This document shows positions 1 to 64,000 of a DNA stretch of 64,000 nt, piece by piece. Source of the stretch: an uncultured delta proteobacterium (lineage in GTDB: Bacteria; Desulfobacterota; Binatia; UBA9968); contig CAVUZH010000003.1 in NCBI GenBank assembly GCA_963745835.1, positions 864,001 through 928,000 of the forward strand, written 5' to 3'. The notes under the pieces are model-generated. The model worked only from the letters and a program-made list of their open reading frames with translations. It searched no databases and was not told where the DNA came from. Made by a program: the position numbers and the translations under genes. Position 1 is the stretch's first letter; every line of letters begins with the position of its first letter.

Positions 1-1666
1 CACTTCCACATCTTACATGGTGGTGACCAGTGGGCCAACTTCGTCCAGTGGTTTAGCATGATCGGTAGCATTATTGGTGTCTCGTTACTTGCCAAGGAAT
101 TGGGGGCCGAAAGAGAGGCCAGGTGCTTGCTGCGGTCATAGCTGCAACCATTCCGATGGGCATCCTCCAGGCATCAAGCACTCAAAACGATTATGTCACG
201 GCATTCTGGTTGGTTTGTTTAATGTACTATATCTTGCCGCTTCCAAACAGAACCAAGCTTCGCCAGTGCCGTCGGAGTTGGTGCCAGCCTCGGATTGGCA
301 CTATTGACCAAAGCCCACTGCTTATATGTACGCAGTTCCTCTCATGATCTGGTTTACTGTTTCGGGGCTTGGTGGGCTTGCGCTGGAAGAGCTGGAAAAC
401 CTGGCAGATGTTCGTCTTAATAGCGGGTGACTCGCGCTGAGGCATTAATATCGGGCCATTATGCTCGTAATTTTGACCTCTGGGGAAATCCCCTCGGTAT
501 CGAGCAAGGGGATCCCCATCCCAACAAGCGTCTCTTGGCGTCGCGGTAATCGTCTCAAACGTCCATCCGCAGTATGAGTCTCCATATTGGCACCCGCAGT
601 TTGCAGCTCAATGAAGTGATTCGTGACGAGAATTCAATCGCTTCACAGAGCTATTGGTATTGATGTGAACGATCGCGCGGACCACATTCAGTCGGTGAGT
701 TTTCACCAAAACTGGTTTTCAATCACGAGGATAGGGCCGGTAATCCTATCCATCTTATGATCATCATCGGATCGCTTACGCTTCTTTTTGCATCAACGGA
801 GCCACGGCGATCACAAGCATCTGCCTTGTGCCATATGCAATCGTCCTAATCAGTGGCTTTTCTCATTTATTGTCTGTCGGCTCTTAAATGGGAAGTCTGG
901 CAAAGCCGATCACCATCTCCCGCTTTTTGTTCTTTGTTCCCGTTTATTTCTTCTGTTCTCCTTAGGAAATCAAACTCATTTTGTCAATATGGTTAGTCGC
1001 TACTATCTTAGCAGTCTGCGTCAATACTGTACATGTCTCGATATGCATTGTCCTTGCAATAGCCTTACTCATTCTCTCTTTATATTTTAAGTGGCAAAGT
1101 CTGGTCGCAACCAGAGCCATCTCATCAGTTTCTATGGTTGCTGGCATTTTTACTGGCTGCGTTCAACATTTTATGTTTTCCGCAACCAAACTAGGCCTCT
1201 CGTAGGGACTGACGGATAACAAAACGATACTCAACACGAATAGAATTGACCAGCTGTTTATATTCTAGTCATATCGGGAACTCCGGGACCGCTTATTATA
1301 ACGTCGCACACTTTATAACTAGCCAGAACTGCAGCTGACGTGGGGCTCATTACCGGTAGCTGGGGTCGGGAGTACCTCTTTTGGGTTCTCTTGGAAGAAA
1401 CGACAGCGAAGCAAAGATCCGCATGGAGCATGTTAATGTTACAGAACATTTCTGAGCCTCAAATCTGAGGTACTAACCGTTTAGCTGACTTTTCTCCCTG
1501 CGCGATTATAGTTGTTGACACGGATGAGTATACATCACCGACAGCCTAGTGAACATGTCGTATATCGAAGGCATGGTCATCAGGCCCTGTGCGGATCTAC
1601 AAAACACGTACCACTTTGAGAGTGAAAGCGTGTTGGTGCCGAAGGTCTGCGCTCTCAGCAGGTTAG
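1..1666 (+). CDS. 5'-truncated, multiply frameshifted polytopic membrane glycosyltransferase-like protein (GT-C/ArnT-PMT-like)
   Basis: Fragments in shifting frames join into one hydrophobic protein: HFHILHGGDQWANFVQW..., LAAVIAATIPMGILQASSTQNDYVTAFWLVC, GASLGLALLTK, HYARNFDLWGNPLG, NHEDRAGNPIHL, ...KAWSSGPVRIYK (stop 1664-1666). The end is approximate. Confidence 0.6.
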
Positions 1667-1837
1667 CAGAGATGATCAGCTTAGGGTGCCGTGCCTCATA
1701 TGCGGCTTCGGACGACTCATGGCTGAAAACAAATGAAAATGCGCTCTGACAACGACAAAATCCTCCTCGGATCAATGCGGCCGTACTCCTGTGTGTAGGC
1801 ATCAGGCTGGCTCTTATACATCGCTATTGGTCATCGA

Positions 1838-3625
1838 ATGATTGAAGCAATCTACGCCGGTCCGTGGATAGAATTTCTACACAAGGCAATGATGATGGAG
1901 GGCCAAAGCATCCTGCCACTGGACCATTACTTTCGGGGCGCCGAAAAGTTAATGTGGTCGGCCACCTTCGCGGCGGCGCTAGTGGTGGCTAGCTCAATTT
2001 TGATCGTAAAGAGTCCGCCGAACATTACCCGTTCCGTTTTGTGTTTCATTTTCGTTATGTTCGGTCTGTCCGTCTCCGCGATTGCCTTTCTCTACCCGCT
2101 GGAGATTGAGACCCGCGAGTCCACCGTCTGGCTCCATGTCTTAGCGCTGAGGCACGGCATCAATATTTACGACCATTCTCAAGTGGCATTTATCAACCAG
2201 AACCATGGTCCCTTTGACCCACTCTTTAAACTCTCAATTGCTACGCTGTTTCCTTTTCTCGAGTCATGGCAGGTTGCTCGGGTCTCCGTTCTGCTGCTTC
2301 CTTACGCTTTCTTGTTGGTCGCCTGGAAATCGCTGTCCAAGCAGTCGAGATCTCTTTTGGATCCTCTCTATTTGGGTTCAATTGGATACTTGTTTTTGAT
2401 TGTAACGGCGAAGGAGTTTATTTTCGTTGGACGGTCGGACGCAACCGCCGCACTGCTGCTTTTGCCTTTGATCTACTTTTCGTTTGCGTTGGCCCCGACA
2501 ACGCTTGGGAGCAACGCAGTGATAGGGGGCCTTTGGGGTGCGCTCGGAATTTCGGTGATACTGACCAACTGGCGGATGTTGCCTGTCGTATCTGCGCTAT
2601 TTCTGTTCACTTTGTGGATGCTGCGCTTCAAGCACGTTCTAAAATTGCGGAACATCGCTACCTACATTGCGGGCTGTGCTTGCTCAATGGCGGTCATCTT
2701 AGCGTTAGTGTTGTACTACTCGTTCGATTTCGATCTTCCGCTCTACTACAAACATTTCTTCGGGACTTATACTGCAGCATCTGGGCATGGACACCGAACT
2801 TACGCCCATGCTTCGCCTATCTGGTTTTTTGGCTCCCTGCTCAACCCTACGGCCAATCTGGATAATCTCAAAGGCGGACCCGTGCTTTGGGCCTTGGCCC
2901 TATATCTTTTGCTTCCTGGAAAACTTTCCGCCGAGAACCGAGCTTGGTTGTTGCTCGGTGTTGTCGTCTTCACGGCTTGCACGGCGGCATACTTCTTTAA
3001 CTACTATGGCGGCGGACAATGGTACTATATCCCATTTGTGATTATTCTATGGTTTTTCCTCTGCGCCAACTACCGGTCCATGTCCACACTCAGGCAGGCC
3101 GGCGTCGGAGTGCTAGCGGCCGTCTTACTCTGCGTGAATGCCGGCACCGTTGTAAAGCCTTCGATGCAGCGGGTCGCTTCCTTCACTGGAGCGGCGAACT
3201 TCATGGGCGAAGTTAGGTCATTACAAGCCAGACACAGTATTGTCAGTGAAGACATGTTTTTCTTCAGGACGTCTTACCAGGGCGAGCTTATTGATATGGG
3301 CGACATGATCTCGCGCATCAGAAGCAGGAGCAACTACTATGGTGACGAATTCAATCAGACGGTGGATCGCCACTTCGAGCAAATAAAAAAAGATCCGCCA
3401 GACTACATCGTGACCGGTTTCACCGCCAGTCCGGAATTGCGCAGATTCGCCGAACAAAACTATTTGTGGGTAGCCAGCGGCCCAGCCAATTTCACAGCTA
3501 ATGGCTTCGGAGAATCACAGTTGCTCAGGCGTAAGGATTTGCTCGACGCGCAGCAGCCGCCAAGTCAGCACCGCCGTCACGCGGTTTCCTTGCTGGAAAG
3601 TCTTTCCACAACTCCGCATCGCTAA
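1838..3625 (+). CDS. Polytopic membrane protein, putative GT-C fold glycosyltransferase
   Basis: 595 aa ORF with many TM segments, an acidic loop after the early TMs (EIETRE, HGPFDPL), a GRSD motif and a soluble C-terminal domain. Confidence 0.55.
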   Translation: MIEAIYAGPWIEFLHKAMMMEGQSILPLDHYFRGAEKLMWSATFAAALVVASSILIVKSPPNITRSVLCFIFVMFGLSVSAIAFLYPLEIETRESTVWLHVLALRHGINIYDHSQVAFINQNHGPFDPLFKLSIATLFPFLESWQVARVSVLLLPYAFLLVAWKSLSKQSRSLLDPLYLGSIGYLFLIVTAKEFIFVGRSDATAALLLLPLIYFSFALAPTTLGSNAVIGGLWGALGISVILTNWRMLPVVSALFLFTLWMLRFKHVLKLRNIATYIAGCACSMAVILALVLYYSFDFDLPLYYKHFFGTYTAASGHGHRTYAHASPIWFFGSLLNPTANLDNLKGGPVLWALALYLLLPGKLSAENRAWLLLGVVVFTACTAAYFFNYYGGGQWYYIPFVIILWFFLCANYRSMSTLRQAGVGVLAAVLLCVNAGTVVKPSMQRVASFTGAANFMGEVRSLQARHSIVSEDMFFFRTSYQGELIDMGDMISRIRSRSNYYGDEFNQTVDRHFEQIKKDPPDYIVTGFTASPELRRFAEQNYLWVASGPANFTANGFGESQLLRRKDLLDAQQPPSQHRRHAVSLLESLSTTPHR

Positions 3626-3642
3626 CCAAAGCAGGAGGCGCA

Positions 3643-4788
3643 GTGGGTCTCGAAAACAGTCATTGGGAACTTTTACTCTACAAGTTGCGCCAGATCGGGC
3701 TGCGCGACAGCATACGCGTGGCTTTCCTTGACTTGTCAGAGGATCTTTTGTGCCGGCTCGCCAAGCGGGTTCCCTCTTTAACCGTATCGCCGCGTTCCAT
3801 TCAGATCGAGTGCACGACCCGCTGCAATCTCAAATGCACGATGTGCGAAATTTCCTATTGGACCGAACCGGGCGGCGATTTAGAAATCGAAAAACTCCGC
3901 ACCATGCTGGACCACCTGCCGCGGCTGAGGCGGGTGGATCTCACCGGGATTGGAGAGGCGTTGATGAACCGCGGTTTTTTCAAGGCGCTCAAACTCCTCA
4001 AATCGCGCGGGTTGTACGTCACGCTAAACGATAACTTTACTATGATGACCGAGGAGGCGGCGCGACGCATCGTCGAGTTGGGAGTAGATCAAATCTTTCT
4101 TTCGCTCGATGGTGCAACGAAACAGACCTACGAAAAGATCCGTGTCGGCGCCAATTTCGAAAAAGTGATTGGCAATGCTAGGCGTCTCGTCGAAATGAAA
4201 AGGCAAATGGGGAAAAAACGGCCGGAAGTTAAAGTTAATGCGGTCGTGTCCGCGGACAATTACCGGGAGCTTCCCGCAAATTGTCGATCTCACCCATGAA
4301 CTTGGCATTGGGATGGTGCAGTTTGTCAACGTGATGGTATTCGAAAATACGGCTGCTCTTGATACGTCAGGCCTGCAAGGCGAAGTCCAAGCGAAATTTC
4401 AGGAAGCGCTGACGCGAGCACGCCGCTGTGGTGTTCTTGTCAAGATTGAGCTGTTTGACAAACGTCCGGTCAAGTCGTGCGATTTTCCGTGGAAGCGGAA
4501 TTTCGTGAGCTACGACGGCTACGTTCATCCTTGCTGCTACACGACTCAGACAGGGGATCGTGCGTCGCAGAATCAACGCAGTTTCGGTAATCTGATCAAC
4601 AGCTCGATTTCAAGAAATCTGGAAAAGTAAGACATTATTCGTCATTTCGCAACAAGATGCAAGCGGGAATTTTGCCCGAGGCCTGCGAGCATTGCCCGAA
4701 ATACTTCGGCAAACCGGACCGGTCGCCCGTCACTGGCGACGCACCGGTCCCGGTTGAAAGCCTGAACGCCAAGTCGCCTGCCGCGTAA
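3643..4788 (+). CDS. Radical SAM protein with SPASM/twitch domain (frameshifted near 4280 and 4610-4640)
   Basis: CNLKCTMC CxxxCxxC motif, LTGIGEAL and SLDGAT. The next frames carry CDFPW...DGYVHPCC...FGNL and PEACEHCPKY, ending at TAA 4786-4788. Confidence 0.85.
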
Positions 4789-4851
4789 TTCCAAGATCGT
4801 GATGAAGACAGCGGATATGGACAGCGAATCGGTTCCAACCGAGTCCGCGGC

Positions 4852-5766
4852 ATGCGCAGCCGAGCGATAAAACAATTTCCTAAAGTCGGCGTCGTAATCT
4901 TAAATTACAACGGCAGGTCCCTCGCCGAACAATGTGTCCGCAGCGTGTTGCAATGTGGCTATCGCAACACGGACATAATTCTTGTTGATAACGCTTCGAC
5001 GGATGGTTCGCTCGATCACCTCAGCGCAATGTTTCCCCTGATGCACGGCGTCGCCAATTCTGAGAATCTCGGCATCGCGGGCGGCCGCAACCGCGGTTTT
5101 GTCGAGGCGATCCATCGGGGCGCGGAGTACGTTCTGTCGCTCGACAATGATACGCGTATTGACCCGGGGCTGATCGATGCTTTGCTTGCGGTAGCAGAAT
5201 CGGACCCGCGCATCGGCATTGTCGGCCCAAAGACCTACATGGACGACGGTGCAGCAAGAATGCAGTGCGCAGGCGGCCGGATTACTTACACGCAGAATGT
5301 CTGCTCGGAGCGTGGCAGAGGGAAAACCGACCATGGTCAATACGACCGGATAGAAGATGTCGATTATTTTCCCGGCTTCGGCTTCATGGCTCGACGCGAG
5401 GTTTTTGAAAAGCTGAATTTTCTCGACGAGCGTTTCTATGGATACGGCCACGAGGATACTGATTTTTGTGTGCGCGCCGGCTCGGCTCGGTTATCGCATA
5501 GTGTATGTGCCTGCAGGCGGTCATGTGGCATCGCGGCTCGGCGACAATCGGCAGCTACAGTCCGCGTAAGAAATATCTCGAGGCGGTGAATTCGGTTTAT
5601 TTCGTCCGCAAATACGGAAGTATTCAGCAGTGTCTAAAGTACGGATTCTTTGCCGGTCTTGGGGCTGATTTATGCGTTTATCGTGCAATCGTCCCGCGGT
5701 AATCATTCGGCAGTTCTCGCCAAGGCGAGAGGAATATGGGATGGGTTACGCAAGCCAGCGGCATGA
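4852..5766 (+). CDS. GT2 family glycosyltransferase (WbbL/rhamnosyltransferase-like), frameshifted
   Basis: VVILNYNG, LVDNASTDGS, NLGIAGGRNRG, LDND and EDTDFC motifs. The C-terminus continues in other frames (VMWHRGSAT...GIWDGLRKPAA*). Confidence 0.85.
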
Positions 5767-5789
5767 ATTCAATAGATTAGCTCACGCAC

Positions 5790-7810
5790 ATGGACTCTGA
5801 ACTCGCTGGACCAAAACAGGCAATGCAGGCTGAGGAAAATAGCCGCGTGCAGATTGTCTCAAGGCGATTGGTGTATTCCCGTGTGGCGATCGAGCTGTTC
5901 TGGTGGCATTTCGCGTTATTGGTGCCGACCATCGGATTTAAGTACCTGTACGTCCGCCGAATGGCCTTCACCGCCGGACTCGACAGTATAGTCGGATCCG
6001 GGGACTCAGCCGTACATCGGTACATCAATTTACTCCTGCTCGTAACCGTCGACATCCTGGAAGTTTCGGTGATCGTTGGCGCGCTATTCCTAGTCGGGCG
6101 GCTGCTACGATTGCCCGCCAAAGCTCTGATCTTTGTCAGTGTTTTTCTGTGTCTGGTGATTATGGGAGCAAACCAGTATTCTCTTTTGCTCGTCGCCAGT
6201 CTCTTTACAATCGATACGTTGGCAATCAGCGTAAGCTGGGCAAAGGAGCACCCTTACATCCTGTGGCAATCTGTGGGTCTACCCGAGATTGGCTTCCTGG
6301 TGCTGGCCGCGTTGTGGTCGTTGTTTTTCGCTGTTCTGCCGTTCTCTCGAATCGGGCCTCATGGATTTCTGTCTAATTTCGCCGTGCGTCGGTCTTCGTT
6401 TCTTTTGAAAATAGTTCTAATTGCCTCCGGGTTCGGGCTACTAACTTTGTCGCGGATGGACTCACAGTACCCGGCGGTGCTCCGCGGCTATTGGAGTTCC
6501 ACACTGGTGTCTTTCCTCAAGCTTGATGCACCCGAGCTGCCGAACTAGCAGTACCACCGGTCAAAGCGCTCCGCGCTGATTATGAGCGTTTGGCGTATCC
6601 ACAGGGCAAGGAACCGGCGCCACATTGGTTAACAGCAGTGTCAAGCGACAAGCTTAATCCAAGGCATATCGTAATCGTGGTGTTAGAAACCGCGCCGCGA
6701 AGATACTACCCAGTTGATCAATAATCCGAAGTTGCCGGTGTTTAATCGGATGAGCCAACATGCCATCGTCAGCGACCATCACTATGCGATGAGCCCGTAT
6801 ACGTGGTGGAATAATGCCAGCATCGTGAGCGGAAGTTATTTCGTACAGAAGGGCAAAGGTATTTTCGATTACGGGGACTTCCGGTCCGACTCCATCTCTT
6901 CGATCCTGGGCAAGCACGGGTATATTGCGACATTTGTCGAATCATCCAAGCACGGTTGGGGAAAAACTACCGGGTTCTGGAAAAACTTTGGCTTCACGAA
7001 TCTATTTGATACGGAAAATGATCCGAAGCCGTTTGACCGCAGCTCCTATTCCGTGACGGTCGATAAGGAGAGGCAATCGTTTGTGCGCGCAGTTCAAGCC
7101 ATTAACGATGCTGAAAGTCGACAGAAAAAGGCTTTTGTGATGGTCGGCACGACCATCGGGCATTATCCATGGGCCGGCAAAACCCGGAGCTGAGGGGCGG
7201 AGCAGTGAGGAGAAGTTGTTTGATATCGCCGCGATGTTCGACGAGCTAATGGGCGAATTTCTGCAGTCCTTAAAAGATCATGGTTTGGACGATCAGGTGC
7301 TGATCGTTGTTACCGGAGATCATGGATTTCGAATGCGCACGGAATTTGAGTCCGTAGGTTTGCAAGCGGAACACGGCGATGTCGCTTTCAACGTGCCGTT
7401 TCTTTTATACGGACCGGGGCTTTTCGAAAAGCAGATCCGGCTGCCGTACGTGACATCGCATGTCGATATTGCGCCGACATTGCTGGCACTGAGCGGTATC
7501 CAAGATGATTCATGGTTGCACCACGGGACCCACATGCTGGATCAGAGACTCAGCGAACGGGTCGACGTTCATGATGAACACAAATCTGTCACCAGTCAGC
7601 GGATTCCGTTGGAACGGCTGTCATTACACCCTCAACGATTTGACAGGGAAGGTGCAGGTGCGTGATGTCTCCTCGATTGAGTCTAGAGAAACCTCCCAAT
7701 GCGAGGGAACGTCGGCCATCTTATCGGACGATGCCGTAAGATCGATGTTGGAGGCAGCGAACCGGCAGTTCCAACTCACTTTGGCCAATTTTCATCAGCG
7801 AGGGCAGTAA
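5790..7810 (+). CDS. LTA synthase/sulfatase-fold membrane protein (phosphoform transferase-like), split by frameshifts
   Basis: N-terminal TM region (5790-6548), then RHIVIVVLET, SPYT (Thr at the presumed nucleophile site), GHYPW, VTGDHG, VPFLLYGPG and SHVDIAPTLL across ORFs 6714, 7216 and 7505. Confidence 0.75.
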
Positions 7811-7857
7811 TGCCAGGATGGTCCGAGCCCTCTTAAACCTCGCGACCCACAGACGTT

Positions 7858-9463
7858 ATGCGATCAACAGCAAAGATAGATTCTCCATCTCACTGCTACT
7901 ATGGTATCGAAGGGACTGATCCTGCATCGTCAATGCTCGCGGAACGACAGGGCATAAACCAAGGTTGGGATTGGCGGCAGCACTTGCGAACTTTAGTTCC
8001 AATTGTCGGCATATTTGTGGTTTTAGCTTGTTACGGCATCGACCGGCAAAGCCTGTGGGAGGATGAATACAACAGCCTCTGGCGTGTCACTACCTCTAAA
8101 TATCCCGTTTGGAAGGATGGTCACGGGTTTCTTTATTTTGCCTTGCTTAATTTATGGATCCAATTTGGAACGTCCGAATTGGTATTGCGTTCTCTATCGG
8201 TTTTAATCGGAGCATTGGCAGTTTGTCTCACCTACGTAGTGGGAATGGAGTTGCTTGGATCGGCGGGTTGCGGTAGTGGGGACGTGGCTCATTGCGACCT
8301 CCCCATTCCTCATCTGGTATAGCCAGGAGGCCCGCTACATCACTTTGGTGCTGGCCGCAACTTTACTTAGCATGTATGCATTTCACCGGGTGATTTCCCG
8401 CCCAACTTTTGCCTGGTGGTTCGCTTATGGTGCGGCAACTCTGCTTGCTTTCTTTTCTTTTCTGTCAATGGTTTTATTGGCAGTGGTTCAAGGACTGTAC
8501 TTATTGGGAAGTCCTCGCCGGTTCCTTCTGAGAAGATGGTTAGTTTGCCAGGTCTTGGTATTCGCTCTATTTGGTTGGTGGTTTGTCAAGGGAACTCATT
8601 TTTTGCCTGCACTGATGGAAGCCAGAGGAAGAGGTCAGCAGGTTATAGCAAATCCAGATGTGTTTCCTTTCACAGGTGAGTTTAATGAGGTCCGGTTGGC
8701 GGTGCTTCCATACACATTTTTTTCCTTCAGCGGTGGTTTTTCACTGGGTCCATCGGCAAGAGAACTTTACTCAGATCGGACTCTCGCCCCATTGGCGCCT
8801 TACGCTCCCATGCTTGTTACGCTTGGACTTCTCTATGGCGGGTTACTTCTGTCCGGGCTAATTGCTACCCACAGGCAAGGAGACTCGTGGATACTTCTCG
8901 GGTTATGGATGAGTATTCCCATCTTAGGAGTGTTCGGCATCGCGACCTTGCTTAATATTTATTATGACGTGCGATACGTCGCTACAGCATTCCCAGCCTA
9001 TATTCTTCTTCTTGCTGCAGGAATTATAGGGCTGAAAAAACGCGCCGTGCAGATGTTATTGTTGGGAGCAGTCCTAACGGTTCACGGTGTAGCCTTGGCT
9101 AATTATTACTTTGAACCGCGATACGCCCGTGAGGATACCCGCGCGGCAGCAGACTATTTAGAAACCGCGGCCGGACCGCGGGACGTATTCTTGATTGTCG
9201 GGACCGAAAGTTCGTTGCCACATTACTACAAGGGAAATTTGCCGCTGGTCGATTTCAGAACTCTTCAGCCTGCGGAACAACCGCTGAAAGAAAAATTACG
9301 CAAGCTCAGCACGAATCATGATCGCATATGGTTGGTGCAGATCAGGCCATGGCAGGTGGACCGTTCGGGAACCATAAAAGCGGAGCTGGATAGCACCTAT
9401 CAGATCGTCGAGCAGCAGCATTTTTCTGGCATAGACATCTATTCTTATCGAATCTCCGAATAA
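7858..9463 (+). CDS. GT39/PMT_2-like membrane glycosyltransferase (one frameshift near 8255)
   Basis: SLWEDE, LYFALLNLW, SELVLRSLS, then SPFLIWYSQEARY, REDTRAAADYL and RIWLV, typical of GT-C mannosyltransferase-like proteins. Confidence 0.85.
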
Positions 9464-9594
9464 TCGTCAGTTCCATAGCAATGTCGCCTACTCAGTTGTC
9501 GAATAAAATTATGCTCGTCGCCTGCCACGGCTACATACAGTAGTCACCAACGCGTATTTATCTATTCATTCGGCTCGCCATAGACGGGAGGATT

Positions 9595-10809
9595 ATGAGT
9601 GCCTCACCTACTGTCTCTCTGAAGCAAAAGCAGTCCCTGCCGTTTGACGATATCCCGATAGAAGTATCCGTTGTGATACCCTGCTTGAACGAGGCTGATA
9701 CCTTGGAGACTTGCATCGTCAAGGCTCGGCGGGCGCTGTGCAAGAATAACATTCGGGGGGAAATCATCGTTGCCGACAACGGCAGCACGGACGGATCGCC
9801 CGCAATCGCCAGCCGAATGGGAGCTAGAGTCGTCCACGTCAAGCGCGCAGGTTACGGTAGCGCTCTCATGGGTGGGATGGCGGCGGCTCGCGGGGGTCTC
9901 ATCATTATGGGCGATGCCGACGATAGCTATGATTTTCTCGAAATCCCGCGTTTCGTGGAAAAGCTGCGAAGTGGTTTCGACTTAGTACTAGGGTGTCGTC
10001 TCCCGTCAGGCGGAGGAGCAGTGCAGCCGGGCGCCATGCCGTTTCTACATCGTTGGCTGGGCAATCCTGTTTTATCAGGCATGACCCGGAAGATGTTCCA
10101 CGCGCCTATCCACGATGTCTATTGTGGGATGCGGGGCTTCACCAAGGCGCTATACAACAGTCTCGACCAACGGTGTACCGGAATGGAGTTTGCCCCGGAG
10201 ATGATTATAAAAGCTAGCCTCTTCGGCGCCAGGATTGCCGAAGTCCCAATTACTCTGTATCCGGACGGACGCAAATCCCACGCGCCGCATTTAAGAACTT
10301 TCCGCGACGGCTGGCGGACATTGCGCTTCTTCTTATTGTATAGCCCGCGCTGGCTGTTCCTGGTACCCGGATTGTTGCTGATATCTCTTGGTTTGATCGG
10401 ATATGCCGTGGCGATGCCGGGGATGACGTTCAACGGTGTAACTTTCGATGCGCACACCTTGCTGTTTGCCAGCCTCGCGATTCTTTGCGGTTACCAATCA
10501 AGCCTGTTCGCGATCTTTAGTAAAACCTTTGCGGTCAGCGAGGGCCTGATTCCCGAGGACCGTCGGTTGACCCGGTTTTTTGAAGTCATCAATCTTGAGA
10601 GAGGTCTCATCATATCCGGGGTAACATTGGTTTTCGGTATTGCTCTACTGGCCGCAGCAGTGAACCAATGGCGACTGACTGGCTTTGGGAACTTGGATTA
10701 CGCTGAGACAATGCGCCTAGTGGTTCCCGGCGTAACGCTCACGGCTTTAGGATTTCAGACAACGCTATCAAGCTTCTTCGTCAGTATTTTGGGATTGCGC
10801 CGGCGATGA
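9595..10809 (+). CDS. DPM1-like GT2 polyprenol-phosphate glycosyltransferase with C-terminal TM helices
   Basis: SVVIPCLNEA, ADNGSTDGS, GYGSALMGG, MGDADDSYD, CTGMEFAPEM and PHLRTFRDGWR, followed by a hydrophobic C-terminus. Confidence 0.92.
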   Translation: MSASPTVSLKQKQSLPFDDIPIEVSVVIPCLNEADTLETCIVKARRALCKNNIRGEIIVADNGSTDGSPAIASRMGARVVHVKRAGYGSALMGGMAAARGGLIIMGDADDSYDFLEIPRFVEKLRSGFDLVLGCRLPSGGGAVQPGAMPFLHRWLGNPVLSGMTRKMFHAPIHDVYCGMRGFTKALYNSLDQRCTGMEFAPEMIIKASLFGARIAEVPITLYPDGRKSHAPHLRTFRDGWRTLRFFLLYSPRWLFLVPGLLLISLGLIGYAVAMPGMTFNGVTFDAHTLLFASLAILCGYQSSLFAIFSKTFAVSEGLIPEDRRLTRFFEVINLERGLIISGVTLVFGIALLAAAVNQWRLTGFGNLDYAETMRLVVPGVTLTALGFQTTLSSFFVSILGLRRR

Positions 10810-10890
10810 CTCGATTTGTTTTTTTAGACCGCGCGGTTGTCAGCCTCTTAGACGCAGTGAATAACGGCCAGCACCAAGCAATGCTTCTTC

Positions 10891-12633
10891 GTGCTTGGGC
10901 TTGCACCACTCGCGACATACCTAATCTTTTCTCAATCTTATAAATTCCAGCCCAAGAAGCGCTTAAAGGCCTTAGCCATCGACGCCGTACTAACAACCCT
11001 CTATCGCACCCAGCGACTCACGTCCCCGTGGCTGCGCGCGGCCGAACATATCCTCGGGAGTATCGGCCGGCGCAGAGCGTTAGCAATCACACTGGTGGGC
11101 CTGCTGTCGTTTGCAGCGAGTGCCTCATTGTCGGTCTTCGGACATGTTACGAAACCACGAGTCCACGACGAATTTAGTTACCTGCTGGCAGCGGACACAT
11201 TTGCCAACGGGCGCATCACCAATCCCACACACCCGCTATGGATTCACTTTGAAAGTTTTCACATCATCCAGCAACCGAGCTATGCATCCAAGTACCCACC
11301 GGCTCAAGGGTTGATTCTAGCGGCAGGCCAGGTAATTGGTGGACATCCGATGGTGGGTGTCTGGATCAGCACGGCGTTGGCGTCTGCCGCGCTGTGCTGG
11401 ATGCTTTTGGCATGGATGCCGCCGTGGTGGGCGATTTTAGGGTCGCTGCTTTTGGCGCTCCACCCAGGGATCCTACTTAAATGGGGCCAGTCCTACTGGG
11501 GCGGAGCCATGGCGATAATGGGTGGGGCATTGGTGTTTGGCGCGGTCCGGCGGATCATGCGCCGGCCGCAAGTTCGGGATGCTTTGTTGCTGGGCTTGGG
11601 ACTGGCTGTTCTCGCCAACAGCCGCCCGTTCGAGGGCTTGGTGACGAGTTTGCCGGTGGCGGTGCTGCTCATTGCCTGGATGGTTGGCCAGCAAGGGCCC
11701 TCAATCCAGTTATCAATGAAGCGAATTGTCCTGCCGCTTGTCCTTGTGCTCCTGCTGGCCGGCGTGGCGATGGGGTACTACAACTTGCGCGTTACCGGCG
11801 ACCCATTACGGATGCCGTACCAAGTCCACGAAGCGACGTATGCTATGGCGCCCGTTCTCCTTTGGCAGCGTCCAGGGCCGGAGCCGAGTTATCGGCACGA
11901 GATTATACGAAATCATCACCTCCGGGCACTAATGCATTACCAGCAACAACAGACGCTTAGTGGTGTGGTGAAGACGAGCCTCCAAAAACTCAAGGAACTT
12001 TGGGTTTTTTACGGAGGTTCGCTGTATTTTCGTCTCATATTGATGCTCACCGTGCTTACGGTGCCGTGGCTGCTGCGGGATCGATGGACGCGTTTCGCCC
12101 TGATCACCTGCGGGATGCTGATGGTAGGCGCTGCCATGCAAACATGGCTGATGCCGCACTATGTGGCGCCGGTTATCGGGCTGGCATTTGTGCTTCTCGT
12201 GCAGGCGATGCGGCGCCTGCGCTTGTGGCAGTGGGGTAGCATTCAGGCGGGGCGGATCGTGGTGTGGGCGCTTTGCCTGCTTTCGCTTACATCCTTCGCG
12301 ACCGGATTCGCCCAACAGATGCAAAGGACTTCGTCCGGTTGGGGCTCAGAACGGGCGCGCATACTCGCGGAGCTTGAGCAAGACGGAAAACGTCACTTAG
12401 TGATAGTCCGATATGGGTCCTTGGATGTTCCGTATGAAAGAGGCTATCGAGAGTGGGTATACAACGAAGCGGATATTGATCGCGCGAAGGTCGTCTGGGC
12501 CCGAGAGATGGATATAGCCCAGAATCGCAAATTATTGGAGTATTTCAACGACCGTCGCGTGTGGCTGGTAGAGGTGGATCAATATGATTCGCCTCCAAAG
12601 CTGCTGCCATATCCTTCAATAGCAGACTCATGA
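10891..12633 (+). CDS. Polytopic membrane protein, putative GT-C glycosyltransferase
   Basis: PRVHDEFSYLLAADTFA, YASKYPPAQG, LANSRPFEG, YYNLRVTGDP and EWVYNEADID, with many TMs. The start codon is uncertain. Confidence 0.7.
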   Translation: MLGLAPLATYLIFSQSYKFQPKKRLKALAIDAVLTTLYRTQRLTSPWLRAAEHILGSIGRRRALAITLVGLLSFAASASLSVFGHVTKPRVHDEFSYLLAADTFANGRITNPTHPLWIHFESFHIIQQPSYASKYPPAQGLILAAGQVIGGHPMVGVWISTALASAALCWMLLAWMPPWWAILGSLLLALHPGILLKWGQSYWGGAMAIMGGALVFGAVRRIMRRPQVRDALLLGLGLAVLANSRPFEGLVTSLPVAVLLIAWMVGQQGPSIQLSMKRIVLPLVLVLLLAGVAMGYYNLRVTGDPLRMPYQVHEATYAMAPVLLWQRPGPEPSYRHEIIRNHHLRALMHYQQQQTLSGVVKTSLQKLKELWVFYGGSLYFRLILMLTVLTVPWLLRDRWTRFALITCGMLMVGAAMQTWLMPHYVAPVIGLAFVLLVQAMRRLRLWQWGSIQAGRIVVWALCLLSLTSFATGFAQQMQRTSSGWGSERARILAELEQDGKRHLVIVRYGSLDVPYERGYREWVYNEADIDRAKVVWAREMDIAQNRKLLEYFNDRRVWLVEVDQYDSPPKLLPYPSIADS

Positions 12634-12881
12634 GTTTCGTCTAACATTTGCTACTACGGCCATTCCTGTGGCTTATTCGTTGTTATATCAAAGTTTGACG
12701 AGTTCGTGTTCGTGCGCAGCAATTTCGTTTTGATCTCCACTAATTACACCTGACGTTGTCCTGAGATAGCGTTTATCCGAGTTGAGCATGAAAAGTAGAC
12801 TCGGATAACGCGTACGGACCGAATACGTAAAACGCGTGCCGTGAACTTCCCCGGTGCAGGCTTCCGGCACTGAAATATTAA

Positions 12882-13988
12882 ATGTTAAGTAGGACTTGGA
12901 AGATAATCATAGTTGTGACGTTCAGCGTGGTAGTGGTAATCCTCGCATTTTTTATGTTTGAAGGTTTTGCGAGTATTGTTTTTGTGGCGCACAAAATTAT
13001 GGCCAGCCGGCCACTCGCTGAAAGGTTGCATACAAAATATGATCAAGAGCTGGGATGGATTAATCTACCCAATCTACATATCGCGGACATGTATGGGACC
13101 GGCAAATATCTCAGGACTAATTCCCAATTATTTCGGAACAACGAGGATTTTGAGGCAAACATTAAAGATCATCGAGTCAGAATAGTTTGTTCTGGAGATT
13201 CATTTACGTTTGGATATGGAGTCGATAACGATCATACGTGGTGCAACATATTAACTTTAATTGACAGAAGATTAGAGACCATCAATATGGGACAAGGAGG
13301 ATATGGCATCGATCAATCCTATCTTTGGTATAAACGCAACAATCCAATCATTGACCATGACATTCATGTGTTTGCGTTCGTTACCACTGATTTTAAACGG
13401 ATGGAAAGTAGCAGCATGTTGGGTTACGGTAAGCCTATTTTAGAGCTGCACGATGGTATTCTTCGTCCAAAAAATATACCTGTTCCCACACGGAGTTTTT
13501 ATGTGCCATGGTTGACTCATATCATCAATGGTATTGGCGATCTCAGTTCCCTTAAACTTTTGGCTAAGTTGCGCGAAAAGATCTTCACTACGAAGGAAAC
13601 TCAAGCCAGCACTTCCCAGACATATGACATAGCAATAAAGGTTTTCGAAGAACTTTATCGTATCAATCGGAGCAAAGACAGCATATTGGTTTTGGTTTAT
13701 TTACCCACATTAGGTGATCATAGGGGAAATGCGTCAGACATCTGGAGACAATTCATAGATACGCATCTAGCGAAAGATAAAATCGTGTATATCGATTTGA
13801 TCGAGGATTTTAAAAAAGTGTTGCCCCAAGAAATCAAAAAGATGTTTATCAGCCCTGGGGTTTTGGATTATCACTACGCTGCTGGACATTATACCGAAGA
13901 GGGAAATGCTTATATCGCAGAAATGCTCTACAACAAATTAATTGCAATCCCGCAAATATCGGAGAGACTCCTGGAGCGAAGCTGGTAA
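12882..13988 (+). CDS. SGNH/GDSL hydrolase-family protein with N-terminal membrane anchor
   Basis: GDSFTFG (block I), NMGQGGYGIDQ (block II) and a C-terminal GHYTEEGN His motif. Confidence 0.85.
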   Translation: MLSRTWKIIIVVTFSVVVVILAFFMFEGFASIVFVAHKIMASRPLAERLHTKYDQELGWINLPNLHIADMYGTGKYLRTNSQLFRNNEDFEANIKDHRVRIVCSGDSFTFGYGVDNDHTWCNILTLIDRRLETINMGQGGYGIDQSYLWYKRNNPIIDHDIHVFAFVTTDFKRMESSSMLGYGKPILELHDGILRPKNIPVPTRSFYVPWLTHIINGIGDLSSLKLLAKLREKIFTTKETQASTSQTYDIAIKVFEELYRINRSKDSILVLVYLPTLGDHRGNASDIWRQFIDTHLAKDKIVYIDLIEDFKKVLPQEIKKMFISPGVLDYHYAAGHYTEEGNAYIAEMLYNKLIAIPQISERLLERSW

Positions 13989-15750
13989 GCTGTTGAAGTT
14001 TCCTGCTTTGCCCGTACTGAATACAAGTCCTGAACAGGGCCTCAAAGGTTTCCGGAGAAGTCTTCAGAAAGGGCGAGCTGTGGGGGCCGACGTCCGTTTC
14101 GCATGGTTGACTGCGGCGGTCCTGCTCATTGGCGCCGGACTGCGGGTTGGTCAATATGCGATGGGAGAAGCGCTGTGGTATGACGAACTCGCGCTAGCCA
14201 GGAATTTGGTCGAAAGGTCCTTTCATGAACTTGTCACCTTACCCCTAGACTATGCCCAGGTTGCACCACCTGGGTTTCTCCTACTCGAGAAACTCGCGAT
14301 CACGGTGCTTGGAAATAACGAGTACGCGCTGCGTCTCTTCCCGCTCCTCTGTGCGTTGGCCTCACTTCCCCTTGTTGCGGAGGTCGCCCGCCGCATGCTC
14401 CTGACCGGGGCGGCTTTCATCGCGGTCATGATGTTCAGCCTGTCGCCCACGATCATCGGCTTCGGGTCACAGGTAAAGCAATATTCGACGGATGTCGCGG
14501 CGGCACTGCTAATGACGACTCTAACATTGCGGTGGTGGGAGGGACGGAACAGCAGGGACGGTGCTGTTTCCGCGGCTACTCTGCTCGGGATGCTGGGCTG
14601 CGTCGCCGTCTGGTTCTCGCAGGCGGCTGTGCTCGTCCTGGGTGGTCTAAGTTTGGCTCTGCTACTCGGAACCGTCCTCCAGCGCGAGCGAGCCACACTC
14701 CGGAATGTCGCACTAATTACCATCATCTGGGGCACGGGCATGGTCGGAGCGGTTATCTGGGCACTACAAAACGCAAGCCCAGCGACACATGCTTACATGC
14801 ATGAATATTGGGCGGAAGGATTTATGCCCCTACCGCCTTGGTCCGGCGATGAAGCAGTGTGGCTATGGCGCACTTTGCGCAGCTTCTTGTATCGCCAACT
14901 CCGCTACCCGTTCCCTGCTGTAGGAGTAATACTGACGGCGCTCGGCGCGGTAATCCTGGTCAAGCGCCGCCAATGGTTTGCATTTGTGGTAATCGCGCCA
15001 CTCGGTGTCGCCCTCCTGGCATCCGCCGCCCAACTTTATCCGGTGGGCGAGCGTGTCTCTCTCTTTCTCTTGCCAGGCATCCTGGTCCTCATGGCAGAGG
15101 GGGTCGACCGGGTGCGCCACACCGCCTCGGCTTACTGGCTCCCTCTCGGCGCAACTGTCTTTGCACTGGCGGCGGCAACTTCCGTCTACACTCTCTACCG
15201 GTATTTTCCCTTGTATCCCAAGAAGGAGATAAAAGACGTGCTCGCCTACGTGCAGACACGTCGTCAACCACACGACGCCGTCTACGTATATCACAACGCC
15301 TGGCACGCGGTTGCCTACTACGGGCCGCGCTACGGCCTGCTGTCACAAGATGTGGTACTTGGCTTTTGCCCCGGCAGCGATTCCCGTAGGCTCATCGATG
15401 AACTCGACCAGTTTCGGGGTCGGCCGCGGCTCTGGCTGATCATCTCGCACGCCGTCGGACCCTATCGCGAGCGCGAGGCAATGCTTAGCTATCTGGCCTC
15501 AATCGGAACCCAGCGCGACAGTATCGTAACGGGCCGGTCGCGACTGAGCTCAAGCGCGTATCTGTATGATCTTAGCGATCCTGAGCGACTCCGCAGCACT
15601 TTGGCCGAAACTTACGTTCTGCCGGAACGAGAGCATGGTATTCGGGAGTTCCCATGCCCACCGGGGTCTATCAAGCATTCAGCCGCGTCGCCACTAGCAG
15701 GGTTTGAGCGGGATTCCGTGGTCTCAAGGGCGAGAAAACCCCTTCGCTGA
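13942..15750 (+). CDS. GT39/ArnT-like membrane glycosyltransferase
   Basis: ALWYDE, QVAPPGF, NEYALRLFP, QVKQYSTD and RLWLI motifs with multiple TMs. The true start is probably downstream of 13942. Confidence 0.85.
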   Translation: MQSRKYRRDSWSEAGKLLKFPALPVLNTSPEQGLKGFRRSLQKGRAVGADVRFAWLTAAVLLIGAGLRVGQYAMGEALWYDELALARNLVERSFHELVTLPLDYAQVAPPGFLLLEKLAITVLGNNEYALRLFPLLCALASLPLVAEVARRMLLTGAAFIAVMMFSLSPTIIGFGSQVKQYSTDVAAALLMTTLTLRWWEGRNSRDGAVSAATLLGMLGCVAVWFSQAAVLVLGGLSLALLLGTVLQRERATLRNVALITIIWGTGMVGAVIWALQNASPATHAYMHEYWAEGFMPLPPWSGDEAVWLWRTLRSFLYRQLRYPFPAVGVILTALGAVILVKRRQWFAFVVIAPLGVALLASAAQLYPVGERVSLFLLPGILVLMAEGVDRVRHTASAYWLPLGATVFALAAATSVYTLYRYFPLYPKKEIKDVLAYVQTRRQPHDAVYVYHNAWHAVAYYGPRYGLLSQDVVLGFCPGSDSRRLIDELDQFRGRPRLWLIISHAVGPYREREAMLSYLASIGTQRDSIVTGRSRLSSSAYLYDLSDPERLRSTLAETYVLPEREHGIREFPCPPGSIKHSAASPLAGFERDSVVSRARKPLR

Positions 15751-15792
15751 GCGGGCGGTCGAGACAAATTATATTAGCCGGGAAATGAGGAT

Positions 15793-17031
15793 TTGAAGAC
15801 TTTTGCTCTGGTACCACGGCGTTTCCTGTCTCTAAGTTGGCAGTCGGTAATCTGGAGCGTGAATGGGTTCTTTCTAATGATGACAGTGGCCGTTGCCTAC
15901 TTGCCGGGCGGCAGTTCTACTGGTAGGCAGGGAATCTTTGCATATCTCGCACAATTTACGCTTGGGGAAGAGAGAAACCTGGCAACCTATTGGGAAGGGT
16001 GGTGTTTGCTCCTTATAGCAATTCTTGCTCTTGAACAGTTTCTCCAAGGTAGGAAGACGCAAACTTATAAAAATCAGTCCTGGTTGGGGCTTTCGATGCT
16101 CGCGTTGGGTTTGTCGCTGGATGAGTTGGGCTCCATCCACGAACAAGCAGAGTTGCTTTTCGGCCCGTGGGGCCTCTCTGGAACCATCAAATCCAAAATT
16201 CCACTAGCCCTGCCCGGTCTATTACTCCTGATCTTTACGCTGCGAAGGATGTGGTCCCTTGCTAATCGTCGCCCCTTCTGGTTGACCTTGAGCGCCTTCA
16301 CTCTTTTCGGTTCCGTCGCTTTTCAAGAACATCTTGAGCACACACTCGCATGGCCGTGGTGGGCTGCAGGCATCCGGGTCGGGATCGAAGAAGCCACGGA
16401 ACTAGTCGGTGTTTTTCTTCTTTTGTCTGTATTCAATCCCGCACGGCATCACTCAGGACCGGTCTCCATCCTAAGTCTTGCTCCGCGAGCAACGACACTC
16501 ATACAACTAAAGACTATTCTCGCTTTTTTGACTCTAGTAACTTTTATACCCCTCGGTATGTTAACGATTTTTGTTGTTTCGGATGCACATCATAGAGGCG
16601 TTCCCGCGGCATGGCTGCCATTTGTCTTATTGAACTTATCGTCGATGACGGCTTGGGCCTGCGCTCAAAAAGGGGAGAGATATAGAGATGGCTACATTGT
16701 CGCGTTTCTCTTGGCCTTCATCTTTTCGCTGGATCAGATTATTGTCTTCGAAAGAGTCATCGACAAGAGTTTAATAGTTGGAACAACGGCGGCTTTGATG
16801 TTTCCTTGTATGGCGGCGGCATGTCTTGCGATTCCAACCTTACGCACCCGTTTCAACTGCATATTGTTCGGAGCACTGTTGCCATTGAGTGTCGGCCTCC
16901 TTTTTTCCTCTAACCTGCTTCCATGGCTTGTCCTCCCTATTCAAGCGATGGGCCTCTTCTGGATCTTGAGCATCGAATTGGCAGAGATCACGGGTGCAGC
17001 TTATACGTTCTCCTCAGAGCAAGCTTTATAG
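15793..17031 (+). CDS. Polytopic membrane protein of unknown function
   Basis: 412 aa and very hydrophobic, with LSLDELGSIHE and IEEATELVG motifs. Confidence 0.6.
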   Translation: MKTFALVPRRFLSLSWQSVIWSVNGFFLMMTVAVAYLPGGSSTGRQGIFAYLAQFTLGEERNLATYWEGWCLLLIAILALEQFLQGRKTQTYKNQSWLGLSMLALGLSLDELGSIHEQAELLFGPWGLSGTIKSKIPLALPGLLLLIFTLRRMWSLANRRPFWLTLSAFTLFGSVAFQEHLEHTLAWPWWAAGIRVGIEEATELVGVFLLLSVFNPARHHSGPVSILSLAPRATTLIQLKTILAFLTLVTFIPLGMLTIFVVSDAHHRGVPAAWLPFVLLNLSSMTAWACAQKGERYRDGYIVAFLLAFIFSLDQIIVFERVIDKSLIVGTTAALMFPCMAAACLAIPTLRTRFNCILFGALLPLSVGLLFSSNLLPWLVLPIQAMGLFWILSIELAEITGAAYTFSSEQAL

Positions 17032-17420
17032 GCCGCCGCAAGAATCCATATGATGTGATCGAAATATAAGTTAGCGTTAGGCTAATGGAAGGGCTAGACT
17101 AGGAAGATCGACAGGAACTCGAGTTCGTATGGCGCTTCTAATCTGAGATGACCTTTTCAAGACCAGCCCGATAACGGCGCGTTTAGAAAACACTAGGACG
17201 TTGCTAGCGCGAAGCAGCGTTGTAAATTTCGCGGGCTAAGTACTCCTACCTAACCGTCAAGATCACGGCGAACTTGCCGATCTGTTTGTTTAATGACCGA
17301 CACGATGAGATCAAGCAATGACTATGTTATGTTGAAACGTTTATAGGGTAGAGGCCCACAAAGACCTGAATAGAAGGCCGGACGAACCTTTTCAGACGCT
17401 ACCGATATTCGCAATGTCGC

Positions 17421-17775
17421 AATAGTATTATAGCTGTTTGTTCTATCCTTGCTCTTAGAGTTCTCTTTCTTGGCGATACTTTTCAAAACTCCGATAACGC
17501 TGAGCTTGCATTCAAAATACTTAAGAACTCCGGTTACACATGGATTATTCGGGAATATTACGGTTCGTTGATCAACATATATGTTAAATTCTTTGTGGCT
17601 GTAGTTTCCTCATTAGGGGTTACAATACGGAGTTCTGGTGGAAGGTACCAATCGCCATCTTGGGCTCCCCTCAAACACCTTTAACCTACTTTTGTTAAAG
17701 CGAAGCATAGATTGCTCTGATATCGTTGCGCTGTCCGGCGCTGTGCTTGTTGCTATACTTCCGATCCTTTGACTG
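17421..17775 (+). pseudogene. Relic of the N-terminus of a GT-C-like glycosyltransferase (copy 1)
   Basis: Reads ILALRVLFLGDTFQNSDNAELAFKILKNSGYTWIIREYYGSLINIYVKFF, then after a frameshift EFWWKVPIAILGS and ALSGAVLVAILP*. No start codon; homologous to 21590-21845. Confidence 0.65.
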
Positions 17776-17855
17776 GGTGTTCGAGGCGTAACGTTCCCGT
17801 CGCTATGGCCTCCTTTCGTTGGAGGCCGATACCATAAATCGAGATTAACTCGAGT

Positions 17856-19268
17856 ATGCTCAAACACATCCGAGGGATCCGAATGCCGAAGTTGACTATG
17901 CCTGTAATGATTCTTGCTTCGACGATTTTGCTAAATTCTCCGGCTTTCTTTAACGGATTTCCTCTTGTTGCAGGCGATACGGCAGCATACATTGTAGATG
18001 CTCCAAAATTTCTACTATTCTTCACAATAAATTGGGCTCGACCAGTTTTTTACAGCATTTTCATACTTCCGCTACATCTGACGCTATCCGTATGGCCAAT
18101 TGTGTTGGTGCAGGGCCTGATCGTGGCTCACCTTCTCTTCATCACTTTGCGTGTCATTAGCCAGAAGCAGCGGGAATCTTTCCTAATTGTTATTCTAATA
18201 CTAACCGTCTGCACGAGCCTGCCTTGGCTAGTAGGGCAGATTATGGCTGACGTCTTCACAGGTATCGTAATCCTTGGCCTGTTTCTGCTTAGCTTTGGCC
18301 TTGATCGACTCACGAGGCTGGAGATAGTCTATATCTTTTTTCTCACTACCGGTGCAATCTCATTCCATTCCAGCCACGTCCCACTCGCACTTGGATTAGT
18401 CATCGTAACCGTTGGGTTGCAAGGATTACTTAGATGGCACGGTTGGTGCCGAATGAAGAAGTTAGCGCTTCTTATTGGTCCAATCATGCTTGCAACCTCT
18501 GCTTTGCTCGCCGTCAATATTGCGGCCGTCGGTCAGATCACGCTCTCTCCAGGCGGTCCCTTGTTCCTCTTGGCGCGGTTGATTGAAGACGGCACAGCGA
18601 GAATGTATTTGGACGCGACATGTCCGGAAAAGGGCTATGTGCTGTGCTCATACCGCGATGAACTGAGTTCCAGCTGGCACTTTCTCTGGAGTAAGGATTC
18701 GCCGTTGCCGAAGGCTGGCGGACCATGGGAACTGCGGGCGGAGGCAAGCGAGATTGTCTGGGGTTCTTTACGAGCATATCCTGTACAGCAACTTCATAAA
18801 TCACTTCACAATTTCTTCCAACAATTTGTTAGTATTTCGACTGGCGCTAGTTTGAGACCACGATTGGAAGGTGATCATACAAATAGAGTTATTCAGACTG
18901 TATTTGGGCCGTCTGTTCACGCACGTTATGTGACGTCAAGGCAGAATACGCAAAAACTGCCCATTGTTGCGGTAGAGTGGCTCCACAATACTGCTGTAGT
19001 TGTATCTATCCCCATCGTCGTCTTTTTGTTCGTAATCTTCATCCGGCGAAAAGAGCCTCTGTATGTGTCTCTCTTTATCTTGATTTTGTTTGGCCTTATA
19101 GCAAATGCTTTCATTGTTGGTGCCCTGTCCTTCGTATACAGTCGCCTCCAGAGTCGAGTCATCTGGCTGGTGGTCTTTTATGCGACCGTTGGCTCTTTAC
19201 AAATGCTGAGGGATTCTTCGTTATCCCATAGACCTATGCAGAAGGTGCGGAAACTGGTGTGCCCATAA
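17856..19268 (+). CDS. Polytopic membrane protein, putative GT-C-like transferase
   Basis: NGFPLVAGDTAAY, RPVFYSIF, QIMADVF and RLQSRVIW, with many TMs and one large soluble loop. Confidence 0.6.
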   Translation: MLKHIRGIRMPKLTMPVMILASTILLNSPAFFNGFPLVAGDTAAYIVDAPKFLLFFTINWARPVFYSIFILPLHLTLSVWPIVLVQGLIVAHLLFITLRVISQKQRESFLIVILILTVCTSLPWLVGQIMADVFTGIVILGLFLLSFGLDRLTRLEIVYIFFLTTGAISFHSSHVPLALGLVIVTVGLQGLLRWHGWCRMKKLALLIGPIMLATSALLAVNIAAVGQITLSPGGPLFLLARLIEDGTARMYLDATCPEKGYVLCSYRDELSSSWHFLWSKDSPLPKAGGPWELRAEASEIVWGSLRAYPVQQLHKSLHNFFQQFVSISTGASLRPRLEGDHTNRVIQTVFGPSVHARYVTSRQNTQKLPIVAVEWLHNTAVVVSIPIVVFLFVIFIRRKEPLYVSLFILILFGLIANAFIVGALSFVYSRLQSRVIWLVVFYATVGSLQMLRDSSLSHRPMQKVRKLVCP

Positions 19269-19659
19269 GAACTCGACTTTGACTATTTTCCAATATGAGA
19301 TAGCCACTTCTGATCTGGACATTGAAAGCTGAAGTTCGAGTGCTGTCATGCGCTGTGACGACTGAATCGGTCCCCTTACGCTTGGAAAGAAGCTTGATAG
19401 CTGGAAGTCTGGCATTTCCAGATACAAATATAATTGGCAAAGGCTTTAGTGAAGACTCTGCAAAGTAGTGGTCCCATCGCAAACTTAGATCATTCAACAC
19501 TTTTAGATGTACTGTTCCAGGGTAGATACTGTGGGCGACAGTTATGCAAGCCCCAACACAATGCTGTGATGGTATCACATATCTGGTCCTTTCAGAGACG
19601 GATGAGGGCATTTAGGATAACGGCAGCAGAGAAACGTTTGGTAACCGGAGCACAAGATC

Positions 19660-19791
19660 ATGACTAGATGGGCACGCGTAACAGGTTTTGTGTTAGGTGT
19701 AATTTTTGTTGTCGCTAGTGAAGCTCGCGTTCTATCGCTACATCAACCGTGGATCTTCCAGTATATTATTCAATTGATCGGGCTTGATTGA
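19660..19791 (+). pseudogene. 43-codon relic resembling the N-terminus of the DUF2079-like gene at 29422
   Basis: ASEARVLSLHQPWIFQYIIQLIGL aligns by eye with ASNARHLALNIDQVWIFQWIMHFLGI of ORF 29422. Confidence 0.55.
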
Positions 19792-19940
19792 TTGCCGCCG
19801 CTACTCTTGGTCCGTGAAAAGGCGGTTTTTTCGCAGTTATTTTCAAATCCATCGGGGAGCATGGGTAGTCGGCTATGTCTGTCTAGCTTAGTAAGACAGC
19901 CACAGAAAGCAGAGATGATCACTGCGCTACCTGGTAAGTA

Positions 19941-21443
19941 ATGCATCTAGAAATTAACGGAAGATTGCTGACTCGCAATACCCTGCTTAACTTCATTGGG
20001 CAAATGGGACCTCTGCTTGTCGGGATAGCGACTATTCCATTCATCATCAGAGGCTTGGGCGTGGAACGCTTCGGGCTTCTATCTATTGCCTGGCTAGCGC
20101 CGGAGTATTTCACCTTCATCGACTTAGGTATCGGAAGAGCCACCGTCAAATATGTGGCCGAAGCATTGGGCAAGGGTGACAAAGATAAAATGTCACGCGT
20201 CGCCTCGACGGCGGTGATCGCCCAGTTCGGTTTAGGAATCTTAGGAACGGTCGTTCTTATCAGCATCACACCTTTCCTGACAGAGCATGTCTTGAATATC
20301 CCTCCGCCGTTGGCGGCTGAGGGCAAAGCTATATTCCAATTACTGGCTCTTTCCATCCCATTGGTCTTAGTTTCGGGATCGGTAACCGGAATTCTTGCAG
20401 CGGCCCAGCGGTTCGATTTGGTAAATGCCGTCAATGCTACTTTCAACACCGCCAACCCTGTCTTGACGCTCATTGGTGTGCTTTGGTTCGATTGGCATCT
20501 GATCGAGATAGTTGGAATGTTGGTCGCCTCGCGCTTCATTGCAGTGGTTGCACACTGCTGGCTCTGCATGCGCGTTTTTCCGTCGTTGAAGGTACCGCGC
20601 TTTCATCCGGCAGAGCTAAAAATCCTCCTTGCGTTCGGGGGATGGGTGACAGTATCCAGCATAGCTGTACCGATCTTACTTTACCTGGATCGTTTCATAA
20701 TCGGCGCGTCGCTAACAATGGCCGCGGTTGCCTACTATTCAATTCCGTACGAAATTGTCACACGTCTGTGGATTATACCCGCGAGCCTCGGAACAACGCT
20801 CTTTCCGGCTTTCAGCATGCTCACGGGCCAGGCGCAACCGGAGCGGCTTGCATCGCTTCTTGCTCGATCGATGAAGTGGATGCTCCTGACCTTGGGGCCG
20901 GCTGTGGTGGTTGTTACGGCTTTTGCCGGGGACATCCTTGAAATTTGGCTCGGATTGGACTTCGCGCGGGAGAGTTCACTGGTACTTCAGATCCTGGCAG
21001 TGGGTATATTAATCAACTGTATGGTTCACGTGCAGTATGCCATGATTCAGGCTCTGGGGCGGCCAGACCTTACGGCCAAGTTTCACTTGCTGCAACTGCC
21101 GCTACACGGTTTACTGCTATGGTGGTTGGTCGGCTTATGGGGGATTACGGGTGCAGCACTTGCCCAGTCGATTCGATTAAGTGTGGAAGCCCTGCTCCTC
21201 CTTGTAGCTGCCTGTCGGATGGCAACGTTGCCTTTCTCCTCGTTGATCTACGATAAGATCCTTCAAAGCTCGCTGTTCCTCTTCCTATTTATTGGCTTAT
21301 CCATAGGAATTACTAACCTTTCACTAGTGATGTGGCAACGCCTCCTCGGATTAGCGATCGTCTTTTTGGCAGTTGGGACAACTGTCTGGCGTTACTCGCT
21401 TGATCGACAAGACCGTGAATTTTTAGCCAAATCTTTTGACTAG
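19941..21443 (+). CDS. wzx: Wzx-type oligosaccharide flippase (MOP superfamily)
   Basis: RNTLLN, LGVERFGLL, DLGIGRATVKYVA, YLDRFIIG, VAYYSIPYE and QALGRPDL; 500 aa, polytopic. Confidence 0.9.
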   Translation: MHLEINGRLLTRNTLLNFIGQMGPLLVGIATIPFIIRGLGVERFGLLSIAWLAPEYFTFIDLGIGRATVKYVAEALGKGDKDKMSRVASTAVIAQFGLGILGTVVLISITPFLTEHVLNIPPPLAAEGKAIFQLLALSIPLVLVSGSVTGILAAAQRFDLVNAVNATFNTANPVLTLIGVLWFDWHLIEIVGMLVASRFIAVVAHCWLCMRVFPSLKVPRFHPAELKILLAFGGWVTVSSIAVPILLYLDRFIIGASLTMAAVAYYSIPYEIVTRLWIIPASLGTTLFPAFSMLTGQAQPERLASLLARSMKWMLLTLGPAVVVVTAFAGDILEIWLGLDFARESSLVLQILAVGILINCMVHVQYAMIQALGRPDLTAKFHLLQLPLHGLLLWWLVGLWGITGAALAQSIRLSVEALLLLVAACRMATLPFSSLIYDKILQSSLFLFLFIGLSIGITNLSLVMWQRLLGLAIVFLAVGTTVWRYSLDRQDREFLAKSFD

Positions 21444-21471
21444 CACGCATAAGACGGATCAGTTACCCTAT

Positions 21472-21495
21472 TGAAACGGCCCTACGGCCCTTTCA
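21472..21495 (+). terminator. Hairpin downstream of wzx (possible terminator or stabiliser)
   Basis: tgaaacggcc-ctac-ggccctttca is a 10-bp inverted repeat with one mismatch. There is no U-tract. Confidence 0.25.
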
Positions 21496-21589
21496 GATGA
21501 GATCATGAGACCGCTAGACAATACAACTTCATACAATGTGAAGACACGGTTATTACCGCAACGGTAGCTATCGCGATACTGACGTCGTC

Positions 21590-21845
21590 ATTCTTGCTCG
21601 CTTCCTTCTAAGATCACTTTTCTCGGTAATACGTCTCAAGCTAAGAGAAGGTGAATTGGGTTTCAAGATTTCTAAAAAATCCCGGCTACTTGGATCATTC
21701 GGGAATATTACGGCATCTTGATAAATGTCTATATCAATCAAAATATTTGCGGGTGTCTCGTCATCTTTAGGTGTGACTATCACCGATTTCTGCGTGGAAG
21801 GCGCCGATCGCAATACTGGGATCTATCCAAGCGCCTTTACTTATC
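21590..21845 (+). pseudogene. Relic of the N-terminus of a GT-C-like glycosyltransferase (copy 2)
   Basis: With frameshifts it reads LLRSL/LGNTSQ..ELGFKI/LKNPGY/WIIREYYGILINVYI/KIFAGVSSSLGVTITDF/WKAPIAILGS. It shares tggatYattcgggaatattacgg with 17541-17563. Confidence 0.65.
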
Positions 21846-21986
21846 AGACCGATTTGGTCCCAGATAAACCGATCCCTTCGTAAGCTCGTCATGAACCATC
21901 TAACCGGCCGGCAACCAAAGCGCGATACTTATGACGATTCGCTGCCCGATATCGATCCGGTTTTTGTTAGAAGGGCATAAATTCGA

Positions 21987-23144
21987 ATGAAACTTCTACA
22001 GATTGGCGCAAGCTGGATATCTTACCAATTTAGCGGGTTGGAGCGGTATTATGCGGAATTGGTCACCCGCCTCCCTTCTCTTGGAACCGAAGTTACAGGC
22101 CTGGTTTACGAACTGAAAGAGTCGCCTAAAATCGCGGGTTTGAACCTAATCTCTTTTGGAACCCAGGAGAAAAACGTTATCCGACAATACTTGGATCAGC
22201 GGCGTCTTATCACGCGTAACCTACGTCAAGATATCGATATGGTTGTTTCCCATTGCACGCCGTCGCTCTTTCCTTCTTTGGAATACTTGGGGCGCAAACC
22301 ATTGATTTGTCATTTCCATGGACCCCGCTATCTCGAGCGCGCCCTTGAGGGTGCTCATCCTATGTCGGTCCGTCTGTCGAGGTACATCGAAGAACACGTG
22401 TATGCTCGTACGGATCACGCAATCACGCTTTCGAATTACATGAAGCGCGTTCTGGTAGAAACATACCACTTTGCGGAAAAGAAGATTTCGGTGGTTCCGG
22501 GAGGCGTTAACGTAGATCACTTCAAGCAAACAGTTCCGCGGCAGGAAGCGCGCCGGCAGTTGGGTCTGGCAACCGATCGGCCCATAATTCTGGCGGTGAG
22601 AAGATTGGAACGCCGCATGGGCTTGCAGAATTTGGTTGAAGCGATCCATGAAGTCGCGTCGAAGCATCGAGACGTATTATTATTGATTGCGGGGAAAGGA
22701 TCACTAGAAGAAAAGCTGGATGAGCAAATTCGCTCCAGCAATTTAACCGGCAACGTCAAGATGCTCGGGGCCATCAGTGAACAGGATCTCCCTTTGCTAT
22801 ACCGCGCTGCAGACTTTTCCATCGTTCCGAGCAGTGCCTACGAGGGCTTTGGACTCATACTTCTTGAATCCCTCGCATCCGGCACACCGGTCCTTGGTAC
22901 ACCGGTTGGCGCGATCCCGGAAGTGCTCGGACCCTTCGATGAATCGTTGTTGTTGGAAGGCGCCTCCCCAAAGCATCTCGCCGACGGAATATGCGAAACG
23001 CTTTCGGGCCGCCGTAAGTTGCCATCAATGACAGAATGCGAGATGTACGCGGTGGATCGCTTCGCATGGCCCGTTGTGGTATCGAGCATAAATAAAGTCT
23101 ATTACGATGTACTTGGCATGGTAGACGGCAACGCAGCAGCCTAG
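21987..23144 (+). CDS. GT4 family glycosyltransferase
   Basis: SGLERY, HFHGP, VRRLERRMGL and YEGFGLILLESLASGTPV (EX7E motif). Confidence 0.93.
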   Translation: MKLLQIGASWISYQFSGLERYYAELVTRLPSLGTEVTGLVYELKESPKIAGLNLISFGTQEKNVIRQYLDQRRLITRNLRQDIDMVVSHCTPSLFPSLEYLGRKPLICHFHGPRYLERALEGAHPMSVRLSRYIEEHVYARTDHAITLSNYMKRVLVETYHFAEKKISVVPGGVNVDHFKQTVPRQEARRQLGLATDRPIILAVRRLERRMGLQNLVEAIHEVASKHRDVLLLIAGKGSLEEKLDEQIRSSNLTGNVKMLGAISEQDLPLLYRAADFSIVPSSAYEGFGLILLESLASGTPVLGTPVGAIPEVLGPFDESLLLEGASPKHLADGICETLSGRRKLPSMTECEMYAVDRFAWPVVVSSINKVYYDVLGMVDGNAAA

Positions 23145-23330
23145 ATTATTTTCTTACGTGGATCTTTGTGCAACGCCGTTCGGACATAAAATCTTTTCAG
23201 TTCAGCCGGCTGGTACGTGCATCACAAGTGTGTGACTTTTACTCTCAACAATAAATCCATACTCAGTAACTCACAGCTCGCCGCCTTCTTAACGTCGTTA
23301 AGTTTTTCCAATTAAGTCGGCTTATCATCA

Positions 23331-25193
23331 TTGTTGATCATGTCCTCGCAGATTCCCACCAACGCCGAGCTGAAGAGGCTCTGTTCCAACGGCTGGTGGG
23401 CGCTCCATCTCATTTGGTCAACCAACTCGACGTTAACCGCCGGGCTCGGATTGGCAACTCTCGCGCGCGGCATCGTTCCCGCCGGATTGGCTCTTTTTGC
23501 CCGCGGGCTCATCAATGTATTTGTCAGTGATAGCGGGATTTCAACGGTAAGCATGGATGCCGTGCTGCCGTGGTTTCTTCTTGGGTTCGCCGTCACAGTT
23601 TTAGAGGCCTTAGCTCCGCTCGTCCATAGGTTCTGCACCGAACGATTGAAGGACGAAATGAATATCAGAATCACTTCGGATATTCTGAGCCACGCCGAAA
23701 AACTGGATCTTGCGTTTTTCGAGACCTCTGGAAAGCGTAACCTGTTAGATCGCGCGCAGCAAAATCCCGCCGAGCCTTTCATGAGATTTGTCGTAGAGCT
23801 TCAGAACTCGGCCACCAACCTCTTGCAAACGCTTTCGTTAACCGCACTTTTGGCACTGATTGAACCGCTGGTTCTTCTGGCTTTGGGTCCGTTTGCACTT
23901 CCTTATCTTCTGTTTCATTGGCGGCTATCCAAGAAACGTTTTCAGGAAGAGTATCGCCGCACTCCGCAAAGGCGCTGGACCAGTTATTTTGTTTCTCTTT
24001 TAACCGGGAGGCAATCGGTAGCGGAAATCAAGCTGCTCGATCTTAGTCCGTATCTGCGCGACAAATTCGCGGCTCTCTTGAGGCAATTCCGCGACCGTGA
24101 TCGAAAACTATATTTGCGCAATTTCTACGGTAGCTCGCTGTTTGCGCTGGTAACCACCGTTACCTTCTTCGCAGTGTTCTTTCGAGTGATTCTCAAGGTT
24201 ATCGAGGGAGTTTTAACGGTGGGCGATGTCGCCGTGTTTGGCGGAGCGACCGCGCGGCTTCGTTTCAGCCTAGAGGGGAGCATTCGCTGTCTTAGCAGCG
24301 CGTTAGAGCAGACTCTTTACATTTCCAATCTTATCGACTTCTTCAATGAAAAGCCGGAAATGATATCCGGATCATCGGTGCCCTCGTTCCCCGGTCAAGC
24401 AGAAATCAGCATTGAAAATGTATCGTTCACTTACCCCGAATCCGCGGAGCCCGCACTGCGAGACATCTCACTGCATATCAGTCCCGGGGAGACGATTGCT
24501 CTCGTGGGCGAGAATGGAGCAGGCAAGACAACTCTGGTGAAACTTCTGGCGCGGCTCTATGACCCGGACTGCGGTGTTATTGAGTTTAACGGTGCTGATC
24601 TGAGGATGTTATCGCTGACTCATCTTCATAAAAAAATCGGTTTTGTGTTTCAGGACTTTGCCCGCTATGAAGCTACTGTAGCCGACAACATCGCCTATGG
24701 AAATTGGCGGGCTATGTCCGCCGAACGGCAAAAGGTCGAAGAGGTCGGACGTCTCGCGGGGATTGATACGATGGTGCGGTCGATGCCCCTAGGCTATGAT
24801 ACCGTCCTCGGCCGGGTTTTCGGAAAACATGATCTGTCCGGGGGCCAATGGCAAAGACTCGCAATCGCACGTGCGTTTGCGCGCGACGCTTCGCTTCTAA
24901 TCTTGGACGAGCCCACGGCAAGCCTCAGCGTTCAGGCGGAGTACGATTTATTTTCCAGTTTTCACGAGTTATCGCGTGGACGCACGACTATCTTGGTCTC
25001 CCATCGCTTCTCGACGCTTAGTATTGCCGATCGCATCATCGTTATGGAGAAGGGACGCATCATCGAATGCGGTACCCACCAGGAACTTTTAGCCAAGGCG
25101 GGAAGTTATGCGCGCCTCTATCGATTGCATCGAAACCCGCTCAAGACCGTCGTATCCAACAAAAATGTGGGCAGAATCGTTCCGCTCACGTAA
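23331..25193 (+). CDS. Fused ABC exporter (TMD + NBD), peptide/lipid-exporter type
   Basis: N-terminal TM domain, Walker A GENGAGKT, signature LSGGQWQR, Walker B LLILDEPT and H-loop SHRFST. Confidence 0.95.
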   Translation: MLIMSSQIPTNAELKRLCSNGWWALHLIWSTNSTLTAGLGLATLARGIVPAGLALFARGLINVFVSDSGISTVSMDAVLPWFLLGFAVTVLEALAPLVHRFCTERLKDEMNIRITSDILSHAEKLDLAFFETSGKRNLLDRAQQNPAEPFMRFVVELQNSATNLLQTLSLTALLALIEPLVLLALGPFALPYLLFHWRLSKKRFQEEYRRTPQRRWTSYFVSLLTGRQSVAEIKLLDLSPYLRDKFAALLRQFRDRDRKLYLRNFYGSSLFALVTTVTFFAVFFRVILKVIEGVLTVGDVAVFGGATARLRFSLEGSIRCLSSALEQTLYISNLIDFFNEKPEMISGSSVPSFPGQAEISIENVSFTYPESAEPALRDISLHISPGETIALVGENGAGKTTLVKLLARLYDPDCGVIEFNGADLRMLSLTHLHKKIGFVFQDFARYEATVADNIAYGNWRAMSAERQKVEEVGRLAGIDTMVRSMPLGYDTVLGRVFGKHDLSGGQWQRLAIARAFARDASLLILDEPTASLSVQAEYDLFSSFHELSRGRTTILVSHRFSTLSIADRIIVMEKGRIIECGTHQELLAKAGSYARLYRLHRNPLKTVVSNKNVGRIVPLT

Positions 25194-25307
25194 GTGTCAG
25201 AAATTGGCAATTCAGTCATTCGCGAGCGGATTCGCGGCCCAGCGGGGAAGTGTTGCTGGTGGTCTCGGAGCAGGAGAAAAAACGCGAGCACCAAAGCTAG
25301 TGCCACA

Positions 25308-26958
25308 ATGAATTCTGCACTTTTACAACGGGATCTTTCACAACTCGGGTCTGACATCAGGGGTATGGCAAAGCTGATAAAGGCGGTGCCCAAATTCTTC
25401 CGACAACCAGTTACGTTAGAACGCGCAAAGGAGGAAATCAAAAGAGACCTCGATTGCCGAGAGCAGCGGTTTGTCGACACTGTCCGTTCGCAAGTCTATG
25501 AACGTCCGAAAAGCCCCTATCTGCAACTGCTTAGGCTGGCAGGCTGCGAATTTTCAGACCTTCAGGCACAGGTGAAGCTTCACGGCATGGAAGAGACATT
25601 AGCGCGACTTGCCCGTGAGGGGGTTTACCTCAGTTCGGAAGAGTTCAAGGGAAAGAAAGAGGTCACCCGCGGCGGGTACTCGTTCCGAGTGACGCCAGGC
25701 AATTTCGAAACACCGAATGGCGCCGGCGGGTATAGAACACAAAGTAGCGGGACCACCAATCAACCTATTCGTTCGTTTGTTTCTCTCGATCTCTTGGCCA
25801 TCAGAACACCGGTGACTTTCCTTGCTTTTGCCGCGCACGACCTGTTTTCTAGGACTCACGCAATGTACGACTCCGTTCTCCCCGGCTCAGCAGGGATCAA
25901 TAACCTGATGATCTACGCCAGGATGGGTGTCGCTGCGGACCGCTGGTTCGCGCGGACGATGCCGATCAAAAGCAAGTTGGAAAGAATTTATCATTTATCC
26001 ACGACTCGGCTACTCCAGCATATGGCCAGTCATTGCGGCGCCGTCATTCCCAAACCGGAATTTGTTTCGCACCACGAGGTCGAGAAGATCATTCACTGGG
26101 TGACTGCGCAGCGAGCTCAGAGGAGAACCTGCTGTATCACCACTGCCGCGAGCAACGCCGCCAGAATCGCCCGTGCCGCTTGTCGACTCGGCATTTCTCT
26201 TGAGGGAACCAAATTTATCGTGACTGGTGAGCCGTTTACCGATGCCAAACAACGGGTCGTCGAAAGCACCGGTGCCAAAGGAATAACGCGTTACGCGTAC
26301 GGCGGCAGTATCAATATTGGTTTCGGCTGCGCTAATCCGCTCCGCACGGATGAAATTCATGTGAATCAGCATCTCTTGCGCTGATCCCGTAGCCCACACC
26401 GGCCCGCTAACGCCGGGTCTGACGTTTTCCCCCTTCTTTGTACCACACTTAATCCATTGTTCCCGCGACCGCTCTTGAACGTGGAAAGCGGTGACTATGG
26501 CTATATGAGCCATAGGGATTGCGGCTGCGCGCTGGAGAAACGCCGGTTTGTCGTTGCATCTCCATCACATTCGGAGCTTCGAAAAGTTTACGAGCGAGGG
26601 AATGAATTTCTTCTACGGCGATCTTTATGAACTTTTTGAAAGCGTATTTCCCAGCGAATTCGGCGGCGGCCCTGGCGATTATCAGATGAGGGAAGAAGAG
26701 GATAAGACAGGTCAGACTCGGCTGACGCTCGTCGTTCATCCTGAAGTAAAGGCACTGGACGAGAGGAGAATACTTGCCCGGCTTAAGGCGGAACTTTCTA
26801 TGCGCTCGCGTGGCGATCGTTTTATGACCGATGTATGGACCAATGCGGGAACGTTCAAGCTGGAGCGGGCAGTCCCGTATGCCAGCCCCAGGGGAAAAAT
26901 CCTGCCGCTGCACATGACTGCGAGAGAAGCCTCGAGACCCAGTCTGATGACCCGGTAA
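25308..26958 (+). CDS. Divergent adenylate-forming (PaaK/CapK-like, ANL superfamily) protein, copy 1, frameshifted at about 26380-26550
   Basis: QSSGTT P-loop, TGEP, RYAYGG, NVESGDYG, CGCALE, IRSFEKFTSEG and a terminal SPRGKILP with the catalytic-Lys-like GK. Confidence 0.6.
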
Positions 26959-26969
26959 ATATCGGCAGG

Positions 26970-27156
26970 TATGTTGATGAGATTGTCGCTCGCAAGCGGA
27001 CCACTTCCAATTTCAAGATAAGCGCGATGATGTTCCTTCGCCGATTGGATTCTCATCATGGAGAAGGGAAGCATCGTGGATTGCGACACCCACTATGAAT
27101 CCTGGGAAGACGCACAGTTACGGATAGATTTACCGTTTACACCGCCACCCACTTAA
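26970..27156 (+). pseudogene. Relic of an ABC transporter C-terminus (paralogue of 23331-25193)
   Basis: FADWILIMEKGSIVDCDTHYE...SYG*IYRLHRHPLN aligns with IADRIIVMEKGRIIECGTHQELLAKAGSYARLYRLHRNPLK. Confidence 0.8.
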
Positions 27157-27171
27157 TCGCCACCCACTTAA
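27143..27171 (+). repeat. 14-bp tandem duplication cgccacccacttaa x2
   Basis: Exact copies at 27143-27156 and 27158-27171. Confidence 0.85.
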
Positions 27172-27306
27172 ATGTATAAGACGTTAGAAACCTCTATCTC
27201 TTCCAAGAGCACGGCGTTAAGAAGGCGGCCCTTTCGATGCTGGGCGACATGTAAGCGGAATTTCATCTTTTTGTCGTTCTCGGCTCGGGCCTTATTAAAC
27301 TGAGCT

Positions 27307-28940
27307 ATGGCAGTTAAGATTTTCAAAAATTCATTTCGGCAGCTTAGATCGGACCTTAACAAGCCTAGGAGTACGCTGGCGCTGGTGTCTTCGTTACCAG
27401 CATTTCTCCGTGAGTCCGTTGATGTGCAGACCGCAGAAAGTGAGATCAAACAGGCATTCGACAGCCGAGAGGATAAGTTTCTCGAACTGATTTACAGGAG
27501 GGTTTACAAATCTGCGGCTAGTCCGTACTTGAGACTGCTTAAGCTGGCCGGCTGCGACTATGGCGATCTTCAAAGCCATGTTCGGCGCCACGGGCTAGAG
27601 AAGGCCTTAGAGCAGCTGGCGAGTGAGGGCGTTTACCTCACCTCAGATGAATTCAAGGGGAAAAAAGAAATTGTCCGTGGTAAAGATCACTTTCGGGCAT
27701 CGCCTGACGCTTTCCAAAGGCCAGATTTCGCGGGAGCTTTGTTGCACAAAGTAGCGGGACCAGGAATCACCCTATCGAGTCCCGTATTTCCCTAGACTGG
27801 TTACGCATACGGGCGCTTGGGATCGGGCTCTTTCTTAATTCGCACAACTTGTGGTCTCATGCTCACGCTATCTACGAGCCGATCCTACCCGCAAGCACGG
27901 GTATCAATAATCTTCTGTACAATGCGAAATTCCGAATTCCTACAGATCGGTGGTTTGCCCGAAGGATTCCGGTCAATAGCCGTATAGAAGCCTGCTATCA
28001 TTATTCCGTCACGTATTTATTAGTAATGACCGCCAGATCGCTTGGGTATAACTTTCCCAAACCAGAATTTATTGAAGACGGAGGTATCGAAGCGATACTT
28101 CGGTGGGTGGAGGATAAAAGGACCCAAGCCAAAGCTTGCTGTATTAAAACTACTGCGAGTAACGCAGCTAAGATTGCGAATGTGGCTTGCAAAAAGGGAT
28201 TTTCTCTGGAAGGCACAAAATTCATATCGGGCGGAGAGCCGTTCACCGACTCCAAGCAGGAGGTGATAAAGCGAGCCGGTGCCAGTGCTGTTCCACGCTA
28301 TAACTATGGCGGTGGTTTAACCGTTGGTCTCGGATGTGCCAATCCTCTCTATACTGACGAAGTTCATGTGAATCAATATATGTTAGCAGTTATCCAGCAG
28401 CCGCGACCTCTTACGGTACAGGACTGTGTCATCCGTCCTCTTCTCTGCACTACGCTCCACGCATCTGCTCCCCGACTATTGCTGAATGTCGACAATGGCG
28501 ACTATGCGGAGACCTTGTTGCGCGATTGTGGCTGCGCACTGCAAAGAGCCGGCCTTACACTTCATCTCCACCACATCAGGAGCTACGAGAAATTCACCGG
28601 AGAGGGGATGAATTACTTTTACGGTGATCTCTTCGAGTTCCTCGAAAAAATTCTTCCTCGTGAGTTTGGCGGCGGTCCCGGCGACTATCAACTGGTGGAG
28701 GAGGAGGACGGCAATGGTCAGACACGCCTTACCCTTTTGGTTCATCCCTTGGTGGAAAAGCTCGAAGAGGAAAAGCTGCTTTCCCGGTTGCAGCTAGGGT
28801 TAGCGGAAGGTTCACGGAATAATCGTTCTATGTCGAAGTTATGGCAGGACTCCCGGACTTTCAGGATCAGGAGGGAAGTCCCTCATGCCACCCCACGGGG
28901 AAAGATATTGCCACTGCATCTAAAGGTCCCATCTGTATGA
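27307..28940 (+). CDS. Divergent adenylate-forming (PaaK/CapK-like) protein, copy 2, one frameshift near 27735
   Basis: Paralogue of 25308: YLRLLKLAGC, EGVYLTSDEFKGKKE, QSSGTRN (after frame correction), SGGEP, NVDNGDY, IRSYEKFTGEG and TPRGKILP. Confidence 0.6.
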
Positions 28941-29110
28941 TAGAAGAGGTGTAATCGTCTTTCCGCAGTTACTTAAGACTTAGTTTGAGAGAATCGATCC
29001 TTCAGATCCACTGAGAGGCATCGCGGTTCGGAACCCCTCCAGAGCGGAGTACAACCAAATGCACACAGCCCTGCGCTACTATCGGGTTCGATCGATACCT
29101 CGCGCTTCCA

Positions 29111-29370
29111 TTGGTGTACCTCCTTCTTGCCTCGGCTCTTGCGCTGGCAGCTTGGCCACTTTACGTCCTGAGTAAGCGGAAATTCGGTTCCCCCGCAGTA
29201 GGATGGACCATTGCCTTCTGCTTTCTAGCTCGACTTTTTGAATCGTACAGACACCGACGTAATTGCGGTACCTCTCTTGATCGCTGCTTTGAGCGAATCG
29301 ATGCGCGAGATCTAAAACGGCTGGTATGTTAATGGGATTCTCGTTGCTGGCGAAAGGCTCGATTGGAATT
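29111..29370 (+). pseudogene. Relic of an internal segment of the DUF2079-like gene
   Basis: LALAAWPLYVLSKRKFGSPAVGWTIAFC...VIAVPLLIAA/FERIDARDLK/MGFSLLAK aligns with LALSAWPLYVLARRKFDSPAIGLTIAFC...VIVVPLLMAAYERVDANDLR...MGLALLGK. Confidence 0.85.
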
Positions 29371-29421
29371 TTTCATAAAGGCGAAGAGTAGAAGTTAGCT
29401 TGAAACGCTTGTCAAAGAGAA

Positions 29422-31215
29422 ATGAATACAATGGCCTTTACGAACCCGCGAAACAAGCTAGCCTTTGCTGCACTAGTCTTGGCCACCTCGATGTTGATTG
29501 CGTCCAACGCTCGCCACCTCGCGCTCAATATTGATCAAGTCTGGATATTCCAGTGGATCATGCATTTTCTGGGAATCGGAACAATCATTATATTTATGTT
29601 TGGCGGGCGAATCGGTCATTGGGCAACTAAAACAATAGAAAGGCTGGATGCCTGGTTATCACAAAGTAACGGCAGAGCCACGTTCTGGTTAGGCTCTCTG
29701 ATTCTTTCGTACACACTTCTCTGGTGCGGCCTGACTTTCCTGCGACATTACTACTTCCACTCCCAAGCATTTGATCTTGCGATCCAGGATCAAGTTGTTT
29801 GGAACACCTCTCGAGGCTATTTCCTCGCCAGGTCCTTTGAGGTAACGAACGATCTTGGAGATCACGTACGGCCTTATCTTGCACTTTTGAGCCTACTCTA
29901 CCTGGCTGTCCCTTCCCCTTATGTCTTATTGGCATTTCAATCTTTCGTCCTGGCGCTCAGCGCATGGCCTCTTTACGTCCTCGCACGGCGCAAGTTTGAT
30001 TCCCCGGCAATAGGATTGACGATTGCTTTTTGCGCCTTAGCATACCCACCGCTCGGCTTTCTTAACCGCTTGGACTTCCATGCCGAAGTCATAGTGGTTC
30101 CTCTGCTGATGGCGGCATACGAGCGGGTCGATGCAAACGATCTGAGGAATGCCGGGATTTTTATGGGATTGGCCCTGCTGGGGAAAGAAAATATCGGCTT
30201 GTCTGTGGCGGCGCTAGCATTAGTGATAGCCGTTTATCATCATCGCTGGCGGTTTGGTTTCCTGTGGTGCATAGGGGGGTTGGCGTACTCCCTAGTAGCC
30301 CTATTTTTGATCATCCCAGCATTCCGCGGAGCCCCATCGGACACGTTAGCGCGTTATCAATGGTTGGGTAGCACCCCCATCGAAATGCTGTGGACTCTTC
30401 TATCATCGCCTCTTTTTGTACTCCAGAACTTGGGGGTGGCGGAACGGGTCCTAACTTTGCTGCAGTTACTCGCACCTCTAGCTTTTCTACCTTTGTTAAG
30501 TGTTCCTATTTTGTTCGCCGCCGCGCCAACTCTGATTTACAACTTCTTGTCTGCCCAGCAATTTCAGAGTGGTATTTATAACCAGTATATGGCCCCGGTT
30601 ATACCGTTCATGGCGGTGGCAGTGGTTTTGGGTCTGCACAACCTGAGAAGATATACCTTGAAAGGCCAAGGCTTTGCGGGCATCCGGCTTGAGGCGCCTG
30701 CATCCAGTCAGGCAGTAGGTCTTGGAGTTAGTCTACTGCTATTTGCTATCTTGGGAAGCTGGATTTACGAAAATCCGGTTAAAGGCCACCCATACTTATC
30801 CGAGCTAAACAAGCGACGCATTGCGCAGACCGATAGAAGCACTACAAAATTGTCACGAGCATCGTTTATTCAACCCAATGACGCGGCTATCCGGGAAGGT
30901 TTGAAACAAGTTCCAAAGGATGTCTATCTCTTAACTGGACAAAATTATGCGCCCCATCTTTCTCATCGGCGACAGATACAAATAATTCGCCCCGCTCCTG
31001 TCTCCGCTCTCGCGCCAGACGTGGAAGCTATTTTTTTAAATATGAAAGATTTGCGCCGGAGAAGTTGTGATGATTATCTTCAAAACCTTCAAGCGGCAAC
31101 TAGCGCAGGCTTTGGAGTGACTTTCCATCGCGATGGGGTGATTCTTGTCGAGAAAGGTAAGGGACATCGGGACAAGTTGGATGAGCTTCTTGCCCAATGG
31201 CCGGGCTGCCATTAA
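29422..31215 (+). CDS. DUF2079-domain membrane protein (putative GT-C)
   Basis: AFDLAIQDQVVWN, LGDHVRP, LDFHAE, KE, YNQYMAP and PHLSHR motifs characteristic of DUF2079. Confidence 0.85.
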   Translation: MNTMAFTNPRNKLAFAALVLATSMLIASNARHLALNIDQVWIFQWIMHFLGIGTIIIFMFGGRIGHWATKTIERLDAWLSQSNGRATFWLGSLILSYTLLWCGLTFLRHYYFHSQAFDLAIQDQVVWNTSRGYFLARSFEVTNDLGDHVRPYLALLSLLYLAVPSPYVLLAFQSFVLALSAWPLYVLARRKFDSPAIGLTIAFCALAYPPLGFLNRLDFHAEVIVVPLLMAAYERVDANDLRNAGIFMGLALLGKENIGLSVAALALVIAVYHHRWRFGFLWCIGGLAYSLVALFLIIPAFRGAPSDTLARYQWLGSTPIEMLWTLLSSPLFVLQNLGVAERVLTLLQLLAPLAFLPLLSVPILFAAAPTLIYNFLSAQQFQSGIYNQYMAPVIPFMAVAVVLGLHNLRRYTLKGQGFAGIRLEAPASSQAVGLGVSLLLFAILGSWIYENPVKGHPYLSELNKRRIAQTDRSTTKLSRASFIQPNDAAIREGLKQVPKDVYLLTGQNYAPHLSHRRQIQIIRPAPVSALAPDVEAIFLNMKDLRRRSCDDYLQNLQAATSAGFGVTFHRDGVILVEKGKGHRDKLDELLAQWPGCH

Positions 31216-31336
31216 GGTCGTTTGCCTATGGATTTAGTTATGGCGTCTTCTGGATAGTATCATTTCAAAAGAACCTTCGCGTGACGAAAGTAAAAAGCCA
31301 TCGTTTCCCGTCAAATGAGTCTACTGAGCTCCTTCG

Positions 31337-32125
31337 ATGTTAAGGTTAATGCCATCGTTCCTACCGATTTTAACTTTCCATGCCATCGATCATTCGCCTG
31401 CGGTCATATCGTTTTCACCCAAGTTTTTCGAGCGAGGCATGCGTTTCCTACATCAAAGAGGCTATCGGACACTAAACTTAGTCGATATTGCGACCTACAT
31501 CGGCAACGGGCTTTCGTTCCCCGAGCGCTCAATAGTGCTGACGTTCGATGACGGCTATGAGTCCGTTTACGATCACGCGTTTCCGATCTTGCAGCGCTAT
31601 GGCTTTTCGGCGACGGTTTTTCTTACTGTCGGGGGGAAAAGAAATGGGAGTAACTCGGACCGTTTACCTTCGATGTGCGGTCGCTCAATGCTGAGCTGGA
31701 GCGAAATCAGAGAGATGCAGCGATGCGAAATCGAATTCGGGGCCCATACGCTGACCCACCCGGACCTGACCCGGTTGGCCATTAAGTCGGCCGAAAGGGA
31801 GATATGTGATTCGAAAGCCATCATCGAAGACACCTTGAGTGTCCCGGTTACCAGCTTTGCTTATCCGTATGGTCGCTACGACAACCGATGCCATGAGATT
31901 GTTAGCCATCACTTCGTCTGCGCCTGCTCCGACCAACTGGGGTTGGTCCATGCGAGCACGGATCTCTACGCCGTGGAGCGCGTGGACGCTTACTATCTCC
32001 GTAGCCGCCGCCTGTTTGATTTGATATCAAGCCCGTTCTTTCCCTGGTACATCTACGGTCGCAACTTGCCCCGACAAGTCCGTCGATCCGCGCAGTTTTG
32101 GCAAAGCAGATTGAACGGCCAGTAA
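31337..32125 (+). CDS. Polysaccharide deacetylase (NodB/CE4)
   Basis: ILTFH, LTFDDGY, GAHTLTHPDL and FAYPYG. Confidence 0.92.
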   Translation: MLRLMPSFLPILTFHAIDHSPAVISFSPKFFERGMRFLHQRGYRTLNLVDIATYIGNGLSFPERSIVLTFDDGYESVYDHAFPILQRYGFSATVFLTVGGKRNGSNSDRLPSMCGRSMLSWSEIREMQRCEIEFGAHTLTHPDLTRLAIKSAEREICDSKAIIEDTLSVPVTSFAYPYGRYDNRCHEIVSHHFVCACSDQLGLVHASTDLYAVERVDAYYLRSRRLFDLISSPFFPWYIYGRNLPRQVRRSAQFWQSRLNGQ

Positions 32126-32279
32126 CAAAAGCCAAGCCGCATCGTTACTCCCATAGAACGTGTAAACATAAAGAGTTTGAGCCCGGATAATGCAGCATAA
32201 CACGAAGGGGAGGGGCCAATCCTCCCAAGCGAGGGCGACGCATCGGCGGCCGTGGCGTCAAGCTTGAGGCCAATGAATA

Positions 32280-33575
32280 ATGACTACAGAACGACCCTTG
32301 CGCTTCTGCATGGTGACCACTTTTTACCCGCCCGATGCTTTCGGCGGAGATGCTGTCTTCGTTCAGCAACTGTCCAATGAATTGGCAAGGCGGGGCCACG
32401 ACGTAAACGTGGTCTATTGCAGGGACGCCTATCGCCTAGGGGGTGGACGAACTCCATTAATCACTCACGAGGACCATCCCAATGTAACTGTTCATGCGTT
32501 GAAGAGTTCGATGGGTATTTTGTCGCCTCTGGCGACGCACCAGACTGGATCGCCTCTCCTAAAGAATTCCCGGTTGAAAGGCATTTTTGAACAACCGTTT
32601 GATGTTATTCACTACCACAACATCTCATTGGTGGGGGGACCACAAATCCTCCACCGGGGTCACGGTATCAAGCTCTACACGCTGCACGAATACTGGCTGG
32701 TCTGTCCGACCCATATGCTGTTCAAATTCAACCGGGAAGCTTGCACATTGAGGCAATGTTTACCTTGCACTTTGATTCATAGGCGCCCGCCACAGCTTTG
32801 GCGCTATACGGAGGCGATTTCGCAAGCCGTGAAACAGGTGGATGTTTTTATTGCACCGAGCGAATTTACCAAGAACAAGCATCTGGAGATGGGTTTGCAG
32901 ATTCCAATTGTCGTTATACCTTACTTCACCTCGCGATGGGGCTTATCCGAGAACGATCCCGCGCCGAGTATGCCCGAGAAACCGTATTTTCTTTTTGTCG
33001 GGCGCCTGGAAAAGATTAAGGGATTGCAGCTGCTGCTCCCGGTTTTTCGCCGGTATCAAAAAGCCGAGCTGTGGATTATCGGCACCGGAGGTTACGAATC
33101 GGTTCTTCGTCGTATGGCTCGAGGATCTCCCAATATCAAGTTTCTGGGCCAGCAGTCGGGCGAACGGCTTCAAAGTCTCTACCGTGATGCTACAGCGCTC
33201 ATTGTTCCGTCTCTATGGTATGAGGTCTTTGGGATCGTAATCCTTGAAGCGTTTTCGCTAGCTACTCCCGTCATCGTGAGAAACCGGGGAGGAATGCCAA
33301 AGATCGTGGAAGAAAGCGGCGGCGGGTTTGTTTATGGGACCGAAGAGGAACTCTTGGGAGTCATGGAGCGGTTGTTGCTCGATTCAAACCTCAGGAAGGA
33401 AATGGGACAACGCGGTTACGAAACCTTGCAAAAGAAATGGCGTGCCGATGTTCACATCAAACAGTACCTGGAGCTGATCGAACAGATTGCGGCAACTCGA
33501 AAGGAGGAAGCTCCGGCGCCTAAGGATTCATCAATGTTGCCGGTCAGAAATCACGGCCGCTATGTCTCAGAATAA
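32280..33575 (+). CDS. GT4 family glycosyltransferase
   Basis: TFYPP..GGDA, LHEYWLVCP, Cys cluster C..C..C, FVGRLEKIKG and EVFGIVILEA. Confidence 0.92.
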   Translation: MTTERPLRFCMVTTFYPPDAFGGDAVFVQQLSNELARRGHDVNVVYCRDAYRLGGGRTPLITHEDHPNVTVHALKSSMGILSPLATHQTGSPLLKNSRLKGIFEQPFDVIHYHNISLVGGPQILHRGHGIKLYTLHEYWLVCPTHMLFKFNREACTLRQCLPCTLIHRRPPQLWRYTEAISQAVKQVDVFIAPSEFTKNKHLEMGLQIPIVVIPYFTSRWGLSENDPAPSMPEKPYFLFVGRLEKIKGLQLLLPVFRRYQKAELWIIGTGGYESVLRRMARGSPNIKFLGQQSGERLQSLYRDATALIVPSLWYEVFGIVILEAFSLATPVIVRNRGGMPKIVEESGGGFVYGTEEELLGVMERLLLDSNLRKEMGQRGYETLQKKWRADVHIKQYLELIEQIAATRKEEAPAPKDSSMLPVRNHGRYVSE

Positions 33576-33604
33576 CAGGCCTGTCGGAGATCAATATCGC
33601 AGAC

Positions 33605-34582
33605 ATGCAGACGGGTGAAAAGGCAAAACTACTTCATCATGATCCCGTCCGGATAGGACTCGTGGGTTGCGGCCGGGTAGCGGAATTCGGCTACTTGCCG
33701 GCGTTTAAACAAGCGAAGGGGATCAAGCTCGCCGGTGTCGCGGATATCAACCGATCCCGCTGCGAGGAGATTGCGCCCGGAGTGCCGGCGCATCAAAATA
33801 TTCACGCCCTAATCCACGCCGGCGGCATCGACGCGCTGGTCATTTCCACACCGACACGGTTCCATCTTGCAGATGCGCGCTCGGCCGCTAACGCCGGATT
33901 ACCGGCGCTCCTGGAAAAGCCGCCGGGTCTGAATCTCGATGAAGCCAGAGCTCTTTATGATTTGCGGCCTTGCCCGTGGATTGGATTTAATCGGCGATTC
34001 GATCCCGATATCGCGAAACTAAAATACCAGTCGCCTCGGGACGGAAACATACACCTAGAATTACATTATCGGAGGAGCTCCTGGAAACCGTTCGACATGC
34101 AGGATGACGCGCTTCTTGACCTGGCGCCACATCTCGTCGATCTCGCTTGCTGGCTCACCGGGGGTCAAATTCTATCGACGCGGGCTGTCTTGTTGAACCA
34201 GCGTCGAGCTCGACTCGACCTAAAGCTAGAGCGTGGCCATGCCGTCATCTCATGCTCGAATGACACCCACTACCGCGAGCGCATCGTCTTTAAAGATTTA
34301 CGGGGACGTGTCTGTGGGTCGTATAAACGCGGCGGACTTGTCTCGGCGATAGCGGCCAGACTGCACCGGAAGAGGGAGAGTCCTCTTGTGAAACCGATTG
34401 TAGGTCAACTTGAAGCTTTTGCGCTCGCCGTACGTGGCATGGTCGACTGGAGGCCTTTGGCTACGTCAGCAGAAGGCTTGACGGTCATGGCCGTGATTGA
34501 CGCGGCGCGGCGTTCGGCAGCTCAACGCGGCGTTGAGTGCCGGTTGCCGCCTGCTGTCAAACTCGTTGAGGAGCATTCTTGA
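33605..34582 (+). CDS. Gfo/Idh/MocA family oxidoreductase
   Basis: GLVGCGRVA, STPTRFH, LEKP, GFNRRF and LLDLAPHLVD. Confidence 0.9.
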   Translation: MQTGEKAKLLHHDPVRIGLVGCGRVAEFGYLPAFKQAKGIKLAGVADINRSRCEEIAPGVPAHQNIHALIHAGGIDALVISTPTRFHLADARSAANAGLPALLEKPPGLNLDEARALYDLRPCPWIGFNRRFDPDIAKLKYQSPRDGNIHLELHYRRSSWKPFDMQDDALLDLAPHLVDLACWLTGGQILSTRAVLLNQRRARLDLKLERGHAVISCSNDTHYRERIVFKDLRGRVCGSYKRGGLVSAIAARLHRKRESPLVKPIVGQLEAFALAVRGMVDWRPLATSAEGLTVMAVIDAARRSAAQRGVECRLPPAVKLVEEHS

Positions 34583-36105
34583 TCGCTATTTTACAGTTCG
34601 ACGGTGTCAGTCTGCCTCTCTTCCACAGCTTTCTCGATCAAGGCCGCCTGCCGACGTTTGCCGGGCTTCGTGAGCGCGGCCACTGGTTGCCGCTCGAAAC
34701 TCCCGCCTCGAGCTGGGAAGGGTCCATTTATTTCTCCCTATATAGCGGCAAAAGTGTCGCCGAGCATGGCCTCTACTTTCCCTTTATGTGGTCCGCTGCC
34801 GAGCAGCGGGTTCGCTCGCAGGACGACTATCCGGCTCCTGAACCGCTGTGGGATCGAGTTGGCAAGGCCGGGCTTCGGTCTCTTGTGATCGATCCCTATG
34901 AAGGCAGGCGTCCCAGATCAATCAAGGGGAAGGCTGTCTCCGGATGGCAGTTCAGACACAAAGTGACGCTCCGTAGATGGTCGGTGCCTCACGGTCTTGA
35001 TCGTCAACTGCAGCGACGGTTCGGCCGGCCGTCGCTGGTGGAAGAGGTTTATGGTCGCCCTTCGGCTAATTATCTCTGCAAGATGCGCAACCGCTTGGTG
35101 GGTGCGCCCAGACGCGCGGCCCAAATCAGCGCAGCGCTGCTGGCCGAGGAGAGTTTCGATCTGGTCTGGATAACTTTGAGCTCGGGTCATATAGCGGGAC
35201 ACTGGTTTCTGGATCCGTCAAGATTGCCGCAGGATCAGGTTGATGCCGGCACAAAGGCAAAGCTCGATGCCGCGTTATGCGATTCCTATGTTGCGGTGGA
35301 TCAAGCATTATCCGACATTGTAGCTGCGCTGCCGCGGAACGCCGATATCATCGTGCTGTCGGCAAGCAGTATGGGGCCGAGCGCCAGTCGCACTCATCTG
35401 TTGCCTGGCATGCTGCAGGCCGTATTGTCAGGAAGAAATCTCAACCATCAAGCGGCTAAGGCGGCCGGTAATTCCCTTTGGCGTCTACGAGCGGCGGTTT
35501 CACCGGATCTTCGCGCACTGGTCGCCCGCGTGCTGCCGGACCGGTTAACCATGGATCTCACCGCCCGTCTCGAGATGCGGGGAGTGGATTGGAGCGCGAC
35601 AAAAGCGTTCATGGCCCCAAGCGGCGACTGCGGCTACGTTCGCCTCAACTTAAGAGGACGCGAACGAGAGGGCATCGTGGATCCCAAACAAGCTGACGGA
35701 TTACTGGAACGCATTGCGTCCGGCCTGCGCACGTTTTGCGATCCTGATGGCGCGCCCGCTATCGCGGGAATTGAATTTACCGCGAAATCTCTTGGATACG
35801 GTGATCCGTCTCATGGTTTTCCGGATTTGATTGTTCATTGGAGCGAGCGCTTATCGCCGCAGCCGTCCGGAGTTAAATCCTGGCAATTTGGCGAGGTCCC
35901 GTCTTCTGGATGGGGCAGTGGCCGCACCGGAGAGCACCGTGAGGGCGCCTGGGCGCTGATCCTGCCGGGTTCCTCACGACTGCAAGCCGCAACGATGACC
36001 CCACATATCGTCGACATTGGCCCCACTGTCTGTGCCGTCCTTGGGGTCGACAAAGGTGGGTTAACCGGCCAGCCTTTACTTGAGCCTGGAGTTCATCCCG
36101 GATAA
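34579..36105 (+). CDS. Alkaline phosphatase superfamily (type I phosphodiesterase/nucleotide pyrophosphatase-like) protein, copy 1
   Basis: ILQFDG, GRLPTFAGL, HGLYFP, GYVRLNLRGREREGIV, PDLIVHW, GEH and HIVDIGPTV. Confidence 0.8.
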   Translation: MIAILQFDGVSLPLFHSFLDQGRLPTFAGLRERGHWLPLETPASSWEGSIYFSLYSGKSVAEHGLYFPFMWSAAEQRVRSQDDYPAPEPLWDRVGKAGLRSLVIDPYEGRRPRSIKGKAVSGWQFRHKVTLRRWSVPHGLDRQLQRRFGRPSLVEEVYGRPSANYLCKMRNRLVGAPRRAAQISAALLAEESFDLVWITLSSGHIAGHWFLDPSRLPQDQVDAGTKAKLDAALCDSYVAVDQALSDIVAALPRNADIIVLSASSMGPSASRTHLLPGMLQAVLSGRNLNHQAAKAAGNSLWRLRAAVSPDLRALVARVLPDRLTMDLTARLEMRGVDWSATKAFMAPSGDCGYVRLNLRGREREGIVDPKQADGLLERIASGLRTFCDPDGAPAIAGIEFTAKSLGYGDPSHGFPDLIVHWSERLSPQPSGVKSWQFGEVPSSGWGSGRTGEHREGAWALILPGSSRLQAATMTPHIVDIGPTVCAVLGVDKGGLTGQPLLEPGVHPG

Positions 36106-36278
36106 TGCCTCGTTGAGCATCGGCCCGTTTGATTTTCGCTTGACACTTTGCGGCGGACCGCGCTTCTTCGCAGGTCGTCGTCATCATTTCCGATATCTAA
36201 GGGGGGATTTCAATGGCTATGAACGCTCGGGCGAAGATCCATTGAGCGCGAGACGACGAGCATGATCACGAGCACTTT

Positions 36279-37829
36279 ATGATTGCGATGTTACAGTTTG
36301 ATGCGGCAAGTCTAACACACCTGCAGAAGTTCCTGGAAGAAGGCCATCTGCCGAATTTTGCCGCTCTTCGCAGCCGTGGCCTTTGGTATCAACTGGAAAC
36401 TCCTGCGACCTACTTCGAAGGTGCCGCAGCATGCTCGTTGTACACCGGGACTGGGCTCGGCGACCATGGCCATTATTATCCATGGCTGTGGTCGGCGGCC
36501 GAGCAGCGTGTCCGATTTTTCGATGATTTTCCCGTCCCTGAGGCATTGTGGGAACGAATCGGACGCGCTGGGTTGCGTTCTCTGGTGATTGATCCTTACG
36601 AGATGAGGCCGCCGCAGAAGATGCGCGGCGTATTTGTCAGTGGCTGGCAATTCAAAAATAGAGTGGTTCTGCGAACCAGGTCGATCCCCAGCCGAATGTA
36701 TCGTTGGCTCGAGCGCGAGCTTGGCCGTCCCCCTGAAGGGGAGGAGGTCTACGGACGTCCCTCAGCACGGGGGCTACAGCGATTGCGTAACAGCATGGTT
36801 GCCGCGCCTCGCCGCGGCGCGGATTTGGTAGAAACGATTCTCAAACGGGAAGACTTTGATCTGCTCTGGATTAGTTTGAGTGCGGCACATCTGGGCGGAC
36901 ACCGATTCTTTGATATCTCTCGATTTGCCCAGGAGATCGAGCTTGAACAGCATAACGATTTCCGAACCGCATTAAAGGATATTTATCGATCGGTCGATGA
37001 GGCTCTGGGCCGCATCATCGATGCGCTTCCGAATGACACGGACGTTATCGTCCTTTCACCGACTGGCATGGGACCGAATACAAGCCGCTCTCATTTACTG
37101 CCGGCAATGCTTGACGCGGTCTTGGCTGATGCGGCAGCGGAACATAGACAGTCACCTGCGGGCAGTTCACTGTGGCGCATTCGTTCGGTTATCCCGGCAA
37201 ACGTCAGGAGCTGGATTGCGCATGCTCTGCCCGACCGTTGGGCGGTTGAATTGGCCGCTCGGTTGGAGTTGCGTAATGTGGATTGGTCCACGACTAGGGG
37301 CTTTATGATACCCAATGATGACGCCGGGTACATACGTCTCAACTTGCGCCATCGCGAACGCGACGGGATTGTCGAGCCGGGCGATGCCGATGCCCTTTTG
37401 GAAAGCATCGCCACAGGGCTCCAATCGTTCCGCAACTCAGACGGCACTTCTGCAGTTCGAAAGGTTTTTCGCGTATCCGAGCTCGGCTTTCAAGGCCCTT
37501 GCGTCGCGGCCTTACCCGACCTGATTGTTCATTGGAATGACCGGATCGTCGAGCCCTTGGCAGGCGTTAGTTCTCCATTGTATGGCGAGATCTCTTCGTC
37601 GGGATGGGGAACAGGACGAACTGGGTGTCATACAGACGATGCTTGGGCACTGGTCCTTCCGGGTTGCTCAAAATTGAAACCTCTCACAAAAAGCCCCCAT
37701 ATTATAGACATTGCCTTCACCGCATGCACCGTCCTGGGCGTTGATACAGACGGTATGACTGGTGAGCCATGGCTGGAGCGCCGACAGGCATGCGCGTCGC
37801 GATTGGGTGCGCCGCTGCATGAGAATTAG
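36279..37829 (+). CDS. Alkaline phosphatase superfamily protein, copy 2
   Basis: Full-length paralogue of 34579: MLQFDA, HGHYYP, GYIRLNLRHRERDGIV, PDLIVHW and GCH. Confidence 0.8.
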   Translation: MIAMLQFDAASLTHLQKFLEEGHLPNFAALRSRGLWYQLETPATYFEGAAACSLYTGTGLGDHGHYYPWLWSAAEQRVRFFDDFPVPEALWERIGRAGLRSLVIDPYEMRPPQKMRGVFVSGWQFKNRVVLRTRSIPSRMYRWLERELGRPPEGEEVYGRPSARGLQRLRNSMVAAPRRGADLVETILKREDFDLLWISLSAAHLGGHRFFDISRFAQEIELEQHNDFRTALKDIYRSVDEALGRIIDALPNDTDVIVLSPTGMGPNTSRSHLLPAMLDAVLADAAAEHRQSPAGSSLWRIRSVIPANVRSWIAHALPDRWAVELAARLELRNVDWSTTRGFMIPNDDAGYIRLNLRHRERDGIVEPGDADALLESIATGLQSFRNSDGTSAVRKVFRVSELGFQGPCVAALPDLIVHWNDRIVEPLAGVSSPLYGEISSSGWGTGRTGCHTDDAWALVLPGCSKLKPLTKSPHIIDIAFTACTVLGVDTDGMTGEPWLERRQACASRLGAPLHEN

Positions 37830-38952
37830 AGTTGCAAAGTCGGTTGTAACTCTTAGGGAAGCAGCCCCTCGTCTTAAAGTGATGTCTAAAGAACCGGTTC
37901 ACGTACAGCAAGTAAACCCAATCGAGCCAGCTGCAGAGGATCGAAAGCTGCGACCCAAGCTCGGGTCCCGCGCCACTCTCACATGGTTAGTTTTGATGAT
38001 TGGGTTGTTTGCGTTCCTCCTGTGGAACAGCGGTCCGGAAGCGACCGGCGAGCTGCTCTTGCGGGTGGGATGGGCCGCGATCCCGTTGGTGATTGTGCCG
38101 CACGGCCTGGTGATCGTGTTTGAGGCTTTCGGGTGGTGGTTTGCCTTTCCCCGGAACGGCTGTTTGATCACGGTGACGAAAATCACGCGCTTCGTTGTTG
38201 CGGCTAAAGCGATACAACTGATAACTCCGTCGATTTCACAAGCCGGAGAGTTGCTGAAAATTCACCTTCTTCGATTTGCGGGTTTGACGTCTGAGATCAG
38301 CGTGTCGTCTGTTATCGCTGCCAAAACAACGATCACCATGGCCGAACTTCTCTTCTTGAGTCTAGGGCTGGCGGCGATTGTAACCCAGGTGGCTGTCGAA
38401 TCGGCTCTGGTGGCCTCCGCTACCGTTGGAATTCTCATGTTGTGTGTCGCTGTTGCCGCTATCGTGGCATGGCAACGGACGGGGCTCTTCCGTCCTTTCG
38501 TATGGTTGAGCAAACGATTAGGCATGTTCACGGCATTGCGCTACCGATACGAACAGGTCATGTCTCGCACGGACGTTCTACTAAGGGAGTATTGGAACAA
38601 TCCAACCCGACTTTATTTATCAGGGATCGGCTATTTTTTGGCATGGTTCTCCGGAGCGCTCGAAGCCTGGGCGTTCTTGAGCATTCTCGGTCTTACCAAC
38701 GATTTTTTATCTGCTCTGCTTGTCCAGGTCTGGTTGGTGCTTGTCACGCGACTCACAGCTTTCATTCCCGGGAATGTGGGAGCTCACGAAGCCGCTATAG
38801 TGACGATGTTTTCGTTTTTAGGTTTGGGAACGGACAGCGCGATGGCCTTTGCCCTGCTTCGCCGGATCCGCCAGATTGTTTGGATCGCTCTGGGCCTGGG
38901 CCTCCTAGTCAAAATTCCTCGCGCCCAGCGTGTCCCGCTCTTGGCTGATTGA
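37819..38952 (+). CDS. Lysylphosphatidylglycerol synthase TM/flippase-like (UPF0104/YbhN) membrane protein
   Basis: ITPSISQAGELLK, FIPGNVGAHEAA and ALLRRIR with multiple TMs. Confidence 0.85.
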   Translation: MRIRVAKSVVTLREAAPRLKVMSKEPVHVQQVNPIEPAAEDRKLRPKLGSRATLTWLVLMIGLFAFLLWNSGPEATGELLLRVGWAAIPLVIVPHGLVIVFEAFGWWFAFPRNGCLITVTKITRFVVAAKAIQLITPSISQAGELLKIHLLRFAGLTSEISVSSVIAAKTTITMAELLFLSLGLAAIVTQVAVESALVASATVGILMLCVAVAAIVAWQRTGLFRPFVWLSKRLGMFTALRYRYEQVMSRTDVLLREYWNNPTRLYLSGIGYFLAWFSGALEAWAFLSILGLTNDFLSALLVQVWLVLVTRLTAFIPGNVGAHEAAIVTMFSFLGLGTDSAMAFALLRRIRQIVWIALGLGLLVKIPRAQRVPLLAD

Positions 38953-40145
38953 GACTGAAGTGCCACGACTCTTCCACGATGGAGATTCGTAAAGTGATGA
39001 GCCTGGGGAAAATCAATTGGGGAATCCTGGGGACCGGAAAGATTGCGCGCCTTTTCGCATCGGACTTGGCCCTTGCTGCCGATGCTAAGCTCTTCGCCAT
39101 CGGCTCCCGTAACAAAGAGAAAGCTCGGGCATTTGGCGCGGAGTTTTGTGTTCCCTATCGATATGGCAGCTATGCCGAGCTAGCCGGTGATCCGCGAGTG
39201 CAGGCCGTTTATATCGCGACGCCTGCTTCGGCGCATAAGGAAAACATGCTGCTCTGCCTAAACGCCGGCAAGGCGGTGTTGTGTGAAAAGCCATTCACCG
39301 TCAATGCGCGAGAGGCTGAAGAAGTTATCGCTCTGGCTCGCGCCAAAAACGTGTTTCTCATGGAGGCGATGTGGACTCGCTTTTTGCCGTTGATGGTCAA
39401 GCTACGCGAGGTCCTAGCCGCGGGAGCTATCGGCGAGGTAAGTCAGTTTATAGCTGACTTGGGCACCGCGGCACGTATGGATCCCGAAGGACGGGTGTTC
39501 AGCGCTGAGCTGGGCGGAGGAGCGCTACTCCAGAAAGGCATTTATCTTTTGTCGCTGGCGTCGATGATTCTGGGCGCGCCAACAGCCGTGCAGAGCTGCA
39601 CACTCCTGGGAGATACGGGAGTGGACGAACACACCGGCTTTCTGCTGAAGTATGCAGGGCCGCAGATGGCCTCGCTGATTTGCTCCGTGCGTGTGCATAG
39701 CCAGCGCCAGGCTACTGTTGTCGGAACCGATGGCCGGATCAGCATCCACGAGCCGATTATCTGCCCCGCAAGCCTCACGCTTTACCGATATTCCAGGCGG
39801 GATGGGCATCACGAACTGGTGGATGGCAAACGCTATCCTAAGGCCGCGCTCTCTGTCCTTCGATATTGCAAGCGAAGCCGCTTTTTGCGGCAATTGCGGG
39901 AGCGGCTCCCGAGGTTAAGCAATCGTTTCCTCCACGGTGTCCGATCGACGAAGATATATGCCCCTCCTTCGGGGGAAGGCCTCCACTACCAGGTGTCAGA
40001 AGTCATGAGATGTTTACGCGACGGAAAAGTTGAAAGCGGCATCATGCCATTGAGCGAATCGCTCACCATCATGCGCACTGTGGATCAGATAAAGCAAAAT
40101 GGTTTCGAAGAAGAGTCTGCTGATTTGCTCAAGTTCGGCCGTTAG
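38949..40145 (+). CDS. Gfo/Idh/MocA family oxidoreductase (dihydrodiol/xylose dehydrogenase-like)
   Basis: WGILGTGKIA, YIATP, VLCEKPFTVNA, FLMEAMWTRFLP and LGGGALL. Confidence 0.93.
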   Translation: MRLKCHDSSTMEIRKVMSLGKINWGILGTGKIARLFASDLALAADAKLFAIGSRNKEKARAFGAEFCVPYRYGSYAELAGDPRVQAVYIATPASAHKENMLLCLNAGKAVLCEKPFTVNAREAEEVIALARAKNVFLMEAMWTRFLPLMVKLREVLAAGAIGEVSQFIADLGTAARMDPEGRVFSAELGGGALLQKGIYLLSLASMILGAPTAVQSCTLLGDTGVDEHTGFLLKYAGPQMASLICSVRVHSQRQATVVGTDGRISIHEPIICPASLTLYRYSRRDGHHELVDGKRYPKAALSVLRYCKRSRFLRQLRERLPRLSNRFLHGVRSTKIYAPPSGEGLHYQVSEVMRCLRDGKVESGIMPLSESLTIMRTVDQIKQNGFEEESADLLKFGR

Positions 40146-40178
40146 GGGTGGTCTGCGACCCCGGTTCGTAGCGGCTTT

Positions 40179-40510
40179 GTGAAAATGAAAACGATTCGCA
40201 CTGTATGTATCGACAGCGACTGGTTACGCTCATCGATTCGCTGGATGTCGGCTGGTCATTACCAGACTCGCTGGCGCTCAATGTGGGCGTTTGCGCGTAC
40301 ATCCTTCTACGATGGACGTATCCGGATCGATCTGGCTGGCCACGAGCGCAAAGGAACGGTTCCTGTCTCACGATACACAACGTATGCCAGCGAGATCGAA
40401 ACCCTGTTGCGCGAGTGCATTTTTGCAACCGGCGCAGGCAGGTCGATTACTTCGAACGCTCCGGGGGCCGTGACCCACTGACTCTGGGGTCGACGGACTC
40501 GTCGAACGAA
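40179..40510 (+). pseudogene. Internal relic of a third alkaline-phosphatase-family gene
   Basis: WRSMWAFARTSFYDGRIRIDLAGHERKGTVP corresponds to WSATKAFMAPSGDCGYVRLNLRGREREGIV in the intact copies. The N- and C-terminal parts are missing. Confidence 0.65.
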
Positions 40511-40736
40511 GTTTCTTTGATGTCGATCACACTTTACTAAGAGCCGGATCTGTTTCGCTCCCACGGAAAAATGTTGCTTAAATAAAGGATTTCGGTGCAG
40601 TTTATTAATGCCATAGATCGTTATCTTCTTGTGGTGCGTACCGCTATCTACTGCGGGAGTTGGGTTTCCGCTATTGGGTTAAGTCTTTTTTCACGAACAG
40701 CGTCGTCAATTTTATTGGAGTGAAATAAAAAACGGC

Positions 40737-41870
40737 GTGAAACTCATTACGGTCAAAGATTGCTATCCTCTCTGCATCATCGCCCTCATACAAGTAGCGA
40801 ATCGGATTCCTTCGCCTAAATTGAGGTTGTTTCTCGTGAAAGCCGTCGCCTCAATGGCGCACCGGTTGTCAACAACAAAAAAAAGACTCAGTGAAAAGAA
40901 TGTGGGCGAAATATTTGGCGGTCATTTAAGCAAGGAGCGGATCGAAGCAATCGTCAAATCCTCATTTTATGAATTTTGGCGCGAAATTTTTTTAATGTCG
41001 CCGAGCAAAATCCCAATGGCTCCGCTTAGGAAAGTCAATATTCATGGCCTGGACCATTTACAGAACGCGGTAAACAAAGGAAAAGGCGTCATATTGTGGG
41101 AGAGCAGCCATTTTGGCGGAAGGTTCCTGGCGAAACGAATCTTGTGTGAGAAAGGCTTTGCACTGCACCAAGTCCATGGCGAATATCACATGGCAGGACT
41201 TCCCAATAACGGAAGCTTTGGAAGCTGGACAAGGAAACATTTCATACGTCCTTTCTTCGAGAATTGCGAAAGCTGTTTCGTTAAAGAAACAATCCATATA
41301 ACCGCCGGGCACTCCCTCGCCGTTTCCAAGATTCTCTTGAAGCTGCTGAAGCAGAATAGCATTATTTGCATTAGCGCAGATGTTGGCCGTGGACATAAAT
41401 TAATTTCCGTCCGGTTCCTCGGCCGCACCGAATTGTTTCCAACAGGAATGGTCACTCTTGCAAAACTAACCGGGGCGCCGATTCTTCCTTTGTTCTGCCT
41501 CCAGGAAAATGGGAGTACGGCGAGTCTCATCATTGAGTCGCCTGTTTGTCTTGAAATGGATCCGGATCGAGAGAGCAATTTAACAAAGACCGTTATTCAG
41601 TACGTGGGTTTGTTGGAGTCGTATATTATGAAGTACCCGGAACAGTACCGAAATTGGCACTTACTCTGTTCGCCACTTAGGCCTATTCCAGAAGCACGAG
41701 CCGGTTACGCTCGCCCGCGCAGCTCTTTCTCAAAAGTGATTGATTCCCCAGTACTACGTGAAATCTTTATAGATGGGTTACATGTTAGAACAGCGCGACG
41801 TAAATCACGCGGCAATGTCGTTTCAGCTGAATCTAAAGTTGTTGTCTTTACTTCTCAAAGGCAACCATAA
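40737..41870 (+). CDS. LpxL/HtrB-like lysophospholipid acyltransferase family protein
   Basis: GLDHLQNAVNKGKGVIL..SHFG, VRFLGR..FPTG..LAKLTGAPILP and YPEQY.NW. Confidence 0.8.
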   Translation: MKLITVKDCYPLCIIALIQVANRIPSPKLRLFLVKAVASMAHRLSTTKKRLSEKNVGEIFGGHLSKERIEAIVKSSFYEFWREIFLMSPSKIPMAPLRKVNIHGLDHLQNAVNKGKGVILWESSHFGGRFLAKRILCEKGFALHQVHGEYHMAGLPNNGSFGSWTRKHFIRPFFENCESCFVKETIHITAGHSLAVSKILLKLLKQNSIICISADVGRGHKLISVRFLGRTELFPTGMVTLAKLTGAPILPLFCLQENGSTASLIIESPVCLEMDPDRESNLTKTVIQYVGLLESYIMKYPEQYRNWHLLCSPLRPIPEARAGYARPRSSFSKVIDSPVLREIFIDGLHVRTARRKSRGNVVSAESKVVVFTSQRQP

Positions 41871-42978
41871 AGCTGCAGGGGAACTATTGCAGGATGGTGC
41901 TGTTCGACCGGAAGATTTTATTCGCTTCGTCGAGCAGCATTGGTTACATCTTCTGGTTTTTCCTCTGCTCAACGGATCGCCGGCACGGAAATGGCTGCCG
42001 CGCAAGTGTTTCGCTGAACTTAAAGCTTACTCCTTACGACAATGGGCTACACAGGAGCGCCTGATCCGAGAACTTTTTGGTATTTCAACTCTCTTGGAAG
42101 CAGCCGGCCATGAGTTCATATTGCTCAAGGGACCTTATCTCGCCGAGCGGTTCTTCGGGGGTATCGATCGCCGCCCATTCTCGGACCTGGACATTCTTAT
42201 CAGAAGAGAAGATATCGCAGCGGTGGAACGGCGTTTGTGCGATAACGGTTTCGCCAACAACTCCTCTACTTTACTTAGCCGGCGACTCACTACTTATTTT
42301 ACCTATTCCTTTGACTTCGTTAAGCCCAATGTTGCGGTCGATCTGCATTGGCGTTTTTCGGCCCAGCTTACCCACCGTCTCGATTACCAAGCTATCTGGG
42401 AACAGAAACAAGTCTTCAGCTTGCGCACGCATCGTTTTTGGGTATTGCCCGACGAGTACGAAGTAGTTTTCAATCTCATCTCCATCTTCAAAGACCTGGA
42501 GATGGGTATCGCCCGTTTAAGATCCTTCGTTGATTTATACTTCATCCTTAGCCGAGTCGGTGACCAACTCGACTGGGAAGCATTTCGCGAACATCGGAAG
42601 CGTGAGAAGGTTCTCCGGATCTCCGTTAGTATTCTAAATTTGTTTTTCGAGTTGTTCGACTGCAGGGACGAATTTCCAAGGGTGGCTGCAATGGTTGCGG
42701 GCGAGGAGCGACAAATCAAGGTCGTTCCCGTAAAACACTACCGGGATTTAATGGACGTAGTTCCCGGAGCGGCGCGGAACAAGATGTGGGCGTCTGATCT
42801 ATACGAATGCTCCCGGTTCAATCTGTTTCTGTGGTGGGTCCTAGGGTTGCCGTTTCGTATCGCCGTCTACCATCCAGCCAAGTATGCTCGGATAAAAGAT
42901 ATGATGAATTGGATAGGTTTTGCGCGGCCCGAACGCAGACTTGAGGCAGACGCGCTCAGGGAAATGAATAATCAATAA
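41773..42978 (+). CDS. Nucleotidyltransferase family protein (NTP_transf_5)
   Basis: ILLKGPYLA, RPFSDLDILI, VDLHWRF and LRSFVDL. The probable start is at 41815. Confidence 0.88.
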   Translation: MGYMLEQRDVNHAAMSFQLNLKLLSLLLKGNHKAAGELLQDGAVRPEDFIRFVEQHWLHLLVFPLLNGSPARKWLPRKCFAELKAYSLRQWATQERLIRELFGISTLLEAAGHEFILLKGPYLAERFFGGIDRRPFSDLDILIRREDIAAVERRLCDNGFANNSSTLLSRRLTTYFTYSFDFVKPNVAVDLHWRFSAQLTHRLDYQAIWEQKQVFSLRTHRFWVLPDEYEVVFNLISIFKDLEMGIARLRSFVDLYFILSRVGDQLDWEAFREHRKREKVLRISVSILNLFFELFDCRDEFPRVAAMVAGEERQIKVVPVKHYRDLMDVVPGAARNKMWASDLYECSRFNLFLWWVLGLPFRIAVYHPAKYARIKDMMNWIGFARPERRLEADALREMNNQ

Positions 42979-43123
42979 ACACCTCGGTCAAACAGCCATT
43001 CGAGTCGGAAATTCGCCGCCTACCGAGAGATCGGCCTCAGCAGCACAACTTAATCAAGCTCATTCACGGGAAACCTGATTGACCCCTGAGTATCCAGCTT
43101 CTCTTCACTGTGGCGGTTCCGCT

Positions 43124-43885
43124 ATGCGTGTCGTGATCACCGGTGCCGCTGGCAGCATCGGCAGCCAATTGGTTGAGGAACTGTCCCGCTCCCATGAGCT
43201 GTGCCTTATCGACGTCCGTCCTATAAGCGGTCGAAGATCCATAATCGGCAATTTATCGGTGCTTCCAAGAGGCTGGCGGAGTTGGCTCAAACCAAAATCT
43301 ATGCACTGGAGCGAGGCGTTTAAGGGGGCTCAGGTAGTCGTCCATCTTGCCGCCGATATCGACCCTAAGGCGCTCTGGGAAAGCGTGCTCCCCAACAACA
43401 TTGAAGGAACCTGGAATGTTATCCATGCCGCAACCGAGCATGGGGTACGGCGGATCGTCTTCGCGAGCTCCAATTGGGCGGTGAAAGCGCTCGAGGAAAA
43501 ATTGGCGCCCGGCTGCTATCAACCGGACGGGCCAAAGATCGGTTCTGACGCGCCTCCATTTCCGCTGACGGCATATGGTCTATCAAAATCTTTTGGCGAA
43601 CTCGCCGGCAGGATGTTCGTCGACGAAGGAAAGCTGGAAACTTTTGTTGCCGTGCGCATAGGCAATTATGGGCCTAATCCTTCGAACGATGAGATGGTAC
43701 GCGGCCGCTGGATTGGCACAGACGACATACGCAGCCTTTTCAGGCGCTGTGTTGAAGCGGACCTCAGGGGTTTTCACGTGGTTTATGGGGTATCCGCGCA
43801 AAAGACAGCGCCTTATGACCTCTCGCACACACGTAAAGCGCTCTCGTGGCTTCCGCAGCAAGTTCCCGCCGACCACGAAACTTGA
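43124..43885 (+). CDS. NAD(P)-dependent extended SDR, uronate dehydrogenase-like, copy 1
   Basis: ITGAAGSIG, VHLAA, NNIEGTWNV, FASSN, YGLSK, VRIG and FHVVYGVS. Confidence 0.85.
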   Translation: MRVVITGAAGSIGSQLVEELSRSHELCLIDVRPISGRRSIIGNLSVLPRGWRSWLKPKSMHWSEAFKGAQVVVHLAADIDPKALWESVLPNNIEGTWNVIHAATEHGVRRIVFASSNWAVKALEEKLAPGCYQPDGPKIGSDAPPFPLTAYGLSKSFGELAGRMFVDEGKLETFVAVRIGNYGPNPSNDEMVRGRWIGTDDIRSLFRRCVEADLRGFHVVYGVSAQKTAPYDLSHTRKALSWLPQQVPADHET

Positions 43886-43907
43886 TCCACTCAGTGGAAC
43901 ACAAAAT

Positions 43908-44666
43908 ATGCGCGTTGTGATAACCGGCGCTGCCGGTCGCATCGGTCGTCAGATGGTAGAAGAGCTCTCTGACGCGTATGAACTTCGCCTCATAGACCGT
44001 GTGCGCCTGCCTCGGCGAAGGTCGATTGTCGCCGACCTTTCTCGAAGTCATGGCGGTCCGATGAAGCGCACCTGGCGGTGCTTTGGACGTTCGGCTTGGA
44101 TCGAATTGTTTCGGGGAGTCGATGTCGTGCTCCACTTGGCGGCAGATGTCCGCAACGATGCGCCATGGGATTCGGTATACGTTAATAACATAAAGGCTAC
44201 ATGGAACGTCCTTGAAGCTGCAGCGCGATATCAAGTACCTCGGGTGATCTTCGCCAGTTCAAACTGGGCGGTCAGATCGCTTGAGCAATCGTTGGCGCCG
44301 GCATGTTACCAGCCGGGCGGTCCCAAGATTGGCTCTGCCGCTTCGCCACAACCTCTCGGTCCGTACGGTATCTCCAAAGCTCTTGGCGAGCTTGCAGGGC
44401 GAATGTTCGTGGATCAGCGGCAGTTACGTTTATTCATCGCCGTTAGGATCGGCGCCTATGCGCCCGAACCCGAAAGGACCGATGAGAGGTTAAGCGCTCT
44501 CTGGATCGGTGTTCAGGATCTCCGCAGCCTGCTGCGCCGCTGCGTCGAATCATCATCGGAAGGATTTCATGTCGTCTATGGCGTTTCAGGTCAGACGACG
44601 ACGCCCTATGATTTATCGTACACGTGTAATTTTCTCTCGTGGCAACCGCGTCAAAGCGCTCTGTGA
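43908..44666 (+). CDS. NAD(P)-dependent extended SDR, uronate dehydrogenase-like, copy 2
   Basis: Tandem paralogue: ITGAAGRIG, FASSNWAV, YGISK and FHVVYGVS. The ATG at 43908 matches the copy 1 N-terminus. Confidence 0.85.
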   Translation: MRVVITGAAGRIGRQMVEELSDAYELRLIDRVRLPRRRSIVADLSRSHGGPMKRTWRCFGRSAWIELFRGVDVVLHLAADVRNDAPWDSVYVNNIKATWNVLEAAARYQVPRVIFASSNWAVRSLEQSLAPACYQPGGPKIGSAASPQPLGPYGISKALGELAGRMFVDQRQLRLFIAVRIGAYAPEPERTDERLSALWIGVQDLRSLLRRCVESSSEGFHVVYGVSGQTTTPYDLSYTCNFLSWQPRQSAL

Positions 44667-44687
44667 AGGAAGTTAACAGATACGGCT

Positions 44688-46007
44688 GTGTTTCTCCTGA
44701 CTTATTTGAAAGCTCATATACGATCGCAGAAATCTCTCTTTTTCGACAGCGGCGTAGATCGTGAGCAGCGATGGGCATCGACTCTCGAAAATTGGAACTT
44801 GGGTGAGGCGCGAAGCAGCCTCGAGCGCATTCTTACACAGAATATAATTCCTTTCTGGTATCCGGGCGTGATTGATTCTAACGATGGCGGCTATCGCCTG
44901 AATCATGATTTGCAAGGAAGATGGAGAGGACCGGCAAGTAAATGTCTCGTCACACAGGCCAGGACGCTCTGGTTTTTTTCACGCTTAATCAATTCAAATT
45001 ACCGCATTCCTGATTGTCTCGCCGCAGCTAGTCATGGGTATGAGTTTCTAAGAGATAGAATGTGGGATCGCGAGTTCGGCGGATTTTACTGGGAAATCGA
45101 TTCATCAGGACAGAGCGCTGCCAAGCCCGAAAAGCAGATTTATGGCCAGGCCTTCGCGCTTTATGCATTGACGGAGTACGCCACAGCGTCGGGCGATTCA
45201 TCCGCGAAGGATACAGCTAAAGAGCTTTTTGGATTGATCGAAACCAAAGCGCACGACAAGCGATACGGCGGCTATAGAGACATGTTACAACGCGACTGGA
45301 CGCCGCTGTCTGAGAGCCGTGTGGCTGACGGGCATGATCGAGTACCGCGTAAACGTATGAATACGCATCTCCATTTGCTGGAGGCGATAACAAGCTTTTA
45401 TAGCTTTACTGAGGACGCGCTGGCGCGCGAGCGGCTCATCGAATTGATTCTCGTCAATAGTAACTCAGTCGTGAGAAAGGATATCGGCGCCTGCACTGAT
45501 CAATACCTGGAAAATTGGCAACCGCTTACTGCGCCTGATTACCAGCGGATATCGTACGGCCATGATCTGGAGAATATTTGGCTTTTGATGAAAGCCTGCA
45601 AAACCGCGGGTATTGCGGAAAATCTCTTATCGGATCTTTACCGGAGCCTCTTCAAGTATGCGCTTCAGTACGGGCTGGATCGAAAAAACGGCGGTTTCTA
45701 TAATTCCGGTTTTTTTAATTCGCCGGCTGACCAGCGCGAAAAGATATGGTGGGTTCAGGCCGAGAGTCTAGTCGCTGCTCTTGAGATGTACAGGCTTACT
45801 CGAGAGCAGATCTATTCGGATTGTTTCTCGCTTGTTCTCGATTGGATCGTGAACCACCAGGTGGACTGGAAACATGGCGACTGGTACGAAAAGGTCGACG
45901 AGGAAGGAAAAGCGTCGGGCGTGAAAGCTGGACCCTGGAAGGGGCCGTACCACAACGGTCGAGCTATGCTGCGGTGTTTAGATCTGCTGGATTCATGCTC
46001 GTTTTAG
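44688..46007 (+). CDS. AGE-family (cellobiose/N-acylglucosamine 2-epimerase-like) epimerase
   Basis: QARTLWFFS, YGQAFALYAL, MNTHLHLLEA, SYGHDLE, KIWWVQAE and WKGPYHNGR; the catalytic His residues are present. Confidence 0.92.
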   Translation: MFLLTYLKAHIRSQKSLFFDSGVDREQRWASTLENWNLGEARSSLERILTQNIIPFWYPGVIDSNDGGYRLNHDLQGRWRGPASKCLVTQARTLWFFSRLINSNYRIPDCLAAASHGYEFLRDRMWDREFGGFYWEIDSSGQSAAKPEKQIYGQAFALYALTEYATASGDSSAKDTAKELFGLIETKAHDKRYGGYRDMLQRDWTPLSESRVADGHDRVPRKRMNTHLHLLEAITSFYSFTEDALARERLIELILVNSNSVVRKDIGACTDQYLENWQPLTAPDYQRISYGHDLENIWLLMKACKTAGIAENLLSDLYRSLFKYALQYGLDRKNGGFYNSGFFNSPADQREKIWWVQAESLVAALEMYRLTREQIYSDCFSLVLDWIVNHQVDWKHGDWYEKVDEEGKASGVKAGPWKGPYHNGRAMLRCLDLLDSCSF

Positions 46008-46026
46008 AAAAGAGTCATTCACTATA

Positions 46027-46737
46027 ATGTCGTCGTTAGTCAGTTGCATCGTTCCGGTTTTCAACGGCGAGCGATATTTGGGCGAGGCGCTCGAGAGTAT
46101 TCTGGCGCAAACCTACCGGCCGCTCGAGATTATCGTTGTCGATGATGGATCGACCGACACTACGCCAGGGGTCGCGGCTTGTTACGAAGAGCAAATTCGC
46201 TATGTAAGACAAGATAACGCCGGAGCGCCAAGCGCGCGTAATCTTGGGCTGAGCCTTTCCGGCGGCGGGTTTGTAGCGTTTCTCGATGCCGACGACCTCT
46301 GGGGTGCCGAGAAGTTGGAACGGCAAATGCGGCGATTCGATGTGCGTCCGGAACTCGAACTATGTGTCACGTACTTGCAGAATTTTTGGATTGCGGAACT
46401 GAAGGCTGAAGAGAACCGCTTCAAAGGCCATCGGCTCTCCGAGCCGGTGCCTGGTTACGTTACACAGACTCTCTTGGCCCGCAGATCCGCTTTCGACAAG
46501 GTCGGCATGTTTGACGAGTCTTTGCAGGTCGGAGATACGACGGACTGGTTTTTACGCGCCGGAGAGCGGGGGCTAGTAACTGAATTGCTTACCGATGTAC
46601 TAGTTAATCGACGGATGCACGAGCATAACATGTCTATGCAGTCGGGCACTCGTCGTATGACCCCGCAAATGCAACATTCGATGTTGCGTGTCGTTAAGGC
46701 GTCGCTCGATCGCAGCCGGCTTGATCACAAGAACTGA
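46027..46737 (+). CDS. GT2 (GT-A) glycosyltransferase
   Basis: SCIVPVFNGERYL, VDDGSTD, ARNLG and FLDADDLW. Confidence 0.93.
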   Translation: MSSLVSCIVPVFNGERYLGEALESILAQTYRPLEIIVVDDGSTDTTPGVAACYEEQIRYVRQDNAGAPSARNLGLSLSGGGFVAFLDADDLWGAEKLERQMRRFDVRPELELCVTYLQNFWIAELKAEENRFKGHRLSEPVPGYVTQTLLARRSAFDKVGMFDESLQVGDTTDWFLRAGERGLVTELLTDVLVNRRMHEHNMSMQSGTRRMTPQMQHSMLRVVKASLDRSRLDHKN

Positions 46738-46897
46738 AAGACTTTATTCTTCGATTCCGTTCAGCTATCTACCGATTTCGATCTGAAAAATCAGAATCCA
46801 ACGGACCCTGCTGCCTTGAAGTTTTCGACCATACCGTGGGGTAAAAAAAGAATAGGCGGCGGCCTTTGTAGGAATACGGACTCGGCAGGACAACGCC

Positions 46898-47882
46898 ATG
46901 GATTTTAAATACGACGTGGAAGCGGATTGGGTTCTGTTGACGACCTGCAATTTCCGTTGTGCCTACTGCTTTGTTCCGCTTCCTGACTTGGCGAGCAAGT
47001 TAACGACGCATGGCACGAATGTTCAGTGGGCGGAAGGATTCGCGGCAACCGAAAAGACCTGGCTATTGCACATAAGCGGGGGCGAACCTTCCATTTATCC
47101 GGGCTTCGTTGATCTGTGCGAAAAACTCAGTCGGCGTCATTACTTGTCAATTAATTCCAACCTGTCGCACCGGTGTATAGAAACCTTCGGGGAAACAATC
47201 GATCCGGAACGAGTTCATTTTATCAATGCAGCCGTGCACTATGACGAGAGGCCAAGGCCGAGATCGCTTGCGGCTTTCATAACTCGTGTGCAGAAGCTCC
47301 ATATGCACCGGTTTCATGTGTTTGTCTCCTTGGTTATGACTCCTATCATGGTGAGGAACTTTCCTGAAATATCGAGGTACTTCGAATCCCATGGATTATC
47401 TCTCATTCCAAAGGTTATGCGCGACCGATTCCAAGGGAAGGTCTACCCACATGCGTACTCTGGTGAGGAGAAGTCCCTCCTGCGTGAATATTTAGCGAAG
47501 GCAAGGGAGAACTATGTTTCAGTCAAAGCCGTGATGGGTGAAACACCGACGATTAACATGCTGGATGATGACAGGTTCCTGGATTGCCCTCGGAGTTATC
47601 GCGGTAAGCTCTGTGGTTCGCGACACAACTTTGTCCGCATCGAACCGAATGGAGCTGGTGGTCCGTTGTGGGTCGGCGATGCAACTTGGCAATATCCTTC
47701 TAAAAAATGTCGCTCTTCTTAACACGCCCAAACCTTGTGACAGTTTTTACTGTCCGTACTTTTGTGAGAAATACACGTCATCGCCATTCGCGCCTGCGCA
47801 AGAAACGAAGAGAGATCTTGGTGATTTTTTCGTGTCATTGAAGGCGTGGCGAGATTCGCAACGGCAACAGCCGGAGAGATAA
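46898..47882 (+). CDS. Radical SAM protein with C-terminal Cys-rich (twitch-like) extension, frameshift near 47655
   Basis: CNFRCAYC, SGGEP and NSNL; the C-terminus has LCGS..FVRIEPNG/VVRCG...LGNI...PCDSFYCPYFC. Confidence 0.85.
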
Positions 47883-47992
47883 GGAAATAAGCACTCTGAA
47901 GGGCGGAGCGTAACGCAGCTGCGCGCCGGCTTGCGTCCACTCAACAGGATCCGCCCAGTGCTTTAAGTTCGACGTCTCGGCGGATAGAAGCA

Positions 47993-48715
47993 TTGACGAC
48001 GGAGAACTACTTTACGGGATCATCTTTGATCTGCTGCATCGTGCCAGTTTACAACGGCGAAAAGTATTTGTCCGAGACGCTGGATAGTATTCTGGCGCAG
48101 ACGTATCGGCCTTTGGAGATACTCGTGGCCGACGATGGCTCGACGGGACCGCCTCGGTTGTGGCGAGTTATGGCGATCAGGTTCGACATCTATTCCAGCC
48201 TAACGCTCCAAACGGCCGCTATATGCAACTTGGGCCTCAGGACCGCGCAACGCGCCTTTCGTTTCGTGGATGCAGGACGATCTGTGGCATCCAGACAAGT
48301 TAGGAAGTCAGATAGCTCGTTTTTAGGTATGGCTTCAATTCGACGTGAGCGTCACACATGGGCCAAAATTTTTCGGTCATGGAGCTCGAGGAGGAACGTG
48401 AGCAGTTCCACGATCACGGGGTTTCACAACCCTACCCAGTATGTGCCGCAGGCGCTCCTGGCACGACGCACGCTGTTTAACACAGTGGGTTACTTCAGGT
48501 GTCCGCTCCCAGGCAGGTGGACGCTACCAATTGGTTTCTGCGCGCAGTTGAACATGGAGCATCCTGGAGTTGTTACCCGATGTTCTGGTGTATAGTCGCA
48601 TCCTCAGAATAACTTAAGTCGGCGCATGAGTTCTGCCAGCAGAAGTGAGTATCTGCAACTCTTGAAGTCCTCGTTAGATCGCCGGCGCCTTCAAAAAATC
48701 CGAAGACGCTGCTAA
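47993..48715 (+). pseudogene. Heavily frameshifted GT2 paralogue
   Basis: CIVPVYNGEKYLSETLDSILAQTYRPLEILVADDGST, YVPQALLARR and EYLQLLKSSLDRRR in different frames with many indels. Confidence 0.8.
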
Positions 48716-48875
48716 TGAGATTGGGACTGACTAGAAACGGTGTCAGACATTCGTGGTGTTCTCTAACGTCCATATTAAGGCCAAAGCTTTAAGGGAAGCA
48801 AAAGACCGATTGCCCCGAGGTTTAGCTAAGAAGTCGCGAGATTCTGTGTCCTAAACATCAATACATTAATCAACT

Positions 48876-48889
48876 AAGAGGAGGGTCCG
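48876..48889 (+). promoter_or_regulatory. Strong Shine-Dalgarno upstream of the PqqD/RRE gene
   Basis: aagaggagggtccgATG, preceded by an AT-rich spacer. Confidence 0.6.
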
Positions 48890-49339
48890 ATGTTAAGTTT
48901 AAAAGATCGTTTGCGTGTGAACGAAGAAGAGGTCGCTGCCAAGGTGATCGATGGCGAGGCGATCATCATCAACCTGGCCAACGGGGTCTACTACAGTATG
49001 GACAAAGTAGGGGCTCTGATGTGGGATGTACTTCAGGGAGGACATAGCTTAGAAGAAGCGATTGTGGCCATCACTGGCCAGTACGACGTTTCGCCTGAGC
49101 AGGCAGAATTGAATGTACGAGAGTTGGTCCAGGAGCTTGTGCAAGAGAATCTGCTGCGTCCTTCAGACAACGGCGTTACCGCTGATGCGTCAGGAACGAT
49201 TGAGCAGCAGGAAAAAATGCCATACGAGACTCCCAAGCTCAATATCTATAGGGATATGGGAGACCTCCTGGCACTCGATCCTCCGGTTCCCGGTCTCGGC
49301 GACACTCCCTGGAAAGAGCCCGAAGAGCCTTCCAAGTAG
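48890..49339 (+). CDS. PqqD-family (RiPP recognition element) protein with C-terminal leader-like extension
   Basis: VAAKVIDGEAIIINLANGVYYSMDKVGALMWDVL...YDV...AE..V.ELVQELVQENLL is the PqqD/RRE pattern. It is followed by a linker and MPYETPKLNIYRDMGDLLALDPP... Confidence 0.9.
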   Translation: MLSLKDRLRVNEEEVAAKVIDGEAIIINLANGVYYSMDKVGALMWDVLQGGHSLEEAIVAITGQYDVSPEQAELNVRELVQELVQENLLRPSDNGVTADASGTIEQQEKMPYETPKLNIYRDMGDLLALDPPVPGLGDTPWKEPEEPSK

Positions 49340-49412
49340 CGGGACGTGTGCGACTGGTAAGAGTACAAACTCGTTGATAGCTGCTGCTTCCCTTTATCCA
49401 AGGGCTTCATTC

Positions 49413-50114
49413 ATGGAACAACCGCTGATCAGTTGTATCATTCCGGTCTTCAATGGGGAGCGATATCTGGGCGAGGCACTCGACAGCATTCTCGCTCAGA
49501 GCTACCGACCCATCGAGATCATCGTCGTCGATGACGGATCCACCGATGGCACGGCTGGTGTCGTTGCTGCTTTTGGTGATCAGGTGCGCTACCTCAGGCA
49601 GAACAATCAGGGACCGTCGTCGGCGCGAAACTTGGGCATCCGCGCTGCCGCAGGCGGCTTCATTGCTTTTCTCGATGCAGACGATTTGTGGCATTCCGAA
49701 AAGCTACAACGACAAATGGACCGCTTCAAAACGCGTCGGGAACTGGACTATTGTGTAACGCATGTCCAGAATTTCTGGATTCCGGATCTCAGGGAGGAAG
49801 CAGCAAAGTATCGCGACCATCGCATCACGCGACCCATTCCGGGATACGTCACAGGAACGCTCCTTGGGCGTCGCGCCTTTTTTGAATCAGTGGGCTTATT
49901 CAACTTGGCTTTGGCCCACGGCGACAGCACCGAGTGGTTTTTGCGCGCAGCCGAACGCGGAGCGGTGATGGAACTTTTGCCGGAAGTCCTTATGTATCGT
50001 CGCCTGCACCCCACCAACCGCAGTCGGGTTCGCGCGGCTACTAGCCGTGAGGAGTATCTAAGGCTCGTGAAATTGTCGCTCGACCGCAGGCGCGGTTCCG
50101 AGCAGAACTCCTAA
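49413..50114 (+). CDS. GT2 (GT-A) glycosyltransferase, close paralogue of 46027
   Basis: ISCIIPVFNGERYLGEAL, VDDGSTD, FLDADDLW and QNFWI. The ATG at 49413 lies within ORF 49113. Confidence 0.93.
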   Translation: MEQPLISCIIPVFNGERYLGEALDSILAQSYRPIEIIVVDDGSTDGTAGVVAAFGDQVRYLRQNNQGPSSARNLGIRAAAGGFIAFLDADDLWHSEKLQRQMDRFKTRRELDYCVTHVQNFWIPDLREEAAKYRDHRITRPIPGYVTGTLLGRRAFFESVGLFNLALAHGDSTEWFLRAAERGAVMELLPEVLMYRRLHPTNRSRVRAATSREEYLRLVKLSLDRRRGSEQNS

Positions 50115-50193
50115 ATCGCCAAAGAACAAGCCGCTTTGATCTAAGTAGCAGCGTGGCCGGATTAACCCGCCCGAATTCAGTATTGATATAACC

Positions 50194-51795
50194 ATGGAGG
50201 CTGCTAAGACACTGCTTGGCGTACTGTTGTTTGGTTTCGTATTGAATACTCTGGCTATCGATTGGGGCATTCCGAACACTCATTCGTGGAACCCGGATGA
50301 TATAGCACCAGACAAACCGCTACGGATCACTGAAACGTACACTAAGGGATGGCATAAGTACCCCTATTTACAATCCTGGATCGATTTTGCGATTTTCAGT
50401 CCCGTGCTTTTTTACTGGACGATCCGTAAGATCTATGTGCCGGCCTGCAACTCCAACATCGACACCTGCTTTAATGATCCGTATAACCAACTCAGTGTGC
50501 TGTTAATACTGTCGCGGATTATGACAGCCATCATGGCGCTCGGAGCCGTTTATTGGACTTACCAAACTTCACTATTGGTGTTTCACGACCGTCTGGCAGC
50601 AATGTTGGGCGCGCTGATCCTAACGTGTTCGAATGTCTTCGTCTTCCATGCGCAGCTTGGCAACGTGGATGTGCCTTGTCTCTTTTGGTTTGCATGGTCA
50701 CTTTATTACTATGCTCGGATTCTTCAGACCAATGAAGTCAAAAACTACCTTGCATTCGGCTTCTTATCGGCGTGTGCGTTAGCGACAAAGGAATCGATCA
50801 TCGGAGCGTATGTTCTTGTGGGACTGACTCTCTATGCGTTGTATGTGAAGCGTGTCATGCCGGAATTGAAGGCCCCGAGATTCGGGCGCCTATGGAAAAT
50901 TCATTCCGACGTGCGAATTTTGGGCCTTTTAGCGGTGCTTCTTTTTACGTACGCGCTGATCAACAACGTGTTTTTCAATTGGCAAGGGTTCACCAGACAT
51001 TTCGCGCATTGGATTGGCAGCGATGCCCTCGGCACTGCCCCTTATTCTAGGGTTCACATGGGCGCAAGGTGGCTCTTAAAAACGTTTGTTCTTCAGTTGA
51101 AGGATGGCATGGGTTCGGCCTTGCTGCTGCTGTGCATAGGAGGCTTGGTTTATGGCCTCAAGCGAAATTTCAGGGGAAGTTTGCTCCTGATCCTCCCGAT
51201 TGTTTCGTATTATTTGTTTACGATTCAAATGGTTAATTTTACCTACACTCGCTTCGGGCTCCCGGTCATTGTCTTGCTTGCGATTTTTGGCGGCTTGTTC
51301 GCCGCGTTTCTTTCACGTTCTAGATGGACACCCCTATCACTTCTTGTACTTGTAGTCGCGTTTGCACAAGGGGTTTTGATGTCGGCGAATACAATAGTGA
51401 CGATGCGCAACGATAGTCGCTACGCCACCGAACAGTGGCTGCTCAAGCACGTTCCAAACACAGAAAGAATTGGCGTGTTTGGTCTTCGCACTTATTTTCC
51501 TCGCTTTGGACTTTTGGGTTACGAAATGGAACGCTTGGCAGACGATCTTATAACGGTCGACTATTTGACGGCCAACGGCCCGCGGTATCTGGTGCTAACG
51601 TCCGCCTATTATGTCCCTTCTGAAGCGAAGCAAAAAAAAGTGGTGGATGCGCTATTCAGCCACCGTTTCGACTATCGAATAATTTGGGATTACAAATACG
51701 AATCTCCGCTGAAGCCTCTTCTAGGTGACCGCTATATGAGCGGCTTTATTAATCCCAGGATCACAGTGTTTAGGCGAGAAGGCGACTCGCTCTAA
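50194..51795 (+). CDS. GT39/ArnT-like membrane glycosyltransferase
   Basis: IDWGIP..WNPDD, HKYPYL, NVDVP, ALATKE, YTRFGLP and NDSRY..EQWL. Confidence 0.82.
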   Translation: MEAAKTLLGVLLFGFVLNTLAIDWGIPNTHSWNPDDIAPDKPLRITETYTKGWHKYPYLQSWIDFAIFSPVLFYWTIRKIYVPACNSNIDTCFNDPYNQLSVLLILSRIMTAIMALGAVYWTYQTSLLVFHDRLAAMLGALILTCSNVFVFHAQLGNVDVPCLFWFAWSLYYYARILQTNEVKNYLAFGFLSACALATKESIIGAYVLVGLTLYALYVKRVMPELKAPRFGRLWKIHSDVRILGLLAVLLFTYALINNVFFNWQGFTRHFAHWIGSDALGTAPYSRVHMGARWLLKTFVLQLKDGMGSALLLLCIGGLVYGLKRNFRGSLLLILPIVSYYLFTIQMVNFTYTRFGLPVIVLLAIFGGLFAAFLSRSRWTPLSLLVLVVAFAQGVLMSANTIVTMRNDSRYATEQWLLKHVPNTERIGVFGLRTYFPRFGLLGYEMERLADDLITVDYLTANGPRYLVLTSAYYVPSEAKQKKVVDALFSHRFDYRIIWDYKYESPLKPLLGDRYMSGFINPRITVFRREGDSL

Positions 51796-51948
51796 GCACG
51801 CTGAATCAGCCGCGATCGCGCTTCTAATCGCTCTGATGCCTATCGATTTGAGTTCTTTTTATTTCCTTACAATCATTACAATCATTTGGCTTAAAACTTT
51901 ACCAGCGAATAACGAAGCAGACGGTACAGCAGCAGGGAACACGGATCG

Positions 51949-53844
51949 ATGTGTGGAATATTGGGGAAAATCACGTTTTCTGACGGGGGGTGCGCCGTCT
52001 CAGGAGAAGAGATCTCGCCCCGCCTCATCGGCCTGATGGCGCGCCGCGGCCCCGATAACGAAGGTCGTTGGAGTGATGGCCGAAGGTGCGCGATTGCGTT
52101 TCGTCGCCTCGCGATCCTGGACCTTTCCGACAGGGCCCATCAGCCGATGCTCACACCGGATGGACGCTTCGCCCTCGTCTGCAACGGAGAGGTCTACAAC
52201 TTTCGCGAGTTACGCAGCGAACTCGTTCACGAAGGCGTAAAATTTCGCTCGACCGGAGACACGGAAGTCATCCTGTACGCTCTCGTCCATTGGGGCCATC
52301 GCGCTTTGTCTCGCTTCAATGGCATGTTTGCCTTGGGTTTCTACGACTCGGTTGAAAAGCGCTTGCTCTTGGCTCGCGACCACGCCGGCATCAAGCCTCT
52401 TTACTACATGCTCACGTCCCGGGGTTTGGTGTTCGCCTCTCAATACGATCAGATTCTCGCTCACGGTTGGAGCCGTGAATCGCGTTCGTCTCCAGGGGCT
52501 CTGGGACTCTACCTGCGACTTGGTTACATTCCCGCGCCCTACGCGCTACTTCACGACACTTACATGCTCGAGCCCGGTGCCTGGCTGGAGATCTCAAGCG
52601 ATGGCCATCTTCATCGTGGCCGTTTCTTTGAGTTTCCAATCTGGCGTGAACCGACCCTCCGCGGCGAAGAGGCATTTGAAGCGGTGGACGCGGCGATCAC
52701 CGCAGCCGTGCGCCGCCACATGGTGAGTGACGTCCCTTTGGGTGCGTTTCTCTCAGGAGGCGTTGATTCTCCGCTCGTGACCGCCAAAATGCGGGCGGTG
52801 AGTAACGGCATCCTTCGGGCTTTTACCATCGGCACTAACGGAGACCATCACGACGAGTCGGCAGATGCCATTGCCTATGCCCGTGAGATCGGAGTCGAGC
52901 ACACGGTGGAGCACGCAACGCCAGACACGGCCCTGAAAATTCTGGATGATGTGGTAGCCGCCTGCGGGGAACCTTTCGCCGATTTTTCTATCTTCCCCAC
53001 CATGTTGGTATCACGACTCGCCCGCCAAGAGGTCAAAGTCATAGTCTCCGGAGACGGCGGTGATGAACTATTCTGGGGATATCCCGACCGTTTCGCGTCG
53101 GTGCTGGATAAGCTGGCTATACTGAACCAGGCACAGCACGCGGGAAATCCCGGCTGGCATCTAAAGAGATTGCTCGCCACCGACCGGGCCGGGCCGGATC
53201 CGCGCTGGCCAGGCAGCATCGGCGACATTTATCGAATCAAACACACCCATCTCTCCGAAGGCTGGCTCAAGCGTATTTTTCCCGACCTTCCGGACTGGCC
53301 GGCTGATTTCTCTCTCTTCACTTACACGGGCTTGGAGCCCGATCGGACCGCGCAGTGGCTGCGTTGGAATGAGTTTGTGGGTAACTTGACCAGGATTCTT
53401 CTAAAAGTGGATCGGGGCAGCATGTATCATTCGCTGGAAGTGAGAGTGCCGTTTTTGGACCGGGAGGTTGTTGAGACAGCAAGCCGCGTAGACTGGCGCT
53501 CCTGTCTGGATGTGAAACAGAGGCTCGGCAAGTTGCCGCTCCGCCATTCACTGGCGCGCCATGTGCGCCACCAAACCTGGACCAAGCGAGGTTTCACCGT
53601 CCCAATGGACCAATGGCTCCGGGGACCTCTGAGGCAGGTCTTTGAAGAGACCCTGCTCGACCGCCGGGAACTCGCAGGTCTCCCTCTGAATAGAGCAGCC
53701 GCGCGCGAGATGTTCGGCCGGCACCTTTCGGGCCAAGTCAACTACGATTGGCCGCTTTGGATGTTACTGAGTCTCGCTTTGTGGGAGAAGCATCACTATG
53801 GCGAAAGTCGTACTGTCCGCCATTCGCTGAGCAACATGATTTGA
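51949..53844 (+). CDS. asnB: Asparagine synthase (glutamine-hydrolysing)-like amidotransferase
   Basis: N-terminal MCGI (Ntn Cys), RGPD, RRLAILDLS, NGEVYNF, FLSGGVDS, SGDGGDELF and EVRVPFLD. Confidence 0.92.
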   Translation: MCGILGKITFSDGGCAVSGEEISPRLIGLMARRGPDNEGRWSDGRRCAIAFRRLAILDLSDRAHQPMLTPDGRFALVCNGEVYNFRELRSELVHEGVKFRSTGDTEVILYALVHWGHRALSRFNGMFALGFYDSVEKRLLLARDHAGIKPLYYMLTSRGLVFASQYDQILAHGWSRESRSSPGALGLYLRLGYIPAPYALLHDTYMLEPGAWLEISSDGHLHRGRFFEFPIWREPTLRGEEAFEAVDAAITAAVRRHMVSDVPLGAFLSGGVDSPLVTAKMRAVSNGILRAFTIGTNGDHHDESADAIAYAREIGVEHTVEHATPDTALKILDDVVAACGEPFADFSIFPTMLVSRLARQEVKVIVSGDGGDELFWGYPDRFASVLDKLAILNQAQHAGNPGWHLKRLLATDRAGPDPRWPGSIGDIYRIKHTHLSEGWLKRIFPDLPDWPADFSLFTYTGLEPDRTAQWLRWNEFVGNLTRILLKVDRGSMYHSLEVRVPFLDREVVETASRVDWRSCLDVKQRLGKLPLRHSLARHVRHQTWTKRGFTVPMDQWLRGPLRQVFEETLLDRRELAGLPLNRAAAREMFGRHLSGQVNYDWPLWMLLSLALWEKHHYGESRTVRHSLSNMI

Positions 53845-53885
53845 TTCCCTGCCTATTTGCGGGGTGGTCCGACAGTGATTACGCG

Positions 53886-56204
53886 ATGCGGGTACTTTTC
53901 TGGTCGACTTTGTTTTGGCCCTACATTGGAGGATCCGAGTACTTCGGCGCCAAGTTGGTTTCCGCGTTGCGGGAGCGCGGGTACGAGTTGATCGTTTTAA
54001 CATCGCACGATTATCTCGATCTTCCCGACGAGACACACTACCAGGGCATTCCGATCTATCGGCTTCCGTTGTTGCAGGCTCTACGTGACAGCGATGCCAG
54101 CCGGTTCATCGAGATCTGCCAGAAGGTGAAGAAGCTCAAGCGAACCTTCAAGCCGGACTTGGTGCACTTGAACGGCGTCAATTCGACCACCGTGTTCCAT
54201 CTCAGGACAGTCGATGCGGAACCGGCGGCTACTTTGGTTCGGGTTAACCAAGAGCTGCTGCCGCACCAGCACCTTGGGCCGGAGACGATCTTCAGCCAGA
54301 CACTTCGCTCCGCCCGTTGGACAACCTGTGTCTCATCCGCAGTGTTGAAGCACGCTAGTCGGTTGGTGCCTGAGATTGCAAGACGCTCATCCGTTATTTA
54401 CAACGGCTTGGAAGTTCCATCCTTTTCCCCGACGCCGCTCTCGTTTGAAGCGCCTCGTTTGATGTGTGTGGGACGTCTGGTCCCGGCGAAGGGATTCGAC
54501 CTAGCATTGGTCGCATTGGCCTCGATCATCAAAAGATACCCCAACATCCGCCTGGTTATTGCCGGTGACGGACCGGACCGGCTTCAACTGGAACGGCAAA
54601 CCTCTCAACTCGGTCTGAGCGAGGTCGTCGAATTTCTTGGGTTGGTGGAGCCGGAAAAGGTGCTCGCTCTGATCAATCGGGCCACACTGGTACTGATCCC
54701 GTCCCGCTACGAGGGACTTCCGACGGTTGCCTTGCAGGCCGCGCTTATGGCCCGGCCGATTGTGGCAACACGGGTTGGAGGACTGGCGGAAGCGGTGATC
54801 GATCGGCAGACTGGTTTGCTAGTTGAGAGCGGTGACAGTCATAGCCTTGCGGAGGCGATTGCATTCTTGCTGAGTAATCCTCAAGGAGCGATCGAGATGG
54901 GAACGGCCGGTCGAAAGCGGGTGCAACAACTTTTCCTTTGGCAGCGCTGCGTCGACGCCTATGACGCTCTTTACAAAAGATTGATTGCCAGGACCGATAC
55001 GGGAAAGTCGCTTCAATCGCATGAGCCGGAAGCCGAGAATGCCGTCCAGCCATCAACCTCCCGTCTCCAAACGCAGAGAAATCAACCAGTGATGATGCGG
55101 GTCTTATTCTGGTCGGAGCTGTTTTGGCCCTATATAGGGGGCGCTGAAGTGTTCGGCACGAAACTTCTGCATGCTCTGCGACAGCGCGGTCATGACGTCA
55201 TCGTCGTGACACGCCAGGATTCGCCGGATCTTCCCCACAAAGACCAGTATCAGGGAATCCCCGTTTATCGCTTTCCGTTCTTGACGGCGTTTGCCAATCG
55301 CAGCGTGGATCAATTGATCGCGGCTCGGCAAGAGTTGGCCAAGCTCAAGCGCGAGTTTGCGCCCGACTTGGTCCATATACACGGTTTCGGGCCGAGCGTG
55401 CTTTTTCATCTGGACACAACTCAGGCGCATCCTTCCCCGTTATTGGTCACGTTGGTAGAAGAGCGACAACACCGAGAGGGCCGTGACCTGTTGGATCGGA
55501 TGCTGCGGGCGGCCGATTGGATCACCGGCAAATCGACGGCCGTGCTGGCGCAAGCGCGTCGATTCGTTCCCGAGATTGCGACCCGCTCGTCGGTCATTCA
55601 AAATGGTTTGGCAGTTCCGGCGCTCCTACCGGGACCGCTCCCTACCGATGCACCGCGGCTGCTGTGTTTAGGGCGGCTCGCCGTCCAGAAAGGATTTGAT
55701 CTCGCCCTAACGGCGTTGGCCTCGATTCATGATCGCTTTCCCCATGTTCGTCTGACCATCGCCGGCGATGGGCCTGAGCGGCCTACCTTGGAGCGGCAAG
55801 TTTCCGAACTGGGTCTCACGAATGTCGTCGATTTTATAGGTTGGGTTTCACCTGATGAGATATTCGCTCTAATAAATACATCTAGCATTGTCATAATGCC
55901 CTCTCGGTGGGAGGGACTCCCTTCGGTCGTACTGCAAGCGGCTATTATGGCGCGTCCGGTGGTGGCAACCCGCGTCTCGGGTCTTTCGGAAGTCGTAGCC
56001 CATCAGAACACCGGCCTACTTGTCGAACCCGAAGACGCCTGGGCTCTAGCCGAAGCGATCACTTCGCTGCTCGAACAGCCCGAAGCCGCCGTGCGGATGG
56101 GCCGGGCAGCCCGCCGGCGGGTCCAAGAACTATTTAGTTGGGAGCGTTGCGTGAGCGCTTACGAAGCTCTCTGGCGCCGCCTCGTAATGGACCGGCGCGG
56201 ATAA
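53886..56204 (+). CDS. Tandem GT4-GT4 fusion glycosyltransferase
   Basis: Two complete GT-B units in one frame. Each starts MRVLFWS..FWPYIGG.E (53886 and about 55092) and has GRL...KGFD and EGLP motifs. Confidence 0.85.
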   Translation: MRVLFWSTLFWPYIGGSEYFGAKLVSALRERGYELIVLTSHDYLDLPDETHYQGIPIYRLPLLQALRDSDASRFIEICQKVKKLKRTFKPDLVHLNGVNSTTVFHLRTVDAEPAATLVRVNQELLPHQHLGPETIFSQTLRSARWTTCVSSAVLKHASRLVPEIARRSSVIYNGLEVPSFSPTPLSFEAPRLMCVGRLVPAKGFDLALVALASIIKRYPNIRLVIAGDGPDRLQLERQTSQLGLSEVVEFLGLVEPEKVLALINRATLVLIPSRYEGLPTVALQAALMARPIVATRVGGLAEAVIDRQTGLLVESGDSHSLAEAIAFLLSNPQGAIEMGTAGRKRVQQLFLWQRCVDAYDALYKRLIARTDTGKSLQSHEPEAENAVQPSTSRLQTQRNQPVMMRVLFWSELFWPYIGGAEVFGTKLLHALRQRGHDVIVVTRQDSPDLPHKDQYQGIPVYRFPFLTAFANRSVDQLIAARQELAKLKREFAPDLVHIHGFGPSVLFHLDTTQAHPSPLLVTLVEERQHREGRDLLDRMLRAADWITGKSTAVLAQARRFVPEIATRSSVIQNGLAVPALLPGPLPTDAPRLLCLGRLAVQKGFDLALTALASIHDRFPHVRLTIAGDGPERPTLERQVSELGLTNVVDFIGWVSPDEIFALINTSSIVIMPSRWEGLPSVVLQAAIMARPVVATRVSGLSEVVAHQNTGLLVEPEDAWALAEAITSLLEQPEAAVRMGRAARRRVQELFSWERCVSAYEALWRRLVMDRRG

Positions 56205-56266
56205 ATCCCAATTCAAAGCTCATACCTTCGCAAGTTTGCCGCGAGATCGCCCCTCGATGAGAAATA

Positions 56267-57385
56267 ATGATGCGTGTCTTATTCTGCTCCATTAACTTTT
56301 GGCCGCATATCGGAGGCGTGGAGGTTCTCGCTGCAAAGTTCCTTCCGGCCTTGAGAGAGCGCGGTTACGAATACGTCGTAGTCGCGCCGAAAAATCATCC
56401 GGATCTGCCCGATGAAGACTCTTACAACGGAATTTTCGTGCATCGTTTTTCTTTCTATAACGACTTTAACCGCAATGGTATGGACCATGTTATGGACACG
56501 CGGCAAAAGTTGCGCAATCTGAAGCGCTCTTTTGCGCCTAACCTCATCCATATAAACGCCGTCGGCGTCGAGAATTTTTTTCACGTTTCGACGGCGGACG
56601 CACATCAATCTCCGGTGCTCGTTACCTTGCATGGAAAATGGAAGAGTCGGGCTGATGCAATCGTTGGCCAAACTCTCCGCAGCGCCGACTGGATCGTAGG
56701 CTGCTCGGCGGCCATTCTGGAGCAGGGTCGCAGGTTGGCGCCAGAGATCGCCTGCCGCTCGTCTGTTATTCACAACGGCGTGGGGGCGCCGTCTCTCTCG
56801 CCTGAGCCGATGGCATTCGATTCACCGCGGCTGCTTTGCTTAGGTCGCCTCGCACCTGAAAAGGGCTTCGATCTAGCGCTGGCCGGATTCGGGAGAATCC
56901 TTCATCGCTTTCCTCGAGCGCGTCTCATTATAGCCGGGGACGGCCCCGCCCGCGGTAAACTGGAACGACAGGCGGCAGAACAAGGCATCCGGCGCGCGGT
57001 TGAATTCACGGGCTGGATCGACCCTGAGCAAGTGCCGGCTTTGATCAATCGGGCCACTCTAGTTGTTATGCCGTCTCGCGATGACTCCCTCCCCCTGGTG
57101 GCCTTAGAAGCGGCTCGGATGGCTCGGCCGGTGGTGGCGACTCGCGTTGGTGGAATTCCCGAAATCGTTGTGCATCAAGAGACCGGCGTGCTCGTCGAAA
57201 AAGAAGACACCAACGGCCTGGTCCACGCAATCGGTTTGTTGCTTGGCAATCCGGAAGCTGCTGTTGCGATGGGCCAAGCAGCTCAAAGACGCATAGAAGT
57301 GGCGTTCAGTTGGAAAAAGCACGTCGATGCTTATGACGCTCTGTACCGAAGACTTATTGAGAATAGTCCCACCCGGGTGGTCTGA
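56267..57385 (+). CDS. GT4 family glycosyltransferase (paralogue)
   Basis: MRVLFCSINFWPHIGGVE, LGRLAPEKGFD and DSLPLVALEA. Confidence 0.92.
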   Translation: MMRVLFCSINFWPHIGGVEVLAAKFLPALRERGYEYVVVAPKNHPDLPDEDSYNGIFVHRFSFYNDFNRNGMDHVMDTRQKLRNLKRSFAPNLIHINAVGVENFFHVSTADAHQSPVLVTLHGKWKSRADAIVGQTLRSADWIVGCSAAILEQGRRLAPEIACRSSVIHNGVGAPSLSPEPMAFDSPRLLCLGRLAPEKGFDLALAGFGRILHRFPRARLIIAGDGPARGKLERQAAEQGIRRAVEFTGWIDPEQVPALINRATLVVMPSRDDSLPLVALEAARMARPVVATRVGGIPEIVVHQETGVLVEKEDTNGLVHAIGLLLGNPEAAVAMGQAAQRRIEVAFSWKKHVDAYDALYRRLIENSPTRVV

Positions 57386-57409
57386 AATCGACGGCCGGAG
57401 GCTCCATCC

Positions 57410-58336
57410 ATGTCTGCGATGCCATTTGTTCGAGGCTTTTCTATATCGGCTCGGCCTATAACAGGCTCGAAGAACGCGATTCCCTTGTTTGAACGCTTGC
57501 TAATCGAGTCCCAATCGAATTGCAATCGCTCGTGCTGGTTCTGTCCTCGCACTTATGATCGGTCCGGAAAGTATCTCGACGCAGCCGGCAAGCCGCTGCT
57601 CAATCAGATACCCACGGAAAAGATCCTCGATCTGCTCGATCAAGCGCAGGCTTTGGGGTTCAGAGGAGGCGTGGGATTTCATCACTACTCCGAGCCCTTG
57701 CTAGACAAACGCAACATCATGCTTGCCCGGGAAGCGAGGAAACGGGGCATGAAGCCCGACCTGCACACCAACGGGGATGTGCTCAAACATGATGACGCGC
57801 TGTGCGAGGAAGTTAAGAACGTCTACGAACTTATTGTCATTGGTCTGTACGACTACAAGACCAACGAGGAGCTTCACGAAAGTAAGCGGTACTGGCAGAC
57901 CAGACTAACTGGCGCCAATCTCAAGTTTAGCTCTATTGGCCTTTCGAGAGCTGGCGCGAGTTACAGCATTGGGATTCCCAAGGCGCTGGTGCCGTGGGAT
58001 CCGCGCATGGCCGTTCCTGACTTTACATTTGCCAATGCGCCCTGCCACCGTCCCCTCATCCGAATGATCATCCAACATGACGGCGAGGTGTGCAATTGCT
58101 GTGAGGACACGACCGGAGCCTTCAAGCTAGGCAACGTCTATCAGTATACCCTCGAAGAGTTATGGTACTCCGAGCACCACGTCGAAGTCGTCAGGGATCT
58201 CATCGTCGGCCGGCGAGAGAAGTATAACCTTTGCCGGAACTGCCCACTGCCTCCGACAGGTTCAGCACCGAGGGGCACCAAAATCGACATCGCTCCGAGA
58301 CGCTACGGTTTAACAACATATCAAGAGAGCAAATAA
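57410..58336 (+). CDS. Radical SAM/SPASM domain protein
   Basis: CNRSCWFC, YSEPLLD and HTNG; SPASM region CHRP..MIIQHDGEVCNCCED...LGNV...LEELW...CRNC. Confidence 0.9.
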   Translation: MSAMPFVRGFSISARPITGSKNAIPLFERLLIESQSNCNRSCWFCPRTYDRSGKYLDAAGKPLLNQIPTEKILDLLDQAQALGFRGGVGFHHYSEPLLDKRNIMLAREARKRGMKPDLHTNGDVLKHDDALCEEVKNVYELIVIGLYDYKTNEELHESKRYWQTRLTGANLKFSSIGLSRAGASYSIGIPKALVPWDPRMAVPDFTFANAPCHRPLIRMIIQHDGEVCNCCEDTTGAFKLGNVYQYTLEELWYSEHHVEVVRDLIVGRREKYNLCRNCPLPPTGSAPRGTKIDIAPRRYGLTTYQESK

Positions 58337-58372
58337 GCCCGCGGAGCGGCCGCTAAATAAAAGAGCACGGAT

Positions 58373-60439
58373 ATGTGTGCTATCGCTGGAATCATCAATC
58401 TCAACGGTCAACCGGTCAACGTTAGCTTACTCCGTAGGATGAACGATCAACTTCGTCACCGCGGTCGTGATGATGAAGGGTATGTCTTCATCCAGCCAGA
58501 CGGTTCGTGGGCCGAATACTCCGGAGCTGATACCCCGAGACCTCTTCTTGATACTTACCCGGCATTGCTGGATTCGCACCATCATTTCCCCTTCGCTATT
58601 GGCCTCGCCCATCGGCGCTTTGCGATTGTTGATCTGACGACAAGAGCGCATCAGCCGTTTTTCGACTCTGACAAGGTTTGCTGTGCCGTCTTCAATGGGG
58701 AAATTTTTAATTATCTAGAGTTGCGGGATGACCTCGTGAAACTCGGACATCGCTTTCGCTCGGCTTCCGACACTGAAGTGATTGTTGAAGCATATAAGGC
58801 TTGGGGAGTTGAATGCTTTTCTCGCTTCAATGGGATGTGGGCGATGGCTTTGTATGACTTTAGAAATAAACGTTTGATTGTGAGCCGAGATCGCTTAGGC
58901 GAGATTCCACTCTATTGGGCCAGAATTCGGGATTCGGTTTATTTCGCTTCTGAAATTAAAGCCTTGCTCGGAGTTTCAAGTACTCAGTCAGTTAATGAGG
59001 CCGCCATTTATCCCTATTTGGTCCGCGGTTTCCAACATGTGAACGACGAAACTTTCGTTGAGGGCATCTCTAGTTTTCCGGCTGCCACTTGGGCAGTGCT
59101 GGACCAAAATTTTCCGACCACCGCTCGACGGTACTGGCAGGCTCCAGGGCGGCGATTTGCCGAACGCGACGTGTGCGTGAGCGAAGCGATTCGCTCCATT
59201 CAAGACACACTTCAAGATGCGGTGCGTATTCGCTTGCGCGCGGATGTCCCTTGCTGCGTGACGTTGAGTGGTGGTCTGGACTCATCGGTGTTAGTTGCAT
59301 TGGCTGCTCAGTGTTCTGGGACAAAGGTAATAGCTCATACAGTCCGATTTGCGGAGAAGCAATGTGATGAAGAACCGTTTGCCCGTGCCGTTGCGCGCTA
59401 TTGTGGCGCGGAGCATCGTATCGTAGACCCGCCGCTGCACAACTTCTGGCATGAAATTCTTCCCTTTACGTATCTCGCAGAGGAGCCGTATCATGCCCCG
59501 AATATTTATATCAGACAATTATTCCACCGCGCGATGCGATCGGAAGGGTTTAAGGTAGTTTTGGTGGGCGAAGGCGGGGACGAGCTTTTTGCCGGCTATT
59601 GGAGGCATTTTGATATTCTACAAACGGAAGCCCTGCGGGCTCATCGGTTTGGCATGTTTCTGGACAATCGTTTGCGTTGGTCAGAAACCGATACCCACTT
59701 AAAACCACTAGCCAGACTCATCCTGCGGAAGATTAAGTGGAGTGTGCTGCACCCTTATCTGTCTATATTCAAAGCCAGCAGTGCTACACGCCAGGCAAAA
59801 TCCGAGCGTATGGATGGATATGTCAATCTGCCACCCCTTATGCACAACGGGGACTACTCTCGGGCGACTTTATCTCAGGTGCTGTATGATGAGGTCACCA
59901 GCACTAGTATTCCCTATTGGGTCCGGGCCAATGATAGAATGCGCATGGGCATTCCTATCGAGGGTCGATCGCCATTTCTCGATTATCGCGTGGTCGAGTT
60001 AGGGTTGACGTTGCCCGTGACTTATCTCATTCGACACGGTTGGCATAAATGGATACTGCGAAAAGCCTTCCAGGAGCTATTGCCACAAGAGGTCGTTTGG
60101 CGAAAGCAGAAGGCGGGCTTTCCTACTCCATTTCAGCGCTTCGTTGTAACTAGCCCGCCGACCATCCAGAGGCTGCTCAAGCAACTGCACAATCCTTACG
60201 TTGATTTGCCGTTGTTTGAGCGTTTTGCAAAGCATTGCGCGCAAAACCGCAACGAATGGAGCGCGCATATCCACTGGTGGCGTATGATCAGTTTTTTGCT
60301 TTGGTACGAACTGTTCGTCAACCATAACCAGGAACTCTTCGCAAGGATCCAAGAAGAACAACGTGACAGCACCAATTATGTCCACGACGAGTTCGAGCCA
60401 CAGTTTCTGCACTCCTGTATTGGTGCCAGGACTGTATGA
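58373..60439 (+). CDS. asnB: Second asparagine synthase-like amidotransferase
   Basis: MCAIAG, HRGRDDEG, HRRFAIVDL, NGEIFNY, LSGGLDSS, GEGGDELF, EGRSPFLDYR and KWILR. Confidence 0.92.
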   Translation: MCAIAGIINLNGQPVNVSLLRRMNDQLRHRGRDDEGYVFIQPDGSWAEYSGADTPRPLLDTYPALLDSHHHFPFAIGLAHRRFAIVDLTTRAHQPFFDSDKVCCAVFNGEIFNYLELRDDLVKLGHRFRSASDTEVIVEAYKAWGVECFSRFNGMWAMALYDFRNKRLIVSRDRLGEIPLYWARIRDSVYFASEIKALLGVSSTQSVNEAAIYPYLVRGFQHVNDETFVEGISSFPAATWAVLDQNFPTTARRYWQAPGRRFAERDVCVSEAIRSIQDTLQDAVRIRLRADVPCCVTLSGGLDSSVLVALAAQCSGTKVIAHTVRFAEKQCDEEPFARAVARYCGAEHRIVDPPLHNFWHEILPFTYLAEEPYHAPNIYIRQLFHRAMRSEGFKVVLVGEGGDELFAGYWRHFDILQTEALRAHRFGMFLDNRLRWSETDTHLKPLARLILRKIKWSVLHPYLSIFKASSATRQAKSERMDGYVNLPPLMHNGDYSRATLSQVLYDEVTSTSIPYWVRANDRMRMGIPIEGRSPFLDYRVVELGLTLPVTYLIRHGWHKWILRKAFQELLPQEVVWRKQKAGFPTPFQRFVVTSPPTIQRLLKQLHNPYVDLPLFERFAKHCAQNRNEWSAHIHWWRMISFLLWYELFVNHNQELFARIQEEQRDSTNYVHDEFEPQFLHSCIGARTV

Positions 60440-60901
60440 TGGCCGCTTGCAAGCATCTGCATTCGCCGACGCATGAACCTCTTCAGAGAAGGAATCGGTT
60501 AAAAGCGTGAAACATCCTCGATAGTATTTTGGCTCAGACGTGCCGGCGATTAGAGATTATCGGCGTCGATCATGGCACGACCGATAGAACACCGACAGTC
60601 CTAGCTGGCTACGGCCAATGAGTTTACTACGTCGCGGCGCCCCGCGCGCTTTTTGACGTCGTGGGAGCTTTCAATCCCACAATCAACCACGCGAGACACG
60701 GAATGCTTTTTGCGCATCTGAACACGGAGCGAGCTGCTATAGAGGTGTTACCCGACATATTGTATCGTCGCTAGCATCAAACTAATTTCAGTTGTCTCCG
60801 AGCATCTAATAGCCCGACCAATGCTTGCAGATCCTAAAAGCTGCGCTCGCCGTCGCCGTCTCAATAAGACTTCCTGATTGAGCTGATAAATTATCGGGAA
60901 C

Positions 60902-60990
60902 CTGCGTCATCGTCTCCGGTTCCTGGGAAAGAGATTGTTGAGGTTGTTGACGGTGAGGCGATCGCAACGAACCTGGTTAACGGAAATACC
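60902..60990 (+). pseudogene. Relic of a second PqqD/RRE gene N-terminus
   Basis: LRHRLRFLG/(frameshift)EIVEVVDGEAIATNLVNGN aligns with LKDRLRVNEEEVAAKVIDGEAIIINLANGV of 48890. Confidence 0.7.
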
Positions 60991-61046
60991 GAGATAAAAT
61001 GCCATCCAAGCGGCATTGAATTTCACGCAGCAATAGCTGGAAGGAT

Positions 61047-62171
61047 ATGCGAATTCTTTTTTGGTCTGAAACCTTTTGGCCTAGAATCGGCGGAGTAGAG
61101 AATCTCGCAGCCAGGTTACTGCCGGCCTTACAATCGCGGGGGCATGAGTTCGCCGTGATTACTTGGGACAATGTAGAGGATGCCGACCAAATCCTCTATC
61201 AAGAGATTCCCGTGTATCGTTTTCCTTTTTTTTCAGGAAGGCACCGAGACAGCCTGGGATCTATGATCGAAAATCGCCGGGAGATCGCCTTGCTCAAGCA
61301 GCAGTTTGCACCCGACCTCGTTCATATCAACTCGTATGGCCGTAGTGTTTTGTTTCATCTTAATACGATCAGCGCGCACCCGGCTTCCGTGTTGGTTACA
61401 TTGCACCAGGCGCTTCCAGATGAACCGGTTGCGAATGACAGTTTATTGGGTCATGTCCTGCGTACGGCGGATTGGGTAACTACTTGCTCGAGCGCGGTGT
61501 TGACTCACGCTCGACGGCTTATGCCTGAAGTCATTCCATGTTCTTCGGTTATCCTCAATGGGCTGGAGCCGCCGCCTTTCGATCCGCCACCCATCCCTTT
61601 CGATTTGCCGCGGATATTGTGTCTTGGTCGGCTGGTTCCAGAGAAGGGATTCGATTTGGCATTGGCGGCATTCGAAAGGGTTTTCCGGCGCTTCCCAAGT
61701 GCCCGTTTGGTGGTCGCCGGCGAAGGTCGTCAAGCGGGCAAGTTGAAACAGCAAACAGTCGAATTGGGATTAACTGATTGTGTAGAATTCATCGGCGCCG
61801 TCCCCCCAGAGAAGGTGGCTGACTTAATTGCACAGTCGACTCTCGTGCTGATACCGTCGCGGTTGGAAGGGTTTGGGTTGGTTGCAATAGAGGCTGGAGC
61901 GATGGCTCGTCCGGTGGTCGCAACTCGCGTTGGAGGACTCCCGGAAGTGATAGTCCATGAAGAGACAGGTCTCCTCGTCAATCAGGAAAGCAGTCCCGCG
62001 CTAGCCGATGCCATTTCGCTTTTGCTCGACCACACCGAGGTCGCGGTGCAAATGGGCGAGGCGGGTCGACGGCGGGTTGAGGAGGTCTTTAGTTGGGAGC
62101 GCTGTGTGGACGCGTACGATACCGTCTATCGAAAACTAGCCGCGACGAAACAGGAAGCGATAGGCTTTTGA
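61047..62171 (+). CDS. GT4 family glycosyltransferase (paralogue)
   Basis: MRILFWSETFWPRIGGVE, LGRLVPEKGFD and EGFGLVAIEA. Confidence 0.93.
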   Translation: MRILFWSETFWPRIGGVENLAARLLPALQSRGHEFAVITWDNVEDADQILYQEIPVYRFPFFSGRHRDSLGSMIENRREIALLKQQFAPDLVHINSYGRSVLFHLNTISAHPASVLVTLHQALPDEPVANDSLLGHVLRTADWVTTCSSAVLTHARRLMPEVIPCSSVILNGLEPPPFDPPPIPFDLPRILCLGRLVPEKGFDLALAAFERVFRRFPSARLVVAGEGRQAGKLKQQTVELGLTDCVEFIGAVPPEKVADLIAQSTLVLIPSRLEGFGLVAIEAGAMARPVVATRVGGLPEVIVHEETGLLVNQESSPALADAISLLLDHTEVAVQMGEAGRRRVEEVFSWERCVDAYDTVYRKLAATKQEAIGF

Positions 62172-62172
62172 G

Positions 62173-63282
62173 ATGGCCGTGATTGAAACTGAAACAATTC
62201 AAGTCTCCCCGCCGCGTGCTCCAACCGTCGATACCGACCTCGGCTTCAAAGTGATGCGGGAGGCTTTTGCTGAGGCGAAGCGCTCGCATTCTGACGCCTT
62301 TTGCGAATCAACCTACATTCTAGCTGGCCAAGCCGCGCAAATGCGAATTGTCGGACGGAAACTTGCTCAGTTTATGAATTTGCCATTTGCACATCTCCGG
62401 TCTGATGATGCGCATTCCCTGATGCCCGGCCTCACCATTGAAATCTGGGATCAGGCTGAAACAAATGTCTCCTGCCAAATTGGGTTGACACGAGACAATC
62501 TGGATTTGCATCCGAATCTAAAGCGTTCTGCGGATGGTCGCTATGCTTCTTATCAACTCCAACATTCATTGGTATGTCTCGACCGTGTGTCCGGCTTGAT
62601 GATTGGTTATATATCGAATGCGGAAGAGCTGTCACTTTATGAACGCGGCAGGCCACTGCATGTGCCCTTGAGTTTGTGGCACAAGAACCAAGACATGCTG
62701 CTAATGCATGCCGGTCTGGTGTCCCAGAACGGTCGAGGTGTGTTGCTAGCGGGTCCCGGCGGGTCAGGCAAATCGACGTCGGCTGTCATGTGTGCATATG
62801 CGGGATTTGATTATCTGAGTGATGATCTAGTTGGCTTGGAACTCTCTGGCGGCAGTTTTGTCGGACATAGTCTCTACAATTCGACTTTCATGGAGCCGGA
62901 CCATCTTAAGCGTTTTAGTCAGCTTGAACGGCATGCGATAAGAGGCAGGTATTCATTCGAAAAAAAACATCTGGTCTTGCTGTCACAGATTGCCTCGCTG
63001 CGATTCGCGCACTCCTGCCGGATTCGTTCCATAGTCCTCCCTCGCGTCTTGCATCGTCCGACATCGGTTCTTCGGCGCGCTTCGAAAGGCGAGACACTCA
63101 TGGCCCTTGCCCCGAGCTCTCTTCTCGTTGGCGAAAGAAGTCAGGGTGTGGGCGGTTTCAATAAACTCGCGCGGTTGGTGGAGCAGGTGCCTTGCTACTG
63201 GTTAGAACTGAGTAACGCTCTGGAGGAAATTCCTCTTGTTCTTGGAGGATTGCTTTCGGTGGGAGCGGGCGTTGAAACTTGA
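62173..63282 (+). CDS. HPr kinase-related P-loop kinase, copy 1
   Basis: HAGLV...GRGVLLAGPGGSGKST...YLSDD is the HprK/PEPCK-like signature. The C-terminus has LAPSS and VPCYWLEL. Confidence 0.85.
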   Translation: MAVIETETIQVSPPRAPTVDTDLGFKVMREAFAEAKRSHSDAFCESTYILAGQAAQMRIVGRKLAQFMNLPFAHLRSDDAHSLMPGLTIEIWDQAETNVSCQIGLTRDNLDLHPNLKRSADGRYASYQLQHSLVCLDRVSGLMIGYISNAEELSLYERGRPLHVPLSLWHKNQDMLLMHAGLVSQNGRGVLLAGPGGSGKSTSAVMCAYAGFDYLSDDLVGLELSGGSFVGHSLYNSTFMEPDHLKRFSQLERHAIRGRYSFEKKHLVLLSQIASLRFAHSCRIRSIVLPRVLHRPTSVLRRASKGETLMALAPSSLLVGERSQGVGGFNKLARLVEQVPCYWLELSNALEEIPLVLGGLLSVGAGVET

Positions 63283-64000
63283 GGCGGCGAAACAAGATGC
63301 CTCGAACGGGGTCATCGCCTTCGATCTAATGCGGACCGCATTCGAGCGAACTTGGAAAAGTCATCCGGATCGCCGCTGGGATTCATTGTGCAGATTTGCC
63401 GGCCGACCGGCTCGGATCAGGGTGGTGGGGCAGGGCCTTTCAAAACAGATTGCCCGGGCTTTCGAACATCTTCTGGTTAAAGAAAATCCATCGAGCCCCG
63501 AACTCAAAATCGATCTATGGGATGAAGGGGACACGTCGGTCTCTTGTCCGGTGAATACGAAACCACTGGACCCGCGTCTGCTGAAATCGAGTTCTTATGT
63601 TGAATTCGGATTAATCCTAGGCTCCCTTAACGATCCTTATATCGGCTGCCAGCGCCCCCAAGTGGTCACCTGGTTTGGCCGTCGGGAGCAGCACATCGTT
63701 GGCTGGATATCCCATCACCATCAGCTCCCGATTTACGAACGCGGCAAGCCACTGCACTTTCCGTTGTTACTGTGGCATAGCGACCGAGGCGCGGAGGTGA
63801 TCCACGCCGCCCTCGTTTCTAAAAACGGCAAAGGAGTGCTCTTTGCGGGCAAAGGCGGGGCGGGGAAATCGACGGTCGCGTTAGCTTGTATTCGAGCCGG
63901 CTTTGGCTATCTCGGCGACGATTACATCGGGTTAGAAGCATGCGCGGGCGGGCACTTCGTCGGCCACAGTTTATACAGCGCGACTTGGCTCATGGCCGAT
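63272..64000 (+). CDS. HPr kinase-related P-loop kinase, copy 2 (3'-truncated; absent from the ORF track)
   Basis: TTG at 63272 opens a frame that runs to the window end: FAGRPARIRVVG, IDLWD, YERGKPLHFPL, HAALVSKNGKGVLFAGKGGAGKST and YLGDD. Confidence 0.85.
   Translation, partial: MKLEAAKQDASNGVIAFDLMRTAFERTWKSHPDRRWDSLCRFAGRPARIRVVGQGLSKQIARAFEHLLVKENPSSPELKIDLWDEGDTSVSCPVNTKPLDPRLLKSSSYVEFGLILGSLNDPYIGCQRPQVVTWFGRREQHIVGWISHHHQLPIYERGKPLHFPLLLWHSDRGAEVIHAALVSKNGKGVLFAGKGGAGKSTVALACIRAGFGYLGDDYIGLEACAGGHFVGHSLYSATWLMAD

Follow-up and report, generated by a model that had tools for sequence, protein, structure and literature searches.

RREs are generally seen as adaptors that take hold of a leader belonging to another peptide. 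The question raised by this locus is what such a domain does when a leader-like sequence is attached to its own C-terminus. The window, a stretch of 64,000 nucleotides from an uncultured delta proteobacterium (contig CAVUZH010000003.1, positions 864,001 to 928,000, forward strand), had received a first-pass annotation in which one open reading frame was described as an RRE protein with a strong ribosome-binding site and a 40-residue tail. Frame and tail were confirmed as described, the tail being the last 40 residues of the frame, and the ribosome-binding site was located as GGAGG at 48880-48884, with a 5-nt spacer to the start. The gene lies in a large polysaccharide locus of 60 kb, and its parts are as follows:

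48878..48885, forward strand: Shine-Dalgarno sequence GAGGAGGG, 5 nt upstream of ATG 48890, read directly.
48890..49339, forward strand: peptide-recognition protein gene, 149 aa.
48890..49165, forward strand: RRE / PqqD-type winged helix-turn-helix, residues 1-92 (Pfam PF05402, AlphaFold2, Foldseek and profile matches).
49166..49219, forward strand: polar linker of variable sequence, residues 93-110, in which Met110 (ATG 49217) is not conserved (entropy, AlphaFold2).
49220..49252, forward strand: leader-like, predicted docking strand P-Y-E-T-P-K-L-N-I-Y-R, residues 111-121 (Y112, P115 and L117; strand at 118-120).
49253..49297, forward strand: near-invariant motif D-M-G-D-L-L-A-L-D-P-P-V-P-G-L, residues 122-136 (alignment counts, entropy).
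49298..49339, forward strand: distal tail G-D-T-P-W-K-E-P-E-E-P-S-K and stop (Trp141 semi-conserved, acidic/Pro end variable).

A promoter scan of 48400-49600 gave nothing above shuffled sequences, and a terminator scan of the same interval returned three weak sites resembling terminators, none with an evident meaning. In the RNA libraries, parts of the gene are covered by single 151-nt contigs in runs X18 and X19, and run X20 has a 712-nt contig, from a relative, that extends from the 3' end of the gene into the GT2 gene behind it; DNA carry-over is possible in all three runs.

Judged by sequence, the N-terminal 92 residues are a PqqD domain (RRE) of the lasso-B1/LPP type, LPP standing for linear polyphosphorylated peptide. 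Membership of the PqqD/RRE superfamily follows from the Pfam match to PF05402 (PqqD) over residues 23-89 (E 2e-14, 54.1 bits against a cut-off of 23.4). AlphaFold2 predicted a winged helix-turn-helix with a three-stranded sheet and three helices (strands at 7-10, 15-20, 23-28, 33-38 and 89-92; helices at 40-49, 54-64 and 69-85), with a pLDDT of 81-93 over residues 1-90. The best Foldseek match was TbiB1 (5v1v/5v1u, E 5e-6, TM 0.91 on the target); TfuB1 (6jx3) was also retrieved, and the top six matches were leader complexes of these two proteins. Profile searches and residue counts were based on an alignment (A3) of 128 sequences that share 33-83% identity with the window protein and were selected for a length of 130-165 aa and an LDPP-like motif. 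Run against PDB sequences, its profile matched TbiB1 (3.5e-21), PbaB1 (9x90, 5.9e-15), LppB (9x8z, 1.2e-9) and TfuB1 (2.5e-9), with true PqqD scoring 3e-4. The curated NCBIfam lasso B1 models stayed below cut-off (NF033536, 53.1 bits against 80; NF033530, 38.3 bits against 70), as they did in 10 of 10 other family members.

The leader-binding groove was mapped by HMM alignment to LppB, with residue roles taken from PMC13381572. By this mapping the groove residues are conserved, namely the Tyr-bonding Asp, the Pro-kink Asn/Asp and the hydrophobic pockets. LppB D70, which bonds the leader Tyr (PMC13381572), corresponds to position 75, which is D in 112 and N in 8 of the 128 A3 sequences, the window protein having N. 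LppB N33 corresponds to D38 (D in 78/128), and LppB F74, M78, L83 and Y60 correspond to L79 (100/128), L83 (119/128), L88 (107/128) and Y65 (100/128), respectively.

The tail motif, Y-x-x-P-x-L-x-x-Y-x-D-M-x-D-L-L-A-L-D-P-P-x-P..P-W, was found in more than 1000 sequence clusters from many phyla. The family comprises 1023 clusters at 50% identity (E 1e-10 or better), which by their record titles come from delta-, beta- and gamma-proteobacteria, Methylomirabilis, Binatia, Rhodothermales and Bacteroidetes, and of the 150 best representatives at this identity level, 133 have the pattern [YF]xxPx[LIMFV]xx[aromatic]x[DE][MLIV]. Within A3 the strand residues are kept in nearly all sequences (Y112 in 122/128, P115 in 124/128, L117 in 119/128), as are D122 (123/128) and M123 (122/128). 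The counts for D130 (126/128) and P131 (127/128) are equally high; those at 129-132 owe something to selection, because A3 was picked on an LDPP-like motif, and the counts at 112-123 are unaffected. Two predictions of the first-pass annotation are thereby upheld, namely that YxxPxL..YxDMxDLLxLDP would be conserved family-wide and, together with the RRE profile and fold matches, that a leader-like YxxPxL stands behind an RRE of lasso type.

The same alignment speaks against the 'variable distal core' that had been expected beyond the strand. No part of the protein has a lower mean entropy than residues 121-136 (1.09 bits; RRE 2.04, linker 3.44); only the last eight or so residues vary, and Trp141 is W in 82 of 111 sequences of A3. 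A RiPP precursor in the general sense has a conserved leader and, after it, a variable core that is modified and released, whereas here the 'core' at 121-136 is the most conserved part and no peptidase was found. Few RiPPs would be expected to have a 'core' so nearly invariant, and a binding motif would account for it just as well. Nor did the Thr, Ser and Tyr residues proposed as acceptors prove to be conserved, no conserved hydroxyl residue being present after position 120 among the homologues aligned. Y120 itself is replaced by F in 21/128; the penultimate Ser (115/120 close homologues) is kept in the close clade only; the last residue is Ser in 12/130 diverse homologues and Lys in the window protein; and 23/130 homologues have no Ser or Thr after LDPP. 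Searched alone, the tail matched no NCBIfam family even at E 10, gave only a chance-level match to PDB sequences (E 0.31) and yielded no usable match in the ESM Atlas.

In register with known leaders, the tail reproduces the Y, P, L/V spacing of the leader motif [Y/W]xxPx[L/V] (PMC13381572), with M123 at Tyr+11, L127 at Tyr+15 and D130 at Tyr+18. The residue at Tyr+11 is hydrophobic in known leaders, being Phe-6 in fusilassin (PMC6784204) and Ile in the LPP consensus (PMC13381572). The features of a lasso leader are thus present as far as YxxPxL and the hydrophobic M123 are concerned; Thr at -2 and a separate gene are absent. At Tyr+15, where lasso leaders (-2) and LPP leaders (-1) have Thr, the window protein has Leu (L in 111 and F in 13 of the 128 A3 sequences), and no B2-type protease was found among the frames scanned at the locus, in line with the earlier remark that the Thr(-2) cleavage context is lacking. 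Tyr+18, the phospho-Ser of LPPs, is Asp130 here and Asp in 126/128. Asp130-Pro-Pro thus sits exactly where LPP peptides bear their polyphosphorylated Ser.

It had also been suggested that the tail is translated separately, as a 40-aa peptide starting at ATG 49217. This codon (Met110) is preceded by ...gcaggaaaaa, which contains a weak AGGA 5 nt upstream of the ATG, and nine short tail-only proteins are present in the database, points which would favour a free 40-residue precursor. Met110, however, is M in only 13 of 253 homologues, many others having A, G, S, R, Q, E, T, P or K there, and an internal start is therefore not supported. Most of the short proteins look like fragments, since at least 5 of the 9 begin within the last helix of the RRE or the linker and all 9 lie on contigs of 5.7 kb or less; full-length homologues number 1321. 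A separately translated precursor is thus considered highly improbable, and by the evidence of the homologues the tail is an integral part of the protein, neither a variable core nor a separate peptide.

Structure prediction, which the first-pass annotation had proposed as a check, placed the region around YETPKL with confidence: residues 111-120, which hold YETPKLNIY, form a block of pLDDT 94 between flanks of 69 (before) and 60 (after), the linker having 65-69, and a strand is predicted at 118-120, just after L117. At the corresponding place in PbaA, residues E-9 to L-7 extend the RRE sheet (PMC13381572). Residues 122-136 are predicted to be flexible, because their pLDDT is 60 and then 44. 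In a relative with two RREs (P0122) the two strand segments lie in blocks of pLDDT 94/90 and 97. The number of leader-like strands follows the number of RREs, with two in two-RRE and three in three-RRE proteins; the DM..LDP motif of multi-RRE proteins occurs once only, at the C-terminus. Covariation between the strand and the beta3/alpha3 groove was not significant: in 135 sequences, 6 of the 15 top pairs joined the two where about 3.9 would be expected (p about 0.21 from random sets). AlphaFold2 may reproduce RRE-leader complexes, as it was trained on them. Docking of the tail in cis, in the groove of its own RRE, is a prediction of the model.

A leader in its own groove could also be an auto-inhibitory mimic, plugging the groove until a separately encoded precursor displaces it and thereby gating the pathway. 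Motif and groove match real leader-RRE pairs, and related cassettes with separate precursors exist, such as those for LPPs (PMC13381572). No second leader-like open reading frame was found, however, in the window or in 16 further loci, the tails themselves apart, and the tail is single-copy in the genome. A simple plug would have no need of the DM..LDPP motif, which is nevertheless conserved better than any other part, and multi-RRE forms retain one strand per RRE; a mimic of this kind is considered improbable. Within 1.5 kb of eight untailed PqqD genes from the same phylum no leader-like open reading frames were found either. Recurring extra matches to the leader pattern, which fell in the active-site region of PF14907 enzymes, were rejected as a coincidence of pattern.

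The genes around the RRE gene were annotated, and the following bear on its function:

49413..50114, forward strand: small GT2 glycosyltransferase, 233 aa, directly downstream (Pfam PF00535, E 1.4e-35).
41773..42978, forward strand: PF14907 (NTP_transf_5) nucleotidyltransferase (Pfam E 7e-37).
62173..63282, forward strand: HprK-like P-loop kinase 1, 369 aa (TIGR04352 57.5 bits, cut-off 200; PF07475 19.8 bits, below cut-off).
63236..64000, continuing to L013:1382 beyond the window, forward strand: HprK-like kinase 2, 381 aa (PF07475 E 8e-8; TIGR04352 49 bits).
46898..47722, forward strand: radical SAM protein, 274 aa (PF04055), of which an 89%-identical counterpart follows a tailed RRE gene in related locus L002.
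57410..58336, forward strand: radical SAM/SPASM protein, 308 aa, which itself lacks an RRE domain (PF04055 and PF13186).
51949..53844, forward strand: asparagine-synthase-type amidotransferase, glutamine-hydrolysing, with a second copy at 58373-60439.
53748..57385, forward strand: GT4 glycosyltransferases, an 818-aa double GT4 and then a 372-aa GT4 (Pfam).

Several of these recur beside tailed RRE genes elsewhere. Among the 15 related loci a GT2 of the same type is present in at least 14 (L008 was not included in this search), a PF14907 gene in 8 by Pfam and 2 more by tblastn, and an HprK-like kinase in 12, often as the next gene; a second PF14907 copy lies just past the end of the window (L013:4349-5560, Pfam E 2.1e-37). 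Kinase 1 is 25-46% identical to kinase-like genes by the tailed RRE in 11 related loci. The kinases reach no curated family cut-off, that of the HPr-rel-A system included: TIGR04352 (HPr-rel-A system kinase A) gave 31-52 bits, against a cut-off of 200, in 3 of 4 related-locus kinases, and the fourth, the HprK-GT2 fusion of locus L029, has no TIGR04352 match and reaches 36.8 bits with TIGR04355 only. A GT4 gene adjoins the tailed RRE gene in 10 of 15 loci, and a further GT4 is found at 61047-62171 in the window (Pfam). In addition to the HprK-GT2 fusion, a GT4-RRE-tail fusion exists (P0280). Genes similar to the radical SAM/SPASM gene are present in L003, L004 and L029.

Neither a leader peptidase nor a lasso cyclase was found at the locus among the open reading frames scanned, which in the window were those of at least 150 aa together with the 149-aa gene (46 in all) and in the related loci those above 100-110 aa. 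PF13471 (B2 peptidase) had no match in these 46 frames or in 127 + 55 frames of related loci, its sole match in the whole genome being marginal (25.8 bits) and on another contig; the signal-peptidase family, which would include an SpI-like leader peptidase, likewise had no match in the window or related-locus frames scanned. The two asparagine synthases were considered as lasso cyclases and rejected (NF033535 130 and 243 bits, cut-off 525); they have an Ntn-type Met-Cys start and score as glutamine-hydrolysing AsnB (TIGR01536 349 and 388 bits, cut-off 267). A protein with ABC_membrane and ABC_tran domains at 23331-25193, 24 kb upstream, is a candidate counterpart of the MsbA-like exporter of LPP clusters; an ABC protein is adjacent in L010, and none was seen in most other related loci. 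Linkage in the window is weaker than in compact cassettes, the distance from the RRE gene being 13 kb for the kinases and 6 kb for the nucleotidyltransferase.

The tailed RRE probably serves the kinase and the sugar-adding enzymes of a polysaccharide cluster. The explanation preferred here, to which an even chance of being right is given, is that of a self-leadered RRE which presents its own tail to tailoring enzymes, either as their substrate or as a handle for docking, the tail most likely being recognised and decorated. A domain of the lasso-B1/LPP type would carry its cognate leader on its own C-terminus by way of an 18-residue flexible linker; with the knobs of Y112-x-x-P115-x-L117 seated in the hydrophobic groove of that domain and residues 118-120 joined to its sheet as a further strand, the RRE would be permanently loaded. 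D122-M-x-D-L-L-A-L-D130-P-P-x-P-x-L..P-W and the acidic end would then be offered to the HprK-like kinase, the PF14907 enzyme and the small GT2, a tailoring set which in the window is accompanied by the GT4s, amidotransferases and radical SAM enzymes of the polysaccharide locus. There is precedent for both steps on RRE-bound peptides, with phosphorylation by HprK homologues and glycosylation by the nucleotidyltransferase (PMC8498205; PMC13381572). Modification of the tail and its chemistry are proposed by analogy with phosphorylated and glycosylated lasso peptides and with LPPs, the decoration being, on that analogy, a phosphate-linked sugar. It is further proposed that the tail is not cleaved off, because Leu takes the place of the cleavage Thr and the frames scanned include no leader peptidase. 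The insolubility of LppB without its leader (PMC13381572) offers a possible reason for the fusion in cis. Against the tail as a substrate count the lack of a conserved hydroxyl acceptor in it and the strictness of LppK-type kinases for Ser (PMC13381572). The looser linkage in the window, the sub-cut-off scores of the kinases and the non-significant covariation also weigh against this explanation.

The same lack of a conserved Ser, Thr or Tyr, together with extreme conservation and predicted disorder of the kind typical of binding motifs, could instead point to a scaffold or adaptor whose tail is never modified. The pseudo-leader would then cap the RRE for stability, and DMxDLLALDPPxP would be a short linear motif that recruits or assembles at least one of the glycan enzymes (kinase, GT2, GT4, nucleotidyltransferase), whose target would lie elsewhere, for instance on a lipid carrier, a sugar or some other protein. 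The GT4-RRE fusion and the placement of the gene inside the polysaccharide locus agree with this, as does the view that the LPP leader past its RRE contact binds enzymes (PMC13381572). The kinase and nucleotidyltransferase families, however, are known only for peptide tailoring (PMC8498205; PMC13381572), and compact cassettes such as L030 hold no other candidate target; a role as scaffold only is possible, if doubtful.

A bolder form of the self-leadered reading, put forward tentatively and thought rather unlikely, is that RRE, leader and 'core' in one polypeptide define a new, phylum-spanning class of proteins made by the ribosome and decorated by enzymes, in which the kinase, the PF14907 enzyme and the GT2 would build a phosphate- or carboxyl-linked sugar chain on the tail at or near Asp130-Pro-Pro and the protein would act as a primer or anchor for the glycan of the surrounding locus. 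If true, this class would also explain part of the approximately 4,000 'orphan' lasso-type RREs. The self-leadered arrangement itself is widespread but unstudied: no description of a natural RRE-leader fusion was found in the literature searched, the supplementary data of the RRE-Finder and LPP papers lying outside that search. A natural, ancient and widespread RRE with its own leader would be a new use of the fold, would account for some of the orphan RREs and would tie the HprK-like kinase and the PF14907 transferase, as enzymes of peptide tailoring, to polysaccharide loci beyond Bacillota. Mass spectrometry and mutagenesis have concrete and cheap targets in the 15-residue motif, which is nearly invariant, and in the Asp that stands in register with the LPP phospho-Ser.

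Among known systems, the LPP clusters of Bacillota (lppA-K-B-S-D-N; Popov et al., Nat Commun 2026, PMC13381572) share with this family a discrete lasso-derived RRE with an HprK-like kinase and an NTP transferase, lasso-free and in polysaccharide loci (here both kinases and both PF14907 copies), as well as a YxxPx[V/L] leader for the RRE groove, LppB being among the family profile's matches. In contrast to LPP clusters, neither an SpI-type leader peptidase nor a separate precursor was found here among the frames scanned, the leader being fused to the RRE C-terminus, and the small GT2 belongs to the core set. What follows the motif also differs from the LPP precursor YxxPxVLxHQxIxFETxxS, whose acceptor Ser is at core position 3; the cleavage Thr has become Leu and the phospho-Ser position an invariant Asp. 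LPPs are reported as Bacillota-restricted, whereas the tailed RRE family spans many Gram-negative phyla.

In lasso peptides of the paeninodin and pseudomycoidin type an HPr-kinase homologue phosphorylates Ser, hexoses are added to the phosphate, and an 'uncharacterised nucleotidyltransferase' occurs with a PqqD-type RRE, in Butyrivibrio with a GT2 as well (PMC8498205, PMC7533575). An HPr-kinase homologue and a nucleotidyltransferase accompanying a PqqD-type RRE are thus shared. Paeninodin-type kinases, however, target the C-terminal Ser of a separate peptide, while the C-terminal residue here is Lys, and the kinases of the window are distant from them by their TIGR04352 scores. The tailed family also fits by description the orphans of RRE-Finder, in which about half of some 8,000 best matches to discrete lasso RREs had no peptidase and cyclase nearby (PMC7470986); the available part of that paper treats these as possible false positives or unknown classes and describes no fused leader.

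Closest in sequence and fold are the lasso B1-leader complexes (TbiB1 5V1V/5V1U, TfuB1 6JX3, PbaB1 9X90), which also share the groove residues and motif spacing; unlike them, the present protein has no B2 peptidase or lasso cyclase at its locus, falls below the cut-offs of the B1 models and carries its leader in cis, without Thr at -2. Leaders have been joined in cis by engineering, for instance to the cyanobactin heterocyclase LynD, where the tether keeps the recognition site occupied. Those fusions are man-made and place the leader on the enzyme, whereas the one found here is natural and places it on a stand-alone RRE.

The open reading frame at 48890..49339 (+) was found to encode 149 residues, with the 40-residue end quoted in the first-pass annotation and the strong ribosome-binding site claimed there (GGAGG, a 5-nt spacer and then the start codon). 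Its PqqD/RRE domain was confirmed by a Pfam PqqD match over residues 23-89 (E 2e-14). Judged from profile and model comparisons, the N-terminal domain is a lasso-B1-type RRE, not a true PqqD. A profile built from 128 family members (alignment A3) matched the PDB sequences of TbiB1 (3.5e-21), PbaB1 (9x90, paeninodin-type; 5.9e-15), TfuB1 (2.5e-9) and LppB (9x8z; 1.2e-9), the chaperone of the linear polyphosphorylated peptides (LPP) of Bacillota, with merely 3e-4 for PqqD. An AlphaFold2 model built on A3 had pLDDT values of 81-93 over residues 1-90, and its top six Foldseek matches in the PDB were TbiB1 and TfuB1 leader complexes (TM <=0.92 on target). The protein fell under the cut-offs of the NCBIfam lasso B1 models (53.1 vs 80), as did ten further family members, and none of the curated models covers the tailed RRE family or its tail.

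A word-indexed search returned 1321 relatives, the best 120 of which were 147-183 aa long with 98-100% query coverage each. When 50%-identity representatives were searched exhaustively, 6849 matches were obtained (1023 at E <=1e-10), and the best 150 of these were mostly 135-160 aa and matched end to end. In these 150, the leader-like YxxPxL was conserved as anticipated (133/150), and alignment also recovered a distal DM..LL.LDP-type motif (130/150). Mean column entropy in A3 was 2.04 bits in the RRE and again in residues 111-120, rose to 3.44 in the linker and 3.18 over the final eight residues, and fell to 1.09 in residues 121-136. The supposed variable core, residues 121-136, is thus the best-conserved part of the protein, its entropy being the lowest; membership of A3 depended on length and on an LDPP-like motif, and the conservation figures are inflated by this for 129-132 only. 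A minority of tails carry ..LDPIH[ED]VD..GWP in place of ..LDPPxPGL..PW. The stretch 48600-49800, or close relatives sharing at least half its words, was also seen in soil metagenome contigs from at least six studies other than the possible source study.

Docking of the YxxPxL segment on the RRE, in cis or between protomers, is suggested by alignments and models whose support is consistent though indirect. Leader spacing is kept in the tail, where Y112, P115 and L117 fit the motif. In LppB, D70 forms a bond to the leader Tyr, N33 holds the kink at Pro in place, and F74, M78, L83 and Y60 line pockets (PMC13381572). Their equivalents by HMM alignment in A3 are position 75 (D 112/128, N 8/128; N in the window protein), D38 (78/128) and the conserved L79, L83, L88 and Y65. 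M123 places a hydrophobic residue at Tyr+11 (counting from Tyr112), as the counterpart of the LPP-consensus Ile and of fusilassin Phe-6, which forms a patch together with a Tyr on a beta-strand of TfuB1 (PMC6784204); the near-invariant Y34 aligns to the corresponding Tyr of the TfuB1 chain in an HMM alignment. The earlier idea that YETPKL might dock as an extra strand fits the structure prediction in so far as residues 111-120 were confidently placed in the single-RRE model (pLDDT 94; flanks 69 and 60), although this placement may merely reproduce leader complexes used in AlphaFold2 training. The predicted strand, at 118-120, immediately follows Leu117 and falls where residues -9 to -7 of the precursor PbaA extend the PbaB1 sheet (PMC13381572). 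The model also shows the two short terminal strands (7-10 and 89-92) to which PMC13381572 attributes the locking of both termini. Relatives with two or three RREs have one [YF]xxPx-hydrophobic strand per RRE and a single DM..LDP motif at the extreme C-terminal end; in the model of one two-RRE homologue, P0122, the two strands lie in blocks of pLDDT 94/90 and 97. A covariation test of strand against groove was not significant.

In lasso leaders (position -2) and LPP leaders (position -1), Thr at Tyr+15 directs cleavage. The tail has Leu127 there (L 111/128, F 13/128 in A3), so that the Thr(-2) context is absent, as had been noted. Nor was a leader protease seen: no B2-type (PF13471) or signal-peptidase-type enzyme was found among the scanned window ORFs (>=150 aa, plus the gene itself) or in 182 ORFs of related loci, and the single PF13471 match in the genome is marginal and on a different contig. 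With the cleavage Thr replaced and a leader peptidase not found, the tail is probably never released.

In the window, the cassette parts are scattered over a one-strand polysaccharide locus, as follows.

Cassette parts in the window (start positions unless ranges are given; one strand)
41773, PF14907 nucleotidyltransferase gene
46898, radical SAM gene
48890..49339 (+), tailed RRE gene
49413, GT2
51949, amidotransferase (asparagine synthase)
53748, GT4
56267, GT4
57410, radical SAM gene
58373, amidotransferase (asparagine synthase)
61047, GT4
62173-63282, HprK-like kinase
63236 to beyond the window end (L013:237-1382, on the continuing sequence), HprK-like kinase, tandem paralogue

The two kinases are 38% identical and overlap by 47 nt. 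Past the window end come two DUF6817/HD proteins, then two ORFs that between them make up an SMP-30/gluconolactonase-like piece, a further PF14907 gene and a GT4. The two asparagine synthases were considered as lasso cyclases and rejected, being ordinary glutamine-hydrolysing enzymes.

Several other features of this locus were recorded. Immediately upstream of the RRE gene, a GT2 gene (47993-48680) looks degenerate: its first ~45 and last ~30 residues align well, in one frame, to the 49413 paralogue, the catalytic middle is poorly conserved (DAGR at the DADD position), the gene has an in-frame stop, and the Pfam match is restricted to residues 15-51. The 818-aa ORF at 53748-56204 consists of two whole GT4 units in a row, both with the MRVLFWS.LFWPYIGG-type N-terminus of the GT4s at 56267 and 61047. 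Successive NAD-dependent epimerase paralogues lie at 43079-43885 and 43668-44666; in related locus L002 the same pair, then an N-acylglucosamine 2-epimerase, lies ahead of the tailed RRE gene, and L011 has part of this arrangement. No Pfam match at E 1e-4 was obtained for eleven ORFs (150-600 aa) within 1838-19268 and 25194-28940 (1838, 5790, 7858, 8255, 10891, 12882, 15793, 17856, 25194, 27307 and 27849).

Fifteen related loci were compared: 11 MAG records, titled as delta-, beta- and gamma-proteobacteria, Methylomirabilis, Binatia, Rhodothermales and Bacteroidetes, and four loci drawn from three genomes in the same phylum as the window. Twelve of the loci had an HprK-like kinase of the window type, commonly as the adjoining next gene; a small GT2 was present in at least 14 (tblastn left out L008), PF14907 in eight by Pfam and two more by tblastn, GT4 in 10, radical SAM in six and asparagine synthase in three; absences are weak because ORF calling was by crude longest ORF and several contigs are short. 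Two fusions were observed, an HprK-like domain with GT2 (L029:6527-8311 (-), 595 aa) and a GT4 with RRE-tail (P0280, 511 aa; three member sequences, all from a single 17-kb contig); in the latter, the GT4 C-terminus takes the place of the first RRE strand. The full-length tailed form occurred in 4/201 sampled genomes of the window's phylum, and its distribution is therefore patchy inside the phylum though broad across phyla. L002, a MAG titled 'uncultured delta proteobacterium', has three tailed RRE copies within 9 kb (motif at 6528, 11969 and 14555), identical in the tail stretch around the motif; between them lie GT2 paralogues and a radical SAM gene 89% identical to that at 46898.

Peptide tailoring is the sole known setting of the kinase and PF14907 pair: HPr-kinase homologues phosphorylate a Ser in lasso or LPP precursors bound to an RRE, and in pseudomycoidin the phosphate receives hexoses from the nucleotidyltransferase (PMC8498205, PMC13381572). 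LppB without leader is insoluble, and the leader portion past the RRE contact was proposed to address modifying enzymes (PMC13381572). On the simplest reading, a self-leadered RRE would present its own invariant, flexible tail to the kinase and PF14907 tailoring enzymes. The chances that the tail is recognised and decorated by them appear roughly even: the main argument in favour is that compact cassettes hold no other candidate target, and the main counter-argument is that a conserved hydroxyl acceptor was not found in the tail. Less likely is a tail that serves purely as a docking handle, with the enzymes acting on something else. An auto-inhibitory plug and a peptide translated on its own are each less probable still. 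For the latter, a start at ATG 49217, the Met110 codon, had been suggested; the homologues lend it no support, since Met occupies position 110 in 13/253 of them and A, G, S, R, Q or E are common. A search for stand-alone tails gave nine short proteins, most of which look like truncated calls, since at least five start within the last RRE helix or the linker and all nine are on contigs of <=5.7 kb. The tail is present once in the genome.

Literature searches turned up neither an account of a natural fusion between RRE and leader nor one of this cassette outside Bacillota. In the RRE-Finder study, approximately half of ~8,000 'discrete lasso RRE' matches are without lasso machinery and are left unexplained (PMC7470986). 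LPP clusters are described as lasso-free and within capsule loci, and Tyr+18 of LppA is the polyphosphorylated Ser3 (PMC13381572). The tail differs from LppA in having Asp130 at Tyr+18 (126/128 in A3), which agrees with Ser3 in register only and is no evidence for homology.
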